Virus record (IMG/VR): IMGVR_UViG_3300029875_000005
Span: 1-64,000 of that record
Strand: one strand, 5' to 3'
DNA from: a virus
DNA length: 64,000 nucleotides
The notes below the pieces were generated by a model. That model did no database searches. It was not told where the DNA came from and saw only the letters and a list, made by a program, of their open reading frames with translations. The translations under genes and the position numbers were made by a program. This document shows, in pieces, positions 1 to 64,000 of this stretch (the stretch's first letter is position 1; every line of letters begins with the position of its first letter).

Positions 1-5
1 ATGCT

Positions 6-3000
6 TTGAAGGATGCCGAGAAGATGAAGGTGGACTATACCGCCGAGCCTAACGACATCATGGAGCAGGAGGCTTTGAAGACTAAGACCGTTGAGGCTGC
101 CAAGCAGCAGCTAGAGCACGCTCAGAATATCAAGAAGACCATGACTGCCAAGAAGGTTGCGGAGACTGTGGGTAAGACAGAACAGACTGAGGGCGCACAT
201 GAGGCTGGCAGCGTGGCTGCACAGAAGTTTGTGAATGCACCTAGACTTGTGGGCAACAAGCGCACACGAATGCTGCCTGACGGAGAGACCAAGATTAAGG
301 GACACTATGAGATTGTTCCGGCTGAAAGTCTTACTCCTTCTCATGATGTGAATAACGACTATAAGAAATCTGAGGGATTCCCTACCGATGCTGAGGGCAG
401 AACCGTGAATGATCGTGACTATGAGCACGACAAGGCAGCTCAGCAGAATACGGACCAGATAGCCCGAAAGTATAACGGTATGGCTATCGAGCAGGTGCCA
501 GTGGTGTCTGACGAGGGCATCGTTTATGATGGTAACGGTAGAACGATGGCAGGACAGAAGGCTGCAAAGGAAGGCACGGACGCAGAATACATCAACGATC
601 TCTTGGAGAATGCCGAGAACTTCGGCTTTACCAAAGAGCAGATTGAGCAGAGCGGAATCGAGCATCCACGTCTTGTATTGGTGACGGATGAGAGACTGCC
701 TTACGATGCAGCTACCTTCGCTAAGTTCAACCGAAACGAGAAGAAGACTCAGAGTAATACGGAGCAGGCGGTTGCCAAGGCTAAGACCTTGACTTCTGAC
801 GAGGTAGGCGCGATTGTTGCCGAGATTGAGGGAAATGGTTCTCTTGATGCTTTCTTTAACAATTCCAAGGCAATAAATGACTTGGTAAAGACGTTAGTAG
901 ATAAAGGCATCATCGGACAGAACGAGGTAGCACAGATGATGGATAGTTCTGAGCGACTTTCTGCACAAGGCAGGGAGTATGTGAAGAACCTTCTTTTGGG
1001 TTCAATCTTCAAGCCAGAGACTATCAGAATGCTGGGCATCGACTCTACGGTGAAGAATAAGGCTATCAACGCTATCCGCTCGGTAATGGACAACATGAAG
1101 TTGGGCGAGTTCTCTCTTCGTGATGAGATAGACCAAGCTATCCAGTTACTCTATGAGGCAAGACAGGGCGGCAATAAGGTTGATACGCTGCTGAGAACAC
1201 CAGACATGTTCGGTGAGGATGCGGCTAAGCGTTACTCATCTATCTCTCAGATGATGGCTTTGGCCTTGGAGGGCAAGGTTTCTGATTTCAGAGATTTGCT
1301 TGACGAATACAACCGCATCGCTAAGGCTAGAAATACTGGCGAGGGCAATATGTTTGAGGAAGCTCCTACCAAGGAAGAGTTAATTAATGAGTATTTGAAC
1401 TTTAAAAAATGGCAAGATTATGGAACAGGACATTCAGAAATTGAAGGAGGCAATGATGTTTCAGGCAATGAAGAACCTCAACAAGAAGCATCAGGAGGAA
1501 ATGAACCAGCAGAAGCAGGAACAGAACCAGAACGACCAAGAGTAGAAGAACCAGACGACTTAGTAAACAAAGAACTTGAAAGTCGTATTAAGGTTACTGA
1601 TGAGGAAACCGAGACTCCATCAAAGAATGGTCCTATCACAAGGCAGAAGATTCTGATTGATGGCGACAAGGAGGTTATCAAGGTTGACGAGCCTAACGAC
1701 AAGGGCGAGTACACTGGTTCTTACTATGAGTATGATGGCAAGAAGTTTGGTGACCTGAATGAGGTTACTGAGTATATTGACAGCAAGAAGGAAGAAGGCC
1801 CTCTCCCACTTCTTCCTAAAGAAGAGAAGCCAGACCCTACTTTTGACCCGATTGCGGCGGCCGCCCAGGAATTCAAGAAGGAGCATCCTCTGACCGAGGA
1901 GGAGATCATGAAGGCTGACGTGGATGATTTATCCAAGGATATGGCTCTTGATTATCTTAATGGTGAGGTGACGGATGATTTGCATCGTGCTATCTATGAA
2001 AGTATCTTTGCCAAGACAAGGGGGCAGAAGACTGAACCAAAGGTTGAGACTCCTAAAACGGAACCATCTGCTGACCCTATGGAAGGAATCAAGAATGCAG
2101 CAGAAGGATTCGAGAAGGAGAAGAAATCAAAAACCAAAAAGAAGCCTCAGCAGAAGGCTGACGATGCAGCAGTAGCAGCTTCCAACAAGAAGGTTAATGA
2201 CCTTTGGGATATGCTCAAGAATGCCGGCAAGGATGAAATGTCTGCTTCGTTCATCGGTCTTAACTCTAGACAGCTGGAAGTATTGCCTAAGCTGGTGAGC
2301 GCCATGGCCGAGAATGCTTATCTGAGAATCAAGAGAGGTATGCACAATCTTGAAGACGTGGTGAAGGAAATGCGCAAGGAGTTTGCTCCTGCTGCCAAGC
2401 TCTTTAAGAAGGAAGACGTAGATGCCATCTATGAGCAGATGATGAATATCCGCTATCGTGATGGTGAGCAGCGCATGAGCTTGAAGGAATGGGCTGACTA
2501 CTACGAGAAGACTTCGCCTAAGCATCAGGAGAATCTGGTGGGTGATTCCAAGACTGCCGAGGATCGTAAGCTGGCTGAGAAGAAGTTTATTGATACCGTG
2601 AACCTGCAGTTGGCTTTCAAGCATAAGTTTAGCGGTATTGTTGAGCTGAGAAAGATGGCAGAGAGACTCGGCTTGAAGGATATTAAGGACACAGACCTTC
2701 AGGAGCTTGCTGAAACTGCCATTGTTAAGCGAGCAAGAGGTATCGCTTCTTCTGAATCAACAAACGATGCTGTGAAGTTTGAACGCATCAAGGCACTCTA
2801 TGAGAATCAGCCGAGCCTCAACCAGCGTGATTCTGAGCGAGTGATGAAGCAGCAGTACTCTACCCCTGCCCCTTATGCTTTCCTTGCGGATATGTATGTG
2901 AAGGGCAACGGCAAGGTGATTGAGAGTGCTCTGGAGCCAAGTGCCGGCAACGGTATGCTTACCATCGGCTTGCCAATGGATAAGGTGCATGTGAACGATA

Positions 3001-6000
3001 TTGATGCACAGCGATTGGCGAACCTGAGAAGACAGGGTTTCAAGAATGTGACCAGTCAGGACGGAACCCAGCCTTTTGCAGACAAGGACGTTGACGTGGT
3101 GGTAACAAATCCACCATTCGGTAGTGCTACCCCTAAGGAGTATGACGGCTATAAGATTTCTTCTTTGGAAGGACAGATGGCTATCAATGCCTTGGAGAGC
3201 ATGAAGGACGATGGCCGTGCTGCCATTATCATCGGCGGCAAGACGGAATACGCCAAGAACGGAAGTCTGAATCCGAAGGATAAGGCTTTTCTTGGTTATC
3301 TCTATAGCCACTATAATGTGGAGGACGTGATTAATGTGGATGGCGGTCTGTATGCAAAGCAGGGAACCAGCTATCCTACACGTATTATATTAATAAACGG
3401 AAGACGCTTGAACGAGAATGCCTTTCCACCAGTGAAGGATAAGGCTAGAGCGGAAGCCGTGAAAGATTATGACGAACTTTATAAACGAATTGAAGATGAT
3501 ATACTACGAGGTGAACGGATGGATTCTTCCATCGGAGGAGAAACAAGAAGTACTCAACCAGAACTTGATCAACAAGGCGCTACTGGTACTCCTAAAGAGA
3601 GAGTACGAACAGGAGAACGAGGAGGAAGCAAACCAGATGGTAAGCGAGAGTCTGACCTATTTGACTCCACTTCCGTATCAGGAACCCATGATGACTTGGA
3701 AAATCAACGAGGAACCGAGCCAAGACAAGATGGAGGACTTTCTGATGGAGATACAGGAACAGACAGAACAGGGGCAGAGCCTTCTCCAAGCAAAGAACCA
3801 ACCACTGGAACCAATGAGCAGCGAGGAAATGGATCAGGAGGAGCTGGACGGAATGACGCTCAGCCAAGTACTGATGAACCTGCCAACGCCGGGAGCGGAA
3901 GCGGACCACGGGGACAATTACAGCGGGTGGACAAATCCGTACGTGGACTAAGTACAGAGAAAGTTATCTATACCCCTAAGAGTGGAAATCCATTCACTCT
4001 GAAAGCCGTGATGCCTGCCGATCAGCAGGAGGCGGTAAACAAGAATCTCGAAAAGCTGGGTGATGCCGACCAGTTCCTTGTTGATGAACTGGGCTATAAT
4101 GATAAGGATGATTTGTATTCTCATCTTGCTGCAGAGCAGGTTGACTCTGTAGCCCTTGCCTTGCAGCAGGCAAAGAAGGGCAACGCCTTTATCATTGGAG
4201 ATATGACTGGTATCGGTAAGGGAAGACAGGCTGCTTCGCTTATCAGATACGCCAAGAAGCAGGGTCAGGTTCCTGTATATTTCACCAAGACAGCAGGATT
4301 GCTGAGTGATGTTTACCGTGACTTGGTGGATATTGGAAGCCCAGACCTAAGACCATTTGTATTCGGTAGTGCCAAGGAAGCTGCCATTACCGACTCAGAC
4401 GGAAATGTAGTATTCGCCTTGCCGTCGAAGAGCGAGGTGAAGCGAGTGCTTGACTACATAGAAAAGAACGGAAAACTGCCAGACGAATACGACTATGTAT
4501 TGACTACCTACAGCCAAGTAAGCAACGGAGTATACGAGTTTGACGAGAATGGTGCCCGAAAAGAGAAGAAACTTGCGAAGGGTAAGACTTTCGGCGCTGC
4601 TGCCCTGAGCGGACAAAGAAGACGTGATGCTATTGAAAAACTGATGGGTAACGCATACCTTATACTTGATGAAAGCCACACGGCTGGTGGCAATAGCGGT
4701 CAGGGCAACTATTTCCAACACATTATTCAGAAGGCAAAGAATGTTACCTTCTTCTCGGCTACCTTTGCCAAGAGACCAGACAACATGCCTATCTACGCTT
4801 TGCGTACTGCCATGAACGAGGGCGGTATGAAATCATCCGACTTGATTGATGCGGTAAAGCGTGGTGGTGCAACCTTGCAGGAGATTATGAGCCAGACCTT
4901 GACGCAATGCGGTCAGATGATTAGACGTGAGCGAGATATGACTGGCGTAACCATCGACTGGAAGGCGATTGATGATCCTGAGCGAGTGCAGGAGCAGCGA
5001 GAACAGTATGACAGTATCATCGGATTGTTTAATGATATTATCAATTTCCAAAAGAAATATGTTTCAAGTTACGTGGATGAGCGTAATGATGAGCTGGCTG
5101 CCATTCAGTCTACTATGGGAATCAAGAAGGGAACGGCTGCCCTGGGCATCAAGAATCAGCCATTTGCCAGCAAGGCGTTCAATACCGTTCAGCAGGTACT
5201 TCTCTCTCTGAAAGCGAAGTCTGCTGCAGAACGTGCAATCGACTATTTGAAGCAGGGTATGAAGCCTGTGATTGCGTTGAACAATACCAACGAATCGCAG
5301 ACTGGCAACCTTGCGCTTGGAGAGGAAATGGACGCACCAGACTTGGGCACATCTTTAAAGAAGGGTCTGGAGGGTACACTTCGCTATACTCAGAAGGACG
5401 CAAAGGATAATAGCGAAAGCGGCTACATCAAGCTTTCTGATTTGGGCGATGAGGCAGTTGAGGCTTATCACGAACTGGAGAAGAAGATTGAGCAGACAAG
5501 TACCGGTCTTTCACTCTCTCCTATTGATGTTATCAAGAACGAACTGCAGAAGGCAGGTTATAAGGTTGGCGAGCTGACCGGTAGACAGACCGAGTTTGTT
5601 TATAACGACAACGGAACTGTTACCAAGGTGAAGCGTGCTGATACAGACAAGAAGAAACTCGCGCGCGACTTTAACGATGGTAAGATTGATGCGCTTATCC
5701 TCAACAAGAGTGCAGCAACCGGTATTTCCCTTCATGCTTCGAGCAAGTATAAGGACCAGAAGAAGCGTGTGATGATCGTGGCGCAGCAGCAGCTTGACGT
5801 AAACGATGAGGTACAGATGCGTGGACGTATCGACCGAACTGGTCAGGTGGCTAGAGGTGCATACGAGTATGTGGTTTCCCTTATCCCTGCCGAGCAGCGA
5901 CTGCTGATGATGTTTAAGGCTAAGTTGAAATCTCTTGATGCTAATACTACATCTTCACAGAAGAGTAAGTTCAACGAAATGGAAGTTGCCGATATTACCA

Positions 6001-9000
6001 ATAAATATGGTGATAAGGTAGTTCGTGAGTATATGGCAGAGCATCTTGACCTTTATGCTCGCATGGCTGATCCATTCGGATGGGAAAAGAGTAATGGCGA
6101 TGATTTGTCTAGAATCGACCCACAGACTCTTGTTGCTAGCGGTGGCGGTGTTGGTGATGGCGAAGCTGGTGCCGATGCAAGCAAGTTGCTTGGGCGTATG
6201 GCTCTGCTGAGAGTTTCTGAACAGGAGAAGATGTTGCAGGAGATTGGCGAGCTTTATGCCAACGAGATTCAGCGACTCAACGAAATGGGCGAAAATGACC
6301 TTGAGATTACCGAGCTGCCTTTGAAGGCTAAGACTCTCCACAAGGAAGTTTGGAAGCAGGGCGCAGAGCCGGGCGGCGATAACGCCTTTGCTGACAACAC
6401 CTATATAGAAAAGGTGAACATGGCCATCTTGAAGAAGCCAATGAAGGCTTCTGAGGTGAAGGCTTCGCAGGATGGTTTGACTGGCGGCAAGACTTGGGAT
6501 GAATACAAGACCGATAAGAAGGCTGCCGTGAAGGAGTACTTCGACCAGAAGATTGCGGACGAGACTCAGAAGTATGAGGAGCGTGCCGTGAAGGCTGCAA
6601 CCAAGGCTAAGGAGAAGTATATCAAGGATGGCAAGAAGGGTCAGAAGGATTCGGGCATGAGCGATGAGCAGATTGAGAAGATGGCTGGCTATCAGTATGA
6701 CAACATCTACAAGCAGGAGAAAGATAAGCTGAACGATGTGATGAAGAACCTGAAAGCCAAGGCTGAAATGTTTGAGCGTGTGCTTGATACCTTCGATACA
6801 AACCAAACTTTCGCTCTGCCTACGGATATGAATAACCCTAATGAGTTGAGCGGATTCGGTAACAGTTACGGTAGACTTATTGACATCAAGATTACTGATA
6901 ACTACTCGCCTAACGCCTCTTCTGTTTCCTTCGCTACCTTGGATGGCAGAAGAAAGATTACTTTCCCTATTGCCGGCAAGGTGGGGTCTGGTGAAAACAA
7001 GGTGGATATTATCGGTTCTATCGACCGCATGACCAAGCAGGCTGCCGGTATGGGAGACAGCCATCTCAGAGTATTGAACCAAAACTTTGATAACTGGGAT
7101 AGACTGACTAGCAATGAGAGCCGCAAGACTGGCTATATTGTAACTGGTAATCTGATGCAGGCTTTGGTTGACAGCAAGGATCAGGGCTTGGGCGGTCAGT
7201 TGGTGAAATATACAACTGATACTGGCGAGGTGAAGACAGGTATCTTGATGCCGGACCGATTCGACCCTAAGGGCTTGACTACGGATGCACCTATCAATAG
7301 CGTAACTGATAAGTTTGAGCTTTCATCATGGCATGGTGGTATTGACGAGGTTACTTCATCGGATGGTGAAGTGAAGGTGAAGCGCATAGACAACAATCGT
7401 GGTAACTTCTACGAGCTTCGTGTACCGAAGAGCAAGGCGAAGGGCGGCAAGTACTTCATGGATGAAGATTTGCTGAAACTGGTTAATGGCAATAACTTCG
7501 AGACTAGAGGCAACAATATGCTTGCTGAGTTTAAGCCAGAGCAGTTGAAACCAGTACTTGACCGCCTGTCTAAGATGGGTGTGAAGGTGCAGGAGGAGCG
7601 CAAGACTTCTGAGGATGAAGGCACCCACTTCCGTGAGGACCGAGGCTTGCAGTATTCTAAAACAGATACAAAAGATGTTAAGAATAGTAGAATCATTCCC
7701 GAAGATGTAGATAAAAATGTATCTTCGCAGATTGAAAAGAAGTTTGATGATAGAGTTGACGAGTTGACTAAGGACTTGTCGAATGAGGATAAAGCCGAGT
7801 TTAACAGACATCTTGACTATTATACCTCAGAATTTTCTAGATACAAGGCTTCTGAAATTACTTACACTTTAAATGGACTAGAAGATGAAGTTAGATTCTG
7901 GGGACGAACTTTTGGAAACCGAGAGAAAGCAGGTAGAACGCATCTTGTGCAACTTAAAAGAGCTGAACTTGAAGCTGCCAAAACTGCCGCAAGGAGAGAA
8001 TTGGACTATCGAGAAGTTCGAGCCAAAGCTCTCGCAGATGGCTATGGATTGCGAAGAGGAGCTAAAGCCTCTTTTGCAGATATATCTAGACTCTTTGAGG
8101 CGACAAATCAAGCAAAAGAAGAAGGCACAAGAAGACTCTTTGAGAAGGCGCGCGATATAGCCAAGCGACTCGGAGTTGAGTTTGGTGGCATGGACGAGGG
8201 TGACGAGAGAGGCAATGTTGGTGAAGCTACACCAGAAAGAAACATTAATCTCTTTATTGATACTCTTTCTAGAACATACACAAACCCTAAAGAGGCGGCT
8301 CATACCATTCTGCATGAGTTAATTCATCAGGCTACTATGGGTGCCATCCACCTTGTAAAGGACGGAAAGGCAGAAGGTATGCTTACTCCTAAGCAGATTG
8401 AAGCTGTAAAGACTGTTATTGATATTTACAATAAGGCTAAGGCTGATGGTAGAATTGTTTGGGAGGAAGGAAAGAGACGTAACTATGGTGGTAAGGATGA
8501 GTATGAATTTGCTGCTGAAATGGCAGGTGGAAAGCAGAGAAAGATACTTGACCTTTCTTTAGGTGAGCGAATCATGAACGCAGTTAACGAATTGCGCAAC
8601 CGAGGCGATAACTCCTTGTGGCAAGCTGTAAAGAACGCTTGGCATAAACTCTTTGAGATTTCGGATAAAAGCAAGATGGATAAGGCTCTCAATGACATCA
8701 TGGATGATTTCAATGAAAAGATTGATGATATTGCCATGAATGACATTGAGGAAAACGGCTATGCCTACAGAGTTACCGACAAGGATGAACTGGACCGCCT
8801 CAACAAGGAGAAGACTTTCAGAATGTATAGCGGAATGCAGGAGGTGGATGGTAAGCTCTACTCCCCTATGGCTGCTATCATTGACGGAAAGCGTACTGAT
8901 GCTACGGAGATAGGTGCTTGGATGGGCGCAGACGAGAGACCGGACCTTGTGAAGAACGGAAAGTTTACCCTTGTGAAGACTGACAAGAATAAGGGTGTTG

Positions 9001-12000
9001 GCGAGGGTGATGTACCTGCTGCCTACAATCCTTATATGCACACTTCCACTTCTATGATGAACGATCAGTTTACCGGTGCTTACGCTAGAGGTAACATCAA
9101 AGTTATAGAATGGGAGATTCCAGAAAGCGAGAAGACTAGCGGCTATCATGCCGAGGGCGCTAAGGATGCTGTTGGTCTTGTGCCTTGGCATTCGGGTTCG
9201 GTTAATAGTTTGCTGCCAAAGGACAGACAGAGACAGGTGATGCTTTCACGCTGGAGAAAGGCGGTGAGAGTGGTTCCTGATTCTGAGGTGGCTGAGAGTA
9301 TCGCAGAGCAGTTGAAGGGCACTGGCTTGGCTATCCCTTGGAATGTGGTTACTCCTAATCAGGTTAGGGAGTTGGCTAAGCTGGGCGTACCTATCACTAC
9401 CGTTGAGTCTGGAAGACAGGCTCCTGAAACCAAGGAGAAGTTCTTGCAGCAGATGGCTGATTTGGAACAGGAGTTCCCTCAGGCTAAGTTCGTTAACGTG
9501 AAAATGACAAAGGATGCCTACAAGGAATGGGGCAAGGACGGTGGCACCAAGTTCCGCACGGACCACGGCGATGGCAACTACCCTACTTCATCTGTTGAGA
9601 GCCATATCGAAAAGGTGGTTCAGAAGACTGGTGCAAAGGTGAAGATGGTTTCATCGGTTGATGAGATCACCAACAAGGCGGCGAAGACTGCTATTGAGGA
9701 TGGCAGAAAGATTACCGGTTGGTATGATGAGAAGACTGGCGAGGTGCATCTTTATATGCCTAATATCCACGATAGATATACTGCCGAGAAGACTATCTGG
9801 CATGAGGTGGTTGGACACAAGGGAATGAGAGAGTTGTTTGGTGATGAACGATTCGATAAGTTCCTTCGTGAAGTATGGTATGACTTAGATAAGCCTGAGA
9901 ATGCGGCTTTGAAGAAGCTGGTGGATGAGGAGAGGAAGTTCAATCCTCTGAATATCTACGATGCCATTGAGGAAGGTATCGCCCGACTCGCCGAGGATGG
10001 CAAGGGTGAACCGGGCTTCTGGAATGGTATCAAAAACAAGGTATCTGATTTCCTTCATGAAATCGGTTATCGTATTGCTCCTAATACTAAAGATGTGAAG
10101 TATCTGCTCTGGTTGAGCAAGAACTTGCAGAAGAATCAGAATGACCCTTATTGGAAGATGAGAGCCGAGGCGGTGAAATACCGTCTCGACCATGAGCGTA
10201 TGCCTGCTGTCGTGGCGCATGATGGCATGTTCTACGGAAATGACGGAAAGGTTAGAAGTATGGATAATCTTACCAAGGCTGAGTGGAATGAGGTTACAGA
10301 TGGTGAGATTCACTTCCGCACTACCCCATCTGCCGGCACGGCACTTGACAGATACCACCGTTCGCTTGACGAACATGGCTATATGTTCACAGAGAGCTAT
10401 ATGGACAATATGCTTTCGTTGAAGAAGTTGATGAATGCGATTGTGCCAGACAAGAAGATTGAGGATATTGCCTCTTCGGAGAATCCTTATATACTGCAGA
10501 ACACCATGCAGGGCGCGATGAGTGATGCGGCTCAGATGTTTGAGCGCAACGTGATGAAGCCTCTGGATAAGGCGATGGCTGGTATGCTGGATGCCTTCGA
10601 CGGAAAGAAGGACGATGAGAAGATAAGAAACTTCAATCTCTACATGATTACCAAGCACGGCTTGGAGCGAAACCGTATCTTGTATGTGCGTGATGCCTTG
10701 AAGTATATGCGCATGAACGAGAAGACCAAAAAGCTAGCTGATACTGTGGAGTTCGATTGGAACAACGAGAAAGCTACCCTTGACGAGAAATTGGAGCGTG
10801 GAGACATCGACTTGAAGACTTATTATGAGCGCATGGACGATTTCATCCGTACCTACGTGGATAGTGACAATAAGTTTGATGCTGGCGAACATGACTATTC
10901 GGGTATTCACGCTATACAGGAAGTGGCTAAGTCTTCTGATCCTTACGATGATGCAGAGGCTATTCAGAGCGTGATGGATTCAGAAGCAAAGATGGAGAGT
11001 ATCAAGAAGGGTTCTGTTAAGGACTATTGGGATAAAGTGAAGGCTGCCACCCAGTATTCTATTGATACTGACTATAAGAATGGTCTTATCAGCAGAGAAC
11101 TTTACGGTCATGTATCTGATATGTTCAACTGGTATGTGCCTTTGAGAAAGTATGATGAGGCTACTGCAGAAGATACTTATGGCTATATTACTGAGCAGGG
11201 AGACCCGAAGAGTTACATCGGAAGCACGATCATGAGAGCGAGAGGACACAAGTACCTGAGCGAAACAAACGTACTGGCGCAGATTGGCGCGATGGGTAAC
11301 AGAGCTATCAAGAATGGCGGTATGAACGCTATCCGTCAGGCATTTGCAAGATTCGTAAGAAACAACTCGAACAATAATCTTGTGACGGAGACTAGGGTTT
11401 GGTACGCCGATGACCCTATCACTCACACCACCGTGGAGCGTTACCCAGACATTCCCGAGGACGCTACGGCTGATGAAATCAATCAGATAGTAGCAGACTT
11501 CAATATGGAAATGAAGGATTTGGAATCAAAGGGTTTGGCGACAAAGGTGTATCGAAGAGGAAGAATCGGCTATAAGTTCCAAAGAGCAGAGAATAAATCG
11601 CAGCATATCGTAGATGTGAAGATTGCCGGCAGAACCCATACCTTTATTATCAACGGAAATCCTAGAGCGGCGCAGGCTCTGAATGGATTGCTGGAGAACT
11701 CGGGCGCCAAGGGAATCATGAAACCATTGAGTTCTATCTCAAGAATGATGGCGCAGTTGTGTACATCATATAACCCTGAGTTCGTGATGCGAAACATCAT
11801 GCGTGATGCGGAGTTTGCATCTAGTAACGTGACTTCTAAGGAAGGTGCAAGATATGGTTCGCTCTGGGCGAAGTACTATGCTCAGTTGGGGTTGTATAAG
11901 GGTGCATCGAATATCAGCTTCAAGGATTTGAGCGGAACTACTGGCTTGGGCTTGTTTGCCAAGTATCGTAACGGAACACTTGATACTTCTGACAAGGTAC

Positions 12001-13556
12001 AGAGATATTTCAAGGAGTTCATGGAGAACGGCGGCGAAACTGGTTGGGTTCAGATTAAAAACATGCAGGACTGGACCAAGGAGTACAAGAAGGATGTGAA
12101 GAGTGAAAGAAGCAAGATTGACAAGGGCGGTGCTGCCCTTCGTGACTTCTTCTTCGGAAATCTGGCGAACATCAACGAGGTGGCTGAGAATATCGCCAGA
12201 TTCGCTACCTACTGTGCGAGCCGAGACAGTAACCGCTCTATCATCCGTTCGGTCTATGATGCGAAGGAGGTATCTACCAACTTCAACCGCCATGGTAGCG
12301 GTGATGCCATCAAGAGTTTCAAGAACGGAGAAATGACTGGCGGCAAGGCGGCTGCAAGATGGGCTTACGGATTTACGGCTAGCTATCTCAGACATTGTTC
12401 TATGTTCTTCAATGCCGGTATTCAGAGTACAAATCTTCTTGTGAAGAACTTGAAAAATCATCCTGTGGGTACTTCTATCAATATGCTTGCTATTCCTTTT
12501 GCCCTCGGTGCGCTAGCTGCACTTGGTAACAACGTGCTGATTGCTAGCGAGGACGAGAAGGACAGAAAGGGAGTGAAGGACCCATACGGCGAGTTGCCTG
12601 ACTACGTGAGAAGAAACAATCTCTGCATCTACAAGGGTAGCGGTCAGTTTGTTACTATTCCGCTTGCCATCGAGTTGAGAGCCTTCTATGGTTTGGGTGA
12701 CTTGGCGGCTGGATTGACCTTCTCGCCAAACGTAAGCGGGCAGAAGAATCCTGCCTTGGATGCCGTGGGCTGTATGTCGCAGCTTGTGCCGGTGATGGAC
12801 TATCTCGGCAACTCTTCGGCTGGCAAGGAGCCATTGAACGAGACGATCAAGGCTATCTCTCCTTCAGCCCTATCTCCTTTCGTGGAATGGGAGCTAAATA
12901 CCGACTGGAAGGGTGCGCCGATTGAAAGACGTGGTGACTGGAATGAAAATTCCCCTGCTTGGCAGAGAGCCTACAAGGGTGTGCCTGACGGATATATGGC
13001 TGTGAATAAATGGGTGAATGCACAGACCAACGATGTAGCCAAGGGTAATGAGGATATGCTGGGTAACAGTTTCCTGGATATGGTGACGAACCCTAGTATG
13101 CTAAATCATTACATCGGTGGTATAGGTGGTGGCGCTGCTACCTTTACCGAGCGAGCTATCGGTGTTATCAAGCACGGAAGCGACACGGAAACCAAGGATA
13201 TTCCTTTCCTTCGCTCTCTTCTTTATACTCCTAGTGAGCAGAACAGCTTGCAGAGAACCAAGAGTAAGTGGTATAACTACAAAGACGAAATGGAGAAGAC
13301 CATGGCCAACGTGGACCGCCTGAAATCGAAGAACGTTCCGATTGACAAGAGAATCACAAATATCGGTGAGTATTTCCACTTCCAAAACTCCAAGGAGGCT
13401 GCCAAGGTTAGAATCATCGAGCTGGCAGAGAAGCAGATGAAGCGATGGAAGAAACTCAGAGATAAATCTTCAGATACCGAGAGCATCAACTTCGCTAATC
13501 AGAATATTGACAGAATCATGATGGATGCGGTTGATGAACTGGATAGATTGGAATAA
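6..13556 (+). CDS. giant multidomain polyvalent protein, >=4516 aa, 5' end open at window edge
   Basis: One uninterrupted ORF. The frame is already open at nt 3, so the true start may lie upstream. Domain motifs are listed as separate features. Two low-complexity linkers at about 1420-1560 and 3520-3945. Confidence 0.9.
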   Translation: MKDAEKMKVDYTAEPNDIMEQEALKTKTVEAAKQQLEHAQNIKKTMTAKKVAETVGKTEQTEGAHEAGSVAAQKFVNAPRLVGNKRTRMLPDGETKIKGHYEIVPAESLTPSHDVNNDYKKSEGFPTDAEGRTVNDRDYEHDKAAQQNTDQIARKYNGMAIEQVPVVSDEGIVYDGNGRTMAGQKAAKEGTDAEYINDLLENAENFGFTKEQIEQSGIEHPRLVLVTDERLPYDAATFAKFNRNEKKTQSNTEQAVAKAKTLTSDEVGAIVAEIEGNGSLDAFFNNSKAINDLVKTLVDKGIIGQNEVAQMMDSSERLSAQGREYVKNLLLGSIFKPETIRMLGIDSTVKNKAINAIRSVMDNMKLGEFSLRDEIDQAIQLLYEARQGGNKVDTLLRTPDMFGEDAAKRYSSISQMMALALEGKVSDFRDLLDEYNRIAKARNTGEGNMFEEAPTKEELINEYLNFKKWQDYGTGHSEIEGGNDVSGNEEPQQEASGGNEPAEAGTEPERPRVEEPDDLVNKELESRIKVTDEETETPSKNGPITRQKILIDGDKEVIKVDEPNDKGEYTGSYYEYDGKKFGDLNEVTEYIDSKKEEGPLPLLPKEEKPDPTFDPIAAAAQEFKKEHPLTEEEIMKADVDDLSKDMALDYLNGEVTDDLHRAIYESIFAKTRGQKTEPKVETPKTEPSADPMEGIKNAAEGFEKEKKSKTKKKPQQKADDAAVAASNKKVNDLWDMLKNAGKDEMSASFIGLNSRQLEVLPKLVSAMAENAYLRIKRGMHNLEDVVKEMRKEFAPAAKLFKKEDVDAIYEQMMNIRYRDGEQRMSLKEWADYYEKTSPKHQENLVGDSKTAEDRKLAEKKFIDTVNLQLAFKHKFSGIVELRKMAERLGLKDIKDTDLQELAETAIVKRARGIASSESTNDAVKFERIKALYENQPSLNQRDSERVMKQQYSTPAPYAFLADMYVKGNGKVIESALEPSAGNGMLTIGLPMDKVHVNDIDAQRLANLRRQGFKNVTSQDGTQPFADKDVDVVVTNPPFGSATPKEYDGYKISSLEGQMAINALESMKDDGRAAIIIGGKTEYAKNGSLNPKDKAFLGYLYSHYNVEDVINVDGGLYAKQGTSYPTRIILINGRRLNENAFPPVKDKARAEAVKDYDELYKRIEDDILRGERMDSSIGGETRSTQPELDQQGATGTPKERVRTGERGGSKPDGKRESDLFDSTSVSGTHDDLENQRGTEPRQDGGLSDGDTGTDRTGAEPSPSKEPTTGTNEQRGNGSGGAGRNDAQPSTDEPANAGSGSGPRGQLQRVDKSVRGLSTEKVIYTPKSGNPFTLKAVMPADQQEAVNKNLEKLGDADQFLVDELGYNDKDDLYSHLAAEQVDSVALALQQAKKGNAFIIGDMTGIGKGRQAASLIRYAKKQGQVPVYFTKTAGLLSDVYRDLVDIGSPDLRPFVFGSAKEAAITDSDGNVVFALPSKSEVKRVLDYIEKNGKLPDEYDYVLTTYSQVSNGVYEFDENGARKEKKLAKGKTFGAAALSGQRRRDAIEKLMGNAYLILDESHTAGGNSGQGNYFQHIIQKAKNVTFFSATFAKRPDNMPIYALRTAMNEGGMKSSDLIDAVKRGGATLQEIMSQTLTQCGQMIRRERDMTGVTIDWKAIDDPERVQEQREQYDSIIGLFNDIINFQKKYVSSYVDERNDELAAIQSTMGIKKGTAALGIKNQPFASKAFNTVQQVLLSLKAKSAAERAIDYLKQGMKPVIALNNTNESQTGNLALGEEMDAPDLGTSLKKGLEGTLRYTQKDAKDNSESGYIKLSDLGDEAVEAYHELEKKIEQTSTGLSLSPIDVIKNELQKAGYKVGELTGRQTEFVYNDNGTVTKVKRADTDKKKLARDFNDGKIDALILNKSAATGISLHASSKYKDQKKRVMIVAQQQLDVNDEVQMRGRIDRTGQVARGAYEYVVSLIPAEQRLLMMFKAKLKSLDANTTSSQKSKFNEMEVADITNKYGDKVVREYMAEHLDLYARMADPFGWEKSNGDDLSRIDPQTLVASGGGVGDGEAGADASKLLGRMALLRVSEQEKMLQEIGELYANEIQRLNEMGENDLEITELPLKAKTLHKEVWKQGAEPGGDNAFADNTYIEKVNMAILKKPMKASEVKASQDGLTGGKTWDEYKTDKKAAVKEYFDQKIADETQKYEERAVKAATKAKEKYIKDGKKGQKDSGMSDEQIEKMAGYQYDNIYKQEKDKLNDVMKNLKAKAEMFERVLDTFDTNQTFALPTDMNNPNELSGFGNSYGRLIDIKITDNYSPNASSVSFATLDGRRKITFPIAGKVGSGENKVDIIGSIDRMTKQAAGMGDSHLRVLNQNFDNWDRLTSNESRKTGYIVTGNLMQALVDSKDQGLGGQLVKYTTDTGEVKTGILMPDRFDPKGLTTDAPINSVTDKFELSSWHGGIDEVTSSDGEVKVKRIDNNRGNFYELRVPKSKAKGGKYFMDEDLLKLVNGNNFETRGNNMLAEFKPEQLKPVLDRLSKMGVKVQEERKTSEDEGTHFREDRGLQYSKTDTKDVKNSRIIPEDVDKNVSSQIEKKFDDRVDELTKDLSNEDKAEFNRHLDYYTSEFSRYKASEITYTLNGLEDEVRFWGRTFGNREKAGRTHLVQLKRAELEAAKTAARRELDYREVRAKALADGYGLRRGAKASFADISRLFEATNQAKEEGTRRLFEKARDIAKRLGVEFGGMDEGDERGNVGEATPERNINLFIDTLSRTYTNPKEAAHTILHELIHQATMGAIHLVKDGKAEGMLTPKQIEAVKTVIDIYNKAKADGRIVWEEGKRRNYGGKDEYEFAAEMAGGKQRKILDLSLGERIMNAVNELRNRGDNSLWQAVKNAWHKLFEISDKSKMDKALNDIMDDFNEKIDDIAMNDIEENGYAYRVTDKDELDRLNKEKTFRMYSGMQEVDGKLYSPMAAIIDGKRTDATEIGAWMGADERPDLVKNGKFTLVKTDKNKGVGEGDVPAAYNPYMHTSTSMMNDQFTGAYARGNIKVIEWEIPESEKTSGYHAEGAKDAVGLVPWHSGSVNSLLPKDRQRQVMLSRWRKAVRVVPDSEVAESIAEQLKGTGLAIPWNVVTPNQVRELAKLGVPITTVESGRQAPETKEKFLQQMADLEQEFPQAKFVNVKMTKDAYKEWGKDGGTKFRTDHGDGNYPTSSVESHIEKVVQKTGAKVKMVSSVDEITNKAAKTAIEDGRKITGWYDEKTGEVHLYMPNIHDRYTAEKTIWHEVVGHKGMRELFGDERFDKFLREVWYDLDKPENAALKKLVDEERKFNPLNIYDAIEEGIARLAEDGKGEPGFWNGIKNKVSDFLHEIGYRIAPNTKDVKYLLWLSKNLQKNQNDPYWKMRAEAVKYRLDHERMPAVVAHDGMFYGNDGKVRSMDNLTKAEWNEVTDGEIHFRTTPSAGTALDRYHRSLDEHGYMFTESYMDNMLSLKKLMNAIVPDKKIEDIASSENPYILQNTMQGAMSDAAQMFERNVMKPLDKAMAGMLDAFDGKKDDEKIRNFNLYMITKHGLERNRILYVRDALKYMRMNEKTKKLADTVEFDWNNEKATLDEKLERGDIDLKTYYERMDDFIRTYVDSDNKFDAGEHDYSGIHAIQEVAKSSDPYDDAEAIQSVMDSEAKMESIKKGSVKDYWDKVKAATQYSIDTDYKNGLISRELYGHVSDMFNWYVPLRKYDEATAEDTYGYITEQGDPKSYIGSTIMRARGHKYLSETNVLAQIGAMGNRAIKNGGMNAIRQAFARFVRNNSNNNLVTETRVWYADDPITHTTVERYPDIPEDATADEINQIVADFNMEMKDLESKGLATKVYRRGRIGYKFQRAENKSQHIVDVKIAGRTHTFIINGNPRAAQALNGLLENSGAKGIMKPLSSISRMMAQLCTSYNPEFVMRNIMRDAEFASSNVTSKEGARYGSLWAKYYAQLGLYKGASNISFKDLSGTTGLGLFAKYRNGTLDTSDKVQRYFKEFMENGGETGWVQIKNMQDWTKEYKKDVKSERSKIDKGGAALRDFFFGNLANINEVAENIARFATYCASRDSNRSIIRSVYDAKEVSTNFNRHGSGDAIKSFKNGEMTGGKAAARWAYGFTASYLRHCSMFFNAGIQSTNLLVKNLKNHPVGTSINMLAIPFALGALAALGNNVLIASEDEKDRKGVKDPYGELPDYVRRNNLCIYKGSGQFVTIPLAIELRAFYGLGDLAAGLTFSPNVSGQKNPALDAVGCMSQLVPVMDYLGNSSAGKEPLNETIKAISPSALSPFVEWELNTDWKGAPIERRGDWNENSPAWQRAYKGVPDGYMAVNKWVNAQTNDVAKGNEDMLGNSFLDMVTNPSMLNHYIGGIGGGAATFTERAIGVIKHGSDTETKDIPFLRSLLYTPSEQNSLQRTKSKWYNYKDEMEKTMANVDRLKSKNVPIDKRITNIGEYFHFQNSKEAAKVRIIELAEKQMKRWKKLRDKSSDTESINFANQNIDRIMMDAVDELDRLE
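294..575 (+). other. ParB/sulfiredoxin-like nuclease domain within the polyvalent ORF
   Basis: HYEIVPAESLTPSHDVN ... VVSDEGIVYDGNGRTMAGQKA. The DGNGR segment (nt 528-542) matches the ParB-fold (D/E)GxxR motif. Confidence 0.6.
2851..3410 (+). other. N6-adenine DNA methyltransferase domain within the polyvalent ORF
   Basis: SAM-binding motif I LEPSAGNGML (about nt 2932-2958) and catalytic motif IV NPPFG (nt 3108-3122). Confidence 0.85.
4190..5850 (+). other. strawberry-notch-like SF2 helicase core within the polyvalent ORF
   Basis: Motif I GDMTGIGKGRQ (GIGKGR at nt 4209-4226), motif II DESH (4668-4679), motif III FFSATF, motif VI QMRGRIDRTGQ (5814-5846). The GxGKGR P-loop is typical of Sno/SBNO-type helicases. 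Confidence 0.8.
8313..8327 (+). other. zincin metallopeptidase motif HELIH (first)
   Basis: AHTILHELIHQATMGAIH, an HExxH signature in a hydrophobic helix context. Confidence 0.55.
9801..9818 (+). other. zincin metallopeptidase motif HEVVGH (second)
   Basis: EKTIWHEVVGHKGMRELFG, an HExxGH signature as in SprT/Wss1-like or polyvalent-protein-associated metallopeptidases. Confidence 0.55.
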
Positions 13557-13563
13557 ATAAAGA

Positions 13564-13590
13564 AAGGAGTGGGCGCAAGGCTCACTCCTT
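13564..13590. terminator. bidirectional hairpin between convergent genes
   Basis: 8-bp stem AAGGAGTG/CACTCCTT with an 11-nt loop, directly after the polyvalent stop. The 3' arm overlaps the last codons of the - strand lipoprotein gene. Confidence 0.5.
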
Positions 13591-14019
13591 ACTTGCTACT
13601 CCTAGATATGTTGCCTTGATGGGCTTTTCTCCATCATTAATGTAAACCTCTATATAGGTTCTATCATCTTCATCATCATTTTTGATGGTTAAGTAGGAAT
13701 TTTTATCCATCTTAGAACCATGCGAACCCCACAAATGAAGATAACCTTCATTGCCATCCTTATCAAATTCATACAGAATTGCTTCTGATCCTAAATCTTT
13801 AAGATAATTCTTCTTCCCTATTTCAACTCTTGCTGTTGTAACAGAAAATCTGTGATACTCTCCAGAATAAAGTATCATCACATAATGATTGATGTATGCA
13901 CTATCTATCTGATATACTTTCCCATCATAGAGGAACTGGTTACTTACAGACGATTCATCGTTGCTGCTGCATGCACATAATGACAGGACTGCCATTAGGG
14001 TTATTAATAATTTCTTCAT
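13582..14019 (-). CDS. small lipoprotein (moron candidate)
   Basis: N-terminus MKKLLITLMAVLSLCACSS is a signal peptide with a lipobox Cys. It has its own TAnnTTTG promoter. Confidence 0.75.
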   Translation of the reverse strand: MKKLLITLMAVLSLCACSSNDESSVSNQFLYDGKVYQIDSAYINHYVMILYSGEYHRFSVTTARVEIGKKNYLKDLGSEAILYEFDKDGNEGYLHLWGSHGSKMDKNSYLTIKNDDEDDRTYIEVYINDGEKPIKATYLGVASKE

Positions 14020-14053
14020 GAATCATGTTTTATGCGTTTGTAATTTCTGGGTG

Positions 14054-14061
14054 CAAAGGTA
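14054..14061 (-). promoter_or_regulatory. Bacteroidota -7 box TACCTTTG
   Basis: Matches TAnnTTTG on the - strand, 35 nt upstream of the lipoprotein ATG at 14019. Confidence 0.55.
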
Positions 14062-14228
14062 GGGATTATTTTGATAGGTTGTATCGGGTTGAGGGTGGTT
14101 TTTGCGTAGTTTAGACTTTTGCTAAATAAATGAGCATAGAATGACTCAGCATAAAATGCTGAGGAACAGTGGCTTTGAGGGCGAAAATTTTATTTTGAGC
14201 ATAGTTAGGCAGAGCCTCATCTTCTTCG

Positions 14229-14236
14229 TAACTTTG
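14229..14236 (+). promoter_or_regulatory. Bacteroidota -7 box TAACTTTG
   Basis: Matches TAnnTTTG, 43 nt upstream of the ATG at 14279. Confidence 0.55.
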
Positions 14237-14278
14237 CACCAAGTTCAATAGTGAACGAAACGAATAATCTATTTTATT

Positions 14279-15226
14279 ATGTCAGAATCTAAGACATACA
14301 TCTTTGGTGAAAACCAAAACGGAGGTTCAAACGGAATGCTTGGACTTCTTGCTCCTCTGCTCCAGAAGCAGGGTGTAGATCCAAATGTGCTTCTCGCTAT
14401 GAAGGGCAACAATGGCTTCGGCGGTGAAGGTGGTTGGTTCATGTGGGTTATCTTCCTCTTCTTCCTTATGGGTTGGGGCGGTAATGGCTGGGGTGGCTTC
14501 GGCAATAACGGTCGTGGCGGTCTTGCTAACGAGATTAACAACGACAATGGTCGTGCCCTTTTGATGGATGCCATCGGTGGTAATCGTAATGCGCTCAGCA
14601 ATTTGGCTACTCAGCTCAATTGTACCGAAGGTCAGATTCAGAATGCCATTTCTGCTTTGACTTCTCAGGTTCAGAGTGTAGGTAATCAGGTAGGTATGAG
14701 TGGCATGCAGACCATCAATGCTTTGCAGCAGGGTAACATGCAGATTGCTCAGCAGATTGCAAACTGCTGCTGCGAGAACCGCTTGGCTATCTGTCAGCAG
14801 ACTGGTACCTTACAGAATGCCATCAACAATGTAGCTAATGGTCAGGAGCGTGGCTTCTCTAACGTAGCTTACGAAACCCAGCGCCAGACTTGCGATTTGC
14901 ATAACGCCATCAAGGAAAGCACTCAGATCATCGTTGACGGTCAGAAGCAGGCTGAGATGCGCGAAATGCAGAACAAGATTGATTCTCTGCGTGAGGAGAA
15001 CAGTACCTTTAAGTCTTCTGCCATGACTTCTCAGATTGTTGGTCAGGCGGTAGCACCAATTAATGCGGTATTGGCAGGTCTGCAGAACGAGGTAGCTGGC
15101 ATCAAATGTAAGCTGCCGGAGACAGTAACTACTCCTTACAGCCCATTTACTGCGGTTCCTAACTGCGTGGCTTATCAGGCAGGTTTGTATGGACTGAATG
15201 CTGCCAACAATGGATTCTGGGGTTAA
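14279..15226 (+). CDS. Gly/Trp/Asn-rich membrane-anchored coiled-coil protein, function unknown
   Basis: GGWFMWVIFLFFLMGWGGNGWGGFGNNGRGG (one TM helix flanked by G/W/N repeats), then a Q/N-rich helical region containing a CCC triplet. Confidence 0.7.
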   Translation: MSESKTYIFGENQNGGSNGMLGLLAPLLQKQGVDPNVLLAMKGNNGFGGEGGWFMWVIFLFFLMGWGGNGWGGFGNNGRGGLANEINNDNGRALLMDAIGGNRNALSNLATQLNCTEGQIQNAISALTSQVQSVGNQVGMSGMQTINALQQGNMQIAQQIANCCCENRLAICQQTGTLQNAINNVANGQERGFSNVAYETQRQTCDLHNAIKESTQIIVDGQKQAEMREMQNKIDSLREENSTFKSSAMTSQIVGQAVAPINAVLAGLQNEVAGIKCKLPETVTTPYSPFTAVPNCVAYQAGLYGLNAANNGFWG

Positions 15227-15241
15227 AGAAAGGAGGCTGCT

Positions 15242-15586
15242 ATGTTATGGTTAAGACCTTATACATGGGTGAATCGTAACGGTTCGGCGGCTATCGCTTC
15301 TACTGGCGTGAAGGTGAATACTGCCGATGTGGTGTTCACCTTTAAAAACCACGCCTTCGTGAATGCCAGCTACAGAGGAACGATTTTCGTAAATCTGCGT
15401 CAGGCTATTCCGACTGGAACGACTGGTACGCTGCCTATCCTTTTCGAGACCAACGGCGCAACCCAAGCCGTAACCAAATTCAATGGTGAGGCATTAACGG
15501 TTGCAGACGTGCCGGGAACTGGAGTTGTTCAGCTCTGGTTTGAGAGAGATACTAACACCCTTCAGCTGATGACGGGTATTGTTTAA
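15242..15586 (+). CDS. hypothetical protein (beta-rich, virion module)
   Basis: 114-aa ORF preceded by AGGAGG-like sequence. Co-directional with its neighbours. Confidence 0.6.
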   Translation: MLWLRPYTWVNRNGSAAIASTGVKVNTADVVFTFKNHAFVNASYRGTIFVNLRQAIPTGTTGTLPILFETNGATQAVTKFNGEALTVADVPGTGVVQLWFERDTNTLQLMTGIV

Positions 15587-15616
15587 CAAACAGAATAGAT
15601 AATAGGAGATTACATT

Positions 15617-16117
15617 ATGTTTCAAGGTTTAAGAACAAATTCTTTATTCTATGTCCTAGATAAGGGCGAAAACCCGAACTTGCAGATTGGTCAGGTTGTT
15701 TCGGTAAGCAATCCTCAGACGAAATACCCTACCTTCAACAATGGCTTCACGCCTCAGCCTATGGAAACTGTGGTTGATGTGAAGGTGAAACTGAACGACG
15801 AGGAGGTGGATTTCAAGCAGCTACCTGCCAACGGACAGATAGCCAACGACAAGAATCTTGTGGTGAGCGACAACAAGGAAGCCATGAGTGCAGAGGTCGA
15901 TACGATGCTGAGACAATCCAAGGCGATACTGGAGAGCGTAGATTACCACAAGAAAGTCGTTGATTCTTGTGAGGGAATGCTATTGCAACTCAACCCCCAG
16001 ATTGCCAAGGAGAGGGAACAGACTGAGAAGATCAGCAAGCTGGAAGGCAAGGTTTCTGGCATGGAGGGCAAGCTCGACAAGATGATGGGATTGCTCCAAC
16101 AGGCGATAAACAAGTAA
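15617..16117 (+). CDS. hypothetical protein with C-terminal coiled coil
   Basis: 166-aa ORF. C-terminus EREQTEKISKLEGKVSGMEGKLDKMMGLL shows a heptad pattern. Confidence 0.6.
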   Translation: MFQGLRTNSLFYVLDKGENPNLQIGQVVSVSNPQTKYPTFNNGFTPQPMETVVDVKVKLNDEEVDFKQLPANGQIANDKNLVVSDNKEAMSAEVDTMLRQSKAILESVDYHKKVVDSCEGMLLQLNPQIAKEREQTEKISKLEGKVSGMEGKLDKMMGLLQQAINK

Positions 16118-16151
16118 TCTCCTATCTATTCACTTTAAAAATCTTAGAATT

Positions 16152-16427
16152 ATGATAATGGTTGAGATTACAGAAGACAAGTTTGATGGCTTGTATGAGA
16201 ACGTGGAGAAAGGCTTGCGCTGCTTGGATAAGGCTATGAACTGCCTGGGCGAAATGAAGCGTGAGGGCAGACGTGACCGGTACGGCGAGCGCAACCGCAT
16301 GCCCGATTACAGAGGTCGTGGAGGCAGAAGTGGTATGCGAGAGCATGAAGAGTACGACGACATGCGCCAACGTGAAGACAGAGACCGTGGAGAACGTGAT
16401 TATCGAAGCTACGGCGACGAGTATTAA
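16152..16427 (+). CDS. Arg/Asp/Glu-rich small protein
   Basis: 91 aa. The C-terminal half RDRYGERNRMPDYRGRGGRSGMREHEEYDDMRQREDRDRGERDYRSYGDEY is RGG/RD-repeat-like. Confidence 0.5.
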   Translation: MIMVEITEDKFDGLYENVEKGLRCLDKAMNCLGEMKREGRRDRYGERNRMPDYRGRGGRSGMREHEEYDDMRQREDRDRGERDYRSYGDEY

Positions 16428-16491
16428 CTAACTTGGGGTTTGGTAGTGAAACAGATTTCGTTACCAAGCCCTTTTTAATATCAGAAAGATT

Positions 16492-16905
16492 ATGGAAAGA
16501 AAATACAGACAATCTTTGAACGCCTACGATTATCAGCCGGAAGAAATGAGGGCTTACCTTCGCTACAATGGCTGGCACTTCAATAAGAAGATGTGTGAGT
16601 GGGCAGTAAAGCAGATGCGGAAGAACGGTAAGCCAATCCGCATGATGAGCAAGGATGATATTGAGGACATTCTGAAGAAGAATAATATCGTGCTGGAGAA
16701 TAATGTGGGCTACGATGCGGTTTACATCGCACACATGTGCTTAGCTGATTTCTACGGTTCGTCTATCACGGAAGAGAAGCAGATGGCTCAGTTCATCAAG
16801 GACTACGTGGATGATGAGGATCAGCAGGATGGATTCATCTTTAATAGGTTCTATGCAGATACATCATTTAATGGTGTGGGGATTCCTTGGGAAGAGATTT
16901 TGTAA
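16492..16905 (+). CDS. hypothetical phage protein
   Basis: 137-aa ORF with protein-like composition, 3 nt before the next gene. Confidence 0.6.
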   Translation: MERKYRQSLNAYDYQPEEMRAYLRYNGWHFNKKMCEWAVKQMRKNGKPIRMMSKDDIEDILKKNNIVLENNVGYDAVYIAHMCLADFYGSSITEEKQMAQFIKDYVDDEDQQDGFIFNRFYADTSFNGVGIPWEEIL

Positions 16906-16908
16906 AAT

Positions 16909-17289
16909 ATGACAGAGCAGGAGATTTACTTGGAAAGGTACGACTGGACGGTACATGTGATGTATGATGTTCACTCAAAGGATGCCATGAAGGTAAGAAG
17001 GTATCTTCGGGATTTGGGATGCAGCGGCATTCCTCTCGAAGATGCCTGTAATCTCGTGCTCAAAGGTGAAGCGAACAAAGGGATAACCTATTCTAATGTT
17101 GATATAAGAAAAACGGTGGTTGTGATTGGATGGGCTACTTCAAAGGCTGAATACATGAACAGCCTCAGCCACGAAATGCTGCATGTGGTTCAGCACATTT
17201 CCGAACAGTTCTTGATAAATATGTATGGTGAGGAGGCTTGCTACTTGCTTGGTGGATTGGTACAGGCTTGCTGCATAAGAAAAGGGTGA
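16909..17289 (+). CDS. hypothetical protein with HExxH motif
   Basis: 126 aa. SLSHEMLHVVQHISEQ contains HEMLH. Confidence 0.55.
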   Translation: MTEQEIYLERYDWTVHVMYDVHSKDAMKVRRYLRDLGCSGIPLEDACNLVLKGEANKGITYSNVDIRKTVVVIGWATSKAEYMNSLSHEMLHVVQHISEQFLINMYGEEACYLLGGLVQACCIRKG

Positions 17290-17307
17290 ATCTTTCGACT
17301 CACCCTT
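17282..17307. terminator. bidirectional intrinsic terminator
   Basis: 8-bp stem AAGGGTGA/TCACCCTT followed by CTTCTTTT, between convergent genes. Confidence 0.6.
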
Positions 17308-17318
17308 CTTCTTTTATC

Positions 17319-17510
17319 TTAATACTTTGGCTCATCATATACCAAATTATGCTCATCTACGTAAGCCTTGGCTTCTGAATATGTGTCAAACTCTACTGCG
17401 GTGGCACCTACTGCTGGGAATACCTCAGCATTGTCACCTTCCTCTGTGAGAGGGAACACCATCTTTGTCCCCTCATGTACTATCTTATACTTCTTTGTTA
17501 ACTTATTCAT
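17319..17510 (-). CDS. hypothetical small protein
   Basis: 63-aa ORF, last gene of the - strand tail operon. Confidence 0.45.
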   Translation of the reverse strand: MNKLTKKYKIVHEGTKMVFPLTEEGDNAEVFPAVGATAVEFDTYSEAKAYVDEHNLVYDEPKY

Positions 17511-17550
17511 ATCTTGTTTCCTTTCTTTTTGATGTTAAACTTATGATACC

Positions 17551-18519
17551 CTATGCAGGAATAACTAATACCGTGTAGCCTTTCTGCTGCAATGTTGCAA
17601 CTGCGGCATCTGATGCTGATGTTTTAGTTCCACGAGCCGTAATAGCTTTTTTAAAAGAACTATCACTACTAGTAAATCCAACAACACATTTTGCTTGATT
17701 TATCAACATAGCATCTAAATCTTCTCCAAAGTTTGGGATGCCTTCAAGGGCTAATATCTTGTATGAGTTATTTCTCTCTGTCTTCCAGGAAAACTTAGAA
17801 TTATTATCAACCATTGTTATGAAATTCTCATTTCTAGTTTTTGAAATATCCCCATATACAGAATTTCCTCTAAATACTCCAGCAGTAGATATGAGAGAAG
17901 GATAGTTAGAAGGTATAAATTCTCCATATACTTTTGTGTAATCTAGTGTTAACCACTTTATAGTTCTAGGAATATTTGCAACATCACCAGTTACGGCACT
18001 TCCTCTAAAGGCATTAAATTCGACAAGGGGAAGGTTCTTTATATGTTTTGTGTCAAGTACACTACTACCAGAATATCTAAGAACACCAAGATTCGTTATG
18101 CCTGCTATGTCTACACTATTCTGTAGTGTCGCTTTACCAAGAATTAAAGTATCAAGAATAGGACAGTATTTTAACTGAGAAATGTCTATCGTAACCCCAG
18201 TGTTGTCTGGAATAATTAACTGTCTTAAACCATACTTATTCCCAAAGCAAATTAAGGAACTTACATTTTTAACATATATATCATGCAAATCTTCATTTGT
18301 GATAGATATGTTTTTACCTGTGTTATTACTTAATGTGCTATCTGTAAAATTTCCATTTACATTTCTAACTTCACTATTTCCAGTGAATGCAACTTGAATC
18401 TTCTGAGAAGATTCAGAAGGTGATGCAATTTCATTTAACGAAATAGAAAACTCACCAATTTTCAAAAGATTGTCATTATTGACACTCTCATTAAGTCTTG
18501 TTATTAAACATTTCCCCAT
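17551..18519 (-). CDS. leucine-rich-repeat-like tail-associated / receptor-binding candidate
   Basis: 322 aa with irregular LxxLxL-type repeats (ILDTLILGKATLQNSVDIAGITNLGVLRYSGSS, LPLVEFNAFRGS, IKWLTLDYTKVYGEF). Lies immediately downstream of the tail fibre gene. Confidence 0.5.
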   Translation of the reverse strand: MGKCLITRLNESVNNDNLLKIGEFSISLNEIASPSESSQKIQVAFTGNSEVRNVNGNFTDSTLSNNTGKNISITNEDLHDIYVKNVSSLICFGNKYGLRQLIIPDNTGVTIDISQLKYCPILDTLILGKATLQNSVDIAGITNLGVLRYSGSSVLDTKHIKNLPLVEFNAFRGSAVTGDVANIPRTIKWLTLDYTKVYGEFIPSNYPSLISTAGVFRGNSVYGDISKTRNENFITMVDNNSKFSWKTERNNSYKILALEGIPNFGEDLDAMLINQAKCVVGFTSSDSSFKKAITARGTKTSASDAAVATLQQKGYTVLVIPA

Positions 18520-18537
18520 AATTGTATATTATTTTAA

Positions 18538-21500
18538 TTAATAAATATTTGCCCTATACAAAAGTTTCTGCTGCTTTAATTTCCATGTAATTTTAGCATT
18601 CGTGTACAGATGGTTGTCTTCTGACACTGTTGTTGCTTCCGTTGTGAAGTCTGCAAATATGATTGTTCCCATAATAGCATAATCTATGCAGAACATACCT
18701 TCATCCATCATCCATGCACTACTCATAACATTTGAATAATAAGATGGAACGACATACACCTTGTACTCTACAATCTTCCTTTTACTCCAATCAATGCTTA
18801 GTTGCACGATTCTTGAGCAAGTAGCTGCATTATCTGTTGCGCCAGTAGGATTTGAAGTAGGATTGTTTCGAGGGTTCTCTTTCATTAAGAAGTTGTTATC
18901 GAACAGTGTATATGTAGGATAACTCACACCACTAATCTCTTTCATTCCCCAATACTTCACATCATGACACAAGAACCACTGAGCCAATGAGTCTGTCTTG
19001 ATTCTCCTTGCAACAGCACCATAATTACTAGACGATGGCAAGCCACCAACTTGTTCCAGTACTGGACCAAATGTAACCTTGTCTTCACCGCTAACAGTTC
19101 TTTTGATAATTACCCAAGAGCAACAGTTTCTTGGATTTACAATTATTCTGTCTTCAGTCCTATCAAAACCAATAGTATTTGTATGGGTTTCTGCTATAGG
19201 TGCAGTAGAATGCACATCTGCATCAAACAGAATATCTCTTAAAACATCTTGGTCATTGAGGGTGTATGAACCAATCTTCTTGCCATTCTTCCACTCTACC
19301 AAAGTATCAGAATAAGTCATGTGTCCATCTATTGTTAGTACGTTGCTATGATAATACACGATGTAATGGAAATCATCTATGTAGATGAAGTCATGAGTAT
19401 CATAATTTGGACTTGCTAATTGGTCGATTAGGATGAAGTTCTCATCAAACACGCAAAGGCCTTTGAATGGGTCAACCTTTAGCAATGCAACAATTCTTGA
19501 CTTACCACTGCTGTTTACCTGATGCTCGACATTGTAGAAATAAGCAGAGCTGTCAGCGATGGAAAGAAACTTTGTCAATCCAGTTTCCTTGACCTCATAC
19601 AGATATTTCTCGTTATGCAGCAATACCCGATTGGCATTTCCGCAAAAAACAGCAGCACCTCCAGAAGGGTTGGATATAGTGAACTTTAAATCTGATGGTA
19701 CATCGAAAGGTGCCACAAGGTCTTTGTCTATCTCCTTTACAGACAATACCCCTTCATTACTTACAGAAAGCTCAAAGAAAGTACCATTTGGAGATTTTAG
19801 ATATTTGGTTTCCTTCGTGAAATTGGCAACATTCAATTTAAGTTTTGGAATAGAAACAGAATCACTAGATTCACTTACAGCATACTTACCTCGGTTTATG
19901 GTAACATTATTTTCGTAAGTAGCCACGGCAAAACGTATGTATGCAGCCCAATCCCAATATTCTGGAACTTGAACACTTGCCTTAGGCAGACTTCCGTTTG
20001 GCATCAATCTTTTTGCGTTATTGTCATTTCTGTCTGAAACAACAACCATACCTGTAGCTGTGCCAGTCCTAGTGAACCATTCTCCTGGCTTACAAGGTAT
20101 TTTGTTACTCATTTCTGCACCTGCATTTGGAGGAGTGAAAGATTGCTTTCCATCAGCCGTTGTGTATGTCTTTTGTGATGTAAGATACAAATTAGGCTTA
20201 GAGTTGTCGTAAACCCCATCGATGTTTTTAAGCTGAATGCCATTAACATCGTCTTGTGTTGCATAATTGGAAAAATCAATAGATTCGCCTTTCATACTAA
20301 AATGTTCTACATCTAGATGTTCTACATCTAGAGCAGTTTCATGTTTTACGCCATTCTTGTCTCTGTAGCTAAGAATATGTTCTTCTTCGTCCAATGTCAT
20401 CTCTAGCCTATTCTCTATGTCTGTTTTTTCTTCTATTTGTGTCAGGATAGTTTCTGACTTTACCTTGTAGAGATAATGGCTACCATCAGGAGCAGTATAT
20501 CCAATCACCTTACCCTCGGCATCAGTCTCAACAGAAAGATATTCATCATTCTCTATTGTAGAAAGATGAGCTGTACGTTTTTTGATGTCTGCTATATCAA
20601 TAATAGCATTGGCAATAAAGGTACTAATATCAATACCACCAACAACCATGTGACCATCATCAGCACGGAAACCACCTAATACTTTGTTTTCTGCATCAAT
20701 GATAGCATAGAGCCATTCCTCGTTGGCTATTACAGAGTACATTTCATGATTAGGAAAGTATGGCTCTCCATCATATTTGATTCCTGCAAGTATTCTGTTT
20801 TCTGCATCTTCTATTGCAATGATATACTCATCATTAGAAATATAGAAGAAGCTGTCAGCTACATCAATGTTTATCAACCCCTTACCATCTTCCTTTGGCT
20901 GGAAAGTTTTAAGAGTTTCGTCAATGTTTGAAAGAACATTCTTGATAGCCTTAATATCATCAAGCCACTGAGCCTTGGCTGCCCAGCTAGTACCATCTTG
21001 CTGAATACCAAGAAGAGGATGATTAGCTGCATCAAGAATTACCCAAAGGAACTCTTCATTCTGAATGACGTGATACATTTCATTGAGAGGATAATATGGC
21101 TTGCCAGTTGCTCTGTAGAAACCAAAGAGTACTCTATCCTCTGAATCAACTACAGCCTTAATAAACTCTTCATTCTCAATTACCCTAAAGCGCTCTTTTA
21201 CTTCATCCTCAATAAGGGACTTGCCTTCCTCTTTGTCTACCTTCTTTTTATCAATGGCCGCAACCTTCTCGTCAATGGTTGCCTTGTATGCTTCCATAGC
21301 TTCGGTTAGGGTTTGCTGGAAGGTCTCGTTGTTGGCGATGATTTCATTGAGAGTTTTCTGAATAGGCTTAGGAATACCGACTGCCCAGTCTATACTACCA
21401 TCTACACGGATGCCCCAAAGGAACTTGTTTTCTGCATCTGTGTAGACACGCAACCACTCCTCATTGGTCTCGTAGTGGCCGAGATTGTTGACGAGTTCGT

Positions 21501-21927
21501 CGATGGCATTTTGAATGTTTTGAGCATCAAGACCGCTCTGTGTATTGTCGTAGGTTACTGCCGAACCTACAGATGCACCACCACTGACAGCTATGCCATC
21601 TACGGTGTCCTTGATTTGCTTGGTCTTGGTTTGCAGGTCGGAAATATCATCATCGTTAGAAGAGATTTGCCGCTGATGATCTACAAGCGTGCTATCTACT
21701 TTCTGTATCGTCTCTATAAGATTTTCAGGAAGACCTGCTGCTGCCTCGAAGATTTTAAGCAGTTCCTTGTCGAACTTATCCTGTGTAACGGATTCTGGTG
21801 CTAACTTTGAATTAGTAACAGAACCTTCGGCAAGTTTCTCTGTTGTGACAGACTTGTCGTTGAAGTCGGCTGTCTTTATCAGCGGCACCTTCGTTCCAAG
21901 CTTTTCATCTTGTCTAAATGTAGGCAT
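18538..21927 (-). CDS. tail fibre / tail spike protein with internal repeats
   Basis: 1129 aa. The N-terminus SVTTEKLAEGSVTNSKLAPESVTQDKF is a classic fibre repeat. It is followed by 6-7 copies of a roughly 33-aa NEE(F/W/Y)(I/L)xAxxDAExxxLxGxxxDG motif. Confidence 0.8.
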   Translation of the reverse strand: MPTFRQDEKLGTKVPLIKTADFNDKSVTTEKLAEGSVTNSKLAPESVTQDKFDKELLKIFEAAAGLPENLIETIQKVDSTLVDHQRQISSNDDDISDLQTKTKQIKDTVDGIAVSGGASVGSAVTYDNTQSGLDAQNIQNAIDELVNNLGHYETNEEWLRVYTDAENKFLWGIRVDGSIDWAVGIPKPIQKTLNEIIANNETFQQTLTEAMEAYKATIDEKVAAIDKKKVDKEEGKSLIEDEVKERFRVIENEEFIKAVVDSEDRVLFGFYRATGKPYYPLNEMYHVIQNEEFLWVILDAANHPLLGIQQDGTSWAAKAQWLDDIKAIKNVLSNIDETLKTFQPKEDGKGLINIDVADSFFYISNDEYIIAIEDAENRILAGIKYDGEPYFPNHEMYSVIANEEWLYAIIDAENKVLGGFRADDGHMVVGGIDISTFIANAIIDIADIKKRTAHLSTIENDEYLSVETDAEGKVIGYTAPDGSHYLYKVKSETILTQIEEKTDIENRLEMTLDEEEHILSYRDKNGVKHETALDVEHLDVEHFSMKGESIDFSNYATQDDVNGIQLKNIDGVYDNSKPNLYLTSQKTYTTADGKQSFTPPNAGAEMSNKIPCKPGEWFTRTGTATGMVVVSDRNDNNAKRLMPNGSLPKASVQVPEYWDWAAYIRFAVATYENNVTINRGKYAVSESSDSVSIPKLKLNVANFTKETKYLKSPNGTFFELSVSNEGVLSVKEIDKDLVAPFDVPSDLKFTISNPSGGAAVFCGNANRVLLHNEKYLYEVKETGLTKFLSIADSSAYFYNVEHQVNSSGKSRIVALLKVDPFKGLCVFDENFILIDQLASPNYDTHDFIYIDDFHYIVYYHSNVLTIDGHMTYSDTLVEWKNGKKIGSYTLNDQDVLRDILFDADVHSTAPIAETHTNTIGFDRTEDRIIVNPRNCCSWVIIKRTVSGEDKVTFGPVLEQVGGLPSSSNYGAVARRIKTDSLAQWFLCHDVKYWGMKEISGVSYPTYTLFDNNFLMKENPRNNPTSNPTGATDNAATCSRIVQLSIDWSKRKIVEYKVYVVPSYYSNVMSSAWMMDEGMFCIDYAIMGTIIFADFTTEATTVSEDNHLYTNAKITWKLKQQKLLYRANIY

Positions 21928-22192
21928 ATTTTATTTCTTTTGGTTCTGTAGAAGTGAATATTTGAATTTGGACGGTATCGGGAATGACCGAGATACGGAA
22001 CTCGAAGGACTGGGTGTCCTTGTGGCGACGTATCGGGACGCGAGGGAAATTTCCCTTATCATCTGACTGACGGATAACCACCTTTCCTTTTTCCCTTAGC
22101 ATGATTCTTAGGAAAATATCACGGCGAAGAGTAAGGATTGGAGTTACCCACGCAAGTTCATTGGCATCGTATGAGGCTGTTACATTCTCCAT
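21914..22192 (-). CDS. hypothetical virion-module protein
   Basis: 92-aa ORF overlapping the fibre gene start by 14 nt, which suggests translational coupling. Confidence 0.5.
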   Translation of the reverse strand: MENVTASYDANELAWVTPILTLRRDIFLRIMLREKGKVVIRQSDDKGNFPRVPIRRHKDTQSFEFRISVIPDTVQIQIFTSTEPKEIKYAYI

Positions 22193-22199
22193 ATCGTCT

Positions 22200-22859
22200 T
22201 TATTTAGAGGTTTGATTTACGCCTAGCTGTTGCAGGGCGATGGTGTACATCTGGCTAGCTTTGGTATCATCGTAGGCTGAGAGGAGCAGAAAGGCGATAT
22301 AATAGATGAAGGCATTCTTCAGCTTGTCCGGAATGGCTACATCGGTTGTGGAAACGTCTGTGCTCACAGACTTAGGTACGCCCACATAGGTAATGACCGC
22401 CGTTGAAGTCTTGGGCTGCATGAGTATCTTGATTGGATTCTCTCGCATGATGGCAGCCTGTGGGCGATCAATGGTACCCTTGGCGGTATCGTCGTACATC
22501 ATAAGAGCTTCATCATCGGTGTCCTCTACTGGGGCGACTGCCTTATACCAAGAAGCGCCACGAATGCGGTTGATGGTAATAATCTCCATATTGGAAGGCA
22601 TGGTGATAACACCGATGTTACGATTAGAATCAAAATCGGACACCTGAATTGTGTCGGAAGTCGAGCCTATGCTCTTGGAATCGGACAGAACAGGCGAAGA
22701 TGCAGCAGTAATAGCTATCCAATGCAGCGCATCGTTTATCTTCGACTTGATGATGTTGTCCATATACAAATCATCCTTCTCATCGGTGATTTCCGATGTG
22801 TTGTTGGATTCCTCGTCTATGCACCAACGTACTGCCTTTATGATTTCCTCTATACTCAT
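22200..22859 (-). CDS. hypothetical head/neck-module protein
   Basis: 219-aa ORF lying between the capsid-like and fibre genes. Confidence 0.6.
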   Translation of the reverse strand: MSIEEIIKAVRWCIDEESNNTSEITDEKDDLYMDNIIKSKINDALHWIAITAASSPVLSDSKSIGSTSDTIQVSDFDSNRNIGVITMPSNMEIITINRIRGASWYKAVAPVEDTDDEALMMYDDTAKGTIDRPQAAIMRENPIKILMQPKTSTAVITYVGVPKSVSTDVSTTDVAIPDKLKNAFIYYIAFLLLSAYDDTKASQMYTIALQQLGVNQTSK

Positions 22860-22876
22860 TTACACCTTATTGTATA

Positions 22877-23338
22877 TTACTGCTTGCCGTAATCAGGGAA
22901 AACAAGACCAGCCTTGTCTGCATGCTTCATGGCAGTTTCAAGAGTCCTGCAATCCTTATCAAAACGGTTGTTTATGTAATTAATAACTTCTTCCGCTGTA
23001 CGGATGCCTGCTACCTCCTCTTTCTGTGACTTTTTTGTAGTCTTCTTTGCCGGCTCATCTACGGTTGACTTTAATGCGGCATTCTTTTCCTCTTCAAGTT
23101 TAGCCTTTTCGCCAGGGTACTCTTCTTCCTCATGGTCGAGAATAATAGTATTGTTGGCAAAAAGCAAGCTAGACTCAAGAAGTTCCTGACAGTATCGGTT
23201 TCGCAACGTAAGTGAAGGATATTTGTTTATAATTACATTACCATTTGCGAAAGGATAGCGAACCTGATTACCCTGCTTACCTGAAAGCAGATAGCTAATG
23301 CTATTTTGATTTACTCGTGCTTTATATGTCTTAATCAT
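22877..23338 (-). CDS. hypothetical protein with acidic/lysine-rich linker
   Basis: 153-aa ORF directly downstream of the capsid-like gene. Confidence 0.6.
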   Translation of the reverse strand: MIKTYKARVNQNSISYLLSGKQGNQVRYPFANGNVIINKYPSLTLRNRYCQELLESSLLFANNTIILDHEEEEYPGEKAKLEEEKNAALKSTVDEPAKKTTKKSQKEEVAGIRTAEEVINYINNRFDKDCRTLETAMKHADKAGLVFPDYGKQ

Positions 23339-23404
23339 ATTTATTCTTTATAAATGGTGGGCAGAGCAAGATGCACCTGCCCACCGATGGTTTATAGTGA
23401 TAAT

Positions 23405-25114
23405 TTACTGCGCTGTATCTTGACCAGCATAGATAGCCCAAGCGGTGCCAGTGTAGTATAAAACTGTACCTGCCTCATACTTGACATCATCAGTAGGAGA
23501 ATTAGTACCCTTTAAGGTGTAGTTTTGCGTGAGCGCAACCTTCATACCCTTTGATGGATTCTTAGGAAGTTCCTTAGCAGAAATGATGGCATTAAGTGAC
23601 TCTGTGGCAATCTTAGCAATCTTATCAGCAGGACCAACCAAGATTGAGTTGTAACCACGAAGTGCCACACTATCTGCCTCCTGATGAATCCAACGCTTAG
23701 CGTCACGAACCTCGCCACCTCCCTTAGACATATCATTGGTCTGCTCCTTCTTGCCAATCTTGACGTATCGGCGAGAAGCCTTAGGGTCGAAGATAACCAT
23801 AAAGTCTGACATACCCAAGAGATCGAGAGTCTGAGTCCAAACAAAATCAATAGAGCCGAAGGTGTCTTTGAATCGCTTGAAGGTAAGGTCGAACTCGTTG
23901 TGATTAATGAAGTCGTTCTGATGGCTTCCCTCCAACTTGATATTCTCCAAACGTTCGATAGCATTCTTACCACAGAAGGCAAAACAACGATCATTCTCGG
24001 AGAATTCCGTGAACTGGAGTTTGGAAATAGCAATCAAATCGCCAAGCGTATAAGTATCACCGATGGAGTATGTGTTGGTGAGCTGATTGATGATACCCTC
24101 AGAGGTATAGACATCTTCAATCTGTCCGTCGCCGGTCTCTGCCTTGAAGCGAGACTTGCATCCAAGCAAATAAGTACGCTCTGCACGTAGGTTATACTTG
24201 ATGATAGCATCGGTCTTTAAGTCGGCAACTGTAATAGGCTGCTCCTTCTTTACCTTCTCGTAGTCATCTGTAAATACGATGTTCAAGAGTTTCTTCTGAA
24301 CATACACTTCTTTCTCGCGTGGCTGGAAGTTTTCTGGTGTAATGGTGAGCTGAGACTCAGAAGCTGCAGATGCACCAGCAAGGAACGTTGTTCCAACAGG
24401 GATTTCCGGGCAAGTCATGTTGTCAAGATTGTCTCTTGAGTCTCCACTAACCTTCGGCTTTCCGTTGACAGCCTGCATAACCGCTTTTTTACCGTTAGCC
24501 TCAATTACATAAAGCATCAGTGTACCCTCTGTCTTGGTCTGTGAGCCAGCAGCATAACCGGGAACACCAGAAGCAAAAACAGTAGTGCCTTTATAGAATG
24601 GGCGAATAGAACCAGAGAAGTTCGTTGAATTAATCTCGATGGTGTCAGCAGTTTCAATTCTCTGAATAGTCTGTCCATCAAGAGTTTCGCCACCAACACG
24701 CTGATGCGAGATTGACCAGTTCTTAATATTTACTGTTTTTGCCATACGGCGAACAATAGAAAGAAGCGGTGTCTTGAAAGGATAGAACTTAACTATCTCA
24801 CTATCCCACTCCTTATCAAGCAGACCACCCTCACGAAGCTGTGTACTAGAAGCCTGGGAGCCTGTAAGGTCTTGACCATCTTTTTTTCCACCAGGGCTAA
24901 GTCTGTCGTTAACATTAGGGTCTACTGGCTCTTTTTGGGCAACAGTCTCTTTGTCTGCAGGATTTACTCCCTCGTTGCCAATCTGCGGCTCTACAAGGTC
25001 TGCCGTTGCCATTACTCCACCACCGGTAACTACGGCAAGAAGCATCAGAATCATCTTAAAGACGAACTGACCACTCATAAAATTCTTAAAACAATTTTTC
25101 TTCATTTTATACAT
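23405..25114 (-). CDS. putative major capsid protein
   Basis: 569 aa, immediately downstream of the scaffold-like gene. Assigned by size and position only. The N-terminus carries a hydrophobic signal-like segment. An alternative start is the ATG at 25012. Confidence 0.5.
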   Translation of the reverse strand: MYKMKKNCFKNFMSGQFVFKMILMLLAVVTGGGVMATADLVEPQIGNEGVNPADKETVAQKEPVDPNVNDRLSPGGKKDGQDLTGSQASSTQLREGGLLDKEWDSEIVKFYPFKTPLLSIVRRMAKTVNIKNWSISHQRVGGETLDGQTIQRIETADTIEINSTNFSGSIRPFYKGTTVFASGVPGYAAGSQTKTEGTLMLYVIEANGKKAVMQAVNGKPKVSGDSRDNLDNMTCPEIPVGTTFLAGASAASESQLTITPENFQPREKEVYVQKKLLNIVFTDDYEKVKKEQPITVADLKTDAIIKYNLRAERTYLLGCKSRFKAETGDGQIEDVYTSEGIINQLTNTYSIGDTYTLGDLIAISKLQFTEFSENDRCFAFCGKNAIERLENIKLEGSHQNDFINHNEFDLTFKRFKDTFGSIDFVWTQTLDLLGMSDFMVIFDPKASRRYVKIGKKEQTNDMSKGGGEVRDAKRWIHQEADSVALRGYNSILVGPADKIAKIATESLNAIISAKELPKNPSKGMKVALTQNYTLKGTNSPTDDVKYEAGTVLYYTGTAWAIYAGQDTAQ

Positions 25115-25125
25115 ATATTAATGGA

Positions 25126-25914
25126 TTAATTACTTCTAATATCATCAAAGAAACTTTCACGTTTCTGTTTCTTTGCCGGTTTATTTCCTGCGCCAGAACT
25201 AGAAAGAGAAGGAGGAATGCCTTCCGTGCTAGAAGAGCGAACCTTATTCTGAATCTTTTCGTTTCGGGCTTGCATAGCCGCCTCGTCGCGCGCCGAAGTG
25301 ATGTCGGAATCATAGTTGTTGGCGTTGTGGAGCATCTTCCAAATATCATCTGAAATATCGCCACTCTCTACCTTGTCGTGAATCTCATAAAGCTGCTGCC
25401 ACATATCGTCCACCTCATCAGGGAAGAGATTCATTAAGCGTTCATAAGACTTTTGCATATTTGCAAAAACTCTATCGGCAGCGGCGTTCTGTTCAGCCAC
25501 GTCCTCGTTGTGCTTGGCGAGAATCTCAGCGAGTTTCTTGCCGCCTTCAGGATCATCAAACAAGGTCTTCACGTCAATACCCAAGCGAGCCATCGCATCA
25601 AACGGATTGTCATCCGGATTCTTTTCCAAGTCCATCGCCAGAGCAGCGAGCCACTTGTGCTTATCGAATACCTTAGACAACGCCTTACCGCTTTCCTCGT
25701 ATCGTCCGAGCAAATCAGCATCATCATTCATTGCCGCATAACGAGCTTCCTTGTCTTCGAAGTCGATGTCAGCATGGCGTTTCTTGAACCGGTCAGAGAA
25801 AGCCTTGCGATTAGGGCGGTCCTCTACAGGAGCTTCATCTGTAGCAGCCTCAGCAGGTGGAGCCTGCTGTGTGCCACCTTCCTCATTCATCTGTGCTAAT
25901 TCTTCTTTTGTCAT
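25126..25914 (-). CDS. putative scaffolding protein
   Basis: Start trimmed to MTKEELAQMNEE (ATG at 25914). The protein is acidic, helical and Ala/Glu/Asp-rich, and the gene sits just upstream of the capsid-like gene. Confidence 0.5.
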   Translation of the reverse strand: MTKEELAQMNEEGGTQQAPPAEAATDEAPVEDRPNRKAFSDRFKKRHADIDFEDKEARYAAMNDDADLLGRYEESGKALSKVFDKHKWLAALAMDLEKNPDDNPFDAMARLGIDVKTLFDDPEGGKKLAEILAKHNEDVAEQNAAADRVFANMQKSYERLMNLFPDEVDDMWQQLYEIHDKVESGDISDDIWKMLHNANNYDSDITSARDEAAMQARNEKIQNKVRSSSTEGIPPSLSSSGAGNKPAKKQKRESFFDDIRSN

Positions 25915-26037
25915 ATCTCTATAATTCTGTTTGAAACTTTTCGGCAAAAATGCAAATAATTTGAAGAAGTTTTGCCGTGCTCCAACCTTGCGCTTGGTGG
26001 TTGGTTGGAACACGGCAAAGAAAGCCATGTTTTTGCC

Positions 26038-26045
26038 TATTTTTG
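26038..26045 (+). promoter_or_regulatory. Bacteroidota -7 box TATTTTTG
   Basis: Matches TAnnTTTG in the divergent intergenic region, upstream of the portal-like gene. Confidence 0.5.
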
Positions 26046-26060
26046 CGCCTATAATTAATA

Positions 26061-28094
26061 ATGTATAAGAAAATGGTAAAGGCAAGAATACTGACACTTA
26101 GCAAAGTGATGCCTCAACATAACAAGTATGACTCGGTTAAGGCTCGCAAGCGAAGACAAGAACACGGCAAGGACGAGGAGTTACTCAGCCGATGCAGAAA
26201 TGCTTGGAATAACCTGAGCGGTGTGCGAGAAACGAGGGCGAGAACGATGCGCTACTGTATGGGCGACCAATGGAGCGACACCATCAGAGTATACCATCAT
26301 GGTTACTGGGAGGAAATGACGGAACGCACCTATATGGAAAAGCGCAACCAGACACCTATGAGCAACAACATCATGGTGAGCATTCTGGAATCTATTGCCG
26401 GTCTTTATGCCAAGCAGGGAACGGAACCGGTATGCTTTGCAAGAGATAGCGACTCCCGACAATTGAGCGACATGATGAGTGCCACGATGCAATGCAACTG
26501 GCAGACAACGTACATGCAAGATGTGCTGAACCACGCCATTAAGGACTATCTTATGGGCGGTCAGATGTTTGTCAGAGAGAGTTGGGAGGCGAAGGAACTA
26601 GAAATGCCAGACTCATGGACAGACGCGATGGAACCCGACCACATGTTTTTTGAATGCGGCAGCGACCCACGACACAACGACGTGAGCCTTATCGGTGTGC
26701 TGCATGACGTGAGCCGAGAAGACTTGTATCAGAAGTTTGCCAAACAGGAATATGGGCTTACAGAAGAAGATCTGAACGCCATCTTTGATATTTATCCTTC
26801 GGACGATAACAGCTACGGCTATGAGTTTAACGAAGAAAAGGCGTTGGATAATCTCTCTTTCGACCATACCAACAAGGGAAGACATTACTCTAGAGTGATT
26901 GAGGTGTGGACCACGGAAACCAAACCAATGCTGCAATGCTTTGACCCTATTGCTCAAAATGTAAATGATGCTTATTTTAGGGTAGATCGTAATGATACGG
27001 CTATGATACAAAAGCTGATAGATTTAAACAATAGGCGTAAAGAGCAGTATGACGAGGCTGGTGTGCCGGAGGAAGATAGGGCGTATATCACCAGCAAAGA
27101 TACTTCCAGTAAGTACTGGTATTATACCTATATGGCGCCAGACGGAACTATCCTCTGTCAGGGCGAAACACCATACGACTACAAAAGCCATCCTTTCACA
27201 ATGAAACTCTATCCGTATATCAACGGAGAGATTCATCCATTCCTTGCCAACATCATAGACCAGCAGAGATACATCAACCGACTGATTGTGATGAACGACA
27301 TGGCCATCAGAAGCAGTTTCAAGGGATTCAAGATGATTCCTACAAATGTGCTTAACGGCAGAACGCCAGAGCAGTTTATGGAAGAGGCGGTAGAGTATGA
27401 CGGATGGATATTCTACAAGCCATCGGTAAAGACGCCGAATGCGAAGCCAGAAATTATTACATCGAATGCCGTGAACATCGGTACGAATGAACTCTTGCAG
27501 ATAGAACTGAACCTGATTAGAGAGGTTACCAACGTGAGCGGTGCTTTGCAGGGTAAGACCCCATCGGCAGGAACTTCGGCAGCCAGATATGCACAGGAAA
27601 GCCAGAATGCAACCACGTCTCTGTATACCATCCTTGCCGACATGGACGTGTTCACGGAGAAGCTGGCAACCAAGAAGTGCATGACTATACAGCAGTACTA
27701 CGAAGACGGAAGAAGGGTTTACGACCGGAACTTCAATACGGTTTACAAGTACGACCGTCTTTCGGCAAGAGATATTCACTTCAAGATCAGCATCAAGAAT
27801 GCAGCAGCTACGGCAGCCTTCAACACGATGCAAAACGATACGCTCGACAAGCTTCTTGAAATGGGCGGTATCAATATCATTCAGTATCTGCAGAATCTCA
27901 ACGCACCATTTGCAGACAAGTTGCTTGCCAGCGTACAGGAGCAGCAGGCTCAGCTTGAACAGATGTATCAGCAGCAACAGGCAATGGCTATGCAGCAAGG
28001 CGGTGGTCAGGTAGAGAACGGAATTGTGCAGGGTGCAGACCAGAATGCAGTAGCACAAGCACAGAGTGCATTAGGATATAACAGAGCAGCATAA
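26061..28094 (+). CDS. putative portal protein
   Basis: 677 aa, first gene of the + strand morphogenesis operon, with a Q-rich C-terminal tail. The call rests on size and synteny. Alternative starts at 26073 and 26109. Confidence 0.55.
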   Translation: MYKKMVKARILTLSKVMPQHNKYDSVKARKRRQEHGKDEELLSRCRNAWNNLSGVRETRARTMRYCMGDQWSDTIRVYHHGYWEEMTERTYMEKRNQTPMSNNIMVSILESIAGLYAKQGTEPVCFARDSDSRQLSDMMSATMQCNWQTTYMQDVLNHAIKDYLMGGQMFVRESWEAKELEMPDSWTDAMEPDHMFFECGSDPRHNDVSLIGVLHDVSREDLYQKFAKQEYGLTEEDLNAIFDIYPSDDNSYGYEFNEEKALDNLSFDHTNKGRHYSRVIEVWTTETKPMLQCFDPIAQNVNDAYFRVDRNDTAMIQKLIDLNNRRKEQYDEAGVPEEDRAYITSKDTSSKYWYYTYMAPDGTILCQGETPYDYKSHPFTMKLYPYINGEIHPFLANIIDQQRYINRLIVMNDMAIRSSFKGFKMIPTNVLNGRTPEQFMEEAVEYDGWIFYKPSVKTPNAKPEIITSNAVNIGTNELLQIELNLIREVTNVSGALQGKTPSAGTSAARYAQESQNATTSLYTILADMDVFTEKLATKKCMTIQQYYEDGRRVYDRNFNTVYKYDRLSARDIHFKISIKNAAATAAFNTMQNDTLDKLLEMGGINIIQYLQNLNAPFADKLLASVQEQQAQLEQMYQQQQAMAMQQGGGQVENGIVQGADQNAVAQAQSALGYNRAA

Positions 28095-28097
28095 GGT

Positions 28098-28589
28098 ATG
28101 GAAGTACAGATAACGATAGAAATGGAGAAGGTGATGAGTGAGGTGAGCAAACACTTCGCTCTCATCGGAAAACGCCTGAAAGATAAGAACGGCGATACGA
28201 TGTTTGTCAAGACCACCCTATCTTCGGAAGAGAAAGGTATCATGAAGCAGTATATCAACGCTGCGGCAGAAACATTTGTAGCAGAGCTGGCACCACAAGT
28301 AACCTATTACAAGAACGGAGACGCAATGGTGATTAAGTTCAAAAACAGCAGATGGGCAGACGGAGAAGACGGTATTACCGTTCCATTTGAAGGCAACTTC
28401 ATGGGGTATGTGATAGCCTATGTATCGAATGCGGTATTGGGAATGACCGAGGAAGAGCTGGCACAGAAGTATGCTGCGGACATGGCGAACCATATAGCAG
28501 CGGCCATCAAGCTGATTTATCACAAGACTCCACCGGCAAGCAGCAACAAGAGTCTGGCAGACATGACAGGCGAAATAATCATTGACTAA
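28098..28589 (+). CDS. hypothetical head-module protein
   Basis: 163-aa ORF, tightly packed after the portal-like gene. Confidence 0.6.
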   Translation: MEVQITIEMEKVMSEVSKHFALIGKRLKDKNGDTMFVKTTLSSEEKGIMKQYINAAAETFVAELAPQVTYYKNGDAMVIKFKNSRWADGEDGITVPFEGNFMGYVIAYVSNAVLGMTEEELAQKYAADMANHIAAAIKLIYHKTPPASSNKSLADMTGEIIID

Positions 28590-28602
28590 AAAAGGAGAAG
28601 CT

Positions 28603-29400
28603 ATGATCATAAAATTTCAAATTATCAAATCGGTAGTAATGGAGGCAGTAAAGTCGACAACCTACCTGAAAGCAAAGATAGATACTGCAGCAGACGAAAA
28701 AGCAGCGAAAGTAAGCTTTAACGAGGCTGCCGGCGATGATGAGGTTCACGAAAGAACGCTGACCCACGACTTTGATACAGCCCTGGAAGTATTGAAGACC
28801 ATCTTCGTAGACTACCTTGTGCCAACGCCTCAGACTATTGGCGACAACGCCATCTACTATGGAAGTGAAACGGATGATATAGTGGAGTTCACTCTATCAG
28901 TATCAAGACGTTATAACGGAACGCTGACCGACGCACTGGCTAGGTTATCGGCAAGATACGTGGAGGACTACATGATATACCAGTGGTGGCTGAAAACAAC
29001 AAACCTGAAACAAGCGGAGCCATACCAAGCTACACTTGCATCAGATGAGATAGCCATCAGAAAGTGTTTCGTGATGAGTGGTCCGGTGGTCCCTACCGTT
29101 CCTTATCCAACCGAGCTGACCGCAAAGGTGAATGGTGAGGGCGTGGAAGGTGAGATAACTCTAGAGAAGGGAGAGGAAGCTACCCTATCCTACTCGCTCA
29201 ATGCTGGAGCAATTGATGATATTGAGGCAAGAAGCGAAGACCCAAGTATCATAGAGATACACCGATGCATGGATAGGCGAGCCTTTACTCTAGTTCCGGT
29301 AAATACCGGTTTCTGCAAGGTGAAGCTATGGTCAAGACATAGCGACAAACTGGAGTTCACTTGCGATGCCATCGTAACTGAGGAGGAAGGAGTTTTGTAA
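28603..29400 (+). CDS. structural protein with C-terminal bacterial Ig-like (Big_2-type) domain
   Basis: Start set at the ATG at 28603, which follows AAGGAG. The C-terminus TAKVNGEGVEGEITLEKGEEATLSYSLNAGAIDDIEARSEDPSIIEIH...FCKVKLWS resembles Big_2. Confidence 0.6.
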   Translation: MIIKFQIIKSVVMEAVKSTTYLKAKIDTAADEKAAKVSFNEAAGDDEVHERTLTHDFDTALEVLKTIFVDYLVPTPQTIGDNAIYYGSETDDIVEFTLSVSRRYNGTLTDALARLSARYVEDYMIYQWWLKTTNLKQAEPYQATLASDEIAIRKCFVMSGPVVPTVPYPTELTAKVNGEGVEGEITLEKGEEATLSYSLNAGAIDDIEARSEDPSIIEIHRCMDRRAFTLVPVNTGFCKVKLWSRHSDKLEFTCDAIVTEEEGVL

Positions 29401-29423
29401 TATTGAATATAAAATATCAAGAT

Positions 29424-30041
29424 ATGAGCTATCCGGAGTTTAATAAATTACACCCGACACATTTTATCAGAGAGAGAGGATGGAAGCCCGAGCCAAATCC
29501 TTTCTTGCCGAAGCCACGAAGAGCAGGGCACGGCTATTGGGATAAACACATCTTTATCTATGCCACACAACTCTGGTATGATATAGATTCAAATACCAAC
29601 ATGGTAGGACGAGCAAGACGGAACATGAAGGACGCGCAAGGCGAAGATATTCCGACAAGCGAGAACGATCAGGAACGCCCGCTCTTCTACCGATGGTTTG
29701 ACAAGTATATTAATAAGGTGGAAGCGAATCTGTCTGCCTATGTAATGAAACCAGAAGGAAGGGTTAGAGATAATGCCCTGAGAGAATGGGATGAGAAGGA
29801 GATATGGCTGAAATTTCCCGACTACTGGGATGATACCAAATATGATGCACTCGTCAAGCTGATACACGACTATATCGTGACAGGTGCGCTATACGAATAC
29901 TTTATGCGCACATTGACGAGCAAGGACCCTCTAACGATAGACCAGTTGAACCAACTGGACGAACTGGAGATAGACATCATAGACTGCGCCAACTCAACCA
30001 AACCGGGCAGCATGATTCACACGTTGAAACCCTTCGGATAA
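29424..30041 (+). CDS. hypothetical protein
   Basis: The ORF track starts at a TTG at 29403. The first ATG (MSYPEF) is at 29424. Confidence 0.55.
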   Translation: MSYPEFNKLHPTHFIRERGWKPEPNPFLPKPRRAGHGYWDKHIFIYATQLWYDIDSNTNMVGRARRNMKDAQGEDIPTSENDQERPLFYRWFDKYINKVEANLSAYVMKPEGRVRDNALREWDEKEIWLKFPDYWDDTKYDALVKLIHDYIVTGALYEYFMRTLTSKDPLTIDQLNQLDELEIDIIDCANSTKPGSMIHTLKPFG

Positions 30042-30056
30042 TAAAAAAGCGAGCGT

Positions 30057-30470
30057 ATGGAAGATTTTGAAATGTATGGATTTAAGTCTGTAAGGGAGAT
30101 ACAGAAAGAGAAGAAGGAGAAGGTAAAGAAAATTCTCCCTGCAAGAAAGAGTGCCCAAAAGGAATATATACGTGACTGGCTGGCAAGGAGCCAAGAGCAG
30201 TTTGAGGATTGTATGAACCAACTGGCAGAGTATGATCCTAAGACATACGTCACCATCTACAAAGACCTTACCAAGCACATGATACCAAAGCAAACAGAAG
30301 TAAGCGTTACTCACGGTATAGATGCAGACTTCAAGCAGCTTATGGCACTCGGTATGACAACCGTAGAGGACGAAGACGAGGCAGACGTACTGGATATAAG
30401 CAAAGCACCCGAGATACAGGATGCAGATTTTGAGGAACTAAACGATTTGACGGATGGCTCTAGTAACTGA
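30057..30470 (+). CDS. possible small terminase subunit
   Basis: 137 aa with a basic N-terminus and an acidic C-terminus. It overlaps the TerL start by 17 nt. The assignment is by position only. Confidence 0.35.
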   Translation: MEDFEMYGFKSVREIQKEKKEKVKKILPARKSAQKEYIRDWLARSQEQFEDCMNQLAEYDPKTYVTIYKDLTKHMIPKQTEVSVTHGIDADFKQLMALGMTTVEDEDEADVLDISKAPEIQDADFEELNDLTDGSSN

Positions 30471-32571
30471 ACAGGAAATAGATAATCTCGTAGCGGAAAA
30501 TCAGGAGCGATACGATGAGATTTATGGCACCTACGACCCTATGACAGGCGAAGGGTGCTATAACTTTGAGCATCGTGTGAAGATAGAACTATCCGATTTC
30601 TTCATTCCTAAGATGTGGGTTCCGAAGAAGACCGCCAAATCTGTTCTGTTTAGAGGTCTGAGAAAGATGGGCAGCCTGAAAGACTACATCAACTACGTGC
30701 TGCACCAGAAGGATGATGCCCAGCATTTCCAAATGCTTACCTTTGCCATCTGTAGAGTGAGGTTCATGGAAGACCCCGAGTTTGCCCTATACGTGACCGA
30801 TAAAATTGAGGATAAGAAGACCGGTAAGATGATTCCTTTCAAGCTGAATTATCCTCAAAGAAAACTACTGAAGATTATGGAGGACCTGCGGAATGCCCAC
30901 AAACCAGTGTTCGTGGTTATTCTGAAGGCACGTCAGTGGGGCGGCTCTACCCTATCACAGCTTTACATCAAATGGATTCAAGACTACAGGCGCGATGGTT
31001 GGAATGCTATTGTGCTTGCCCAGCAGAAGAATACCGCCAAGAAGATTAAGGCGATGTACCGAAAAGCTTTGGAGCGGCAGCCGGGGTGGACCGTGGGGCA
31101 TCCGGGCGCAAAACTCCAGTTCTCTCCATACGAAAATTCTCCCGACGATTTTCAGGTAACGGATGGTGTGAAGGCTATCAGACGAAGTACGCTGACGGTA
31201 GCATCCTTCGAGAACTTCGATTCGGTGCGTGGTAGCAACTTCCACTGTGCTCACTATTCGGAGGTGGCCTATTGGAAGAAGACGCCAGAGCATGATCCTG
31301 AGGGTGTGATTTCTTCTATATCCGGTGGTATTGACCCATTGGAAGACAACGTGGAGATATTCGAGAGTACCGGTAGAGGTAATTCCGGTTTCTTCTATGA
31401 CAAGTGCCAGTTGGCAATGGACCCAAAGAATAATGATGCTTATTCGTTCCTCTTTATTCCTTGTTTCTTCATCGAAAAGGATATGACTCCTGTAGAGAAC
31501 AGAAGAGCATTTGCCAAGTGGCTTTTGCAGAACAGAGACCGAAGTACCTGTCCGAAGGGCTATCGTGAGACTGGCAAGTTCTTCTGGCGAATGTGGCAGA
31601 AGGGTGCTTGCTTTGAGGCAATAGAATGGTACAGAAACTACAGAAACAAGTTTACCACCCATGCGGCATGTGCTACCGAGGCTCCTATTGATGAGGAAGA
31701 TGCGTTCAGAAACTCTGGTAGACTGGTATTCAATCCTTATTCTATAGACGACATGCAGGCTTTGTATAAGCAAGATCCTAAGTTTACTGCCGACATCGTG
31801 GTGAACATCAGCGTGAAGGATGATAACACCATTCCGAACTCGAAGGTGAAGCTGAGAGACGATGGCGAGGGAGACTTGAAGATTTGGGCTGTGCCAAACT
31901 GTCTGCAAGTGGAGAACAGATATTTGGTGAGCGTGGATATTGGCGGTAAGAGTACGACATCGGACTATACCGTTATGACCGTGATAGACCGATTCGGTAT
32001 GATTCCTACGGTGAAGGGCAAGCCAAAGGTGGTAGCGAGATACAGAGGACATGTTAGACATGATAAGCTGGCATGGATGGCTGCTGCCCTAGCTCATTAT
32101 TATGATGATGCGCTTCTGGTGATAGAGAGTAATACTGCCGACCGAGAGAAGAACAACAACACGGAGGGTGATCACTTCCTGACTATTCTGCAGGAGATTG
32201 CCGACTACTACGATAATCTGTATCAGAGAACGAGCAGTTCGGAGAATGTGGAAGACAATGTACTGGCGAAATATGGTTTCCAAACCAACAAGCTGACGAA
32301 GCAGCAGGTGATTGATAACTTGGAAGAGTTTATTGATGATAATCTGTATGAGGAGCCAGACAAGGAAATGTATCATGAGTTGCGCATCTATGAGCGACAT
32401 GATGATGGCAGCTTGGGTAACATCGTGGGTAACGGAAACCATGATGATGTGGTAATGAGTACCGGCATCGGTCTCTTTGTGAGTCTTACGGACATGGAGA
32501 AGCCTAGCTGGAAGAAAGCGGAAAGAAGAAGCCGCGGTGGCGATGGTGTTCATACGGCGGCGAAAATTTAA
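30454..32571 (+). CDS. terL: terminase large subunit
   Basis: Walker A-like VVILKARQWGGSTLSQ. RNaseH-like nuclease motifs VSVDIGGKSTTSDYTV, LLVIESN and GNHDDVVMS. 705 aa. Confidence 0.85.
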   Translation: MALVTEQEIDNLVAENQERYDEIYGTYDPMTGEGCYNFEHRVKIELSDFFIPKMWVPKKTAKSVLFRGLRKMGSLKDYINYVLHQKDDAQHFQMLTFAICRVRFMEDPEFALYVTDKIEDKKTGKMIPFKLNYPQRKLLKIMEDLRNAHKPVFVVILKARQWGGSTLSQLYIKWIQDYRRDGWNAIVLAQQKNTAKKIKAMYRKALERQPGWTVGHPGAKLQFSPYENSPDDFQVTDGVKAIRRSTLTVASFENFDSVRGSNFHCAHYSEVAYWKKTPEHDPEGVISSISGGIDPLEDNVEIFESTGRGNSGFFYDKCQLAMDPKNNDAYSFLFIPCFFIEKDMTPVENRRAFAKWLLQNRDRSTCPKGYRETGKFFWRMWQKGACFEAIEWYRNYRNKFTTHAACATEAPIDEEDAFRNSGRLVFNPYSIDDMQALYKQDPKFTADIVVNISVKDDNTIPNSKVKLRDDGEGDLKIWAVPNCLQVENRYLVSVDIGGKSTTSDYTVMTVIDRFGMIPTVKGKPKVVARYRGHVRHDKLAWMAAALAHYYDDALLVIESNTADREKNNNTEGDHFLTILQEIADYYDNLYQRTSSSENVEDNVLAKYGFQTNKLTKQQVIDNLEEFIDDNLYEEPDKEMYHELRIYERHDDGSLGNIVGNGNHDDVVMSTGIGLFVSLTDMEKPSWKKAERRSRGGDGVHTAAKI

Positions 32572-32595
32572 GTCAATGTTAAATGTTGAATTATT

Positions 32596-35361
32596 ATGGA
32601 AAGAAACTTAGAAAGACAAACTTTGAGCTTTAGCAAGGGCATGACGAATGTGCCTAGCGACTTGCTTTCAGATGATTCTGAACTGCTGGAGAGTGACGGA
32701 TTTATCTTTAAGGATGGAGAAATGAAGGCGGTACAGAAGGGGGTGGAAATTACAGGTGGCGTTCCTCTTGAAGGAAAGCTGGTTTATGTTCACAAACTGG
32801 CTGACTACAGGAACCTTATAACATATATCGAAAATGGAACAAAGCTAAAATGCTATATTAACTTCAAAGATAATCAAAGCACGGATAGGAAGACGCAAAC
32901 GATAGGACTAGGTTCAAAGCTGCTCGATATTAAGCACGTAGGAAATACTTTAGTCTGTGCTACAGAAGAAGGTATGCATTATATTCTGTATAAAGGAAAT
33001 GTATATAAGGACTTAGGTAAGGAACTACCCATACCAGATATTAGTTTTACCTTTACAAACGAAGAAGAAAAAACAGAACTGGAGAAGGACAGAACAGTAT
33101 GCAGAATGCGAACATTTGTAAGCGAAGTGAAAACAGAGGGTTATGGATATTTGTGTTATGACGAAAGCGGAAATTTCACAGGTGTAAAGGATTCGCATGA
33201 CGGAGCAGCAAAATACACTCTTGATTATCATCATATTATGAATGAGTCTGACACCGAGAAATATACTAATTTTCAAAATGCAGTTAAAGGGCACGCTGCA
33301 GAAGCCATCGAATATACAAAGAATAAAAATCTCTTTGCATTTCCCTTCTTTATTCGTACTGCATTGAGAATGTTTGACGGAACAACGTTTGCCAGAATTT
33401 CGAACCCAATCGTATGCTATCCTTCAACACATAAGAACTGCAAGTTTGGACCCTGTATTTATGATTCTGACAAAAAGACCTGGGTAGTGACAGCGAACAA
33501 AATTGCCACGGGTAGTGATACTTCCTGGCAATATATGCTCATATTGAATTATTCTCACCTCAATTTTAAGATAGACTTTCCCAATAAAGATGATTGGAAG
33601 GATATAATCAAAGAGGTCGTGGTGTTTGCATCTGACGATGTTATTCCATTTGAGATAGATTCTGACTGGTCTTTCAAAACCGTAAGTGAACTAAACGGAA
33701 AGACTTATTATGATTACGTAACAGCAGATCATTATTCTGCGAAAAAAATAACATTCAATTGGCATACCTACCAAGCAAGAGAGCTGATAGAACCTGTTTA
33801 TAAGACAGAGCGCAAGATAATAGACGAACTCCTAGGAAAGACACAGTTTTTCAAGTTGTTCTCGTTAGAACTTAATTCGGAATATCTTGATAACATCTGG
33901 CATGACGCTTCTGCTTATGACGAAACGGTTTCTGATGTAAGAATCATGCCGGAAGGAAGACTATCAAACTTGAAAGAACAGGAGCAGTTAAAGGTGGACG
34001 ATTATTACGGATGGACCAATCTGACATCTTCAAAACTGTTCAGTTATAACAACAGAATAAATCTGATAGGAGTAAAAAGATACCCATTTAAAGGCTTCAC
34101 CATATTCAGAGCTGGTTACACAAGCCCAACAAATGCTTATGGGTTTGTGAAATACTATGTGCATATAGTTTCACAAACTATGGACACTTGGGTATTGTCT
34201 AACGCTCTGCTGATAGATAAGGACTACCAGCCTTATAACGACTGGTACTTTTATCCTGATCCAAATGCAAAGGAGATGCTTATCATGGTAAATAAGTACC
34301 AAGAGGGTAAAACATACTACTACAACATCAATCTGCAAATGCATCCTATGTTAAACGGAAGTTATAGTTTTGCCGCTTTGCCTCCAACTTTACTGGCTAC
34401 AGGTAAGGACGTAGCAAACAAACAGATAGGAGGATTTGAAGATTTGAACTCTAACATATATACCTCAGTAGTCAATAACCCATTTGTATTTGAGGCATCG
34501 GGAGATAATACGGTTGGAACCGGAAAGATACTCGGAATTATTGCCAACACAGAGGCTGTAAGCCAAGGTCAGTTTGGTCAATATCCATTGATGGTATTTA
34601 CGGACGAAGGTATCTACGGCTTGTCGGTTAACTCAGAAGGACTCTATAGTAGAGCCTATCCAATATCAAGAGAGGTATGTAATGAGGATTCGCCACTGGT
34701 GCCGACGGACAGGCTTGTGTTCTTTGCTTCAAAGAAAGGACTGATGGCGGCAAGCGGTGGAAGCGTAGCCTGTATGAGCGAGCAGATGAGGGGAAGAGTA
34801 CCAAGGAACTTTGCAACCTTCGGTGAAGGCAAGTTCCTGGATTTTCTGAAAGGATGCCTTATCGCCTACGATTACAGAGACTCCATATTGAGAATATTCA
34901 GCAAGGGAAAATCATACCAATACATATATAATATGGTGGATAAGACCTTCTCAATGGTGAATAGCGGAATAGAGGCACAGGCGGTAGTGAATGATTATCC
35001 GGATAATCTGATACAGGATACTAACGGAAACGTTTATTCGCTTACAGGAAAACCAGACATTAACAAAGATACGGAAAGCTATAGCGGATCATTTACGACC
35101 AGACCTTTGAAGCTGGGCGGCAGCATGACGTTAAAATCGCTGAGAGCGGTGAAGCATCTGTTTGATTCGGACGAAGGTACGATTGGGCTGGAGATATACG
35201 GAAGCAACGACTGCAAGCACTGGTGCAAGCTGCCAAGCTTGGCAGGTAAGCCTTGGAAGTACTTTACTTTTAAATATACGCTGCAGAACTTTAAGGCTGC
35301 TGATTCCTTTGCTGGAAGTATAGTAGAGGTACAAAGCAGACGAGAAGACAAAATGAGATAA
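32596..35361 (+). CDS. large virion-module protein of unknown function
   Basis: 921-aa ORF directly after TerL. Beta-rich composition with no recognisable motif. Confidence 0.7.
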   Translation: MERNLERQTLSFSKGMTNVPSDLLSDDSELLESDGFIFKDGEMKAVQKGVEITGGVPLEGKLVYVHKLADYRNLITYIENGTKLKCYINFKDNQSTDRKTQTIGLGSKLLDIKHVGNTLVCATEEGMHYILYKGNVYKDLGKELPIPDISFTFTNEEEKTELEKDRTVCRMRTFVSEVKTEGYGYLCYDESGNFTGVKDSHDGAAKYTLDYHHIMNESDTEKYTNFQNAVKGHAAEAIEYTKNKNLFAFPFFIRTALRMFDGTTFARISNPIVCYPSTHKNCKFGPCIYDSDKKTWVVTANKIATGSDTSWQYMLILNYSHLNFKIDFPNKDDWKDIIKEVVVFASDDVIPFEIDSDWSFKTVSELNGKTYYDYVTADHYSAKKITFNWHTYQARELIEPVYKTERKIIDELLGKTQFFKLFSLELNSEYLDNIWHDASAYDETVSDVRIMPEGRLSNLKEQEQLKVDDYYGWTNLTSSKLFSYNNRINLIGVKRYPFKGFTIFRAGYTSPTNAYGFVKYYVHIVSQTMDTWVLSNALLIDKDYQPYNDWYFYPDPNAKEMLIMVNKYQEGKTYYYNINLQMHPMLNGSYSFAALPPTLLATGKDVANKQIGGFEDLNSNIYTSVVNNPFVFEASGDNTVGTGKILGIIANTEAVSQGQFGQYPLMVFTDEGIYGLSVNSEGLYSRAYPISREVCNEDSPLVPTDRLVFFASKKGLMAASGGSVACMSEQMRGRVPRNFATFGEGKFLDFLKGCLIAYDYRDSILRIFSKGKSYQYIYNMVDKTFSMVNSGIEAQAVVNDYPDNLIQDTNGNVYSLTGKPDINKDTESYSGSFTTRPLKLGGSMTLKSLRAVKHLFDSDEGTIGLEIYGSNDCKHWCKLPSLAGKPWKYFTFKYTLQNFKAADSFAGSIVEVQSRREDKMR

Positions 35362-35395
35362 TTCTTTCATACGCGCTAATTTATGATCACATGAA

Positions 35396-35428
35396 AAAGG
35401 CGGCTGCTCATCACGAGTGGTCGCCTTT
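35396..35428. terminator. bidirectional intrinsic terminator
   Basis: GGCGGCTGCTC-ATCAC-GAGTGGTCGCC forms an 11-bp stem including G-U pairs, flanked by AAAAA and TTTAAAA. It lies between convergent genes. Confidence 0.65.
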
Positions 35429-35479
35429 AAAATGAGTTATGAAAAACATTTCGAAAAAATGATTCTCTTTATATGTGTG

Positions 35480-35962
35480 TTATCTGTTTTTGATATTATT
35501 TATGCAATATGCTACGATGTAGCCTAATACGAAGCAGTAAAGATGGAGAAGTCCGTTGACATTCGGCACGGCCATGGTGCAAATAATGAACGGCATCGCT
35601 TTCTTTAATGCCTCTTTCCATCGTCCTGTCCTACCCCACATCAAACCGAATGAAGCAAATAGGAAACCGGAAAGCCCCATTGTAGGCTGACTAACATACA
35701 TGGGCAGCAGACTAGCGACAGAGGCAACAGCCAGAGAAGTGACTGGTTTCATATCGTTCTTTATCTGCCAAAGCACCAGAAGGTTTACGGCAAGATGAAA
35801 GCCGTTGACATGGAAGAAGCTATACAGGATATGATTCTGCCAAGGGCAACCGGGATAGAAACCTATGTGCCAAGTACACAGAACGAGGCAGATGATGCTA
35901 AGCACCAGCTTTGTTCGAAAGTTTCTTCTTACGAAGGTCCATTTCTCTGTAATTTTTTCCAT
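35480..35962 (-). CDS. minimal rhomboid-family intramembrane serine protease
   Basis: Start set at MEKITEKW (ATG at 35962). Motifs: FFHVNGFHLAVNLL (H-x4-H-x3-N, TM2), TMGLSGFLFASFG (GxSG catalytic Ser, TM4), GLLHLYCFVLGYI (catalytic His, TM6). About six hydrophobic helices in 160 aa. Confidence 0.8.
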   Translation of the reverse strand: MEKITEKWTFVRRNFRTKLVLSIICLVLCTWHIGFYPGCPWQNHILYSFFHVNGFHLAVNLLVLWQIKNDMKPVTSLAVASVASLLPMYVSQPTMGLSGFLFASFGLMWGRTGRWKEALKKAMPFIICTMAVPNVNGLLHLYCFVLGYIVAYCINNIKNR

Positions 35963-36353
35963 ACTTCTTATAGTAAGCGAAAATAAACTTGAGATTACTT
36001 GGCTGGATAAAGAACTCTGGTGCAGGCTCAGAAACAAGGAACTGGCAGATAAACCATAAAGATTTGCCCACGAACTCCTTTCGCTGCGTCATTTCGTTCA
36101 TCCTATTGAACAGCGTATAGTACAACTTCTGCCGAATCGGCTTCATGCTATCCACCTTTGAGAAATCGCCGACTGCCATTCTGCGGAGTATATCCCAAGC
36201 TCTTTTGGGAGAAACATAGTATCTCGGAGCAGGAGAATGAACCACCTTTTCCCAAGCCTCCTGTTGGGAATGGCAATTAGGAGCTATCTCCCGATACGCC
36301 TTCATCAGATCATCCCTCTGTCTGTCAATCAATTCGTAATTTGCTCTTGCCAT
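35898..36353 (-). CDS. hypothetical protein co-transcribed with the rhomboid
   Basis: 151-aa ORF overlapping the rhomboid start by 65 nt. Preceded by a TATATTTG promoter box. Confidence 0.6.
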   Translation of the reverse strand: MARANYELIDRQRDDLMKAYREIAPNCHSQQEAWEKVVHSPAPRYYVSPKRAWDILRRMAVGDFSKVDSMKPIRQKLYYTLFNRMNEMTQRKEFVGKSLWFICQFLVSEPAPEFFIQPSNLKFIFAYYKKYGKNYREMDLRKKKLSNKAGA

Positions 36354-36376
36354 ATAAATGCTGCATTAAGATGCTG

Positions 36377-36384
36377 CAAATATA
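36377..36384 (-). promoter_or_regulatory. Bacteroidota -7 box TATATTTG
   Basis: Matches TAnnTTTG on the - strand, 24 nt upstream of the ATG at 36353. Confidence 0.55.
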
Positions 36385-36476
36385 CATATTATTTAGAATA
36401 TGACCAAATAAGAGCATAAAGATTTAAATAAGTTTAATATTAGACTGGTTTTCATGGTGTTACGAAAGAAAAAGTT

Positions 36477-36484
36477 TAATTTTG
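36477..36484 (+). promoter_or_regulatory. Bacteroidota -7 box TAATTTTG
   Basis: Matches TAnnTTTG upstream of the + strand genes that start at 36526/36556. Confidence 0.5.
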
Positions 36485-36555
36485 CAACGAAATAACATAT
36501 ATATACTAAGAACTGTTAGTAAAAAGTGAAATTAAACCATAAATTCGTAACAAAA

Positions 36556-36726
36556 ATGAGAACAAAACAGGAATCGCCTCTCTCGGAAGAGGAGGAAGCC
36601 TTAGTTATGGAAGGCTTATTGAGTAGGAAGATTTGGAGGTTCTATGAACTTCTATCAAAGTGGGCACCCATCCCATTGATGCTAGGTCACTGGTACGCCG
36701 TATGGGACTATGGACATTATCCCTAG
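36556..36726 (+). CDS. hypothetical small protein
   Basis: ATG at 36556 (MRTKQESP). The ORF track uses a GTG at 36526. Confidence 0.4.
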   Translation: MRTKQESPLSEEEEALVMEGLLSRKIWRFYELLSKWAPIPLMLGHWYAVWDYGHYP

Positions 36727-37042
36727 ACCAACAATATTAGATACCGATTTCAACGGGAACTGCATCATCTGGATTTATGTACTGGCATACATTTATATGC
36801 CACTGACCATGATACCGGTAAGTTTCTTCTTCAGATACTGCTGGATTTTCCGTATTCCGTTCTTCTATTTTTTCGGTATCAACGCAATCAGATTGTATCA
36901 TCAGCACTGGCTCATCACTCCCGAGCAGTTGGAGATGCACCATGTGTTTATCATATTCACTTTAATGCTTTACGCTTATGGATTTATCAAAATCGCTCTA
37001 TCGAATAGCAGAATCTGCCTTCGGGATGCTAAGAAACGATGA
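36710..37042 (+). CDS. hypothetical multi-pass membrane protein
   Basis: 110 aa, very hydrophobic (IIWIYVLAYIYMPLTMIPVSFFF, FIIFTLMLYAYGFIKIAL). Confidence 0.5.
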   Translation: MDIIPRPTILDTDFNGNCIIWIYVLAYIYMPLTMIPVSFFFRYCWIFRIPFFYFFGINAIRLYHQHWLITPEQLEMHHVFIIFTLMLYAYGFIKIALSNSRICLRDAKKR

Positions 37043-37439
37043 GTGCGGGTTTACAGAGGAAGAAGAGAGGATTGTGCAGAGGAATCTGCTGTACTGGATG
37101 GAAAGGAAGCATCACTTTGACGAACAACTGGGCAGAGCCTGTATCGCCAACATCTATTATTTTGATGATGATGTTCACAAAAAGTATGCGCCTTACTTCG
37201 GGTTTGATGAGTTGAAGGATGATTATGACCGGCTATCTTGGAACATACCGGACTACAACTTCTGGGATTTTGCGGTAACGATGAATAAGATGTATGCTGA
37301 CCATATAGACGTGGTGGGCAAATGGTCGAAGAACAAAGACACCACAAGAAAAAGGATCTCGGAACTGGCTATCAGTTTCCTCTGTGACGAATCGACAAAC
37401 CACCCGACGGATAAAATCTGGTGGTATATGAATAGCTAA
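37026..37439 (+). CDS. hypothetical protein
   Basis: The ORF runs 36978..37439. The internal ATG at 37026 avoids most of the overlap with the preceding gene. Confidence 0.55.
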   Translation: MLRNDECGFTEEEERIVQRNLLYWMERKHHFDEQLGRACIANIYYFDDDVHKKYAPYFGFDELKDDYDRLSWNIPDYNFWDFAVTMNKMYADHIDVVGKWSKNKDTTRKRISELAISFLCDESTNHPTDKIWWYMNS

Positions 37440-37473
37440 GTTGGAACACGGCAAAAGCTATTGAAAAGCCTTT

Positions 37474-37481
37474 TATCTTTG
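37474..37481 (+). promoter_or_regulatory. Bacteroidota -7 box TATCTTTG upstream of lysis cassette
   Basis: Matches TAnnTTTG, 27 nt upstream of the holin ATG. Confidence 0.55.
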
Positions 37482-37507
37482 TAGCCATTAATCATAAATA
37501 ATGATAT

Positions 37508-37951
37508 ATGGCAGAGATAGTACATACATTTTTACAAGAGCACCTGTACAGATCGGCATTGGTTATTGTCATCTGCATGGGTGCTCTTATCATTTCTATG
37601 GGCGTGGACCTGTTCTTCGGCATCAATAAAGCGAAAGAGAACGGACTGGCTACGACAAGTACAGGATTCAAGAAGACTTGCGACAAGGCGAGGAAATACT
37701 TCTCTCCCTTCATGGTGACGGTCTGTATAGACCTGATAGCATGCACGGTTCTCCCCTTCCCTGTCTTCTCTATGATTTGGGCAGGATATTGCGTGTTCTG
37801 TGAATTTGTAAGCGTAAGAGAGAAGAGCTGGCAGAAGGCTGAGATACGGAAGCAGGAGAAGACAGTAAGCATTCTTCTGGAGAACAAAGAAGACTTGGCT
37901 AGGGCTTTTGCTGAGATTATGAAGGAGCAGGGAAAGGAGGAGAAGAAATGA
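37508..37951 (+). CDS. holin (three predicted TM helices, charged C-terminus)
   Basis: TM segments SALVIVICMGALIISMGVDLFFG, FMVTVCIDLIACTVL and FPVFSMIWAGYCVFCEFV, with a K/E-rich tail. The stop overlaps the endolysin start (ATGA). Confidence 0.75.
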   Translation: MAEIVHTFLQEHLYRSALVIVICMGALIISMGVDLFFGINKAKENGLATTSTGFKKTCDKARKYFSPFMVTVCIDLIACTVLPFPVFSMIWAGYCVFCEFVSVREKSWQKAEIRKQEKTVSILLENKEDLARAFAEIMKEQGKEEKK

Positions 37952-38391
37952 GACTGATCAAGAGAATTTTTGTTCATTGTACTGCCTCTTCTCAGAAATG
38001 GGGCGTAAAGGAACTTTGGGACGAGTTTAAGCGCAAAGGTTGGAATAACCCAGGGTATCATTACGTGATTACTGCTGATGGTGGGATTCACCAGATGCTG
38101 CCGGTAGAAATGGTTAGCAACGGTGTGAAGGGATATAATGCTACGGCTATCAATGTGGCTTACGTTGGCGGCATCAACAAGAAGGGAAAGGCGGTAGACA
38201 ACAGAACTGAGGAGCAGAAGAAATCGCTTATCACTCTGCTCACTCAGCTGAAGAAGAAATATCCGTATGCTGAAATCTTAGGGCACAGGGATATTTCGCC
38301 CGACAAGAACCATAATGGCGTAGTGGATCCTTGGGAGAGAATCAAGGAGTGCCCTTGCTTTGAAGCTAAAGTTGAATACAAAGAGATATAG
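37948..38391 (+). CDS. N-acetylmuramoyl-L-alanine amidase endolysin (Amidase_2/PGRP, T7-lysozyme-like)
   Basis: IFVHCTAS, GYHYVI, ILGHRD and KECPCF give the Zn-ligand pattern H...H...C of Amidase_2. Confidence 0.85.
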   Translation: MRLIKRIFVHCTASSQKWGVKELWDEFKRKGWNNPGYHYVITADGGIHQMLPVEMVSNGVKGYNATAINVAYVGGINKKGKAVDNRTEEQKKSLITLLTQLKKKYPYAEILGHRDISPDKNHNGVVDPWERIKECPCFEAKVEYKEI

Positions 38392-38394
38392 CTT

Positions 38395-38835
38395 ATGAAA
38401 TGGTATGACATAAGGTTTTGGAAATGGGCTTGCATCGGCTTGATGATTGGAATTATCCTATTGTCATTTACAGGATGCAAGACGAAGGAGTATATCAAGG
38501 TTCCTTCTGTTAGAACTGAATACGTATGCAGAACTGATACTTTTGCTAAGTTGGATAGTATCTACATGAAGGATTCGGTATATGTTTTTCAGAAAGGTGA
38601 TACGGTTTTCCATAACAAGGTGGTTTATCGGGACCGGTATCATAATATATATAAGGTGAAGACGGACACGATCATCAAGAGGGATTCTGTTGGCGTGCCT
38701 TATCCTATAGAGCGACAACTGACGAAGAACGAACAAAGGCTGATGTCGCTAGGCAGATGTTATATCGCCTTTCTGTTCATACTGGCGGTTTGCGCGATTG
38801 GGTTTACTCTCTGGTACAGAAACAAAAAATGCTAG
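38395..38835 (+). CDS. unimolecular spanin candidate
   Basis: N-terminal lipoprotein signal (LLSFTGC) plus a C-terminal TM helix (CYIAFLFILAVCAIGFTLWY). Lies immediately downstream of the endolysin. Confidence 0.55.
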   Translation: MKWYDIRFWKWACIGLMIGIILLSFTGCKTKEYIKVPSVRTEYVCRTDTFAKLDSIYMKDSVYVFQKGDTVFHNKVVYRDRYHNIYKVKTDTIIKRDSVGVPYPIERQLTKNEQRLMSLGRCYIAFLFILAVCAIGFTLWYRNKKC

Positions 38836-38838
38836 CTT

Positions 38839-39150
38839 ATGGCTAAGATTAGCGAAGAACTGCAGATGATTGATTCGCTCCTGATGGAATTTCATGAGCG
38901 GATTCAGAGCGGAAGATGTCTGACGAGCAAGCAGCAAAATGCTTTCATGCTTGATTTTCTGCACCGCATTGCCAATAAGGACGAGCCTATCAGCAAGGCA
39001 GAGGCATGCAGCTATGTTCGTGTTTCCAGGGCTACCTTTGACCGCCTTGTGAAAGAAGGCAGGCTGCCAAAGGGTAAAAAGCGGAAAGGATGGACCGAGC
39101 TGGTTTGGTACGAAAAAGATTTAGATAAATATGTAGATAGATTGGTATAG
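38839..39150 (+). CDS. excisionase-like / MerR-type HTH DNA-binding protein
   Basis: ISKAEACSYVRVSRATFDRLVKEGRLPKGKKRKGWTELVWYEKDL is an HTH_17/Xis-like pattern. Confidence 0.55.
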   Translation: MAKISEELQMIDSLLMEFHERIQSGRCLTSKQQNAFMLDFLHRIANKDEPISKAEACSYVRVSRATFDRLVKEGRLPKGKKRKGWTELVWYEKDLDKYVDRLV

Positions 39151-39220
39151 ATTTTACTTTTTTATTTTTAGTTAGTTGTATTAATTAGGTTTTAAGTAGA
39201 TTTTTTCATTGCAAAAAGAA

Positions 39221-39250
39221 ACCCCCACTCGGCTGTGATAGCTGGGTGGG
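39221..39250. terminator. intrinsic terminator ending the leftward early operon
   Basis: CCCCACTCGGCT-GTGAT-AGCTGGGTGGGG forms a 12-bp stem. On the - strand it is followed by TTTCTTTTT. Confidence 0.7.
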
Positions 39251-39263
39251 GATTGTGGGTTAT

Positions 39264-39734
39264 TTATTTCATGAATGCCATCCAAATAGTTTGGTTCTTG
39301 ATGGTGGTACGATGTCCGAATATAGGTTTGTAATCGGTGATAGCCTTTAGTACATCACTAACCTTTATCTGCTGTTCGTTCCACTTGAAAATGAGCGTTC
39401 CGTTTGTTTTCAGTACCCTCATGCCCTCATGGATAGAATCATTGATGAACGCTTGCCAATTTTCGGGCAGTTTGCCATATTTCTTGCATAACCATGAGTT
39501 CTGTCCTACCTTTAACAAATGAGGAGGGTCGAATACAACCATATTGAATGTTTCATCTTCGAATGGCAAATTAGTGCAATCGGCTATCATATCGGGTTGT
39601 ACGTCTAATTTGCGTCCATCACATAATGTGTCGTGATATTCTCTTATGTCGGTAAAAAGTACCTGTGGGTCCTGCTTATCGAAATAAAACATACGAGATC
39701 CGCAACACATATCTAATATTCTTTGTTTCTTCAT
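39264..39734 (-). CDS. small SAM-dependent DNA methyltransferase (orphan)
   Basis: Motif I ILDMCCGS and motif IV VVFDPPHL (a DPPY/DPPH-type amino-MTase). 156 aa with no adjacent endonuclease. Confidence 0.7.
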   Translation of the reverse strand: MKKQRILDMCCGSRMFYFDKQDPQVLFTDIREYHDTLCDGRKLDVQPDMIADCTNLPFEDETFNMVVFDPPHLLKVGQNSWLCKKYGKLPENWQAFINDSIHEGMRVLKTNGTLIFKWNEQQIKVSDVLKAITDYKPIFGHRTTIKNQTIWMAFMK

Positions 39735-39737
39735 ACG

Positions 39738-39971
39738 CTACTTATTTTTATGACAAGGACAGCTCTTAGCGTGGATAACACAAACTCCATGTTTCGTGTC
39801 CACAACTAGATAATCGTGTCCTTCCTCAGTGAATACTGTCGTACCAATCTTCTTTGCAGGTTTATTGATATTAGCAAACGAGCGAATGCCCTCAAATATC
39901 AATGTTCCTACAAACAAACACAAGACAAACCAAACGGCTGACTTGATTAAGTTTAAAATCTTATTCTTCAT
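39738..39971 (-). CDS. small membrane-anchored protein
   Basis: Start set at MKNKILNLIKSAVWFVLCLFVG (ATG at 39971). One TM helix and a C-terminal CPCH motif. Confidence 0.5.
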   Translation of the reverse strand: MKNKILNLIKSAVWFVLCLFVGTLIFEGIRSFANINKPAKKIGTTVFTEEGHDYLVVDTKHGVCVIHAKSCPCHKNK

Positions 39972-40094
39972 CTTCACACATTTTATTCCATATATTAACA
40001 CACCCAACGAACTCTTCGACTTCTTCTATACTATTCAATATAATAGTAATGCTTCCATCTTCGTTCCAGTGCTGATTACTTACATCTACCATAA

Positions 40095-40496
40095 CTATTC
40101 CTCCACTTTTACGCCAAATGGAGTGCAATCGGCAAAGGTAAATTTTTTAATAGTGTCATCAAACCACCATCCATCATATCCATTTAACCTGAATCTATTG
40201 TTTAGCATTGTGATAAATGAATAATATCCGTTTTCTTTGCTCTTCAACCACCCAAACGGCTGGTGCTTTTGCATTTCTGCCCAGCACTCTTCTGCATCCT
40301 TGAATGGGCGGTACTTTGATTCGGGCTTAACACGGTACTCTGTATTATTCCAAAACTCAATCTCTTTCATTTCCGCCCAATCATTCGGAACACTTGTACC
40401 TTTTACGGCACTCGGCTTTGTCCTACACTCAATTGCCTTTCCTTTAGCAAAAGCTTGCAGAATAGGATAAAATTCTTTAGCTTCTTCTCTTGTCAT
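40095..40496 (-). CDS. hypothetical early protein
   Basis: 133-aa ORF. Confidence 0.6.
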   Translation of the reverse strand: MTREEAKEFYPILQAFAKGKAIECRTKPSAVKGTSVPNDWAEMKEIEFWNNTEYRVKPESKYRPFKDAEECWAEMQKHQPFGWLKSKENGYYSFITMLNNRFRLNGYDGWWFDDTIKKFTFADCTPFGVKVEE

Positions 40497-40602
40497 ATTC
40501 TATTTATTTCTTTTACAGTAATATTAACACGGATTGAGAATCCATTAACTATTTTATATACTCTATGACCAACATAGATAGTTTTAATCTCGTAAGAGTG
40601 TT

Positions 40603-40941
40603 TCATTCTTTAGTTTTTGATTGATTCTTATAAAACTCTGGAACTCTATTTACTTCCCACCAAGAACCTCCTTCATCACCACGAGATTCTATCCATACAG
40701 GTTCTTTAGTATCTTTATCTTGACAGTATACAGTACCTAAAACTTCATCATGTCGAAAGATAGAATCTACTTCAAAGTCTAAATCTTCTAGAGTAGTATA
40801 AGACTTACAATAACCATCCCTATCACGATTATAATCTCTAGCAAAAGATTCTTCATCATTACATAGGTCTATTTTGAGTATTTCTAGGTTATTCTCTTTA
40901 ACAACTTCTAGAAGAGACTCTTTGATATTCTCTTTGCTCAT
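40603..40941 (-). CDS. hypothetical early protein
   Basis: 112-aa ORF. Confidence 0.6.
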   Translation of the reverse strand: MSKENIKESLLEVVKENNLEILKIDLCNDEESFARDYNRDRDGYCKSYTTLEDLDFEVDSIFRHDEVLGTVYCQDKDTKEPVWIESRGDEGGSWWEVNRVPEFYKNQSKTKE

Positions 40942-41099
40942 TGCTTATCCTCCTTTGTATTACATGTTGCTTGGTCTCCTTCATAGTAAGGAGCACCGAC
41001 TTTAGGTAATATCTGAGTGTTCCTGTTACAAGAACATTGCATCACCCAAGGTGCGTTTACCTTACCACACCTAGGGCATATCCATCCTTCTTGTGCCAT
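40938..41099 (-). CDS. 53-aa zinc-ribbon micro-protein (below the ORF-track cutoff)
   Basis: Hand translation: MAQEGWICPRCGKVNAPWVMQCSCNRNTQILPK... The stop overlaps the next start (ATGA). Confidence 0.5.
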   Translation of the reverse strand: MAQEGWICPRCGKVNAPWVMQCSCNRNTQILPKVGAPYYEGDQATCNTKEDKQ

Positions 41100-41119
41100 A
41101 TTGTATTTAACTTTACTTA

Positions 41120-41455
41120 TTATTTATCCTCATTTAATTTAAACTGATTTGATAAAAATGAATCATTCTTTATCAAGTTGACAATTTCTTCTTCCGAATG
41201 AATGCCTTTCCAAAATAGTTCGGTATGTGAGCCCCTTCTTTCATCATCTATAGAAAACGGAACACCATAATTAGTATAAACCTCTCCGTGATGCTTGATG
41301 AGATGGCGACCAGGATTCTTTCGGATATTATTTATCCAAGTTTCATTATCGCATTCGCGCCATATCTCATACTCTGCCCCTGTCAGCGTTTTGTCAATGC
41401 CAATAGGATAATGACCGGAACACCCATTTGTTCCAAAATAAATAATCTCTGCCAT
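41120..41455 (-). CDS. hypothetical early protein
   Basis: 111-aa ORF. Confidence 0.6.
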   Translation of the reverse strand: MAEIIYFGTNGCSGHYPIGIDKTLTGAEYEIWRECDNETWINNIRKNPGRHLIKHHGEVYTNYGVPFSIDDERRGSHTELFWKGIHSEEEIVNLIKNDSFLSNQFKLNEDK

Positions 41456-41469
41456 ATTCTTTTCTTTTT

Positions 41470-41495
41470 ACCCTCTCCCTTTTACAGGAGAGGGT
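41470..41495 (-). promoter_or_regulatory. intercistronic stem-loop (cassette copy e)
   Basis: - strand reads GTAACTAACC-A-CCCTCTCC-TGTAAAAG-GGAGAGGG-T, an 8-bp stem. Confidence 0.6.
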
Positions 41496-41520
41496 GGTTA
41501 GTTACTACATACTAACTTCA

Positions 41521-41928
41521 TTAACTTGCGCAGTCAGGAGCTTCTATGATGCCCGCATCAACCATACGATTTCTAAGAGCATTATAGTACTCCTGCATTC
41601 CAGAAGCTTGCTTTACCATCATCTTGTACTGATAATCGCCAACTTTCTCTCGGAAGCCATCCTTCTGTAAAGCTGTATTCAACTTAGTCAAGCGGTCATA
41701 AAGCTCATCATGCTCAATACGAAGTCTATCCTTAAAGTCATTGTAAGACGCATAAGCTTCATCAAACACACTCTTAGGAGACCAAGACTTATATCCGTCT
41801 TTGTACTCTACCAAGTAGCCATCTTCCTCAACGGTTGCTGGCTTAATTTCTCTACCAAGCACTTTCTGTGCTTCTGTCATAGTCATAGGCTCTGCCATAA
41901 TGACCTTTGTTCCAATGTACTGTTTCAT
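41521..41928 (-). CDS. hypothetical early protein
   Basis: 135-aa ORF. The N-terminus is MKQYIGTKVIMAEPMT; any resemblance to recurrent phage proteins is from memory only and was not checked. Confidence 0.6.
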   Translation of the reverse strand: MKQYIGTKVIMAEPMTMTEAQKVLGREIKPATVEEDGYLVEYKDGYKSWSPKSVFDEAYASYNDFKDRLRIEHDELYDRLTKLNTALQKDGFREKVGDYQYKMMVKQASGMQEYYNALRNRMVDAGIIEAPDCAS

Positions 41929-41946
41929 TATATTACTTATATTTAT

Positions 41947-41960
41947 ATCCCATAAGGGAT
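41947..41960 (-). promoter_or_regulatory. intercistronic stem-loop (cassette copy a)
   Basis: - strand reads GAG-TAA-CTAACC-ATCCC-TTAT-GGGAT-ATAAATATAAGTAATATAATG. Confidence 0.55.
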
Positions 41961-41966
41961 GGTTAG

Positions 41967-42152
41967 TTACTCTGGTGTCTTCGTTGTATATTTATCAGAT
42001 GAAATGTGCAGAAACACATAATCGCCATCACTGGTAGTCTCGTTAATATCACAAGAAACACCTTCTGCTTTGTCAAATACAAGCATTTCACAATCTTTGC
42101 CTACGAAGCTAATGTAAGATTGCAAATGCCCTATCAACTCACTTGCTTTCAT
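41967..42152 (-). CDS. hypothetical small early protein
   Basis: 61-aa ORF (MKASELIGHLQSY...). Resembles the neighbouring 50-aa ORF. Confidence 0.55.
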   Translation of the reverse strand: MKASELIGHLQSYISFVGKDCEMLVFDKAEGVSCDINETTSDGDYVFLHISSDKYTTKTPE

Positions 42153-42168
42153 ATTACTATCTATTTAT

Positions 42169-42182
42169 ATCCTTTGCAGGAT
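42169..42182 (-). promoter_or_regulatory. intercistronic stem-loop (cassette copy b)
   Basis: - strand reads TAT-TAA-CC-ATCCT-GCAA-AGGAT-ATAAATAGATAGTAATATG. Confidence 0.55.
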
Positions 42183-42184
42183 GG

Positions 42185-42337
42185 TTAATAAATCACAACA
42201 CAATCATCAAATACTGATACACTATCAACATTCAGAGGTTGCCCATTTTCTTGTGTACCATGAGAATATGGGAAGTTGACTTCCATAGTCTTATCCTCAA
42301 TCTTTGATAATTCATCAATTAATTCTTGTACTGTCAT
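42185..42337 (-). CDS. 50-aa small early protein (below the ORF-track cutoff)
   Basis: Hand translation: MTVQELIDELSKIEDKTMEVNFPYSHGTQENGQPLNVDSVSVFDDCVVIY. Confidence 0.5.
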   Translation of the reverse strand: MTVQELIDELSKIEDKTMEVNFPYSHGTQENGQPLNVDSVSVFDDCVVIY

Positions 42338-42364
42338 ATTACTACTATTTATGCCCAAAAGCGA

Positions 42365-42670
42365 TTAACTAATCTTTTTGATACTATCAATTTCCATACT
42401 CCATAGTACAAACTCTCTATTGGAGCGAGTGCCATCTTTCTTAGTAGGGTTGATTCTTACTTCAATCTCACCATTATAGCCACTGTAACCTCGTTTAGGG
42501 ACGATGCTTGTAATCCAACATACATCACATCTAGAGCAGCTAACTTTGTCTCCAACTTTGTATGGAAGACTTTCGATGTAATCATTTACGTAAGAACAAA
42601 TCTCATTGTTAGCATCATTGATAATGCTTAGTTGCTTGGCAACCTTTGCTTGTAATTCATCTTTTTTCAT
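42365..42670 (-). CDS. hypothetical early protein
   Basis: 101-aa ORF. Confidence 0.6.
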   Translation of the reverse strand: MKKDELQAKVAKQLSIINDANNEICSYVNDYIESLPYKVGDKVSCSRCDVCWITSIVPKRGYSGYNGEIEVRINPTKKDGTRSNREFVLWSMEIDSIKKIS

Positions 42671-42685
42671 ATCTTTTAAAATTAT

Positions 42686-42695
42686 GCCCGAAGGC
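42686..42695 (-). promoter_or_regulatory. intercistronic stem-loop (cassette copy d, UUCG loop)
   Basis: - strand reads GTT-TAA-C-GCC-TTCG-GGC-ATAATTTTAAAAGATATG. Confidence 0.5.
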
Positions 42696-42696
42696 G

Positions 42697-42804
42697 TTAA
42701 ACTTTCATTTCATTTATGATGCAAGGGTTCTCTTCATCAAAACTGCATACGACCCCCTGCAATGTGCAATACCCTTGGTTGCAATATTCACAATAATCTT
42801 CCAT
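42697..42804 (-). CDS. 35-aa Cys-rich micro-ORF (below the ORF-track cutoff)
   Basis: Hand translation: MEDYCEYCNQGYCTLQGVVCSFDEENPCIINEMKV. It starts 2 nt after the upstream stop. Confidence 0.35.
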   Translation of the reverse strand: MEDYCEYCNQGYCTLQGVVCSFDEENPCIINEMKV

Positions 42805-42806
42805 AT

Positions 42807-43175
42807 CTACACCTCCATTTCTGAGTTAAGTCCTAGACCGAAGAGAAGATGCTGGAGTTGATGAACAAAACTAATACTAGCAATATTATGTCTGTCTAGA
42901 CCTACACACACCAAGAACTCACCCAAAGTTGTCATATCTTTTGTTATATACAGATAAGCTCTTTTTGTTGGCAATCTATACCAACCATAACCATCATCCT
43001 TCCATCCATTTTTCTCTAGAATCTCAGGAGTAAGAGGAACTCCAGATAATCTTACTGGGCTTACTGGATGCCTTACATAAGATAATTCATAACCATTTGA
43101 AGCAAGTATATCTATAATAGTATGTATTCTGTTTTTATACATAACAATATCACCAATAATAAACTCCTGTTTCAT
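42807..43175 (-). CDS. hypothetical early protein
   Basis: 122-aa ORF. Confidence 0.6.
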   Translation of the reverse strand: MKQEFIIGDIVMYKNRIHTIIDILASNGYELSYVRHPVSPVRLSGVPLTPEILEKNGWKDDGYGWYRLPTKRAYLYITKDMTTLGEFLVCVGLDRHNIASISFVHQLQHLLFGLGLNSEMEV

Positions 43176-43201
43176 ACGCTTAATTCTTTCTTAATCATAA
43201 T

Positions 43202-43630
43202 CTATTCATCCTTATCTTTTAGTTCAACGAAATCTCCAATACCCAAACGAGCTTTATTGATGCAATCACATATCCACCCCATAAGGTATGCCTGATGCTC
43301 ATTTCTACCATTATACATTCTTTCCAAATCGCATGCATCGTTGATAGACGACAGAACATGAAATGCCTCATGACAGATATTCTTCATAGTCATGTCTTTC
43401 TTCTTCGGGAAGACGACAAGATTGCCGATGTATCCAGCTTTACTCATACATTCGTCATAAACCATACCTCCGTATTTTCCTTCATTCATAGGACTGTCGT
43501 TGTGAACAAGAGGTTTGCCTTTCATGTCGGTAAAGCATTTGTCTATTTCTTCTTCGGATGTATTGTACATCACCCAAAGTCTCCTTGGGTAAATCTGTGG
43601 TATATATTCGTAATATCCTTTCTTCTTCAT
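43202..43630 (-). CDS. hypothetical protein with HExxH motif
   Basis: 142 aa. NICHEAFHVLSSINDAC contains HEAFH. Confidence 0.55.
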   Translation of the reverse strand: MKKKGYYEYIPQIYPRRLWVMYNTSEEEIDKCFTDMKGKPLVHNDSPMNEGKYGGMVYDECMSKAGYIGNLVVFPKKKDMTMKNICHEAFHVLSSINDACDLERMYNGRNEHQAYLMGWICDCINKARLGIGDFVELKDKDE

Positions 43631-43632
43631 AT

Positions 43633-43854
43633 TTATTTTCCTTTCTTTTTAGGAACATACTCATCTAACTCATCGTCAAACTCATAGCAGTCTGGGCAGT
43701 AGTGCTTATCACCTATTTCTGCCCATTCGCTTTCCATTGCTTGCTCTTTTGCAGTTCCTTCGTCCAACCAAGCCGCAATACCGTTAAACTCATCAATGAA
43801 GGTCTTTCCACATCTGTCACAAACGACAGAGTACATAGTTACTGGCTTAATCAT
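43633..43854 (-). CDS. small zinc-ribbon protein
   Basis: 73 aa with CDRCGK ... CPDC, a four-Cys pattern. Confidence 0.55.
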   Translation of the reverse strand: MIKPVTMYSVVCDRCGKTFIDEFNGIAAWLDEGTAKEQAMESEWAEIGDKHYCPDCYEFDDELDEYVPKKKGK

Positions 43855-44206
43855 GGTTGCCTCCCTCCTTTGGCAGTAAATCAGATAAATAAGTCCACTT
43901 ATCTATTTGGTAAATAGAAACTTTCTCATCCCAATTTTCTATAGGAGAACGCTCAAAATATAACGCTTCTAACAAACCGTACTTATCCAAGTAAGCAATA
44001 TTAACATCTTTAATTTCAGGCTCTTCACTAGCAGGATGCCACAAGTCCTTCAAGAACTCATTGATAGCCCACTTAGCGCCAGTCTTGAAGCTATCTTTGC
44101 CCCTAAGACAAATCATTTCTTCCTCAACCTCGCCACTATTGTATCTAGCATACTCTGTCTCAATATGCTTATTAGCAGCTTCTTTTATTTTCTTATCGTC
44201 TATCAT
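43847..44206 (-). CDS. hypothetical early protein
   Basis: 119-aa ORF with an 8-nt overlap with the downstream gene. Confidence 0.6.
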   Translation of the reverse strand: MIDDKKIKEAANKHIETEYARYNSGEVEEEMICLRGKDSFKTGAKWAINEFLKDLWHPASEEPEIKDVNIAYLDKYGLLEALYFERSPIENWDEKVSIYQIDKWTYLSDLLPKEGGNHD

Positions 44207-44424
44207 AATCTACCCTTTCTTTTTCTAAGTTCTAACATTCTCCTAGTTCTACGGCTTTCCTTGCCACTAGGAGGGTTACCACCAAGCTTTACTTCTGGGA
44301 TTTCATAATTCATATAGATGGAAGCTTCTTCATTGAGTGCCTTAACTACTTCTTCTTCAATCAAGACTTCTTTAAGTGATACACCAGTTGGTGTTACAAT
44401 TATCTTTGCATCGTCTCTAATCAT
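44203..44424 (-). CDS. hypothetical small early protein
   Basis: 73-aa ORF with a 4-nt overlap with the downstream gene. Confidence 0.5.
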   Translation of the reverse strand: MIRDDAKIIVTPTGVSLKEVLIEEEVVKALNEEASIYMNYEIPEVKLGGNPPSGKESRRTRRMLELRKRKGRL

Positions 44425-44426
44425 AC

Positions 44427-44825
44427 TTACTCCTCATCTTTAGTTCCATACTCCTGTTGTAACTTCTTGACCTCGCTCACGAACTTACTGACATCAATAT
44501 CACAATCAATTACCTCTTGATGGTTTTTGATAGCGTCTTCTATCAGATGGGTGCATTCTTCGGTAAAACCACAGATACGATCACCTTCGATGGTGTAGAG
44601 ATACTTGTGGGTGTTATAGTAAGCACACTGACAGAGAGATAAGCCCTCTGAGTTGAGGCGGTCCCGTACATCGGGATTGTTGATGCGAAGGACCACCATC
44701 TTACCCTTACTAGAATAGTACTTGCGGTATTTGATTCGGTCTGCAACGATGATTGCTATAGCTACCAACCACAGGATAGATAGCACGATGATAACATCTA
44801 TTTGAATTGTATTCATAACTTTCAT
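44427..44825 (-). CDS. hypothetical protein with N-terminal TM anchor
   Basis: 132 aa, beginning IDVIIVLSILWLVAIAIIVA. Confidence 0.55.
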   Translation of the reverse strand: MKVMNTIQIDVIIVLSILWLVAIAIIVADRIKYRKYYSSKGKMVVLRINNPDVRDRLNSEGLSLCQCAYYNTHKYLYTIEGDRICGFTEECTHLIEDAIKNHQEVIDCDIDVSKFVSEVKKLQQEYGTKDEE

Positions 44826-44839
44826 TTTTTATTGTTTGT

Positions 44840-45505
44840 TTATCTTAATTCGGTCATTCTTCCACGATTTTGAATGTTCAGTTCCTTATTGACATCATGT
44901 AGGCTGACCGATGGCAATGTATGCGTATCGGGGTCTAAACCCTTCGACTTGCAGTAGTTTCTCCATGCCTCTATGCCATGAGGTTTCTTTGCATCCTCTA
45001 TCGCTTTCAGTCGCTCTTCTTCTTTTCTGCGCTCGTCCTCTACCCTTCCACGCTCAAGCAGAAGTTCTTTTTCGTATGAATCAAGTGCTACCATTAAATC
45101 TTGTGGATTGATGGTAGTAGCAGTAGACTTGTCTTCATATTCATGCTTATACTGATACAGTTTTCCATACTTACCTTCCATTATTCGAATAAAGGCGTAG
45201 TCGAGTTCAGTTGTAGTCCAATAATAGTACTTTGTGCATAATCTCGTTGCAAGCATTTGTATCTGAAACTCCGTGACTATATCGAAGACTCCAAGAAAAG
45301 TGAAGAGTTCTATCAGCCTGCCCTTTACCCATCCGACGAGTGAGCGCAAGCCACCTTGCTTCTGAACACTGAGCAAGGTAGTTGTACTTTTACATATAGC
45401 ACTCGTAAAGGAAGCTGGTCGGACATAGTTCGGTTTATCCTTGATAATCGGAACCAAGGATTCTTGCAGCCTTTGCTGCGAGATTGACAGATCGTTGTTG
45501 TTCAT
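44840..45505 (-). CDS. hypothetical early protein (possible replication-associated)
   Basis: The ORF runs 44840..45547. The ATG at 45505 (MNNNDLS) is the preferred start. Even so it overlaps the upstream gene by about 70 nt. Confidence 0.5.
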   Translation of the reverse strand: MNNNDLSISQQRLQESLVPIIKDKPNYVRPASFTSAICKSTTTLLSVQKQGGLRSLVGWVKGRLIELFTFLGVFDIVTEFQIQMLATRLCTKYYYWTTTELDYAFIRIMEGKYGKLYQYKHEYEDKSTATTINPQDLMVALDSYEKELLLERGRVEDERRKEEERLKAIEDAKKPHGIEAWRNYCKSKGLDPDTHTLPSVSLHDVNKELNIQNRGRMTELR

Positions 45506-45923
45506 AATCTTGCTTTTGGATGATTTCGTCATTCCAGCACTCGCCATTAAGATAAGTGAGTGGGTCTTTTCTGTACACAGGGTCGGGCGTGGATGCTACG
45601 TAAAGGGGTGTAGCTTTCATACAAGCTACCTTATCGTTAAGGCTTAACTTCTTCCACTTAGCCTCTGCTTTCTTGCGGCCTCGTTTTTTATTGTAGGCAT
45701 TCCACCATTCCTCAAAAGGCGGTTCGAAGACCAACATCTGTTTTTGCTCTTCTTCAACCTCCAAGTCTACCGTCTCCACTTCGGCATTATTGTCGAACAA
45801 CTCAGAAGGCTTGTAATACTTACCCGTAAGCGCCCATCTTGCACCGGCAACAAAAGCATCTTGCAGGGGTTCACTTTCCGAATATTTATTAGCCTCCGAA
45901 TGGATTTCCTTTAACGTTTTCAT
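45435..45923 (-). CDS. hypothetical early protein with basic W-x-x-Y-x-K-K-x-G-x-K-K-A motif
   Basis: EEWWNAYNKKRGRKKAEAKWKKLS is a motif seen in phage replication-module proteins of unknown function. Confidence 0.55.
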   Translation of the reverse strand: MKTLKEIHSEANKYSESEPLQDAFVAGARWALTGKYYKPSELFDNNAEVETVDLEVEEEQKQMLVFEPPFEEWWNAYNKKRGRKKAEAKWKKLSLNDKVACMKATPLYVASTPDPVYRKDPLTYLNGECWNDEIIQKQDYEQQRSVNLAAKAARILGSDYQG

Positions 45924-45944
45924 AAGCTATATGATTTTGATGAT

Positions 45945-46376
45945 TTATACCCAACCGGCACCCGAGTTCTCGAGTTCTCGCTTGCAATATTGCAAACCAA
46001 CTTGATCGTCGGGTTCCGGAATCATGATACTGCGGACATTTGCGTAATCTATCACGTTTCGGATAACGCTGCTAGCCTCTGCTGTATTGAGGGAAGTGAG
46101 AGGCTTGTATTTGCGGTTGCCTGTCTTGTCTACCTCATCGGTATAGAAGATGTAGCTGCAAACGTTGCGCTGAATATCACGAAGCGTTTCGTAGAAGGTC
46201 TGCCCTAACTTTAGGGCGAGATAGCTAATCATGAAGTGAAGATAACAAGACTGCTTATCGGTCTGAATGGGGTGGAACTTCTTTAATTCGATATTATACC
46301 CACACTCTTTGGCTTTTTGAACTTCCTTCACGATTCTCAGATAGTCGCGAGGATCATTAGGATTGTATACACTCAT
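45945..46376 (-). CDS. hypothetical protein of the recombination module
   Basis: 143-aa ORF directly downstream of the MBL-fold gene. Confidence 0.55.
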   Translation of the reverse strand: MSVYNPNDPRDYLRIVKEVQKAKECGYNIELKKFHPIQTDKQSCYLHFMISYLALKLGQTFYETLRDIQRNVCSYIFYTDEVDKTGNRKYKPLTSLNTAEASSVIRNVIDYANVRSIMIPEPDDQVGLQYCKRELENSGAGWV

Positions 46377-46386
46377 ATTATTATAA

Positions 46387-47111
46387 TTACATTAGATTGA
46401 TTACTAAACCCTTGCAAGCATAGTCGGTTGGTACACCGAGGACCTGCTGGAATTTGTTTACGGCAACATCGGGGTTAAGATGGCGTGCTGAACCATGAAT
46501 GAGGACGATGCGCTTGGCGGTATTGGCTGCCTTGCATTCGTTGAGATACTCGATAGAGTGAGCCAGACTCATGTGGGAAAGACGGATGCGGTCGGCTTGG
46601 CTGACTATCGTCTTGCCTTCGTTTACGGCTTTCTCTAGGAGAGAATCATCATAGTTGCATTCTGCCAAGAAGTACCGGCACCCTTGAACTACATTTTCCA
46701 TATTGTAGCAATCGGTGAAGAACATCATGGTTCCCATTTCCGGATGATGAATGAGGAAAGAGAAGCAAGGAACATCGTGTTCTACCTTCATCGGGGTGAT
46801 ACTGAAAGCACCTAGATGATAGGTCTGTTCTTTAATCATGCCTTTTACTCCCTTGCATTTCTCGGATAGCTCTTCGGTAGAGTAAGCATCGATTCCTGCT
46901 TTCAGAAAGTCTTTGGCATTTTTTGCATGATCGCCTTTCAGCCGTGGGAGTGACTTATAATCACTCCCACGCATTTTGATGTTTTGAGGTTTGCAACTTT
47001 CTTTACTTCCTGCAACGGACGACCTGCCTCTATACAGAGCTGCTGACCATTACTAGCCTCCAGTACGTAGGCATTGCCAAGACTATTGCTATTTACGACT
47101 ATTAACTTCAT
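46387..47111 (-). pseudogene. MBL-fold hydrolase (RecT-associated putative exonuclease) split by a frame disruption inside HxHxDH
   Basis: N-fragment 46938..47111 reads MKLIVVNSNSLGNAYVLE...CVGVIISHSHG*. The C-fragment ORF 46387..46974 resumes in another frame with ...LKGDHAKNAKD. Removing 8 nt from CACGGCTGAAAGGCGATCAT would restore HSHGDH. Confidence 0.7.
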
Positions 47112-47113
47112 AC

Positions 47114-48016
47114 TTAACTCAAACTAAACTTTTGAGCCTGTGGCTGCTCATCATGTACTTCCTCGGCATTCACGACTTCACCGGTGTCATTACTGATTGT
47201 GATAACGTTCTTTGCCTCGGCAAACTCCTCATCACGCTGAACGATGGCAGAAGGAGCCTCATCAAGGTTCGTAATGTCATTTGATTCGATAGAGAGTTCT
47301 CCCCACTTCGACAGGAGTCTTCTGAGAACAGTCTTGATGGCCATACTTTCGAAGTTGGAATACCATCCTACGCCTTCGCCACTTCCGTTGGCAGCCTGCT
47401 TGAGAGCAATTTCCTTCAGTTTCTCTGCATCAACCTTTTCGCTGAACTTAACGGTAGGACTATACTGCTTTGCATAGCGACATACCTCATCAAGGGTCAT
47501 ATAGAGAAGTTTGGTAAGACCATCCTTCTTCTTGAAGTAGGCGAAGTAACCGATTGGAGTATTTGAAATCTGAGCACCCGAAAGATCAAGCTTTCCTGTA
47601 ACCTTGTCGTAATGGTTGAACTCGCCTTCGTATACGACATCAGCGTTGATTGTCTCGTACTTGCCGGTACGCATAGCCAACTGGAGATAGCCCTTCGTAC
47701 CGATAACGAGCGTAGGAGTCATTACTCCTTTGTTCTTGAACGGAAGGAGATATGCCTGTCCTAGCTGCTTATTGAGAGGCAAGCGAAGGGAGGCTGCTTT
47801 CAGAGCCTCAGCCATCAAATCATTCGGTTTGCACTGGAGCAACTTTTCATCGGATGAAAAGATTTCCATAAGTGAGGTGCAGAAAGCACCTTTATTCTCC
47901 TTTAGTGAACTCTGCAACAGGCTTTGGTAATAACTATTGTTCATTACCGCCTGAAAATTCTTAACTGCTACTGCCTTCTGAGAAGGCTGTGCTTTTGCTA
48001 CTGCTGTTTCTGCCAT
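47114..48016 (-). CDS. recT: RecT-family single-strand annealing recombinase
   Basis: 300 aa. LPLNKQLGQAYLLPFKNKGVMTPTLVIGTKGYLQLAMRTGKYETINADVVYEGEF is a RecT core pattern. Confidence 0.8.
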   Translation of the reverse strand: MAETAVAKAQPSQKAVAVKNFQAVMNNSYYQSLLQSSLKENKGAFCTSLMEIFSSDEKLLQCKPNDLMAEALKAASLRLPLNKQLGQAYLLPFKNKGVMTPTLVIGTKGYLQLAMRTGKYETINADVVYEGEFNHYDKVTGKLDLSGAQISNTPIGYFAYFKKKDGLTKLLYMTLDEVCRYAKQYSPTVKFSEKVDAEKLKEIALKQAANGSGEGVGWYSNFESMAIKTVLRRLLSKWGELSIESNDITNLDEAPSAIVQRDEEFAEAKNVITISNDTGEVVNAEEVHDEQPQAQKFSLS

Positions 48017-48018
48017 GA

Positions 48019-48270
48019 TTACTTCTCCTCTTCTTTATGATTGATTAATTCCTTAGCGATACCAGCCAAGGCTATTGTTCCCAAAGCAAGGTTGATTTCA
48101 CCACTTTCCGGAAAAAGTTCTTTTGGATCAACCTCTACGCTATCGTGGTTATCTAACCACTCCTTTATCCGGCTCGAATCCGTTCCGTCCTTCATGCCTC
48201 CTCCTAACGCTAGAGTACCTTTGATAAGGTCTTTGTCAACCAACATTTCTAATTTTAAAGTTTCTGCCAT
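48019..48270 (-). CDS. hypothetical small protein
   Basis: Start set at MAETLKLEML (ATG at 48270). Confidence 0.5.
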   Translation of the reverse strand: MAETLKLEMLVDKDLIKGTLALGGGMKDGTDSSRIKEWLDNHDSVEVDPKELFPESGEINLALGTIALAGIAKELINHKEEEK

Positions 48271-48289
48271 GATTTTTATATTATTAAAT

Positions 48290-48718
48290 TTAATCTTCTT
48301 TCTTTTCAAAAGAAATATCAATTCTACTAGTCCAACTTTTCTCAAAACTTCCAATTAGACCATCAACAACAGCCTTAGCGACTGCATTAGAACCTGCCTT
48401 TGACGTAATCTGCTTTCTTACAGCCTCTCTTATAGCTTCAGCAGATTCATCTATCTGCTTCTTCACTTCGTCTTCAACGAGTTCTTTAATACGTTTGTTG
48501 AGGTTTATTTCTATCCAGCTATATCTGTTATCTCCACTATAGCTAGAGATTTTTCCATCACTATTGACTTTTGTCGTGAGAACAGCATTAACCATATTGG
48601 TAACAACACCTTCCCAACCATTGAGCGCCGAAAGAACATGAGCCTGTATCGTCTTCTCTATAATCGGCTTAATCATATCCGCAGATAGATTAAGAGACAT
48701 TAAATTATTTTCTGCCAT
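48290..48718 (-). CDS. hypothetical protein
   Basis: 142-aa ORF (MAENNLMSLNL...). Confidence 0.6.
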   Translation of the reverse strand: MAENNLMSLNLSADMIKPIIEKTIQAHVLSALNGWEGVVTNMVNAVLTTKVNSDGKISSYSGDNRYSWIEINLNKRIKELVEDEVKKQIDESAEAIREAVRKQITSKAGSNAVAKAVVDGLIGSFEKSWTSRIDISFEKKED

Positions 48719-48723
48719 AATTT

Positions 48724-48933
48724 TTATTTACTTATTGATTTGATTAATTCTTCTTTTGTTTTAAACACTTCGCTTTCTTTCCTTGTTGGGAAAACTGCGA
48801 ACTTATACTGAATAGAGCAAGGTGCCTCGCCTATCTGCTGAAAGAATACGCCCACGATATTTGCATGTCGGATTTTGTACCCATCGAGCAGATAGACTGC
48901 GTCACCTATATCGAACTTCGTCTTGATTTGCAT
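48724..48933 (-). CDS. hypothetical small protein
   Basis: Start set at MQIKTKFDIGD (ATG at 48933), which avoids overlap with the upstream gene. Confidence 0.5.
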   Translation of the reverse strand: MQIKTKFDIGDAVYLLDGYKIRHANIVGVFFQQIGEAPCSIQYKFAVFPTRKESEVFKTKEELIKSISK

Positions 48934-48949
48934 GATATGTTTCAATCCT

Positions 48950-50944
48950 TTATGACAAAAGCGAAATATGCTCAACCTTCAGTTTATCATCATTTGATAC
49001 TACCAGACGGATTTGCTGACCACCTGTGCTGAGCGGATGGTTAACGCTTTCGCATTCATCGAGCACAACAGGAACCGATACATCATAGAACTGACCGATA
49101 GTGCGCGCGATGTCGATTCCGGCATTCACCTTGGCGGCACCATTGAGGCGGCTGTAAGGCACACCATTGTGATAACATTCGCAATAAGGCTTTTTCTCAC
49201 CATCGAGTTTTGGAAGGAACAGACTCCATTTTACGAAACGGAAGTGCTGATTAACCTTATCTTCGAGAGCCTTGCAAGACAACTGATAGAACTCGTTTGT
49301 GATGTTGAGTTTATCATCAATATCATCAAGCTGCTCCTGAAAGATGGCTTTATCCTTCTGCGCTGCTTCGATATGAGTCATTGTGTTGTCGTAAGATGCT
49401 TTTGAGGCGAGGAGTTCGAGGACTTCATCATATCTGTCAGAAAGCGGCTTTCGCTCTTCAGCGAGTGTTTGAAGTAACTTGTCATTATCCTCGTTGCTAT
49501 CTGATGGTTTGTCGAGTTCTGCCTGCAACTCGCCAATCTCTTTCACTACCTGCTGATACTCTTCCTTGGAGGCAAGAATCTCCTCGTAGGTACTAGGAAC
49601 ATCTGCATCAACATCTGCCTTATGCTTTTCAGCCTCTGAGAGGGCTTGGTGAGCCTTGACGAGCTGGTTTGTGGTGGTCTGACGATCATCATTCAGTTTA
49701 TCCAACTCTTTGTTGAGTTCGGTGTATGCGCTTTGGAGTTTGGCAAACTCATTGTTGAGTTCTTTCATATCCTCAGCCTTGCGAGAATTGAACCGGTTCT
49801 GAGATTCCTGTTTAAGGAGCTGAACATCACCGAGAGGGAGAGCCTGACCGCAATGAGGACAGAAACCTTCCTTATCATCCCATTCCCAAGTGCGCTTGGC
49901 AATCTCATCGCTGCGCTTGTTTAAGTCGCTAACCTTCTTCTTGCACTCTTCAATCTGAGCGTTTATCTGAACCTCAGTGGTAGGATAGCCACTCATAACT
50001 GCTTTGAGGTCTTCAACCGTAGATTCTGCCTTATTGAAGGCTGCGTTGGCGTTGAGAACATCGCTTTGATGCTTGGTCATGTTATCGGTAGACTCCTTGT
50101 CTGCGCCCTGCTCCATCATTCGCTTGCTTTTTTCGGCAAACTCAATCTTCTTGCGGATTCCGTCAAGGCGAACTCTATCTGCTCCACCTGTGCGAATCTG
50201 CTGAATCTTGTTGTCTATCTCTACCAGCTTTTCTTTCAGCTCAGTCTTTTCTTTCTCCATGACCTCCCAATCCTGCTTTGGTGGAAGGGTCTTGTCAAGT
50301 TCGGCAAGTCTGATAGGGACCGCATCGAGTTCCTTCTGAACTTCTGTGCGCTTGTGCTTGAGGTGGTGAAGGATGGCATCAATGTCTTTCTTTTCGAGGA
50401 GTTCAACAAGATAATCATACTTCTCTTCGCCCTTCGTGATGTCTTCGACTGAAATGTCACCTGCCAACGACTGAAGGAATGCACGCTGATTCTGCCAAGT
50501 CATACCAAGGAACAGACTAGGACAGATGCACCACGAAAATGGGTCTTCTTGGAAGATGTCGTTAACTACTTTGCCGAAATCTCCGGCGGTAGTCAATTCT
50601 CCACCAACATAGTACTTGAAGGTATTGGTGCATTTATCACCTTTCCACTTATCGGTCAGAACTCGCTTGAACGAGATTTCATCACCATCTACCAACATAA
50701 CCAACTCGGATGAATGCTCTATCTCCTTGATAATATTGTGATTCTCATCGAAGGTTTTGATGTCGAGCTGCATGCCGTTGGTATCAGTACCGAATAATGT
50801 GTACATGATGGCGTTACCGATAGTGCTCTTGCCTCTTCCGTTGTCTCCCGAGATAACGGTTAGGTCTTCTCCGAAATCGAAGACTCCGGCACGGATGCCA
50901 CAGAAATTTTGCAGTTTAAGTGTCTTGAATAGGATTTTCTTCAT
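48950..50944 (-). CDS. SbcC/Rad50-like SMC-type ATPase with zinc hook
   Basis: Walker A GDNGRGKST, a long central coiled coil containing CPHCGQ (a CxxC hook), and Walker B VPVVLDECES at the C-terminus. Confidence 0.8.
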   Translation of the reverse strand: MKKILFKTLKLQNFCGIRAGVFDFGEDLTVISGDNGRGKSTIGNAIMYTLFGTDTNGMQLDIKTFDENHNIIKEIEHSSELVMLVDGDEISFKRVLTDKWKGDKCTNTFKYYVGGELTTAGDFGKVVNDIFQEDPFSWCICPSLFLGMTWQNQRAFLQSLAGDISVEDITKGEEKYDYLVELLEKKDIDAILHHLKHKRTEVQKELDAVPIRLAELDKTLPPKQDWEVMEKEKTELKEKLVEIDNKIQQIRTGGADRVRLDGIRKKIEFAEKSKRMMEQGADKESTDNMTKHQSDVLNANAAFNKAESTVEDLKAVMSGYPTTEVQINAQIEECKKKVSDLNKRSDEIAKRTWEWDDKEGFCPHCGQALPLGDVQLLKQESQNRFNSRKAEDMKELNNEFAKLQSAYTELNKELDKLNDDRQTTTNQLVKAHQALSEAEKHKADVDADVPSTYEEILASKEEYQQVVKEIGELQAELDKPSDSNEDNDKLLQTLAEERKPLSDRYDEVLELLASKASYDNTMTHIEAAQKDKAIFQEQLDDIDDKLNITNEFYQLSCKALEDKVNQHFRFVKWSLFLPKLDGEKKPYCECYHNGVPYSRLNGAAKVNAGIDIARTIGQFYDVSVPVVLDECESVNHPLSTGGQQIRLVVSNDDKLKVEHISLLS

Positions 50945-51230
50945 TTTTATCTTTGTTTAAAGTTTCTTCTTTTTCTCTCAGTTCCTTATCGTATTCCTCG
51001 AATGCCTTTGCTGTAGCGTAGGTGAACTGGTCACTATTGCGCATGGCATTCAAGATAAGGTTTTTGAGGTCTTCGGGCGATGCGTGCATGAATGCGTATG
51101 CCTTCGGAATGGTTTTGTCACCCATGAGGACTATGCAACGAAAATGCTTTGCCTCATCCCCCATCTTGTCAACTATATCAAGTACCTTCTTGATATGATT
51201 GAAGAAATTCTGTCTGATATTCTTTTTCAT
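50916..51230 (-). CDS. hypothetical protein
   Basis: Start set at MKKNIRQNF (ATG at 51230). The upstream part of the tracked ORF is the terminator hairpin. Confidence 0.55.
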   Translation of the reverse strand: MKKNIRQNFFNHIKKVLDIVDKMGDEAKHFRCIVLMGDKTIPKAYAFMHASPEDLKNLILNAMRNSDQFTYATAKAFEEYDKELREKEETLNKDKNEENPIQDT

Positions 51231-51243
51231 GATTTCGTTTTTT

Positions 51244-51276
51244 AAAAACCTGCCTATATCCTCACGGACGAGCAGG
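51244..51276 (-). terminator. intrinsic-terminator-like hairpin, copy 1 of a repeated element
   Basis: - strand reads CCTGCTCGTCC-GTGA-GGATATAGGCAGG-TTTTT. It shares about 30 nt with copy 2. Confidence 0.6.
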
Positions 51277-51314
51277 AAAAATAAATTTAAATTCAAAAAA
51301 AATAACGCTAAAAA

Positions 51315-51839
51315 CTAATTCTTATCTGTTGATCCTAAACCGCTACGAGTGCCGGTTACCTTGCCAAGTTCCAAGTTAGTATCTGGAACGTAAGTGAAGG
51401 CACCCTGGCAGATGCGTTGGGAATAAGGAATAACGAACTTGAAACCGAGCAGACGCATGATGCGATGCTTTAACCTCCATCTGCCCGACTTGACGATGGC
51501 ATGGACTTCTTCGCCATAGCCGCAATCAATCAAACCAAGAATTACATCAAGGTTTGCTCTAACCTTGCCTAGATAGTCGCCATGAAAGAGCCATGAAGGG
51601 AAATAAACATCTAACAACATTCCTTTGCCCGACATGCCACTACGTGGCTGAATCAGCATTTTCATATTTGAAGGAAGTTGTATCTTGAACCCAAGCGGAA
51701 CGTAAAAGCGTTTATTTGGAATTACTTCCGTGTCCTTGCTGCAATGAAGGTCGTAAGCGGCATCCGTCTCATACGACTTCGTAGGGAAACACCCATGTGT
51801 TACCAATTCTACATTGATTTTTGTACCTGATTTACTCAT
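51315..51839 (-). CDS. dut: trimeric-type dUTPase with insertions
   Basis: Motifs DAAYDL, QPRSGMSGKG, GLIDCGYGEEV, QRICQG and TRSGLGSTD. Confidence 0.8.
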   Translation of the reverse strand: MSKSGTKINVELVTHGCFPTKSYETDAAYDLHCSKDTEVIPNKRFYVPLGFKIQLPSNMKMLIQPRSGMSGKGMLLDVYFPSWLFHGDYLGKVRANLDVILGLIDCGYGEEVHAIVKSGRWRLKHRIMRLLGFKFVIPYSQRICQGAFTYVPDTNLELGKVTGTRSGLGSTDKN

Positions 51840-51850
51840 ATAATCTATTC

Positions 51851-52354
51851 TTATAAATGTTTCTGTTCTAAAAGTTTGTCTACTTCCTTCTGATAAAAGG
51901 ATATCAACTGATTATACTCGAAGAGTGACCAGTTCTTGTTTTCAGTTCTTGCCCTAACCTCTATCAAATCAACCCTCTGCTCGCCAATCTGCTTGATAAG
52001 CGCACGGCGATACATCTGAATATTGCCTTGATTGAAAATATTGCAAGCTACACATTGTGGCCGGCAGTTATCTTCGCTGAATCGGGTTGACATGTAACGT
52101 CTCGACATGTAATGACCGTTCTGAATCTCTTTCCAAGGGAAAACCTTGCCGCAACTGATACATCGGCAATAACCTTTATCATCAGAATATTTCAGTCGAA
52201 TATATTTGGAAAAGACTGCATCGAGTTTGTCTCTCAGCTTACTTTTGCTAAGTCCGGCTTTCGCCTTCTTCTTTTCCTGTTCCTTCTTGGCTTTATCCCA
52301 AGGAGTCTTCTTTATAGGTGTCCTCTTGAGAGGAGTTTTCCTTTTTAAACCCAT
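51851..52354 (-). CDS. ninG: NinG/Rap-like recombination endonuclease
   Basis: Start set at MGLKRKTPLKR (ATG at 52354). CRCISCGK...HYMSRRY...DNCRPQCVACN fits the NinG family pattern. Confidence 0.7.
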   Translation of the reverse strand: MGLKRKTPLKRTPIKKTPWDKAKKEQEKKKAKAGLSKSKLRDKLDAVFSKYIRLKYSDDKGYCRCISCGKVFPWKEIQNGHYMSRRYMSTRFSEDNCRPQCVACNIFNQGNIQMYRRALIKQIGEQRVDLIEVRARTENKNWSLFEYNQLISFYQKEVDKLLEQKHL

Positions 52355-52571
52355 ATTGCACGTAATTATCATTTGTAAAGTTTGAATACTCGCCCTCGGG
52401 CTTTCCGATGTCTGAGGACACATTTTTAATCTTAGAGTTGAGGATATTTATTTTCCTCAGCTTTGACTCGAAAATTCCCAAGGGTGCCCAAGGGTTTCTT
52501 TCGAGTTCTCTGTATATTTCGAGAACCTTTCTCCGGTACTTGTGGAGAGTAGGTTCGGATAAATCTATCAT
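52293..52571 (-). CDS. possible 92-aa protein
   Basis: ATG at 52571 (MIDLSEPTLHKYRRKVLEIYRELERNPW...). It overlaps the ninG-like start by about 60 nt, so coding status is uncertain. Confidence 0.35.
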   Translation of the reverse strand: MIDLSEPTLHKYRRKVLEIYRELERNPWAPLGIFESKLRKINILNSKIKNVSSDIGKPEGEYSNFTNDNYVQYGFKKENSSQEDTYKEDSLG

Positions 52572-52593
52572 AAGCCATTGATTTTGAAGTTTA

Positions 52594-52626
52594 AGAAAAA
52601 CCTGCCCATCCTCACGGACGAGCAGG
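52594..52626 (-). terminator. intrinsic-terminator-like hairpin, copy 2 of a repeated element
   Basis: - strand reads CCTGCTCGTCC-GTGA-GGATGGGCAGG-TTTTT, an 11-bp stem with two G-U pairs and a GNRA-like loop. Confidence 0.65.
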
Positions 52627-52705
52627 AAAGAATCAAAATTTTTTTTAAACAATGTTTGCTGCCGCTGCAGCGAATAATCATACACAACAAACAAATACAT
52701 AATAG

Positions 52706-52808
52706 TCCACCTGTAGGATTCGGACCCAACTTCCCGATTTGATAAGAATGTATTAAGGATTTACACAAAACAGTTTCGGGCGTGCTAACCAATTACACCA
52801 TCGGTGGA
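52706..52808 (-). ncRNA. degenerate tRNA-like element with oversized anticodon region
   Basis: - strand has acceptor TCCACC(G)/(A)GGTGGA, a D-arm ATGGTGTAATTGGTTAGCAC (tRNA-Gln-like), a CCCGA...TCGGG stem enclosing 38 nt, and a T-arm-like GGG-TCCGAAT-CC(T). Confidence 0.35.
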
Positions 52809-53191
52809 TAACGGCATCATGCGCCACCATGAATTTAAGAGCCATGCTCACCGTTTCAGCTATCAGTCATAAAGACTGATGCTCGGGGATGCGTACTTAT
52901 TGAAATAATAATTGCGCGTTCCCTTATAATGACTTAACACTATTCGACTTTACACTTTTCCAATATGTCAAAGAACTTATGCCCCAAAAGGGCAATGGGA
53001 TTGTTCCGGAAACTGCTATATATAATAAGGTATAAAACGAAAGGTGCTGGTAGAATGCTCGACCACAACATTTCCTTCTGGTTCGTGGCGCATGAATTCA
53101 ACGCAAACAACTTATATTGCCACTGGGTCTATACCGCTCCACACCTAACGATTTCAAGAAACATTATAATAACAATATCCAAAACTATTTT

Positions 53192-53263
53192 GGGGATTCG
53201 AGGCGAGTTGAACGCCTTTGCTCGGGTTTCCCCGCTCACTCCGAGTGAGCTAGCTCGATTCCC
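53192..53263 (-). ncRNA. structured tRNA-like RNA candidate (acceptor plus T-arm mimic)
   Basis: - strand pairs GGGAATCG with CGAATCCC at the ends. T-arm AGGCG-TTCAACT-CGCCT. Internal hairpins GCTCACT-CGG-AGTGAGC and GGG-GAAA-CCC. About 72 nt, but no anticodon arm. Confidence 0.3.
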
Positions 53264-53274
53264 ATGTATCACTC

Positions 53275-53287
53275 CTATGCTCACGCA
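53275..53287. repeat. direct repeat CTATGCTCACGCA, copy 1
   Basis: Exact 13-mer, repeated 74 nt downstream. Confidence 0.8.
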
Positions 53288-53348
53288 CAAGAGTGAATTG
53301 ATAGTTTACAAATAAGAAAAAGAGCCTTTCTTAAGCAATCGTTTAACT

Positions 53349-53361
53349 CTATGCTCACGCA
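53349..53361. repeat. direct repeat CTATGCTCACGCA, copy 2
   Basis: Exact 13-mer. Both copies are preceded by ACTC with a 1-nt offset. Confidence 0.8.
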
Positions 53362-53430
53362 TATCCAATTTAAAACGCATTTTGTCTGAATAACTAATCT
53401 AAAAGTTCAACAGCCAAATATTTCACACAT

Positions 53431-53637
53431 TTACACACTCACTAGTTGTGGCACCTTAACAGGCTCTGCTCCGTAGCGATTCAGAGCACAGGAACGAATG
53501 TCCTGAGCCTGTTGGCTATTACTCCGGTAAGCAAGAGCATTGTAGACAGTAGTCTTGCCACAACCAAAAATTTTCATGATTTTAGGAATTTTATCTTTAT
53601 CAATCAATATTTTTTCTATTTTTACGACTTTATTCAT
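53431..53637 (-). CDS. Cro-like small HTH regulator (first gene of the leftward early operon)
   Basis: Start set at MNKVVKIEK (ATG at 53637). HTH segment KIMKIFGCGKTTVYNALAY. Divergent from the CI-like gene. Confidence 0.6.
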   Translation of the reverse strand: MNKVVKIEKILIDKDKIPKIMKIFGCGKTTVYNALAYRSNSQQAQDIRSCALNRYGAEPVKVPQLVSV

Positions 53638-53648
53638 ATTATTTTTTG

Positions 53649-53656
53649 TAAATTTG
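53649..53656 (+). promoter_or_regulatory. candidate -7 box TAAATTTG (rightward, repressor side)
   Basis: Matches TAnnTTTG, about 95-140 nt upstream of the CI-like start. Confidence 0.4.
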
Positions 53657-53701
53657 CACCATAAATAAGTTTTGAACGAGTTTTGTTCTCGTTTACGGAT
53701 G

Positions 53702-53709
53702 CAAAGATA
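53702..53709 (-). promoter_or_regulatory. candidate -7 box TATCTTTG (leftward, early operon)
   Basis: Matches TAnnTTTG on the - strand, about 65 nt upstream of the Cro-like ATG. Confidence 0.45.
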
Positions 53710-53750
53710 CATGTTTGTAGACAAATATCCAAGGATATAGGCATTAATTT

Positions 53751-54155
53751 ATGGTTAATTTACGTATTTACACAAATATAAACACTAGCAGTATGGAAGG
53801 ATTAAGAGATAGAATCAACGAGGTAAGAGACCATTACAGGCTGACTAACAGAGGGTTTGCTGACGCTATCGGGGCAAAACCTGCTGCTACGAACAATTAT
53901 TTGAACGGCACAAAGGAGCCTTCAATGGAGTTTATAAACAGAATACTGACTACATACGTAGACATATCAGCAGATTGGCTACTTTGTGGCAGAGGCAGTA
54001 TGTTTTACGATGCAGACAAGCAGACGGACGAAAAACTGCTGAAAGAACTAGCAGAAACAAAAGTAAAGTTGCTAGTACAGGAAGGAGTGGTTAAGGAGTT
54101 AAAGCAAATCATCAGCGAGAAGATTGCTGAAAGAGACAAAAGCCTAGTTGGCTAA
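53751..54155 (+). CDS. CI-like XRE-family repressor
   Basis: HTH segment LTNRGFADAIGAKPAATNNYLNGTKEPSMEFINRIL, with a coiled-coil C-terminus. An alternative start is the ATG at 53793. Confidence 0.7.
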   Translation: MVNLRIYTNINTSSMEGLRDRINEVRDHYRLTNRGFADAIGAKPAATNNYLNGTKEPSMEFINRILTTYVDISADWLLCGRGSMFYDADKQTDEKLLKELAETKVKLLVQEGVVKELKQIISEKIAERDKSLVG

Positions 54156-54200
54156 TACGATAAAGGGGAGCCTTCTTTGCGAAGACTCCCCTTGGTTATA

Positions 54201-55334
54201 TTACATCTTTCCTTCGAGGGCATCGAAAGCAGATTGTACGTCCTTATTTAATGTACGTGCGTATCTAGTAGTTTGACGCAAGGTAGTGTGTCCAAGCACC
54301 CTTGCCACAATGTTGATAGGCATTCCCTTAGACAGGAATAAGGTTGCCGCAGTCGCTCTACCCATGTGGGTATGCAGCCTGTCAACGCCAACCATCTGCC
54401 CGATCGCCTTCAGATAATCATTATACTTCTGATTCGTCATTCTAGGCAGCTTGAAGTCATACTTCTGTAGTATCTCCAGGGCAGGTTTGAGAAGTTGGAA
54501 TACGAAATCCGTATCTGTTTTCGTTCTCTTAGCGTGATAGAACATCTTGCCGCCAATCTCCTCGCAGTTAGTATAATCGAACGATGCAAGGTCAGAGTAT
54601 GCAAGTCCGGTATAGCATTGGAAGAGGAACAAATCTCTTGCATGGAGAATATGAGGTGTTGAGAGTTTCAGTTTCTTGATGGCAGCAAACTGCTCTTCGG
54701 TGACACAATCAACATACTGCTTTTCTCCCTTACCAATATGGAATGGCAGAAACTTATAAGGATTCTGCTCAATAAGTCCGTCTATCATCGCATCATTGAT
54801 GAACAACTTGAGATACTTGTGATAGTCATAGATTGTGCATTGAGCCTTATCCTGTCTGTGGAGATACTCATCCATTGAACGCACCTTCGATACGTTGCAG
54901 TCTTGGAATGACTTTATCTTCCCCCACGTCTTCAGAAATTTGATAAAGACATCATAGCGTTTCTTGGTATGCTCGCACACCTTACGCTCATTTCGTCTTC
55001 TCTCGCAGTACTCGATGAAAGAAGTTCCTTCGTCTTCTCCGTTCATCTGTGAGATAACCACATTTAAGTCACAACAGCCTTCCTTAACCATCTTACTGAT
55101 GATTTCGTTTGCTCTCGCGCGGTATGCCTGTATGATTTCATTCAGTTCATCCGCATCTTTTCTCTTGATAACCATCTTTGACGCATCAGACCATTGTGTA
55201 GTTGTCACTTTCACGCCTGTGGAAAAGTACTTCCTTTGACGCTTGGCACAAAAGCATAATTCTACCGAAACTTCATGTTTTGAGGTCGCTCGCTTCAAAC
55301 GATTGTGAATAATACTTAAATTAATTTTTGCCAT
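54201..55334 (-). CDS. int: tyrosine integrase (Bacteroidota IntDOT-like type)
   Basis: Start set at MAKINLSIIH (ATG at 55334). Box II HMGRAT (HxxR), then LGHTTLRQTTRYA (His and the Tyr nucleophile). Confidence 0.85.
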   Translation of the reverse strand: MAKINLSIIHNRLKRATSKHEVSVELCFCAKRQRKYFSTGVKVTTTQWSDASKMVIKRKDADELNEIIQAYRARANEIISKMVKEGCCDLNVVISQMNGEDEGTSFIEYCERRRNERKVCEHTKKRYDVFIKFLKTWGKIKSFQDCNVSKVRSMDEYLHRQDKAQCTIYDYHKYLKLFINDAMIDGLIEQNPYKFLPFHIGKGEKQYVDCVTEEQFAAIKKLKLSTPHILHARDLFLFQCYTGLAYSDLASFDYTNCEEIGGKMFYHAKRTKTDTDFVFQLLKPALEILQKYDFKLPRMTNQKYNDYLKAIGQMVGVDRLHTHMGRATAATLFLSKGMPINIVARVLGHTTLRQTTRYARTLNKDVQSAFDALEGKM

Positions 55335-55448
55335 TTTGATAACACATTTTTTACAAGGTGATAACACATTGATAACACACCTTCCGATTCAACAATTTGC
55401 GTGAATAATACAAACCGTTGTGATTCAGATAGTTATACCCAAAATGCG

Positions 55449-55473
55449 TTTAAACCAGTTTTAAACCAGTTTA
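55449..55473. repeat. tandem 11-nt repeat TTTAAACCAGT x2.3
   Basis: Two exact tandem units plus a partial third, about 115 nt upstream of the integrase ATG. Confidence 0.85.
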
Positions 55474-55770
55474 GAAAATCAATCTTTATGACATATCTCT
55501 TTAAAAAACAAAAAGCAATCTATATAAGTATCTGTTATTCAATACGTTATATAGACTGCTTATTTGATTTTTTCTTGACTAAACGTTGCGTTTTTACGCC
55601 TAAAAAGTGATTCCGTTGGGGTCACAACCAATTTCTCACAAAACTGTCTATATCAGCCACTTATCTTTCGGGTGCAAAGATAGTGATAACATTTTTATAG
55701 CACAAATTTTTCATTACTTTTTAACTATATTTTGCAAAAGTTGAAATTTGGCGGTTTCAAATACTTTTCT

Positions 55771-55778
55771 TACTTTTG
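55771..55778 (+). promoter_or_regulatory. candidate promoter: TACTTTTG -7 box with TTTG at -33 spacing
   Basis: TAnnTTTG at 55771-55778 with a TTTG at 55746-55749, 21 nt upstream. No ORF follows. Confidence 0.45.
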
Positions 55779-55851
55779 CACTCGTCAATGTGACGATTGA
55801 TATAAGACTTCGATATTCAACCTGTATTCAATAGGTTCAATATAAATCACG

Positions 55852-55894
55852 AAATCCCTAGGTCGGCGTCACACGACTTGGGGATTTTTATTTT
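55852..55894 (+). terminator. strong intrinsic terminator in the ORF-free region
   Basis: AAATCCCTAGGTCG-GCGTCACA-CGACTTGGGGATTT forms a 14-bp stem with two G-U pairs, followed by TTATTTT. Confidence 0.7.
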
Positions 55895-56202
55895 CCCCGA
55901 GTTTTTGGCGGTCATGGTAGTTTGTCGGTTAACTCCACTCGGCTACGCTGACTTTAAACCCAAGTCGCAAGAGGACGCATGGCGACATCGCAGGATTTGA
56001 TAGCAGAAGGCGAGCAAGGCGGTAACTACACCGAAAGCTGCTTAGGTCAACTGATGTAGATTATCAAGTGACCAGATGATGGGGGTGATTGCCTCAGCGG
56101 AAATAATTTTTTGTGTGCTATCGCATACGTGTGCGATAAGGGGGATTCTAGAATCCGAAGGCTCTTAGCCTAGCGGTTTTAACATTAAAAATAAAAATAG
56201 TT

Positions 56203-56658
56203 ATGAATAAAAACTTAAATGAGTGGATTAAGAATAATCGTAGCAAGCTTATCGCTACTCGAACAAGGGCAGAGAGGTATTTGTTTAGCAAATTACCTCG
56301 AAATATAAGACAGAGTGCAAAAATTCAGCACCCTATCATAGTAAACGACCATGTATACTTCGTTGATATATATCTGCCAAAGATACAAGTCGCTATCGAA
56401 GTTGATGGTTGGTCTCATGCTGCAAAGCAAGAGAAAGACGATTTGCGAGATAAGGAACTTTTGAGTTTGAACATCAAAACTCTTAGGATAAGCAACACAG
56501 AAGTGTTCTGTGATGATATAAGAAATATGCTCATTGATGCAATCAAAGATTATCCTGTCATTAAGAAGTTGACAAAGAAGGAGAAAAAGGAGCGCATCGC
56601 AAGACAAAGAGAGAAACTTAAAGATATTTATCAGAAACTTAAAAATAATTGCGTATAA
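56203..56658 (+). CDS. DUF559 / Vsr-fold endonuclease-like protein
   Basis: RAERYLFSKL...KIQHPIIVNDHVYFVDIYLPKIQVAIEVDGWSHAAKQEKDDLRDKELL...ISNTEVF matches the DUF559 pattern. Confidence 0.7.
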   Translation: MNKNLNEWIKNNRSKLIATRTRAERYLFSKLPRNIRQSAKIQHPIIVNDHVYFVDIYLPKIQVAIEVDGWSHAAKQEKDDLRDKELLSLNIKTLRISNTEVFCDDIRNMLIDAIKDYPVIKKLTKKEKKERIARQREKLKDIYQKLKNNCV

Positions 56659-56660
56659 TT

Positions 56661-57122
56661 ATGAAGAAGATTTTGTTAGCGACCTTAGTTGTCGCAAGTT
56701 TGTTCACCTCTTGTAAGGAGCACTTCTCTGACGGAGAGCGTGTAGGTACAGTTACCAAGTTTAGCAAGGCTGGTGTTTTTTGGGATTCTTGGGATGGTCT
56801 CTTGAACATTACTCAGACAGGAATGAACTCCAGTGGAGAGCCATTCACTTTCTCTATTGATAATGACCGCAACGACCAACAGAAACTCATCGACACCTTG
56901 GTTAAGGCACAGGTGGAGGGATGGAAGGTCAAGATTAAATATCACCAAGTATGGGGTGCGAAGAATGTTTTCAACAATCGCGGTGAGAGTGATTTTTTCG
57001 TAGATGATGTAATCGTTCTTGATAAGAATTTCTCTAAGATTGGCGATATAGTGAAGGGAACTTCCAAGCCGAGTGCAAGCGTTCCTAAGCGTGACACCAT
57101 CCTAGTGAAGATAGTTAAGTAA
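56661..57122 (+). CDS. lipoprotein of unknown function
   Basis: MKKILLATLVVASLFTSCKEH is a signal peptide plus lipobox. The ATG at 56661 is the preferred start. Confidence 0.7.
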   Translation: MKKILLATLVVASLFTSCKEHFSDGERVGTVTKFSKAGVFWDSWDGLLNITQTGMNSSGEPFTFSIDNDRNDQQKLIDTLVKAQVEGWKVKIKYHQVWGAKNVFNNRGESDFFVDDVIVLDKNFSKIGDIVKGTSKPSASVPKRDTILVKIVK

Positions 57123-57128
57123 CTAATC

Positions 57129-57153
57129 GCCCTCTCTTAGGAGGGGGCTTTTT
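57129..57153 (+). terminator. intrinsic terminator
   Basis: GCCCTCTC-TTAG-GAGGGGGC forms an 8-bp stem followed by TTTTT. Confidence 0.75.
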
Positions 57154-57164
57154 AATTATAGCGT

Positions 57165-57416
57165 ATGAAAGAAGAAGATTTAAAGAAAGCTATTGAGTTG
57201 AAGGATAAACTTGATAGCGAAAGACAACTTTTAAGGTTTGTACATTTTCCGTCTGTGTATTTAAGAGTTAATCTTGAAGAAAACAGCGACCACGGACGTA
57301 TTCGTAACATAGATTACCTTCTCGATAATGATGTTATCAAAGGACTGAGAGCGATGGTTATCGCCAATATCGAGAAGAGAATTAATGACTTACTGGAAGA
57401 ATTAAAAAAGTTGTAG
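57165..57416 (+). CDS. hypothetical small helical protein
   Basis: 83-aa ORF. Confidence 0.5.
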   Translation: MKEEDLKKAIELKDKLDSERQLLRFVHFPSVYLRVNLEENSDHGRIRNIDYLLDNDVIKGLRAMVIANIEKRINDLLEELKKL

Positions 57417-57420
57417 GCTT

Positions 57421-57702
57421 ATGGGAAGTTTTATAAAAGAGCGTCTTATTTTTGCATACTGCTGGACGCATTCGACCGGTAGATGTAAGGATTGCACTTG
57501 TTGTTACACCTTCAAGAAATGTAAGCACTTCGTAAATTCTTTTTGGAAGATACACCGCTACAGGCATTATCACAAGACAAAAGCGAAATATCCATGTACG
57601 CTTGTCGAGTTTAGGAAGAGAGTTAGACCATTTGATGCTTTTAATGAACGCATCGCTAAGATGAAAGAGAAGAATGGAAAGGCTTGCAAAGGTAATGGAT
57701 AA
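57421..57702 (+). CDS. Cys/His-rich basic small protein
   Basis: 93 aa containing CWTHSTGRCKDCTCCYTFKKCKHF. Confidence 0.45.
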   Translation: MGSFIKERLIFAYCWTHSTGRCKDCTCCYTFKKCKHFVNSFWKIHRYRHYHKTKAKYPCTLVEFRKRVRPFDAFNERIAKMKEKNGKACKGNG

Positions 57703-58129
57703 GTACTTGAAGGAAGCTGTCGCTGATTGGAATAAGAAGGAAGTTCTGACCCTCACCATCAGCAAGCAATGGTTCGACATGATTCTATCAGGCGAGAAGA
57801 CAGAGGAGTATCGGGTGATTAAAGGTTTTTGGATGAGTCGTCTTCTCCTTATCAAGGATGAAGAGTGCAAAGATTTCGATAAGTACAAAAAACTCCACAT
57901 AGGAAAGAACGAGGAAATGCTTATAGATACCGACACTATCAAGAAATTGTTGGATGATGGTACTATGAAGTTCATACCCTTTACCTACGTACTCTTCAAA
58001 AATGGCTACTATGACGATAGCCCAAAGGTTGTGAAGGAGATTGAGAGTATTACCATCGGCAAGCCTAAGAAAGGCTTATGCCCCGATAAATGGCTTGATA
58101 CTGAGTTTTTTATCATTAAATTTAAGTAG
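57674..58129 (+). CDS. ASCH (PUA-like) domain protein
   Basis: LTLTISKQWFDMILSGEKTEEYRVIKGFW is an ASCH N-terminal signature. Confidence 0.6.
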   Translation: MERLAKVMDKYLKEAVADWNKKEVLTLTISKQWFDMILSGEKTEEYRVIKGFWMSRLLLIKDEECKDFDKYKKLHIGKNEEMLIDTDTIKKLLDDGTMKFIPFTYVLFKNGYYDDSPKVVKEIESITIGKPKKGLCPDKWLDTEFFIIKFK

Positions 58130-58132
58130 CGT

Positions 58133-58366
58133 ATGACAAACAAGGATTTTTATAATGCTCATCTAGGTAAGCGAGTTCTTTATAAGGGCAAGGATATTGG
58201 CGCATATGTAGCAGGGTATATTGAAGATAAGTATATCATATTAGGTTTTAATGATTATACTGGCTGCATTCTATACTTTACATCTAAAGTGTATAAAACG
58301 CTTGGCGAAACATATAACTCTTACCGATTCGCAAAGTTGAAGTATTTGGAAGTAATAGAATCTTAG
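58133..58366 (+). CDS. hypothetical small protein
   Basis: 77-aa ORF. Confidence 0.5.
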   Translation: MTNKDFYNAHLGKRVLYKGKDIGAYVAGYIEDKYIILGFNDYTGCILYFTSKVYKTLGETYNSYRFAKLKYLEVIES

Positions 58367-58368
58367 TT

Positions 58369-59061
58369 ATGAAAAAGGAAGATAGAATCAAAGTTTGGGA
58401 GAAGTACGGCCATCATTGCGCATACTGCGGAAAAGAAATAAAGTTCGAAGATATGCAAGTAGACCATTTCGTTCCCAAGAATCGTGGCGGTTACCCTCGT
58501 TGGAGTGATAAGGAAGGTAAGTATGTCGTTTCTCATGGTGAGGATAGTATGGAGAATTACATGCCTTCTTGCCGCGCCTGTAACTTTAGAAAGCGTGATA
58601 TGGGTATCGAACTATTCCGTGAATCTATAAAGGAACAGGCGAAAGGTCTGCTAACAGGTGCTGCAAAGTTCAAAGTAAGTATGAGTATCGCTTATGGTCT
58701 GCTTACTCCTTCTTTCAACAAGCCTATCGTATTCTATTTTGAGAAATGTATGAATTACAAAGATAGACTTACGAAATATACTCAAGGAAGGCTGTCAGAA
58801 TTATCAAATGTTGACGATTATGAACCAAACAAATTAGCGTTAACTAACCTGTTGTGGTTTCTTGACAAGGTAATCAGTAATGAAGTGATTGTCGCAAAGC
58901 TTAAAATCATGTCTGATGCAGACAGGAAACGAATGAAATACCTTTCTAGGTATGATGGTAACGAATCGTTATACGATGATGAATATTCCAAGGCAGAAAG
59001 TACTATAGCCAAGGAGTGCTTGAAGTATTTACAGAACAAAAAAGAAGTAGCGTATGACTAG
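58369..59061 (+). CDS. HNH endonuclease
   Basis: HCAYCGKEIKFEDMQVDHFVPKNRGG ... NYMPSCRACNFRKRD is an HNH pattern (CxxC...H...N...CxxC). Confidence 0.8.
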   Translation: MKKEDRIKVWEKYGHHCAYCGKEIKFEDMQVDHFVPKNRGGYPRWSDKEGKYVVSHGEDSMENYMPSCRACNFRKRDMGIELFRESIKEQAKGLLTGAAKFKVSMSIAYGLLTPSFNKPIVFYFEKCMNYKDRLTKYTQGRLSELSNVDDYEPNKLALTNLLWFLDKVISNEVIVAKLKIMSDADRKRMKYLSRYDGNESLYDDEYSKAESTIAKECLKYLQNKKEVAYD

Positions 59062-59287
59062 TATTAGAAAAGCTAAAAAGCAAATGAAGAAGGCTCGTCC
59101 CTATTGGGAAAGTCAAGGTTACAGGTTTAGGCGCAAGGCTAAGATAATCAGGTATTCGTTGAAGTCTTTGCTTGGTGATTATAGCACTAAATGGATATAC
59201 TACTGCTTTGTTAATATGGATGGGCGAATACAAAATCACTTTCCTATCCGGATAGAATCAAAGAGATACAGAAAAAGCAGAGCCTAG
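59054..59287 (+). CDS. basic small protein
   Basis: 77-aa ORF, K/R-rich. Its stop lies inside a hairpin shared with the convergent gene. Confidence 0.45.
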   Translation: MTSIRKAKKQMKKARPYWESQGYRFRRKAKIIRYSLKSLLGDYSTKWIYYCFVNMDGRIQNHFPIRIESKRYRKSRA

Positions 59288-59700
59288 TGCCCTGCTTTTT
59301 CCTTGTCTTCACGTTCTCGTTTCTCAGCTATAGCCTGTCTGATCCATTCGGCTTTGTTGCGTCCTAGGGATTCGAAAAACTCAAACGTTTTTTCGTTTAC
59401 ATGCGTCACAACCCTGTAGATGAGGGCAGCTGCGCCCTTGCTCGGTGCTCCGGCTCGCTCTCTGCGACCACCCCACCCTGGATGCTGACTGACCTTGCAT
59501 TGCTGAACCTTGCCCTTGCTATTGATGCGGAACTTCATTTTCAGCCGGTCATTTACCCATACTTCAGCAATTACCGCATCGGGCGTCTGCTGAAGGGTAG
59601 ATTTGGCAATACCGATAAGATAGGCTTTATCCTTGAAAAAGGTCTCTGTCTCATCGAGTATCGCCCAATCATCGTAGATTATGATTCTTGCCCTTTCCAT
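59284..59700 (-). CDS. hypothetical protein, possible C-terminal ribbon-helix-helix
   Basis: 138 aa. The C-terminus reads KTFEFFESLGRNKAEWIRQAIAEKRERE. Confidence 0.55.
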   Translation of the reverse strand: MERARIIIYDDWAILDETETFFKDKAYLIGIAKSTLQQTPDAVIAEVWVNDRLKMKFRINSKGKVQQCKVSQHPGWGGRRERAGAPSKGAAALIYRVVTHVNEKTFEFFESLGRNKAEWIRQAIAEKREREDKEKAGH

Positions 59701-59765
59701 ATTCTCAACCTAATATTGCCATCAGTATCGTGAATAAGAAGATAAAGAGCACGAACCATTCCTGT

Positions 59766-59936
59766 TTACTCATAGCTTACCCCCTTTCTTCTTCTCTTGC
59801 GATGATAAATTTGAAGTGCTTTAACAACTCTGTGGTCTTCTTTCCAACCAAAAGAAGCTTTAATCACTCGTTTCGTCCAATATCGTTTCTTCTTTTCTGA
59901 ACCGAGAAGTATCTTCTTTACTAGTCTTGCTTTCAT
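59766..59936 (-). CDS. 56-aa basic micro-protein (below the ORF-track cutoff)
   Basis: Hand translation: MKARLVKKILLGSEKKKRYWTKRVIKASFGW... The start overlaps the upstream stop (ATGA). Confidence 0.35.
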   Translation of the reverse strand: MKARLVKKILLGSEKKKRYWTKRVIKASFGWKEDHRVVKALQIYHRKRRRKGVSYE

Positions 59937-60295
59937 TGCTTACCTCCTTTCTTGTCGAATTTATTGCCAACTACTTTTAGTTGCCTGTTACGCAACATTC
60001 TCCCTAAAGTATTTGGGTAGAGAACAGGGTGTTCTGTATAGACCAAACTAAAACTAGTGTTGCCTTGATTCCAAACCACCTCGAAGATGCTGTCTGTCTT
60101 TTCACATCTGAGCAAATCATGCTCATAGATAGGAAAACCGTTACAATCCCGTGCGCCTGTAAATTGGCAGAGGGTGTTGGTGTCTATAGTAGGATTAATA
60201 TTTCCTCTCGAAAAGAACTGACTATTAGCATAAGGTTTGCAATCTAACCACATTTCTGTATCAATTAGCTTTGCCTTGAAATTGATTTCGCTCAT
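59933..60295 (-). CDS. YopX-like protein
   Basis: FKAKLIDTEMW...QFTGARDCNGFPIYEHDLLRCE...FEVVWNQG...LKVVGNKFD fits the YopX family pattern. Confidence 0.55.
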   Translation of the reverse strand: MSEINFKAKLIDTEMWLDCKPYANSQFFSRGNINPTIDTNTLCQFTGARDCNGFPIYEHDLLRCEKTDSIFEVVWNQGNTSFSLVYTEHPVLYPNTLGRMLRNRQLKVVGNKFDKKGGKQ

Positions 60296-60579
60296 TTCTC
60301 CCCTCCTTCCTCGATTACTCCTATCGGTTTGATGTCGTTCACACTTTCATCCTCGGTGAAGAAGGAAACCTTCATCATGTCGCTCACGTAGGCCATAGCC
60401 ACAACATCTTCATGTGCGTTCTTGATGATACAGATGTCTCCTCTTACCTCGTTCTGCATTTTCAGATACTTCACGGCTGCATCCTTCACCGCCAAAGGAT
60501 TCATTTTCTTTGTTATCGTCTCACCCGACTGAGGGAAGACGAAGATAAATTCTTGCTTATTCATATTCTTAAAAATCAA
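60292..60579 (-). CDS. hypothetical early protein
   Basis: 95-aa ORF with a 4-nt overlap with the downstream gene. Confidence 0.55.
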   Translation of the reverse strand: MIFKNMNKQEFIFVFPQSGETITKKMNPLAVKDAAVKYLKMQNEVRGDICIIKNAHEDVVAMAYVSDMMKVSFFTEDESVNDIKPIGVIEEGGEK

Positions 60580-60943
60580 ATAATTCTAGTTGTACATATC
60601 TCTTCTTCGGGAGTAGATTTTCTATTTCCTTCAGTATCTTAGCTGCGCTCTTACAAACAGAACTATTTCGGTTGCGCTCTTGTTCTATCTGTACGTTAAG
60701 CCAATGTTTTACCCAATTCAAAGCATGCTCTATGGCATCTTCCTGTGTCTTGAACCAATTCGTGTTGCTGAGGTTAGTTCCAAACGCCCCTCCTCTATCT
60801 GCTAGCATGTACGTCACACCATACGTCCACTTTCCTCTAACATAAGCTGTGGATATTTCGATATGGGGGATTCCGCTGCCGATTTCTGTCTTGTCAGGAT
60901 TCTTGCATACACCGAACTCGTTGAATAGAAATTTCTTTATCAT
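60569..60943 (-). CDS. hypothetical early protein
   Basis: 124-aa ORF. Confidence 0.55.
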   Translation of the reverse strand: MIKKFLFNEFGVCKNPDKTEIGSGIPHIEISTAYVRGKWTYGVTYMLADRGGAFGTNLSNTNWFKTQEDAIEHALNWVKHWLNVQIEQERNRNSSVCKSAAKILKEIENLLPKKRYVQLELFDF

Positions 60944-61212
60944 TATTCCATTTCACTTTCTGTTATCAACAACTCATCAAACATAATACTATCCTTGCAT
61001 GAGCAGCTCCATGATGATTCGTCCTTGTCTTCAGACACTTCATAGTTATCGGGATATTTCTCCTTGTAGAAGTCTAGGATATTATTCTCCTCTTCTGCCA
61101 TCTGCTCCTTTGCTGCGGTCTTGGTGGAGTAAACTCCGATAACATTAACGGACGAATAGTCTTGGTTGTCTGCTCCGTGCTTAATCAACACAAATAATTT
61201 CTGTTTCTTCAT
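60943..61212 (-). CDS. acidic small early protein
   Basis: 89-aa ORF, D/E-rich. Confidence 0.55.
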   Translation of the reverse strand: MKKQKLFVLIKHGADNQDYSSVNVIGVYSTKTAAKEQMAEEENNILDFYKEKYPDNYEVSEDKDESSWSCSCKDSIMFDELLITESEME

Positions 61213-61213
61213 C

Positions 61214-61387
61214 TTACTCGCCCTCCTTCTCTTCTACATCAAACGAAACACTTTCCAACTCGCCATTCTCCAAACAACCCAAATCGTACAAACGTCTTGC
61301 GGCATTCTCTGCGTCTTCGGATGATGCTGCGTCTAGCGGTACCTTGTAGGTGATTTTCTCTACGATTTCAACTTCATACCTTTTCAT
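61214..61387 (-). CDS. acidic small early protein
   Basis: Start set at MKRYEVEIVEK (ATG at 61387). Confidence 0.5.
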   Translation of the reverse strand: MKRYEVEIVEKITYKVPLDAASSEDAENAARRLYDLGCLENGELESVSFDVEEKEGE

Positions 61388-61542
61388 AATCAAATCCTTT
61401 CTTTTAAAAATTAATACTAGTGGGCGGATGGTACGTTGCAACCATCTGTATCGGCTTGAATACCGAATTCGCCCTATATATAACAACAACAACTATTTTC
61501 TCTTCTCGTTTATCTTTTCAAGACAAGTGCTCTTGTCTACGC

Positions 61543-61785
61543 TTACATATCCTCTACAATATCTTCAAAACTCTTCTTCTTAATCTCCATGGAAATCAGA
61601 CTGCTTATGTCTAGAACTTTCGTTTCCTCGTACTCTCTGGACGTATCGTCATGGATATATATACAGAAACTATCTATCTCGTATCTGTCGCTATTGAACA
61701 GAGTATAGCTTGATGTAGGAAAGCGGAAAATGATTCTGCTCCAATCCTTTTTATCCAACAGATTTTTAACAACTGAATTAGTCAT
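61543..61785 (-). CDS. hypothetical small early protein
   Basis: 80-aa ORF followed by a 7-bp hairpin, AGACAAG-AGCA-CTTGTCT on the - strand (61521-61538). Confidence 0.5.
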   Translation of the reverse strand: MTNSVVKNLLDKKDWSRIIFRFPTSSYTLFNSDRYEIDSFCIYIHDDTSREYEETKVLDISSLISMEIKKKSFEDIVEDM

Positions 61786-61801
61786 ACTTGAAATGGTTTG
61801 T

Positions 61802-61821
61802 GAGGGAGATTTCTCTCCCTC
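61802..61821 (-). promoter_or_regulatory. intercistronic stem-loop (same cassette type as 41.5-42.7 kb)
   Basis: - strand reads TAA-GTTTAACCC-GAGGGAGA-GAAA-TCTCCCTC, an 8-bp stem with a GNRA loop directly after a stop codon. Confidence 0.6.
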
Positions 61822-61830
61822 GGGTTAAAC

Positions 61831-62325
61831 TTACTCCTTCAACAGACTTTCTACAAGTTCTTCCTTTGTGGCGAAGACGTCTACACCCTTGGTGTATGTA
61901 CTATCATGTTTTAATAAAACCTTACAGCATTCCCTGTCTTCATTCTTTTCAAGGATGACGCGAGTAATCGTCTTCTCAGCTATCTTGTTATCACGCAATA
62001 GGAAAACCTGTTGGCCAACATAGAAGTTGGTTTTAAGATTTGTCTTTGCTCGTTCCTGTACTTCCCAATCAGACGATAATTCCATACATGCGTACACTTC
62101 CTTGCCTTCTGAGAGGTCTTTGGTGATGTGCTCGAAGATTTCCTGTTCTGTAGGCTCTCGCTCTTCTCCGGTCTCTTCATCATCGATGGTGTAAATACTA
62201 TATTCCCAACCTTCCTTGTCTACAAGTTTGAGTCCGGCTGCCTGTGCCTTTACTACGTCTTGTATGGTGTTAATCTCAACTCCTACAAAATTGTCACTCA
62301 ATCTAACTGCCTTAGTTGTCTTCAT
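61831..62325 (-). CDS. hypothetical early protein
   Basis: 164-aa ORF. Confidence 0.6.
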   Translation of the reverse strand: MKTTKAVRLSDNFVGVEINTIQDVVKAQAAGLKLVDKEGWEYSIYTIDDEETGEEREPTEQEIFEHITKDLSEGKEVYACMELSSDWEVQERAKTNLKTNFYVGQQVFLLRDNKIAEKTITRVILEKNEDRECCKVLLKHDSTYTKGVDVFATKEELVESLLKE

Positions 62326-62343
62326 AATTTTATCTCCTATAAT

Positions 62344-62490
62344 TTAAATTGCTCCAAACTTCTTTGATAAATAATATCGGAAAACGATTGCTTGTGCCCT
62401 TGATATGGCGATACGTTCTCCTTTTGTGGCCTCCTCGTTGCTGAAAGCTAGAAGGAGGTCACTTAACTTCTGTAAATCATCTGCGCTCAT
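62344..62490 (-). CDS. 48-aa micro-protein (below the ORF-track cutoff)
   Basis: Hand translation: MSADDLQKLSDLLLAFSNEEATKGERIAISRAQAIVFRYYLSKKFGAI. Confidence 0.35.
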   Translation of the reverse strand: MSADDLQKLSDLLLAFSNEEATKGERIAISRAQAIVFRYYLSKKFGAI

Positions 62491-62495
62491 AGTCT

Positions 62496-62813
62496 TTACT
62501 TGTTAATGACTTTAGCATCATAAGTTCTGCCGATAATCTTGTCTATCTTTGCTTGCTGCTGATAATCTGTGCAGTCGGCAAAGTTCTCCTGTCCCTCATA
62601 GAAACGTGCTGCATTCTTCAGCTCATGGAGTGTTGCTTGTGTGTAGTCCTTGTTAGGATCAACTTGCCTAAGGTTCTCACATGTCTTGCAATACTCGATG
62701 AAGTCTACAAGCAAAGATTTCTCCTCGCTCTTGCTCTGCTGCATTCCGGCTCCCATAAGAGGTAGGGCAACTATCGTTGCCACTACCAACACTATCTTAA
62801 TTCTCTTTTTCAT
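62496..62813 (-). CDS. secreted/periplasmic small protein
   Basis: MKKRIKIVLVVATIVALPLMGAGMQ is a signal-peptide-like N-terminus. Confidence 0.55.
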   Translation of the reverse strand: MKKRIKIVLVVATIVALPLMGAGMQQSKSEEKSLLVDFIEYCKTCENLRQVDPNKDYTQATLHELKNAARFYEGQENFADCTDYQQQAKIDKIIGRTYDAKVINK

Positions 62814-62879
62814 ATTACTCGTCCTCCATGTCTTTTGCTGCTCTCAGTCTGTAGCCTGTAAGACTGCCAACTAAGAAGA

Positions 62880-63179
62880 TTAATACATAAATTGTGATGT
62901 CCATACCCTAACATGTTTTTGCTTGTTATTTATTTCGTTTACTGCTGACTGAAGCAAAAGGCTTGAAACCTCGGTTGGCTCGTCTATAATATCAACAAAA
63001 GTGACTTCCTTCGTTTCGTTGTTCAGAAACTCCACATAGTCGGGATTTAGACGTTTATACACTACGTATTCCACTCCGTTGATTTTTGTGGTAATGGTAT
63101 CATGGTCTTCTCTGAGATAGTCGCTTATCTCGTTGAATAGACGCCAATACTCTTTCAAAGCTAAAATTTTCTTCATCAT
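62880..63179 (-). CDS. hypothetical early protein
   Basis: 99-aa ORF. Confidence 0.55.
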   Translation of the reverse strand: MMKKILALKEYWRLFNEISDYLREDHDTITTKINGVEYVVYKRLNPDYVEFLNNETKEVTFVDIIDEPTEVSSLLLQSAVNEINNKQKHVRVWTSQFMY

Positions 63180-63183
63180 ATTG

Positions 63184-63414
63184 CTAATATTTTAAAATCT
63201 TTTTGATTACTGCGGCTGCGAGAACATCGTTAGCGGTTATAGGTCTCGGCTCTGTTATGCTTTCTGCCCATGCTGCACCGCCAAAATACCAATGGTCTCT
63301 CCTCCATTCCTCACAAAACTTCTCGGCCTCCCAACGTGTAGGAAACTCCTTTTCTCTCATTTCCGAGTGCGGTCTGCTGCCATACTCGTAATGTGCTACA
63401 TGATGTACTTTCAT
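63184..63414 (-). CDS. hypothetical small early protein
   Basis: 76-aa ORF. Confidence 0.5.
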   Translation of the reverse strand: MKVHHVAHYEYGSRPHSEMREKEFPTRWEAEKFCEEWRRDHWYFGGAAWAESITEPRPITANDVLAAAVIKKILKY

Positions 63415-63437
63415 ATCAATTTCCTTTCTTTTAATTG

Positions 63438-63632
63438 TTATGAATTATAAAAATTAATAGGCTCATAATCTCTGTTTCTGCAATCGTTTCCTTCCTCATG
63501 ATAAGGGCATTTATTGTCTTTCTTATAGTAACTGCCAAGGCGGTCATTCATACCCATACTAGATACTACAAGTCGATTGCATTTGCCATTTCTGAATGCA
63601 AATCTGCAAGATAAACAAATATTCTCTTCCAT
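63438..63632 (-). CDS. small Cys-rich (zinc-finger-like) protein
   Basis: 64 aa containing CLSCRFAFRNGKC ... KCPYHEEGNDC. Confidence 0.5.
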   Translation of the reverse strand: MEENICLSCRFAFRNGKCNRLVVSSMGMNDRLGSYYKKDNKCPYHEEGNDCRNRDYEPINFYNS

Positions 63633-63715
63633 TTCTGTTTCTTTATTAATTGTTATACTTGTGCGGTCTCACGGCTTGAACGTGATGTGCTCCTCTATTC
63701 GCTGACCGCTCTGTG

Positions 63716-63961
63716 TTACTTCTTGCCAAAGTTGAAGATTCTAACGAACTGATAGAAGGTTTTGTGTCCTACAAGGTGAAACAAGTCTTCAAAGATATAC
63801 TCCTTGCATTCCTTTGTTCCTTCTCTGTACACATCTTGCATCTGCTTTGCGGTCATATAACCGCTAGTAAGCCATTCGAAGAATAATGCACCTAAACTCT
63901 CGTAGTCGTTGTTCTTGTCATAGAACTTCTTCTGCTGCTCGTAAGTTTTGTTCTTTCTCAT
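63716..63961 (-). CDS. hypothetical small early protein
   Basis: 81-aa ORF. Confidence 0.5.
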   Translation of the reverse strand: MRKNKTYEQQKKFYDKNNDYESLGALFFEWLTSGYMTAKQMQDVYREGTKECKEYIFEDLFHLVGHKTFYQFVRIFNFGKK

Positions 63962-64000
63962 ATTCTTATCTCCTATCTTTAAGATTCTATACCATTTAAT

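Follow-up and report, generated by a model that had tools for sequence, protein, structure and literature searches.

A predicted minimal rhomboid protease that probably belongs to the conserved head and packaging core of a lineage of gut phages

What does a rhomboid intramembrane protease do for a phage, and what would it cleave? This question is raised by a small membrane protein gene in a stretch of 64,000 nucleotides of viral DNA (positions 1 to 64,000 of IMG/VR record IMGVR_UViG_3300029875_000005; hereafter, the window). Few bacterial rhomboids have a known physiological substrate. A sequence-only reading of the window had described the gene as a 160-aa ORF with the rhomboid hallmarks in the right order and about six helices, and we examined this description together with the surroundings, distribution and possible substrates of the gene.

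The gene lies at 35480..35962 on the minus strand and encodes a predicted intramembrane serine protease of 160 aa with six transmembrane (TM) helices and a Ser98/His140 dyad. A mechanical ORF call begins at a TTG and gives 185 aa (35480..36037, minus strand); the ATG start used here is the choice of gene callers in most homologues. TM2 carries H51-x4-H56-x3-N60 (FFHVNGFHLAVN), the GxSG-type serine motif G96-L-S98-G99 (GLSGFLFASFG) lies at the top of TM4, and TM6 carries H140 followed by G147 at His+7 (LLHLYCFVLG), where mini-rhomboids have Cys or Ala instead of the first Gly in the GxxxG part of the GlpG motif AHxxGxxxG. In 60 close homologues, H51, N60, S98, H140 and G147 are invariant, and conservation of H56 and G96 is at least 90%. 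Across 76 diverse sequences with identity down to 23%, the invariant residues are H51, H56, G96, S98 and H140, and N60 and G147 are kept in at least 90%. The hallmarks that had been described are thus present and conserved.

Pfam Rhomboid (PF01694) is the only Pfam family that matches the ORF (E=6e-4); the score of 20.4 bits is just under the gathering score of 22.6, and the match begins at residue 41 of the protein and profile position 4. The same profile matches 53 of the 60 close relatives, with a best E of 1.5e-8. A single-sequence search of the PDB with the rhomboid gave nothing meaningful and profiles alone succeeded: the family profile matched only GlpG and iRhom chains, and it aligned over the full length with GlpG of Haemophilus influenzae (E=8e-11, the best match) and of Escherichia coli (E=4e-9). 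In these alignments H51-x4-H56-x3-N60 falls on HFSLMHILFN of GlpG, which includes the oxyanion residues H150 and N154, GLSG falls on the GLSG of GlpG, and H140 falls on the catalytic His of H. influenzae GlpG. The AF2 model (pLDDT 89.6, pTM 0.85) has six long membrane helices and a short N-terminal helix. When it was compared with the PDB by Foldseek, the top 30 matches were all GlpG (probability 1.0, TM 0.52-0.62, E from 8e-5 to 4e-3), followed by iRhom1. The profile search and the comparison with GlpG, which the sequence-only reading had proposed as checks, therefore both place the protein among rhomboids. No family was found for it in PHROGs. The only NCBIfam match was a weak one to rhombosortase (TIGR03902), and membership in that family was rejected because the scores (11.9 bits for the window protein, 27.1 for BS-TP4 gp8) are far from the equivalog cut-off of 84. 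By comparison of 37 alleles the rhomboid gene is under purifying selection (dN/dS = 0.14), and this ratio and the invariant catalytic set are indirect evidence of protease activity. Judged from sequence and model, the ORF very probably has an active rhomboid fold.

This rhomboid is a minimal variant, since it lacks the L1 loop and the WR motif. TM1 and TM2 are connected by only ~6-8 residues (YPGCPWQN), and N42-H43 occupies the position aligned to W136-R137 of GlpG. As far as the alignments tell, the difference concerns an accessory element, and the predicted catalytic core is unaffected. The positive-inside rule places both termini and the TM2-3 and TM4-5 loops in the cytoplasm. This predicts the orientation of GlpG, in which the Ser98-His140 dyad would open to the periplasmic face of the inner membrane.

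The rhomboid gene is the second of a two-gene unit. The first, at 35898..36353 on the minus strand, encodes a 151-aa partner. The two genes share 65 nt at the start of the rhomboid gene, which is presumably translationally coupled to the partner gene. The partner is a soluble all-alpha protein with an internally duplicated PAPxF/Y motif. It matches phrog_27246, to which no function is assigned; sequence searches of Pfam, NCBIfam and the PDB gave no match, and a Foldseek search of the PDB with its confident AF2 model (pLDDT 90) also found none (best E=2). The idea that the partner is a small terminase was dropped, as position was its sole support. A Bacteroidetes-type promoter lies upstream at 36377..36408 on the minus strand, with a -33 TTTG at 36405-36408, a 20-nt spacer and a -7 TATATTTG at 36377-36384, whose end is 23 nt from the partner ATG. 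We judged it by conservation among relatives, as the motif count in the window is not above chance (60 matches to TAnnTTTG against 49 expected, no enrichment). Among 93 distinct sequences from upstream of the partner gene in relatives, 84 have a box 15-60 nt before the ATG, mostly at ~30-35 nt, in contexts that have diverged. On this conservation, the unit is transcribed from a predicted Bacteroidetes sigma-A-type promoter, and the earlier description of a two-gene minus-strand unit with its own promoter holds.

On the other side, a terminator-like hairpin (35396..35428) lies between the convergent rhomboid and p921 genes and is recognised by folding energy and conservation; it is kept in relatives, and changes in the stem preserve pairing. 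Its folding energy is -22.1 kcal/mol (z = -6.0) on the plus strand, with only UUU after it, and -11.8 kcal/mol (z = -2.7) on the minus strand, with U5 after it. The hairpin had been called a bidirectional terminator. It does fold both ways and this is plausible, but it is asymmetric and weaker on the minus strand. A sigma-70/terminator scanner did not call the hairpin, and this scanner is uninformative for a Bacteroidetes phage.

The wider window confirms that the gene is phage-borne: it encodes portal, terminase, capsid, lysis genes including an amidase, an integrase and RecT. The large terminase TerL is at 30454..32571 and the conserved 921-aa protein p921 (phrog_32516, function unassigned) at 32596..35361, both on the plus strand; p921 is convergent with the rhomboid unit and is always found in the same neighbourhood. 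Beyond a gap of 172 bp from the rhomboid unit, a divergent unit (36526..38835, plus strand) encodes ORFs of 66 aa and 110 aa (multi-pass membrane), a DUF7841 protein, a holin-like protein (37508-37951, plus strand), an Amidase_2 endolysin (37948-38391, plus strand) in which a hydrophobicity scan found no TM segment, and a u-spanin-like lipoprotein (38395-38835, plus strand), whose N-terminus is of the lipoprotein type and which has a TM helix at its C-terminal end. The location next to the lysis region that had been pointed out is therefore true for the window phage.

Relatives of the mini-rhomboid are on gut viral contigs of 65-78 kb in IMG/VR and in Segatella and Leyella genomes. A search of 185,579 species genomes gave four matches, three labelled Prevotellaceae (Segatella, Leyella) and one labelled 'Bacilli'. 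The proposed 'Quimbyviridae' (Benler et al. 2021) reportedly have ~75-kb genomes, a tyrosine integrase, diversity-generating retroelements (DGRs) and Bacteroides or Prevotella hosts, and are said to be defined by a TerL/portal/MCP phylogeny. The carrier is a temperate ~75-kb 'Quimby-like' phage of Prevotellaceae, a label given by size, integrase and host fit, with DGRs in related cultured phages, and not by a TerL/portal/MCP tree.

It had also been supposed that a rhomboid is not a usual phage gene. This does not hold for the present family: the mini-rhomboid is carried at 334 plus 110 IMG/VR loci and forms 766 clusters at 50% identity, and JGI and GenBank annotation already names some members rhomboid protease. 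In these scans, single distant queries were mostly unsuccessful and a sub-family alignment was effective. Partner and rhomboid are adjacent at all 82 of 82 close loci. Divergent loci show the order partner-rhomboid-TerL, or rhomboid-TerL with the partner displaced, and in most of the divergent relatives the rhomboid is directly upstream of TerL and overlaps it, with the promoter-bearing partner first. The order partner-rhomboid-TerL is also found in the cultured Bacteroides phages BS-TP4, BKO1-TP3 and BF1-TP2, and the commonest order overall is promoter-partner-rhomboid-TerL, adjoining the portal, scaffold and capsid genes. Some relatives have a homing-endonuclease ORF inserted after the rhomboid gene, which is not displaced.

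Nine window genes, the rhomboid among them, have BLASTP homologues in both BF1-TP2 and BS-TP4. The other eight encode the polyvalent protein, adaptor, capsid, scaffold-like protein, portal, a 212-aa protein, TerL and p921, and sit in virion, packaging or polyvalent-protein regions. The rhomboid is thus one of the few genes that the whole lineage keeps beside its capsid and packaging genes, and so it probably serves virus assembly and not lysis. From this gene content and order, partner and rhomboid probably belong to a small conserved head-morphogenesis and packaging core rather than to a lysis module.

Which protein might such an enzyme cut? Besides the rhomboid itself, the only conserved hydrophobic segment in the three fully compared phages is the N-terminus of the major capsid protein. 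On this comparison, the capsid protein is the only conserved phage-encoded candidate substrate. In the window it has 569 aa (23405..25114, minus strand) and can be aligned from end to end with its counterparts in BS-TP4 and BF1-TP2 (Pfam SU10_MCP), in which the Pfam match begins only at residue 65-80. The signal-anchor-like segment before it (25007..25114, minus strand; MYKMKKNCFKNFMSGQFVFKMILMLLAVVTGGGVMA, then an acidic linker) has the same plan in all eight lineages checked: basic residues, ~15 hydrophobic residues, a Gly-rich (T/S)G(G/A)xx(M/L)A motif, summarised as TGGGxMA, and an acidic linker. In each lineage, a large hydrophobic residue stands three positions before Gly or Ala, which fits the P4 and P1 rules of the rhomboid recognition motif (PMC2941825); the P2' position is a mismatch. 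No prohead protease was recognised among the scanned head-module genes. The capsid of phage SU10, the prototype of the family, has no such extension, and no rhomboid was found in the 50 kb of SU10 searched. As SU10 is a single negative control, the co-occurrence of leader and rhomboid is not yet a true phylogenetic profile. Our capsid HMM fails to reach the SU10 capsid protein, and this control therefore consists of a reading of the SU10 sequence and of Pfam profile coordinates; in the rhomboid-less phage MW202692, the HMM found no capsid gene. Among the matches listed in a capsid-profile homology search there were only near-identical ones and no anchor-less capsid relatives.

These data suggest the following mechanism. 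Late in the lytic cycle, the rhomboid would cut, on the periplasmic side of the membrane, a hydrophobic segment inserted into it, and the leading candidate is the N-terminal anchor of the phage's own major capsid protein. This anchor (basic, hydrophobic, TGGGxMA) would transiently tether the capsid protein or procapsids to the inner membrane, its cleavage would release them, and the co-translated 151-aa partner may serve as an adaptor. The assembly of T4 procapsids on the inner membrane is a precedent (PMC9958956). The best explanation as a whole, a serious one that still falls short of probable, is a minimal rhomboid of the head and packaging core that cleaves a membrane segment late in the lytic cycle, with the capsid protein as leading candidate. 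The narrower form, a capsid-assembly protease that cuts the anchor and possibly uses the partner as adaptor, is possible but doubtful.

The main objection is one of topology. Since the capsid helix is preceded by basic and followed by acidic residues, its predicted topology is N-in/C-out, the opposite of the bacterial rhomboid substrates used so far, which are N-out/C-in, type I or III (PMC2941825). An N-in/C-out insertion would misplace the capsid body across the membrane unless translocation aborts. In addition, the segment has the features of a common Sec signal peptide, including an AxA-like site, and could therefore be a target of the signal peptidase of the host, and the invariant Met of the 'MA' motif could alternatively be an internal start codon. 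For the hydrophobic segment, pN/pS is 0.54 over nine codons, so that selection is only weakly demonstrable there. A lipoprotein reading of this N-terminus was rejected, as Cys is absent in most lineages and a proper lipobox in the rest. With these points included, we regard the capsid protein as a possible substrate and hold more doubt than confidence about it.

Host-takeover and exclusion genes are usually patchy in distribution. The rhomboid is one of nine conserved genes and the others are virion, packaging or polyvalent-protein genes, which speaks against a host-directed protease, that is, one cleaving a conserved single-pass inner-membrane protein of Bacteroidales (an anti-sigma factor, a TonB/ExbD/Tol component, or a divisome or Sec accessory protein) with envelope remodelling, host shut-off or a block to superinfection or re-adsorption as the effect. 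The rhomboid also usually overlaps TerL inside the packaging operon, and a PADLOC search for defence and exclusion systems gave zero matches for rhomboid, partner or neighbours. Nevertheless, the predicted GlpG orientation suits N-out/C-in host substrates, as judged by sequence topology and the motif rules (PMC2941825), and conservation of the gene in phages that infect Bacteroides, Segatella and Leyella fits a substrate conserved among these hosts. In the window, a consensus promoter and a terminator belong to the unit alone, so its expression could be separate from that of the late operon. On balance, a host target, which the sequence-only reading had also proposed along with a membrane protein of a superinfecting phage, seems unlikely.

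The first proposal for this gene was processing of a holin, an antiholin or a spanin. As a lysis regulator, the rhomboid would cut one of the former two or the C-terminal anchor of the u-spanin and so set lysis timing. The unit is indeed divergent from the lysis cassette in the window, across the 172 bp mentioned above, and the C-terminal TM helix of the u-spanin-like protein has the canonical N-out/C-in orientation of rhomboid substrates. However, adjacency to the lysis cassette is peculiar to the sub-lineage of the window, and TerL is the neighbour in the three cultured phages and at the majority of divergent loci; the endolysin is ~14 kb from the rhomboid in BF1-TP2 and ~16 kb in BS-TP4. 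Furthermore, homologues of the window holin and spanin were not detected in BF1-TP2 or BS-TP4, unlike the rhomboid, and an enzyme acting on these lysis proteins is therefore unlikely. We now consider this proposal improbable.

A moron or lysogenic-conversion gene, expressed from the prophage to the benefit of the lysogen, would fit a temperate phage with an integrase and a short unit that is antisense to the neighbouring late genes and set between promoter and terminator, and a Stenotrophomonas phage rhomboid is listed among moron genes (PMC5834331). We rejected membership despite the promoter and hairpin: the gene is core and universal in the lineage and not patchy, it lies within the TerL operon in most relatives, where the same promoter would also drive TerL, and an inserted homing-endonuclease ORF has not displaced it. 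This makes such a role very unlikely. Pseudoproteases typically lose catalytic residues. A non-proteolytic rhomboid-fold protein (a chaperone, an adaptor, a derlin- or iRhom-like membrane-thinning or insertion factor, or an anchor for partner or terminase) is suggested by gene overlap, conserved for the soluble partner and frequent for TerL, which points to a complex, by the adaptor functions of some bacterial rhomboids (cited in PMC9245657) and by the missing WR motif and L1 loop, but it is the least probable reading, given that Ser98, His140, H51, H56 and G96 are invariant and N60 nearly so, that the gene is under purifying selection, and that the only amidase-linked non-catalytic rhomboid precedent, ActH, works through TPR repeats that are absent here.

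The assignment to a conserved head and packaging core has consequences of its own. Conservation across the lineage narrows the search for a substrate to ~80 phage genes or conserved host envelope proteins. Rhomboid-bearing phages are abundant in human gut viromes, and with three cultured, inducible Bacteroides relatives (BF1-TP2, BS-TP4 and BKO1-TP3) the question is directly testable. A stripped-down rhomboid of 145-170 aa without the L1 loop is also a natural minimal scaffold for work on structure and mechanism. Should the capsid leader prove to be the substrate, these phages would assemble their capsids through a membrane-tethered step that intramembrane proteolysis resolves; we know of no maturation route in which a membrane-tethered capsid is released in this manner. 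As far as we know, no other intramembrane protease works in virion morphogenesis, so the mini-rhomboid would then be the first, and together the two proteins would give a bacterial-type rhomboid with a natural substrate in a system that is amenable to genetics. Whether or not the rhomboid cuts it, the conserved leader of the capsid protein, which looks like a signal peptide, is itself unexplained.

The closest known system is GlpG of E. coli and H. influenzae (PDB 2IC8, 2NR9; PF01694, MEROPS S54), which resembles the mini-rhomboid in its six-TM core, in predicted orientation and in three motifs: HxxxxHxxxN within TM2, GxSG where TM4 begins and a TM6 His with Gly seven residues later. Identity is ~20%. 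The mini-rhomboids are smaller, with 145-170 aa compared with ~180 aa of the crystallised GlpG core: L1 is cut to ~6-8 residues, WR is absent, the L5 cap is shorter and there is no cytoplasmic domain. In contrast to GlpG, they are phage-encoded and lie in a head and packaging module. BF1-TP2 gp59, BS-TP4 gp8 and BKO1-TP3 gp50 are of the same family (24-31% identity; partner-rhomboid-TerL context), and the paper on the isolation of these phages does not mention rhomboids (PMC12694917). One of the annotated phage rhomboids is misnamed 'glycoside hydrolase'. 'GlpG-like' BFVD models of uncultured Podoviridae superpose on the mini-rhomboid at TM 0.66-0.78. The 'rhomboid membrane protein' of Stenotrophomonas phage DLP5, listed as a moron (PMC5834331), is likened by annotation only; we found no functional study of any phage rhomboid in the literature. 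Analogy to the amidase activators ActH and LytH was dropped. In ActH, the activating function resides in the TPRs (PMC9245657); the mini-rhomboid, with 160 aa, has neither TPR repeats nor an extramembrane domain, and the endolysin of the window is an Amidase_2 protein without a detected TM segment.

Rhombosortase and GlyGly-CTERM (TIGR03902; PMC3237569) also combine a small rhomboid with a dedicated signal. This signal consists of a Gly-Gly motif on the outer side of the membrane, a TM helix and basic residues clustered on the inner side, and the capsid N-terminus has all three elements. The capsid signal differs in being N-terminal and a mirror image (basic, TM, GGG), and the chain polarity is therefore reversed relative to GlyGly-CTERM. 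In Providencia stuartii, AarA activates TatA by removing a short N-terminal segment (PMC3712462, PMC2941825), and the recognition motif, with a small P1 and a large hydrophobic P4, is fitted by the capsid motif at both positions but not at P2'. AarA has seven TM helices, and the N-out/C-in topology of TatA differs from the N-in topology predicted for the capsid helix.

The known prohead proteases are soluble and packaged inside procapsids, and to our knowledge no intramembrane protease takes part in capsid maturation. If the capsid protein is the substrate, the mini-rhomboid would nevertheless follow the same logic as the prohead proteases HK97 gp4 and T4 gp21 and the membrane-bound T4 initiator gp20/gp40 (PMC9958956): a phage protease would remove an N-terminal segment of the capsid protein during assembly, and the procapsid would leave the membrane.

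Both checks proposed in the sequence-only reading, a Pfam profile search and a structural comparison with GlpG, place the 160-aa ORF at 35480..35962 (-) in the rhomboid family. The coordinates claimed for it were correct. The mechanical ORF (35480..36037 (-), 185 aa) begins at a TTG, and the 160-aa length is obtained from the ATG at 35962. The three motifs reported earlier are present as H51-x4-H56-x3-N60, G96-L-S98-G99 and H140 with G147. In Pfam, Rhomboid was the sole match of the window protein (E=6e-4), at 20.4 bits slightly under the gathering score of 22.6, and 53 of 60 aligned relatives matched it as well (best E=1.5e-8). Against the PDB, a close-relative profile matched GlpG alone (E=0.003), and a broader profile, built from 76 diverse members of the family, matched H. 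influenzae GlpG (E=8e-11) and E. coli GlpG (4e-9) over the full length, with iRhoms ranking after GlpG. The AF2 model (pLDDT 89.6, pTM 0.85) has six long helices. In Foldseek, GlpG took all 30 top places among its PDB matches (probability 1.0, TM 0.52-0.62), iRhom1 came next, and the Der1 match was non-significant (E=3.6). Down to 23% identity, the 76 members all keep H51, H56, G96, S98 and H140, N60, G106 and G147 are at least 90% conserved in the same alignment, and among 37 alleles dN/dS is 0.14 with all catalytic positions fixed. Unlike GlpG, the phage protein lacks the L1 loop, with a TM1-TM2 link of ~6-8 residues, and has N-H at the position of the WR motif. Because the catalytic core and fold are kept and the L1 loop is missing, the protein is, as judged from sequence and model, a rhomboid family member of a minimal variant, and protease activity is predicted. 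We found 91 homologues, one of which bears a JGI name, 'membrane associated rhomboid family serine protease'.

In IMG/VR, close relatives of the rhomboid turned up at 334 loci, many of them on contigs of 65-78 kb, and a more distant sub-family at 110 further loci. A representative library held 766 mini-rhomboid clusters at E<=1e-3, and nearly all proteins in the best 150 of these 766 were 145-190 aa long. Among 185,579 species genomes searched, there were four rhomboid matches only, including a Segatella copri MAG (94% identity), Ca. Segatella violae and a Leyella stercorea isolate. The Segatella and Leyella labels and the rarity of matches indicate that the host is Prevotellaceae and that the gene is essentially phage-restricted. 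The fourth match, L083 (CAAGQJ010000009.1), is 98% identical in the rhomboid gene and comes from a MAG labelled 'Bacilli bacterium', probably through misbinning. The phage's genome size, its integrase and its host are in keeping with a tentative placement in the proposed 'Quimbyviridae' (PMC8008677). Of 50,697 GenBank phage records, 3 carry the mini-rhomboid family: Bacteroides phages BS-TP4, BKO1-TP3 and BF1-TP2, temperate phages in culture, all from a single study of 2025 in which the rhomboid gene goes unmentioned (PMC12694917). In GenBank, the BKO1-TP3 rhomboid is misannotated as 'glycoside hydrolase' (L082:5974-6492), and the large terminase (TerL) of all three phages is wrongly named 'tail spike protein' (L082:6485-8599; L081:6482-8578; L168:5043-7070).

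The rhomboid start is overlapped by 65 nt by an upstream partner gene (35898..36353 (-), 151 aa). TATATTTG at 36377-36384 (-) is preceded at a distance of 20 nt by TTTG, the known Bacteroidetes -33/-7 promoter layout. The proposal that the unit has its own promoter box was borne out, as 84 of 93 distinct upstream regions carry a box, varying in sequence, 15-60 nt (mostly ~30-35 nt) upstream of the partner ATG. The box keeps company with the partner gene across rearranged loci. Between the rhomboid stop and the convergent stop of p921 (32596..35361 (+), encoding a conserved 921-aa protein) lies a terminator-like hairpin at 35396-35428, with -22.1 kcal/mol (z = -6.0) and then UUU on the + strand, and -11.8 kcal/mol (z = -2.7) and then U5 on the - strand. 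It was not called by a generic terminator scanner; it is kept across phages with the window's gene arrangement (type C), where base changes preserve pairing. No name or Pfam domain is attached to any of the partner's 119 homologues. An internal duplication is seen directly (SPAPRYYVSP and EPAPEFFIQP); A42, P43, R44, Y46, A111 and F114 are invariant, and P110, P112 and E113 are at least 90% conserved. Its confident AF2 model is all-alpha (pLDDT 90.2) and matched no PDB structure (best E=2). The partner is possibly an adaptor. Its position before TerL had suggested a small terminase, which nothing tested supported.

By gene content the window is phage DNA, encoding a portal (26061-28094), TerL (30454-32571), an SU10-type adaptor and capsid protein, a tyrosine integrase (54201-55367), RecT, NinG and dUTPase, and, for lysis, holin-like, Amidase_2 endolysin and u-spanin-like proteins. 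Partner and rhomboid are adjacent in 82 of 82 close loci, and divergent loci show three arrangements. In A, the commonest among them and that of the three cultured phages, promoter, partner, rhomboid and TerL follow on a single strand with overlapping genes. In B, the order is portal, four small genes, rhomboid, TerL and p921, with the partner moved to the other strand. In C, that of the window, partner-rhomboid converges with TerL-p921 and diverges from the lysis unit. When the window was compared by BLASTP with the complete genomes of BF1-TP2 and BS-TP4, homologues in the two of them were found for nine genes only: those for the giant polyvalent protein, adaptor, capsid, scaffold-like protein, portal, a 212-aa protein, TerL, p921 and rhomboid. 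A partner homologue was detected by BLASTP in BS-TP4, and in BF1-TP2 a ~148-aa ORF at the same overlapping position is a candidate counterpart. The window holin and spanin are not conserved in either genome, whose endolysins lie 14-16 kb from the rhomboid. Together, synteny, the nine shared genes and the non-conserved lysis genes indicate that the rhomboid gene probably belongs to the core of the head and packaging region rather than being a lysis accessory or a moron.

Other genes of the window and of related phages also stood out. The giant polyvalent-protein ORF (6-13556 (+), more than 4,500 aa, running past the window start) carries ddrB-ParB, Strawberry-notch-type helicase (AAA_34 + Helicase_C_4) and LPD38 domains and is homologous to BS-TP4 gp3 (5,391 aa) and a BKO1-TP3 gene annotated 'DarB-like antirestriction'. 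In some relatives (L047:6480-7085; also L048-L051, L061, L077-L080), ~700 bp inserted between rhomboid and p921 replaces the final ~8 rhomboid codons and encodes a 201-aa ORF, starting MEKEIWKPIKGYEGLYDVSNFGRV, that looks like a NUMOD4/HNH-type homing endonuclease. DUF7841 paralogues occur at 16492-16905 (+) and 36978-37439 (+) (E=1.5e-25 and 2.5e-8), one of them between the rhomboid unit and the holin. Right after the amidase, 38395-38835 (+) encodes 146 aa that begin like a lipoprotein (LLSFTGC) and carry a TM helix at the C-terminus, as laid out in unimolecular spanins; the proteins beside the BF1-TP2 and BS-TP4 endolysins are unrelated to it, measure 155-182 aa and combine an N-terminal TM with a beta-barrel-like C-terminus. 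Directly 3' of the spanin-like gene, 38839-39150 (+) encodes 103 aa with a weak PADLOC mad1 match (E=1e-5) and a C-terminus resembling an excisionase or HTH.

When the window genes were scanned for hydrophobicity, the 569-aa major capsid protein (23405-25114) showed an N-terminal hydrophobic segment. The protein aligns full length with BS-TP4 gp11 and BF1-TP2 gp56, whose matches to Pfam SU10_MCP (E=1e-29 and 1e-33) begin only at residue 65-80. The leader (window 25007-25114 (-); also L081:4520-4625, L168:3110-3212, L172:7824-7910) has an identical architecture in 8 of 8 lineages of rhomboid-bearing phages checked: two to five Lys/Arg, a hydrophobic stretch of ~15 residues, a Gly-rich TGGGxMA-type motif that ends in (M/L)A (e.g., LAVVTGGGVMA, LAVLTGGAAMA, FVTGASSGVMMA, MLGATTGCGMCMA) and an acidic Gly/Thr/Asp/Glu-rich linker. 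The capsid start is fixed at M(YK)MKK by stop codons just upstream. A degenerate DNA pattern of the motif occurred at 78 places in IMG/VR, 66 of which scored as capsid genes. LAVLTGGGSMA is also present within an unrelated viral protein (…ELQKQVALAAILAVLTGGGSMAGGGG…), at loci from other metagenomes that only this pattern scan brought up (L176, L177, L184, L189, L210, L214, L215, L221, L243). Among proteins common to three fully compared genomes, only the capsid N-terminus and the rhomboid have hydrophobic segments, and no prohead protease was recognised among the head-module genes scanned. Co-occurrence of leader and rhomboid is contrasted with one negative control rather than a phylogenetic profile: in E. 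coli phage SU10, the family prototype, the capsid protein (352 aa, starting MANPTLFVSYDQ) has no leader-type segment, and the 50 kb searched yielded no rhomboid. A capsid protein with a signal-peptide- or TM-like leader is unexplained in its own right.

The major capsid protein is a tentative candidate substrate, which the mini-rhomboid might release through intramembrane proteolysis. Charge distribution predicts a capsid helix that is N-in/C-out, like a Sec signal peptide, and this argues against the capsid as substrate, since bacterial rhomboid substrates are N-out/C-in, with one type II substrate (Star) alone reported (PMC2941825). Because the capsid body would be non-functional in the periplasm, the reading also demands an aborted export. 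The leader has an AxA-like site at which host signal peptidase might cleave, and its invariant Met may instead serve for internal initiation. In Bacteroidetes, Gln is usual at +1 of signal peptidase I substrates; the capsid leaders lack it, at most a hint on such cleavage. Selection on the hydrophobic leader codons is weakly shown (pN/pS 0.54, nine codons). Topology, signal peptidase, internal Met, the one control and weak selection keep the capsid reading tentative.

A host-directed role, in which a host envelope protein would be cleaved, agrees with the enzyme's orientation; we consider it doubtful, as it comes without a candidate substrate and is awkward beside core-gene status. Action on lysis proteins was also proposed, and in the window the rhomboid unit does adjoin the lysis unit, but this role depends on an adjacency that is not conserved and is unlikely. 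That the gene is a moron is at odds with its distribution and very improbable, and a non-catalytic role, at odds with the invariant catalytic set, is the most improbable.

The rhomboid fold and chemistry are already known, databases already name some family members rhomboid proteases, and a few other phage rhomboids appear in genome announcements (PMC5834331); our literature search found no functional study of phage rhomboids. Apparently new are a large phage-restricted family of mini-rhomboids without L1, its probable core-gene status tied to the terminase/head module in an abundant gut phage lineage, the conserved overlap of rhomboid with a protein of unknown fold, and the signal-anchor-like capsid leader co-occurring with the rhomboid. 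An analogy to ActH/LytH for rhomboid and amidase was rejected, because ActH activates its amidase via TPR repeats (PMC9245657), which are absent from the window protein. In each lineage the capsid leader has a large hydrophobic residue three positions before Gly or Ala, which agrees with the published rhomboid recognition motif at P4 and P1; at P2' the leader departs from it (PMC2941825). The sole NCBIfam match of the rhomboid, a weak one, is rhombosortase, and the layout of the capsid leader mirrors the GlyGly-CTERM signal of rhombosortases (PMC3237569).
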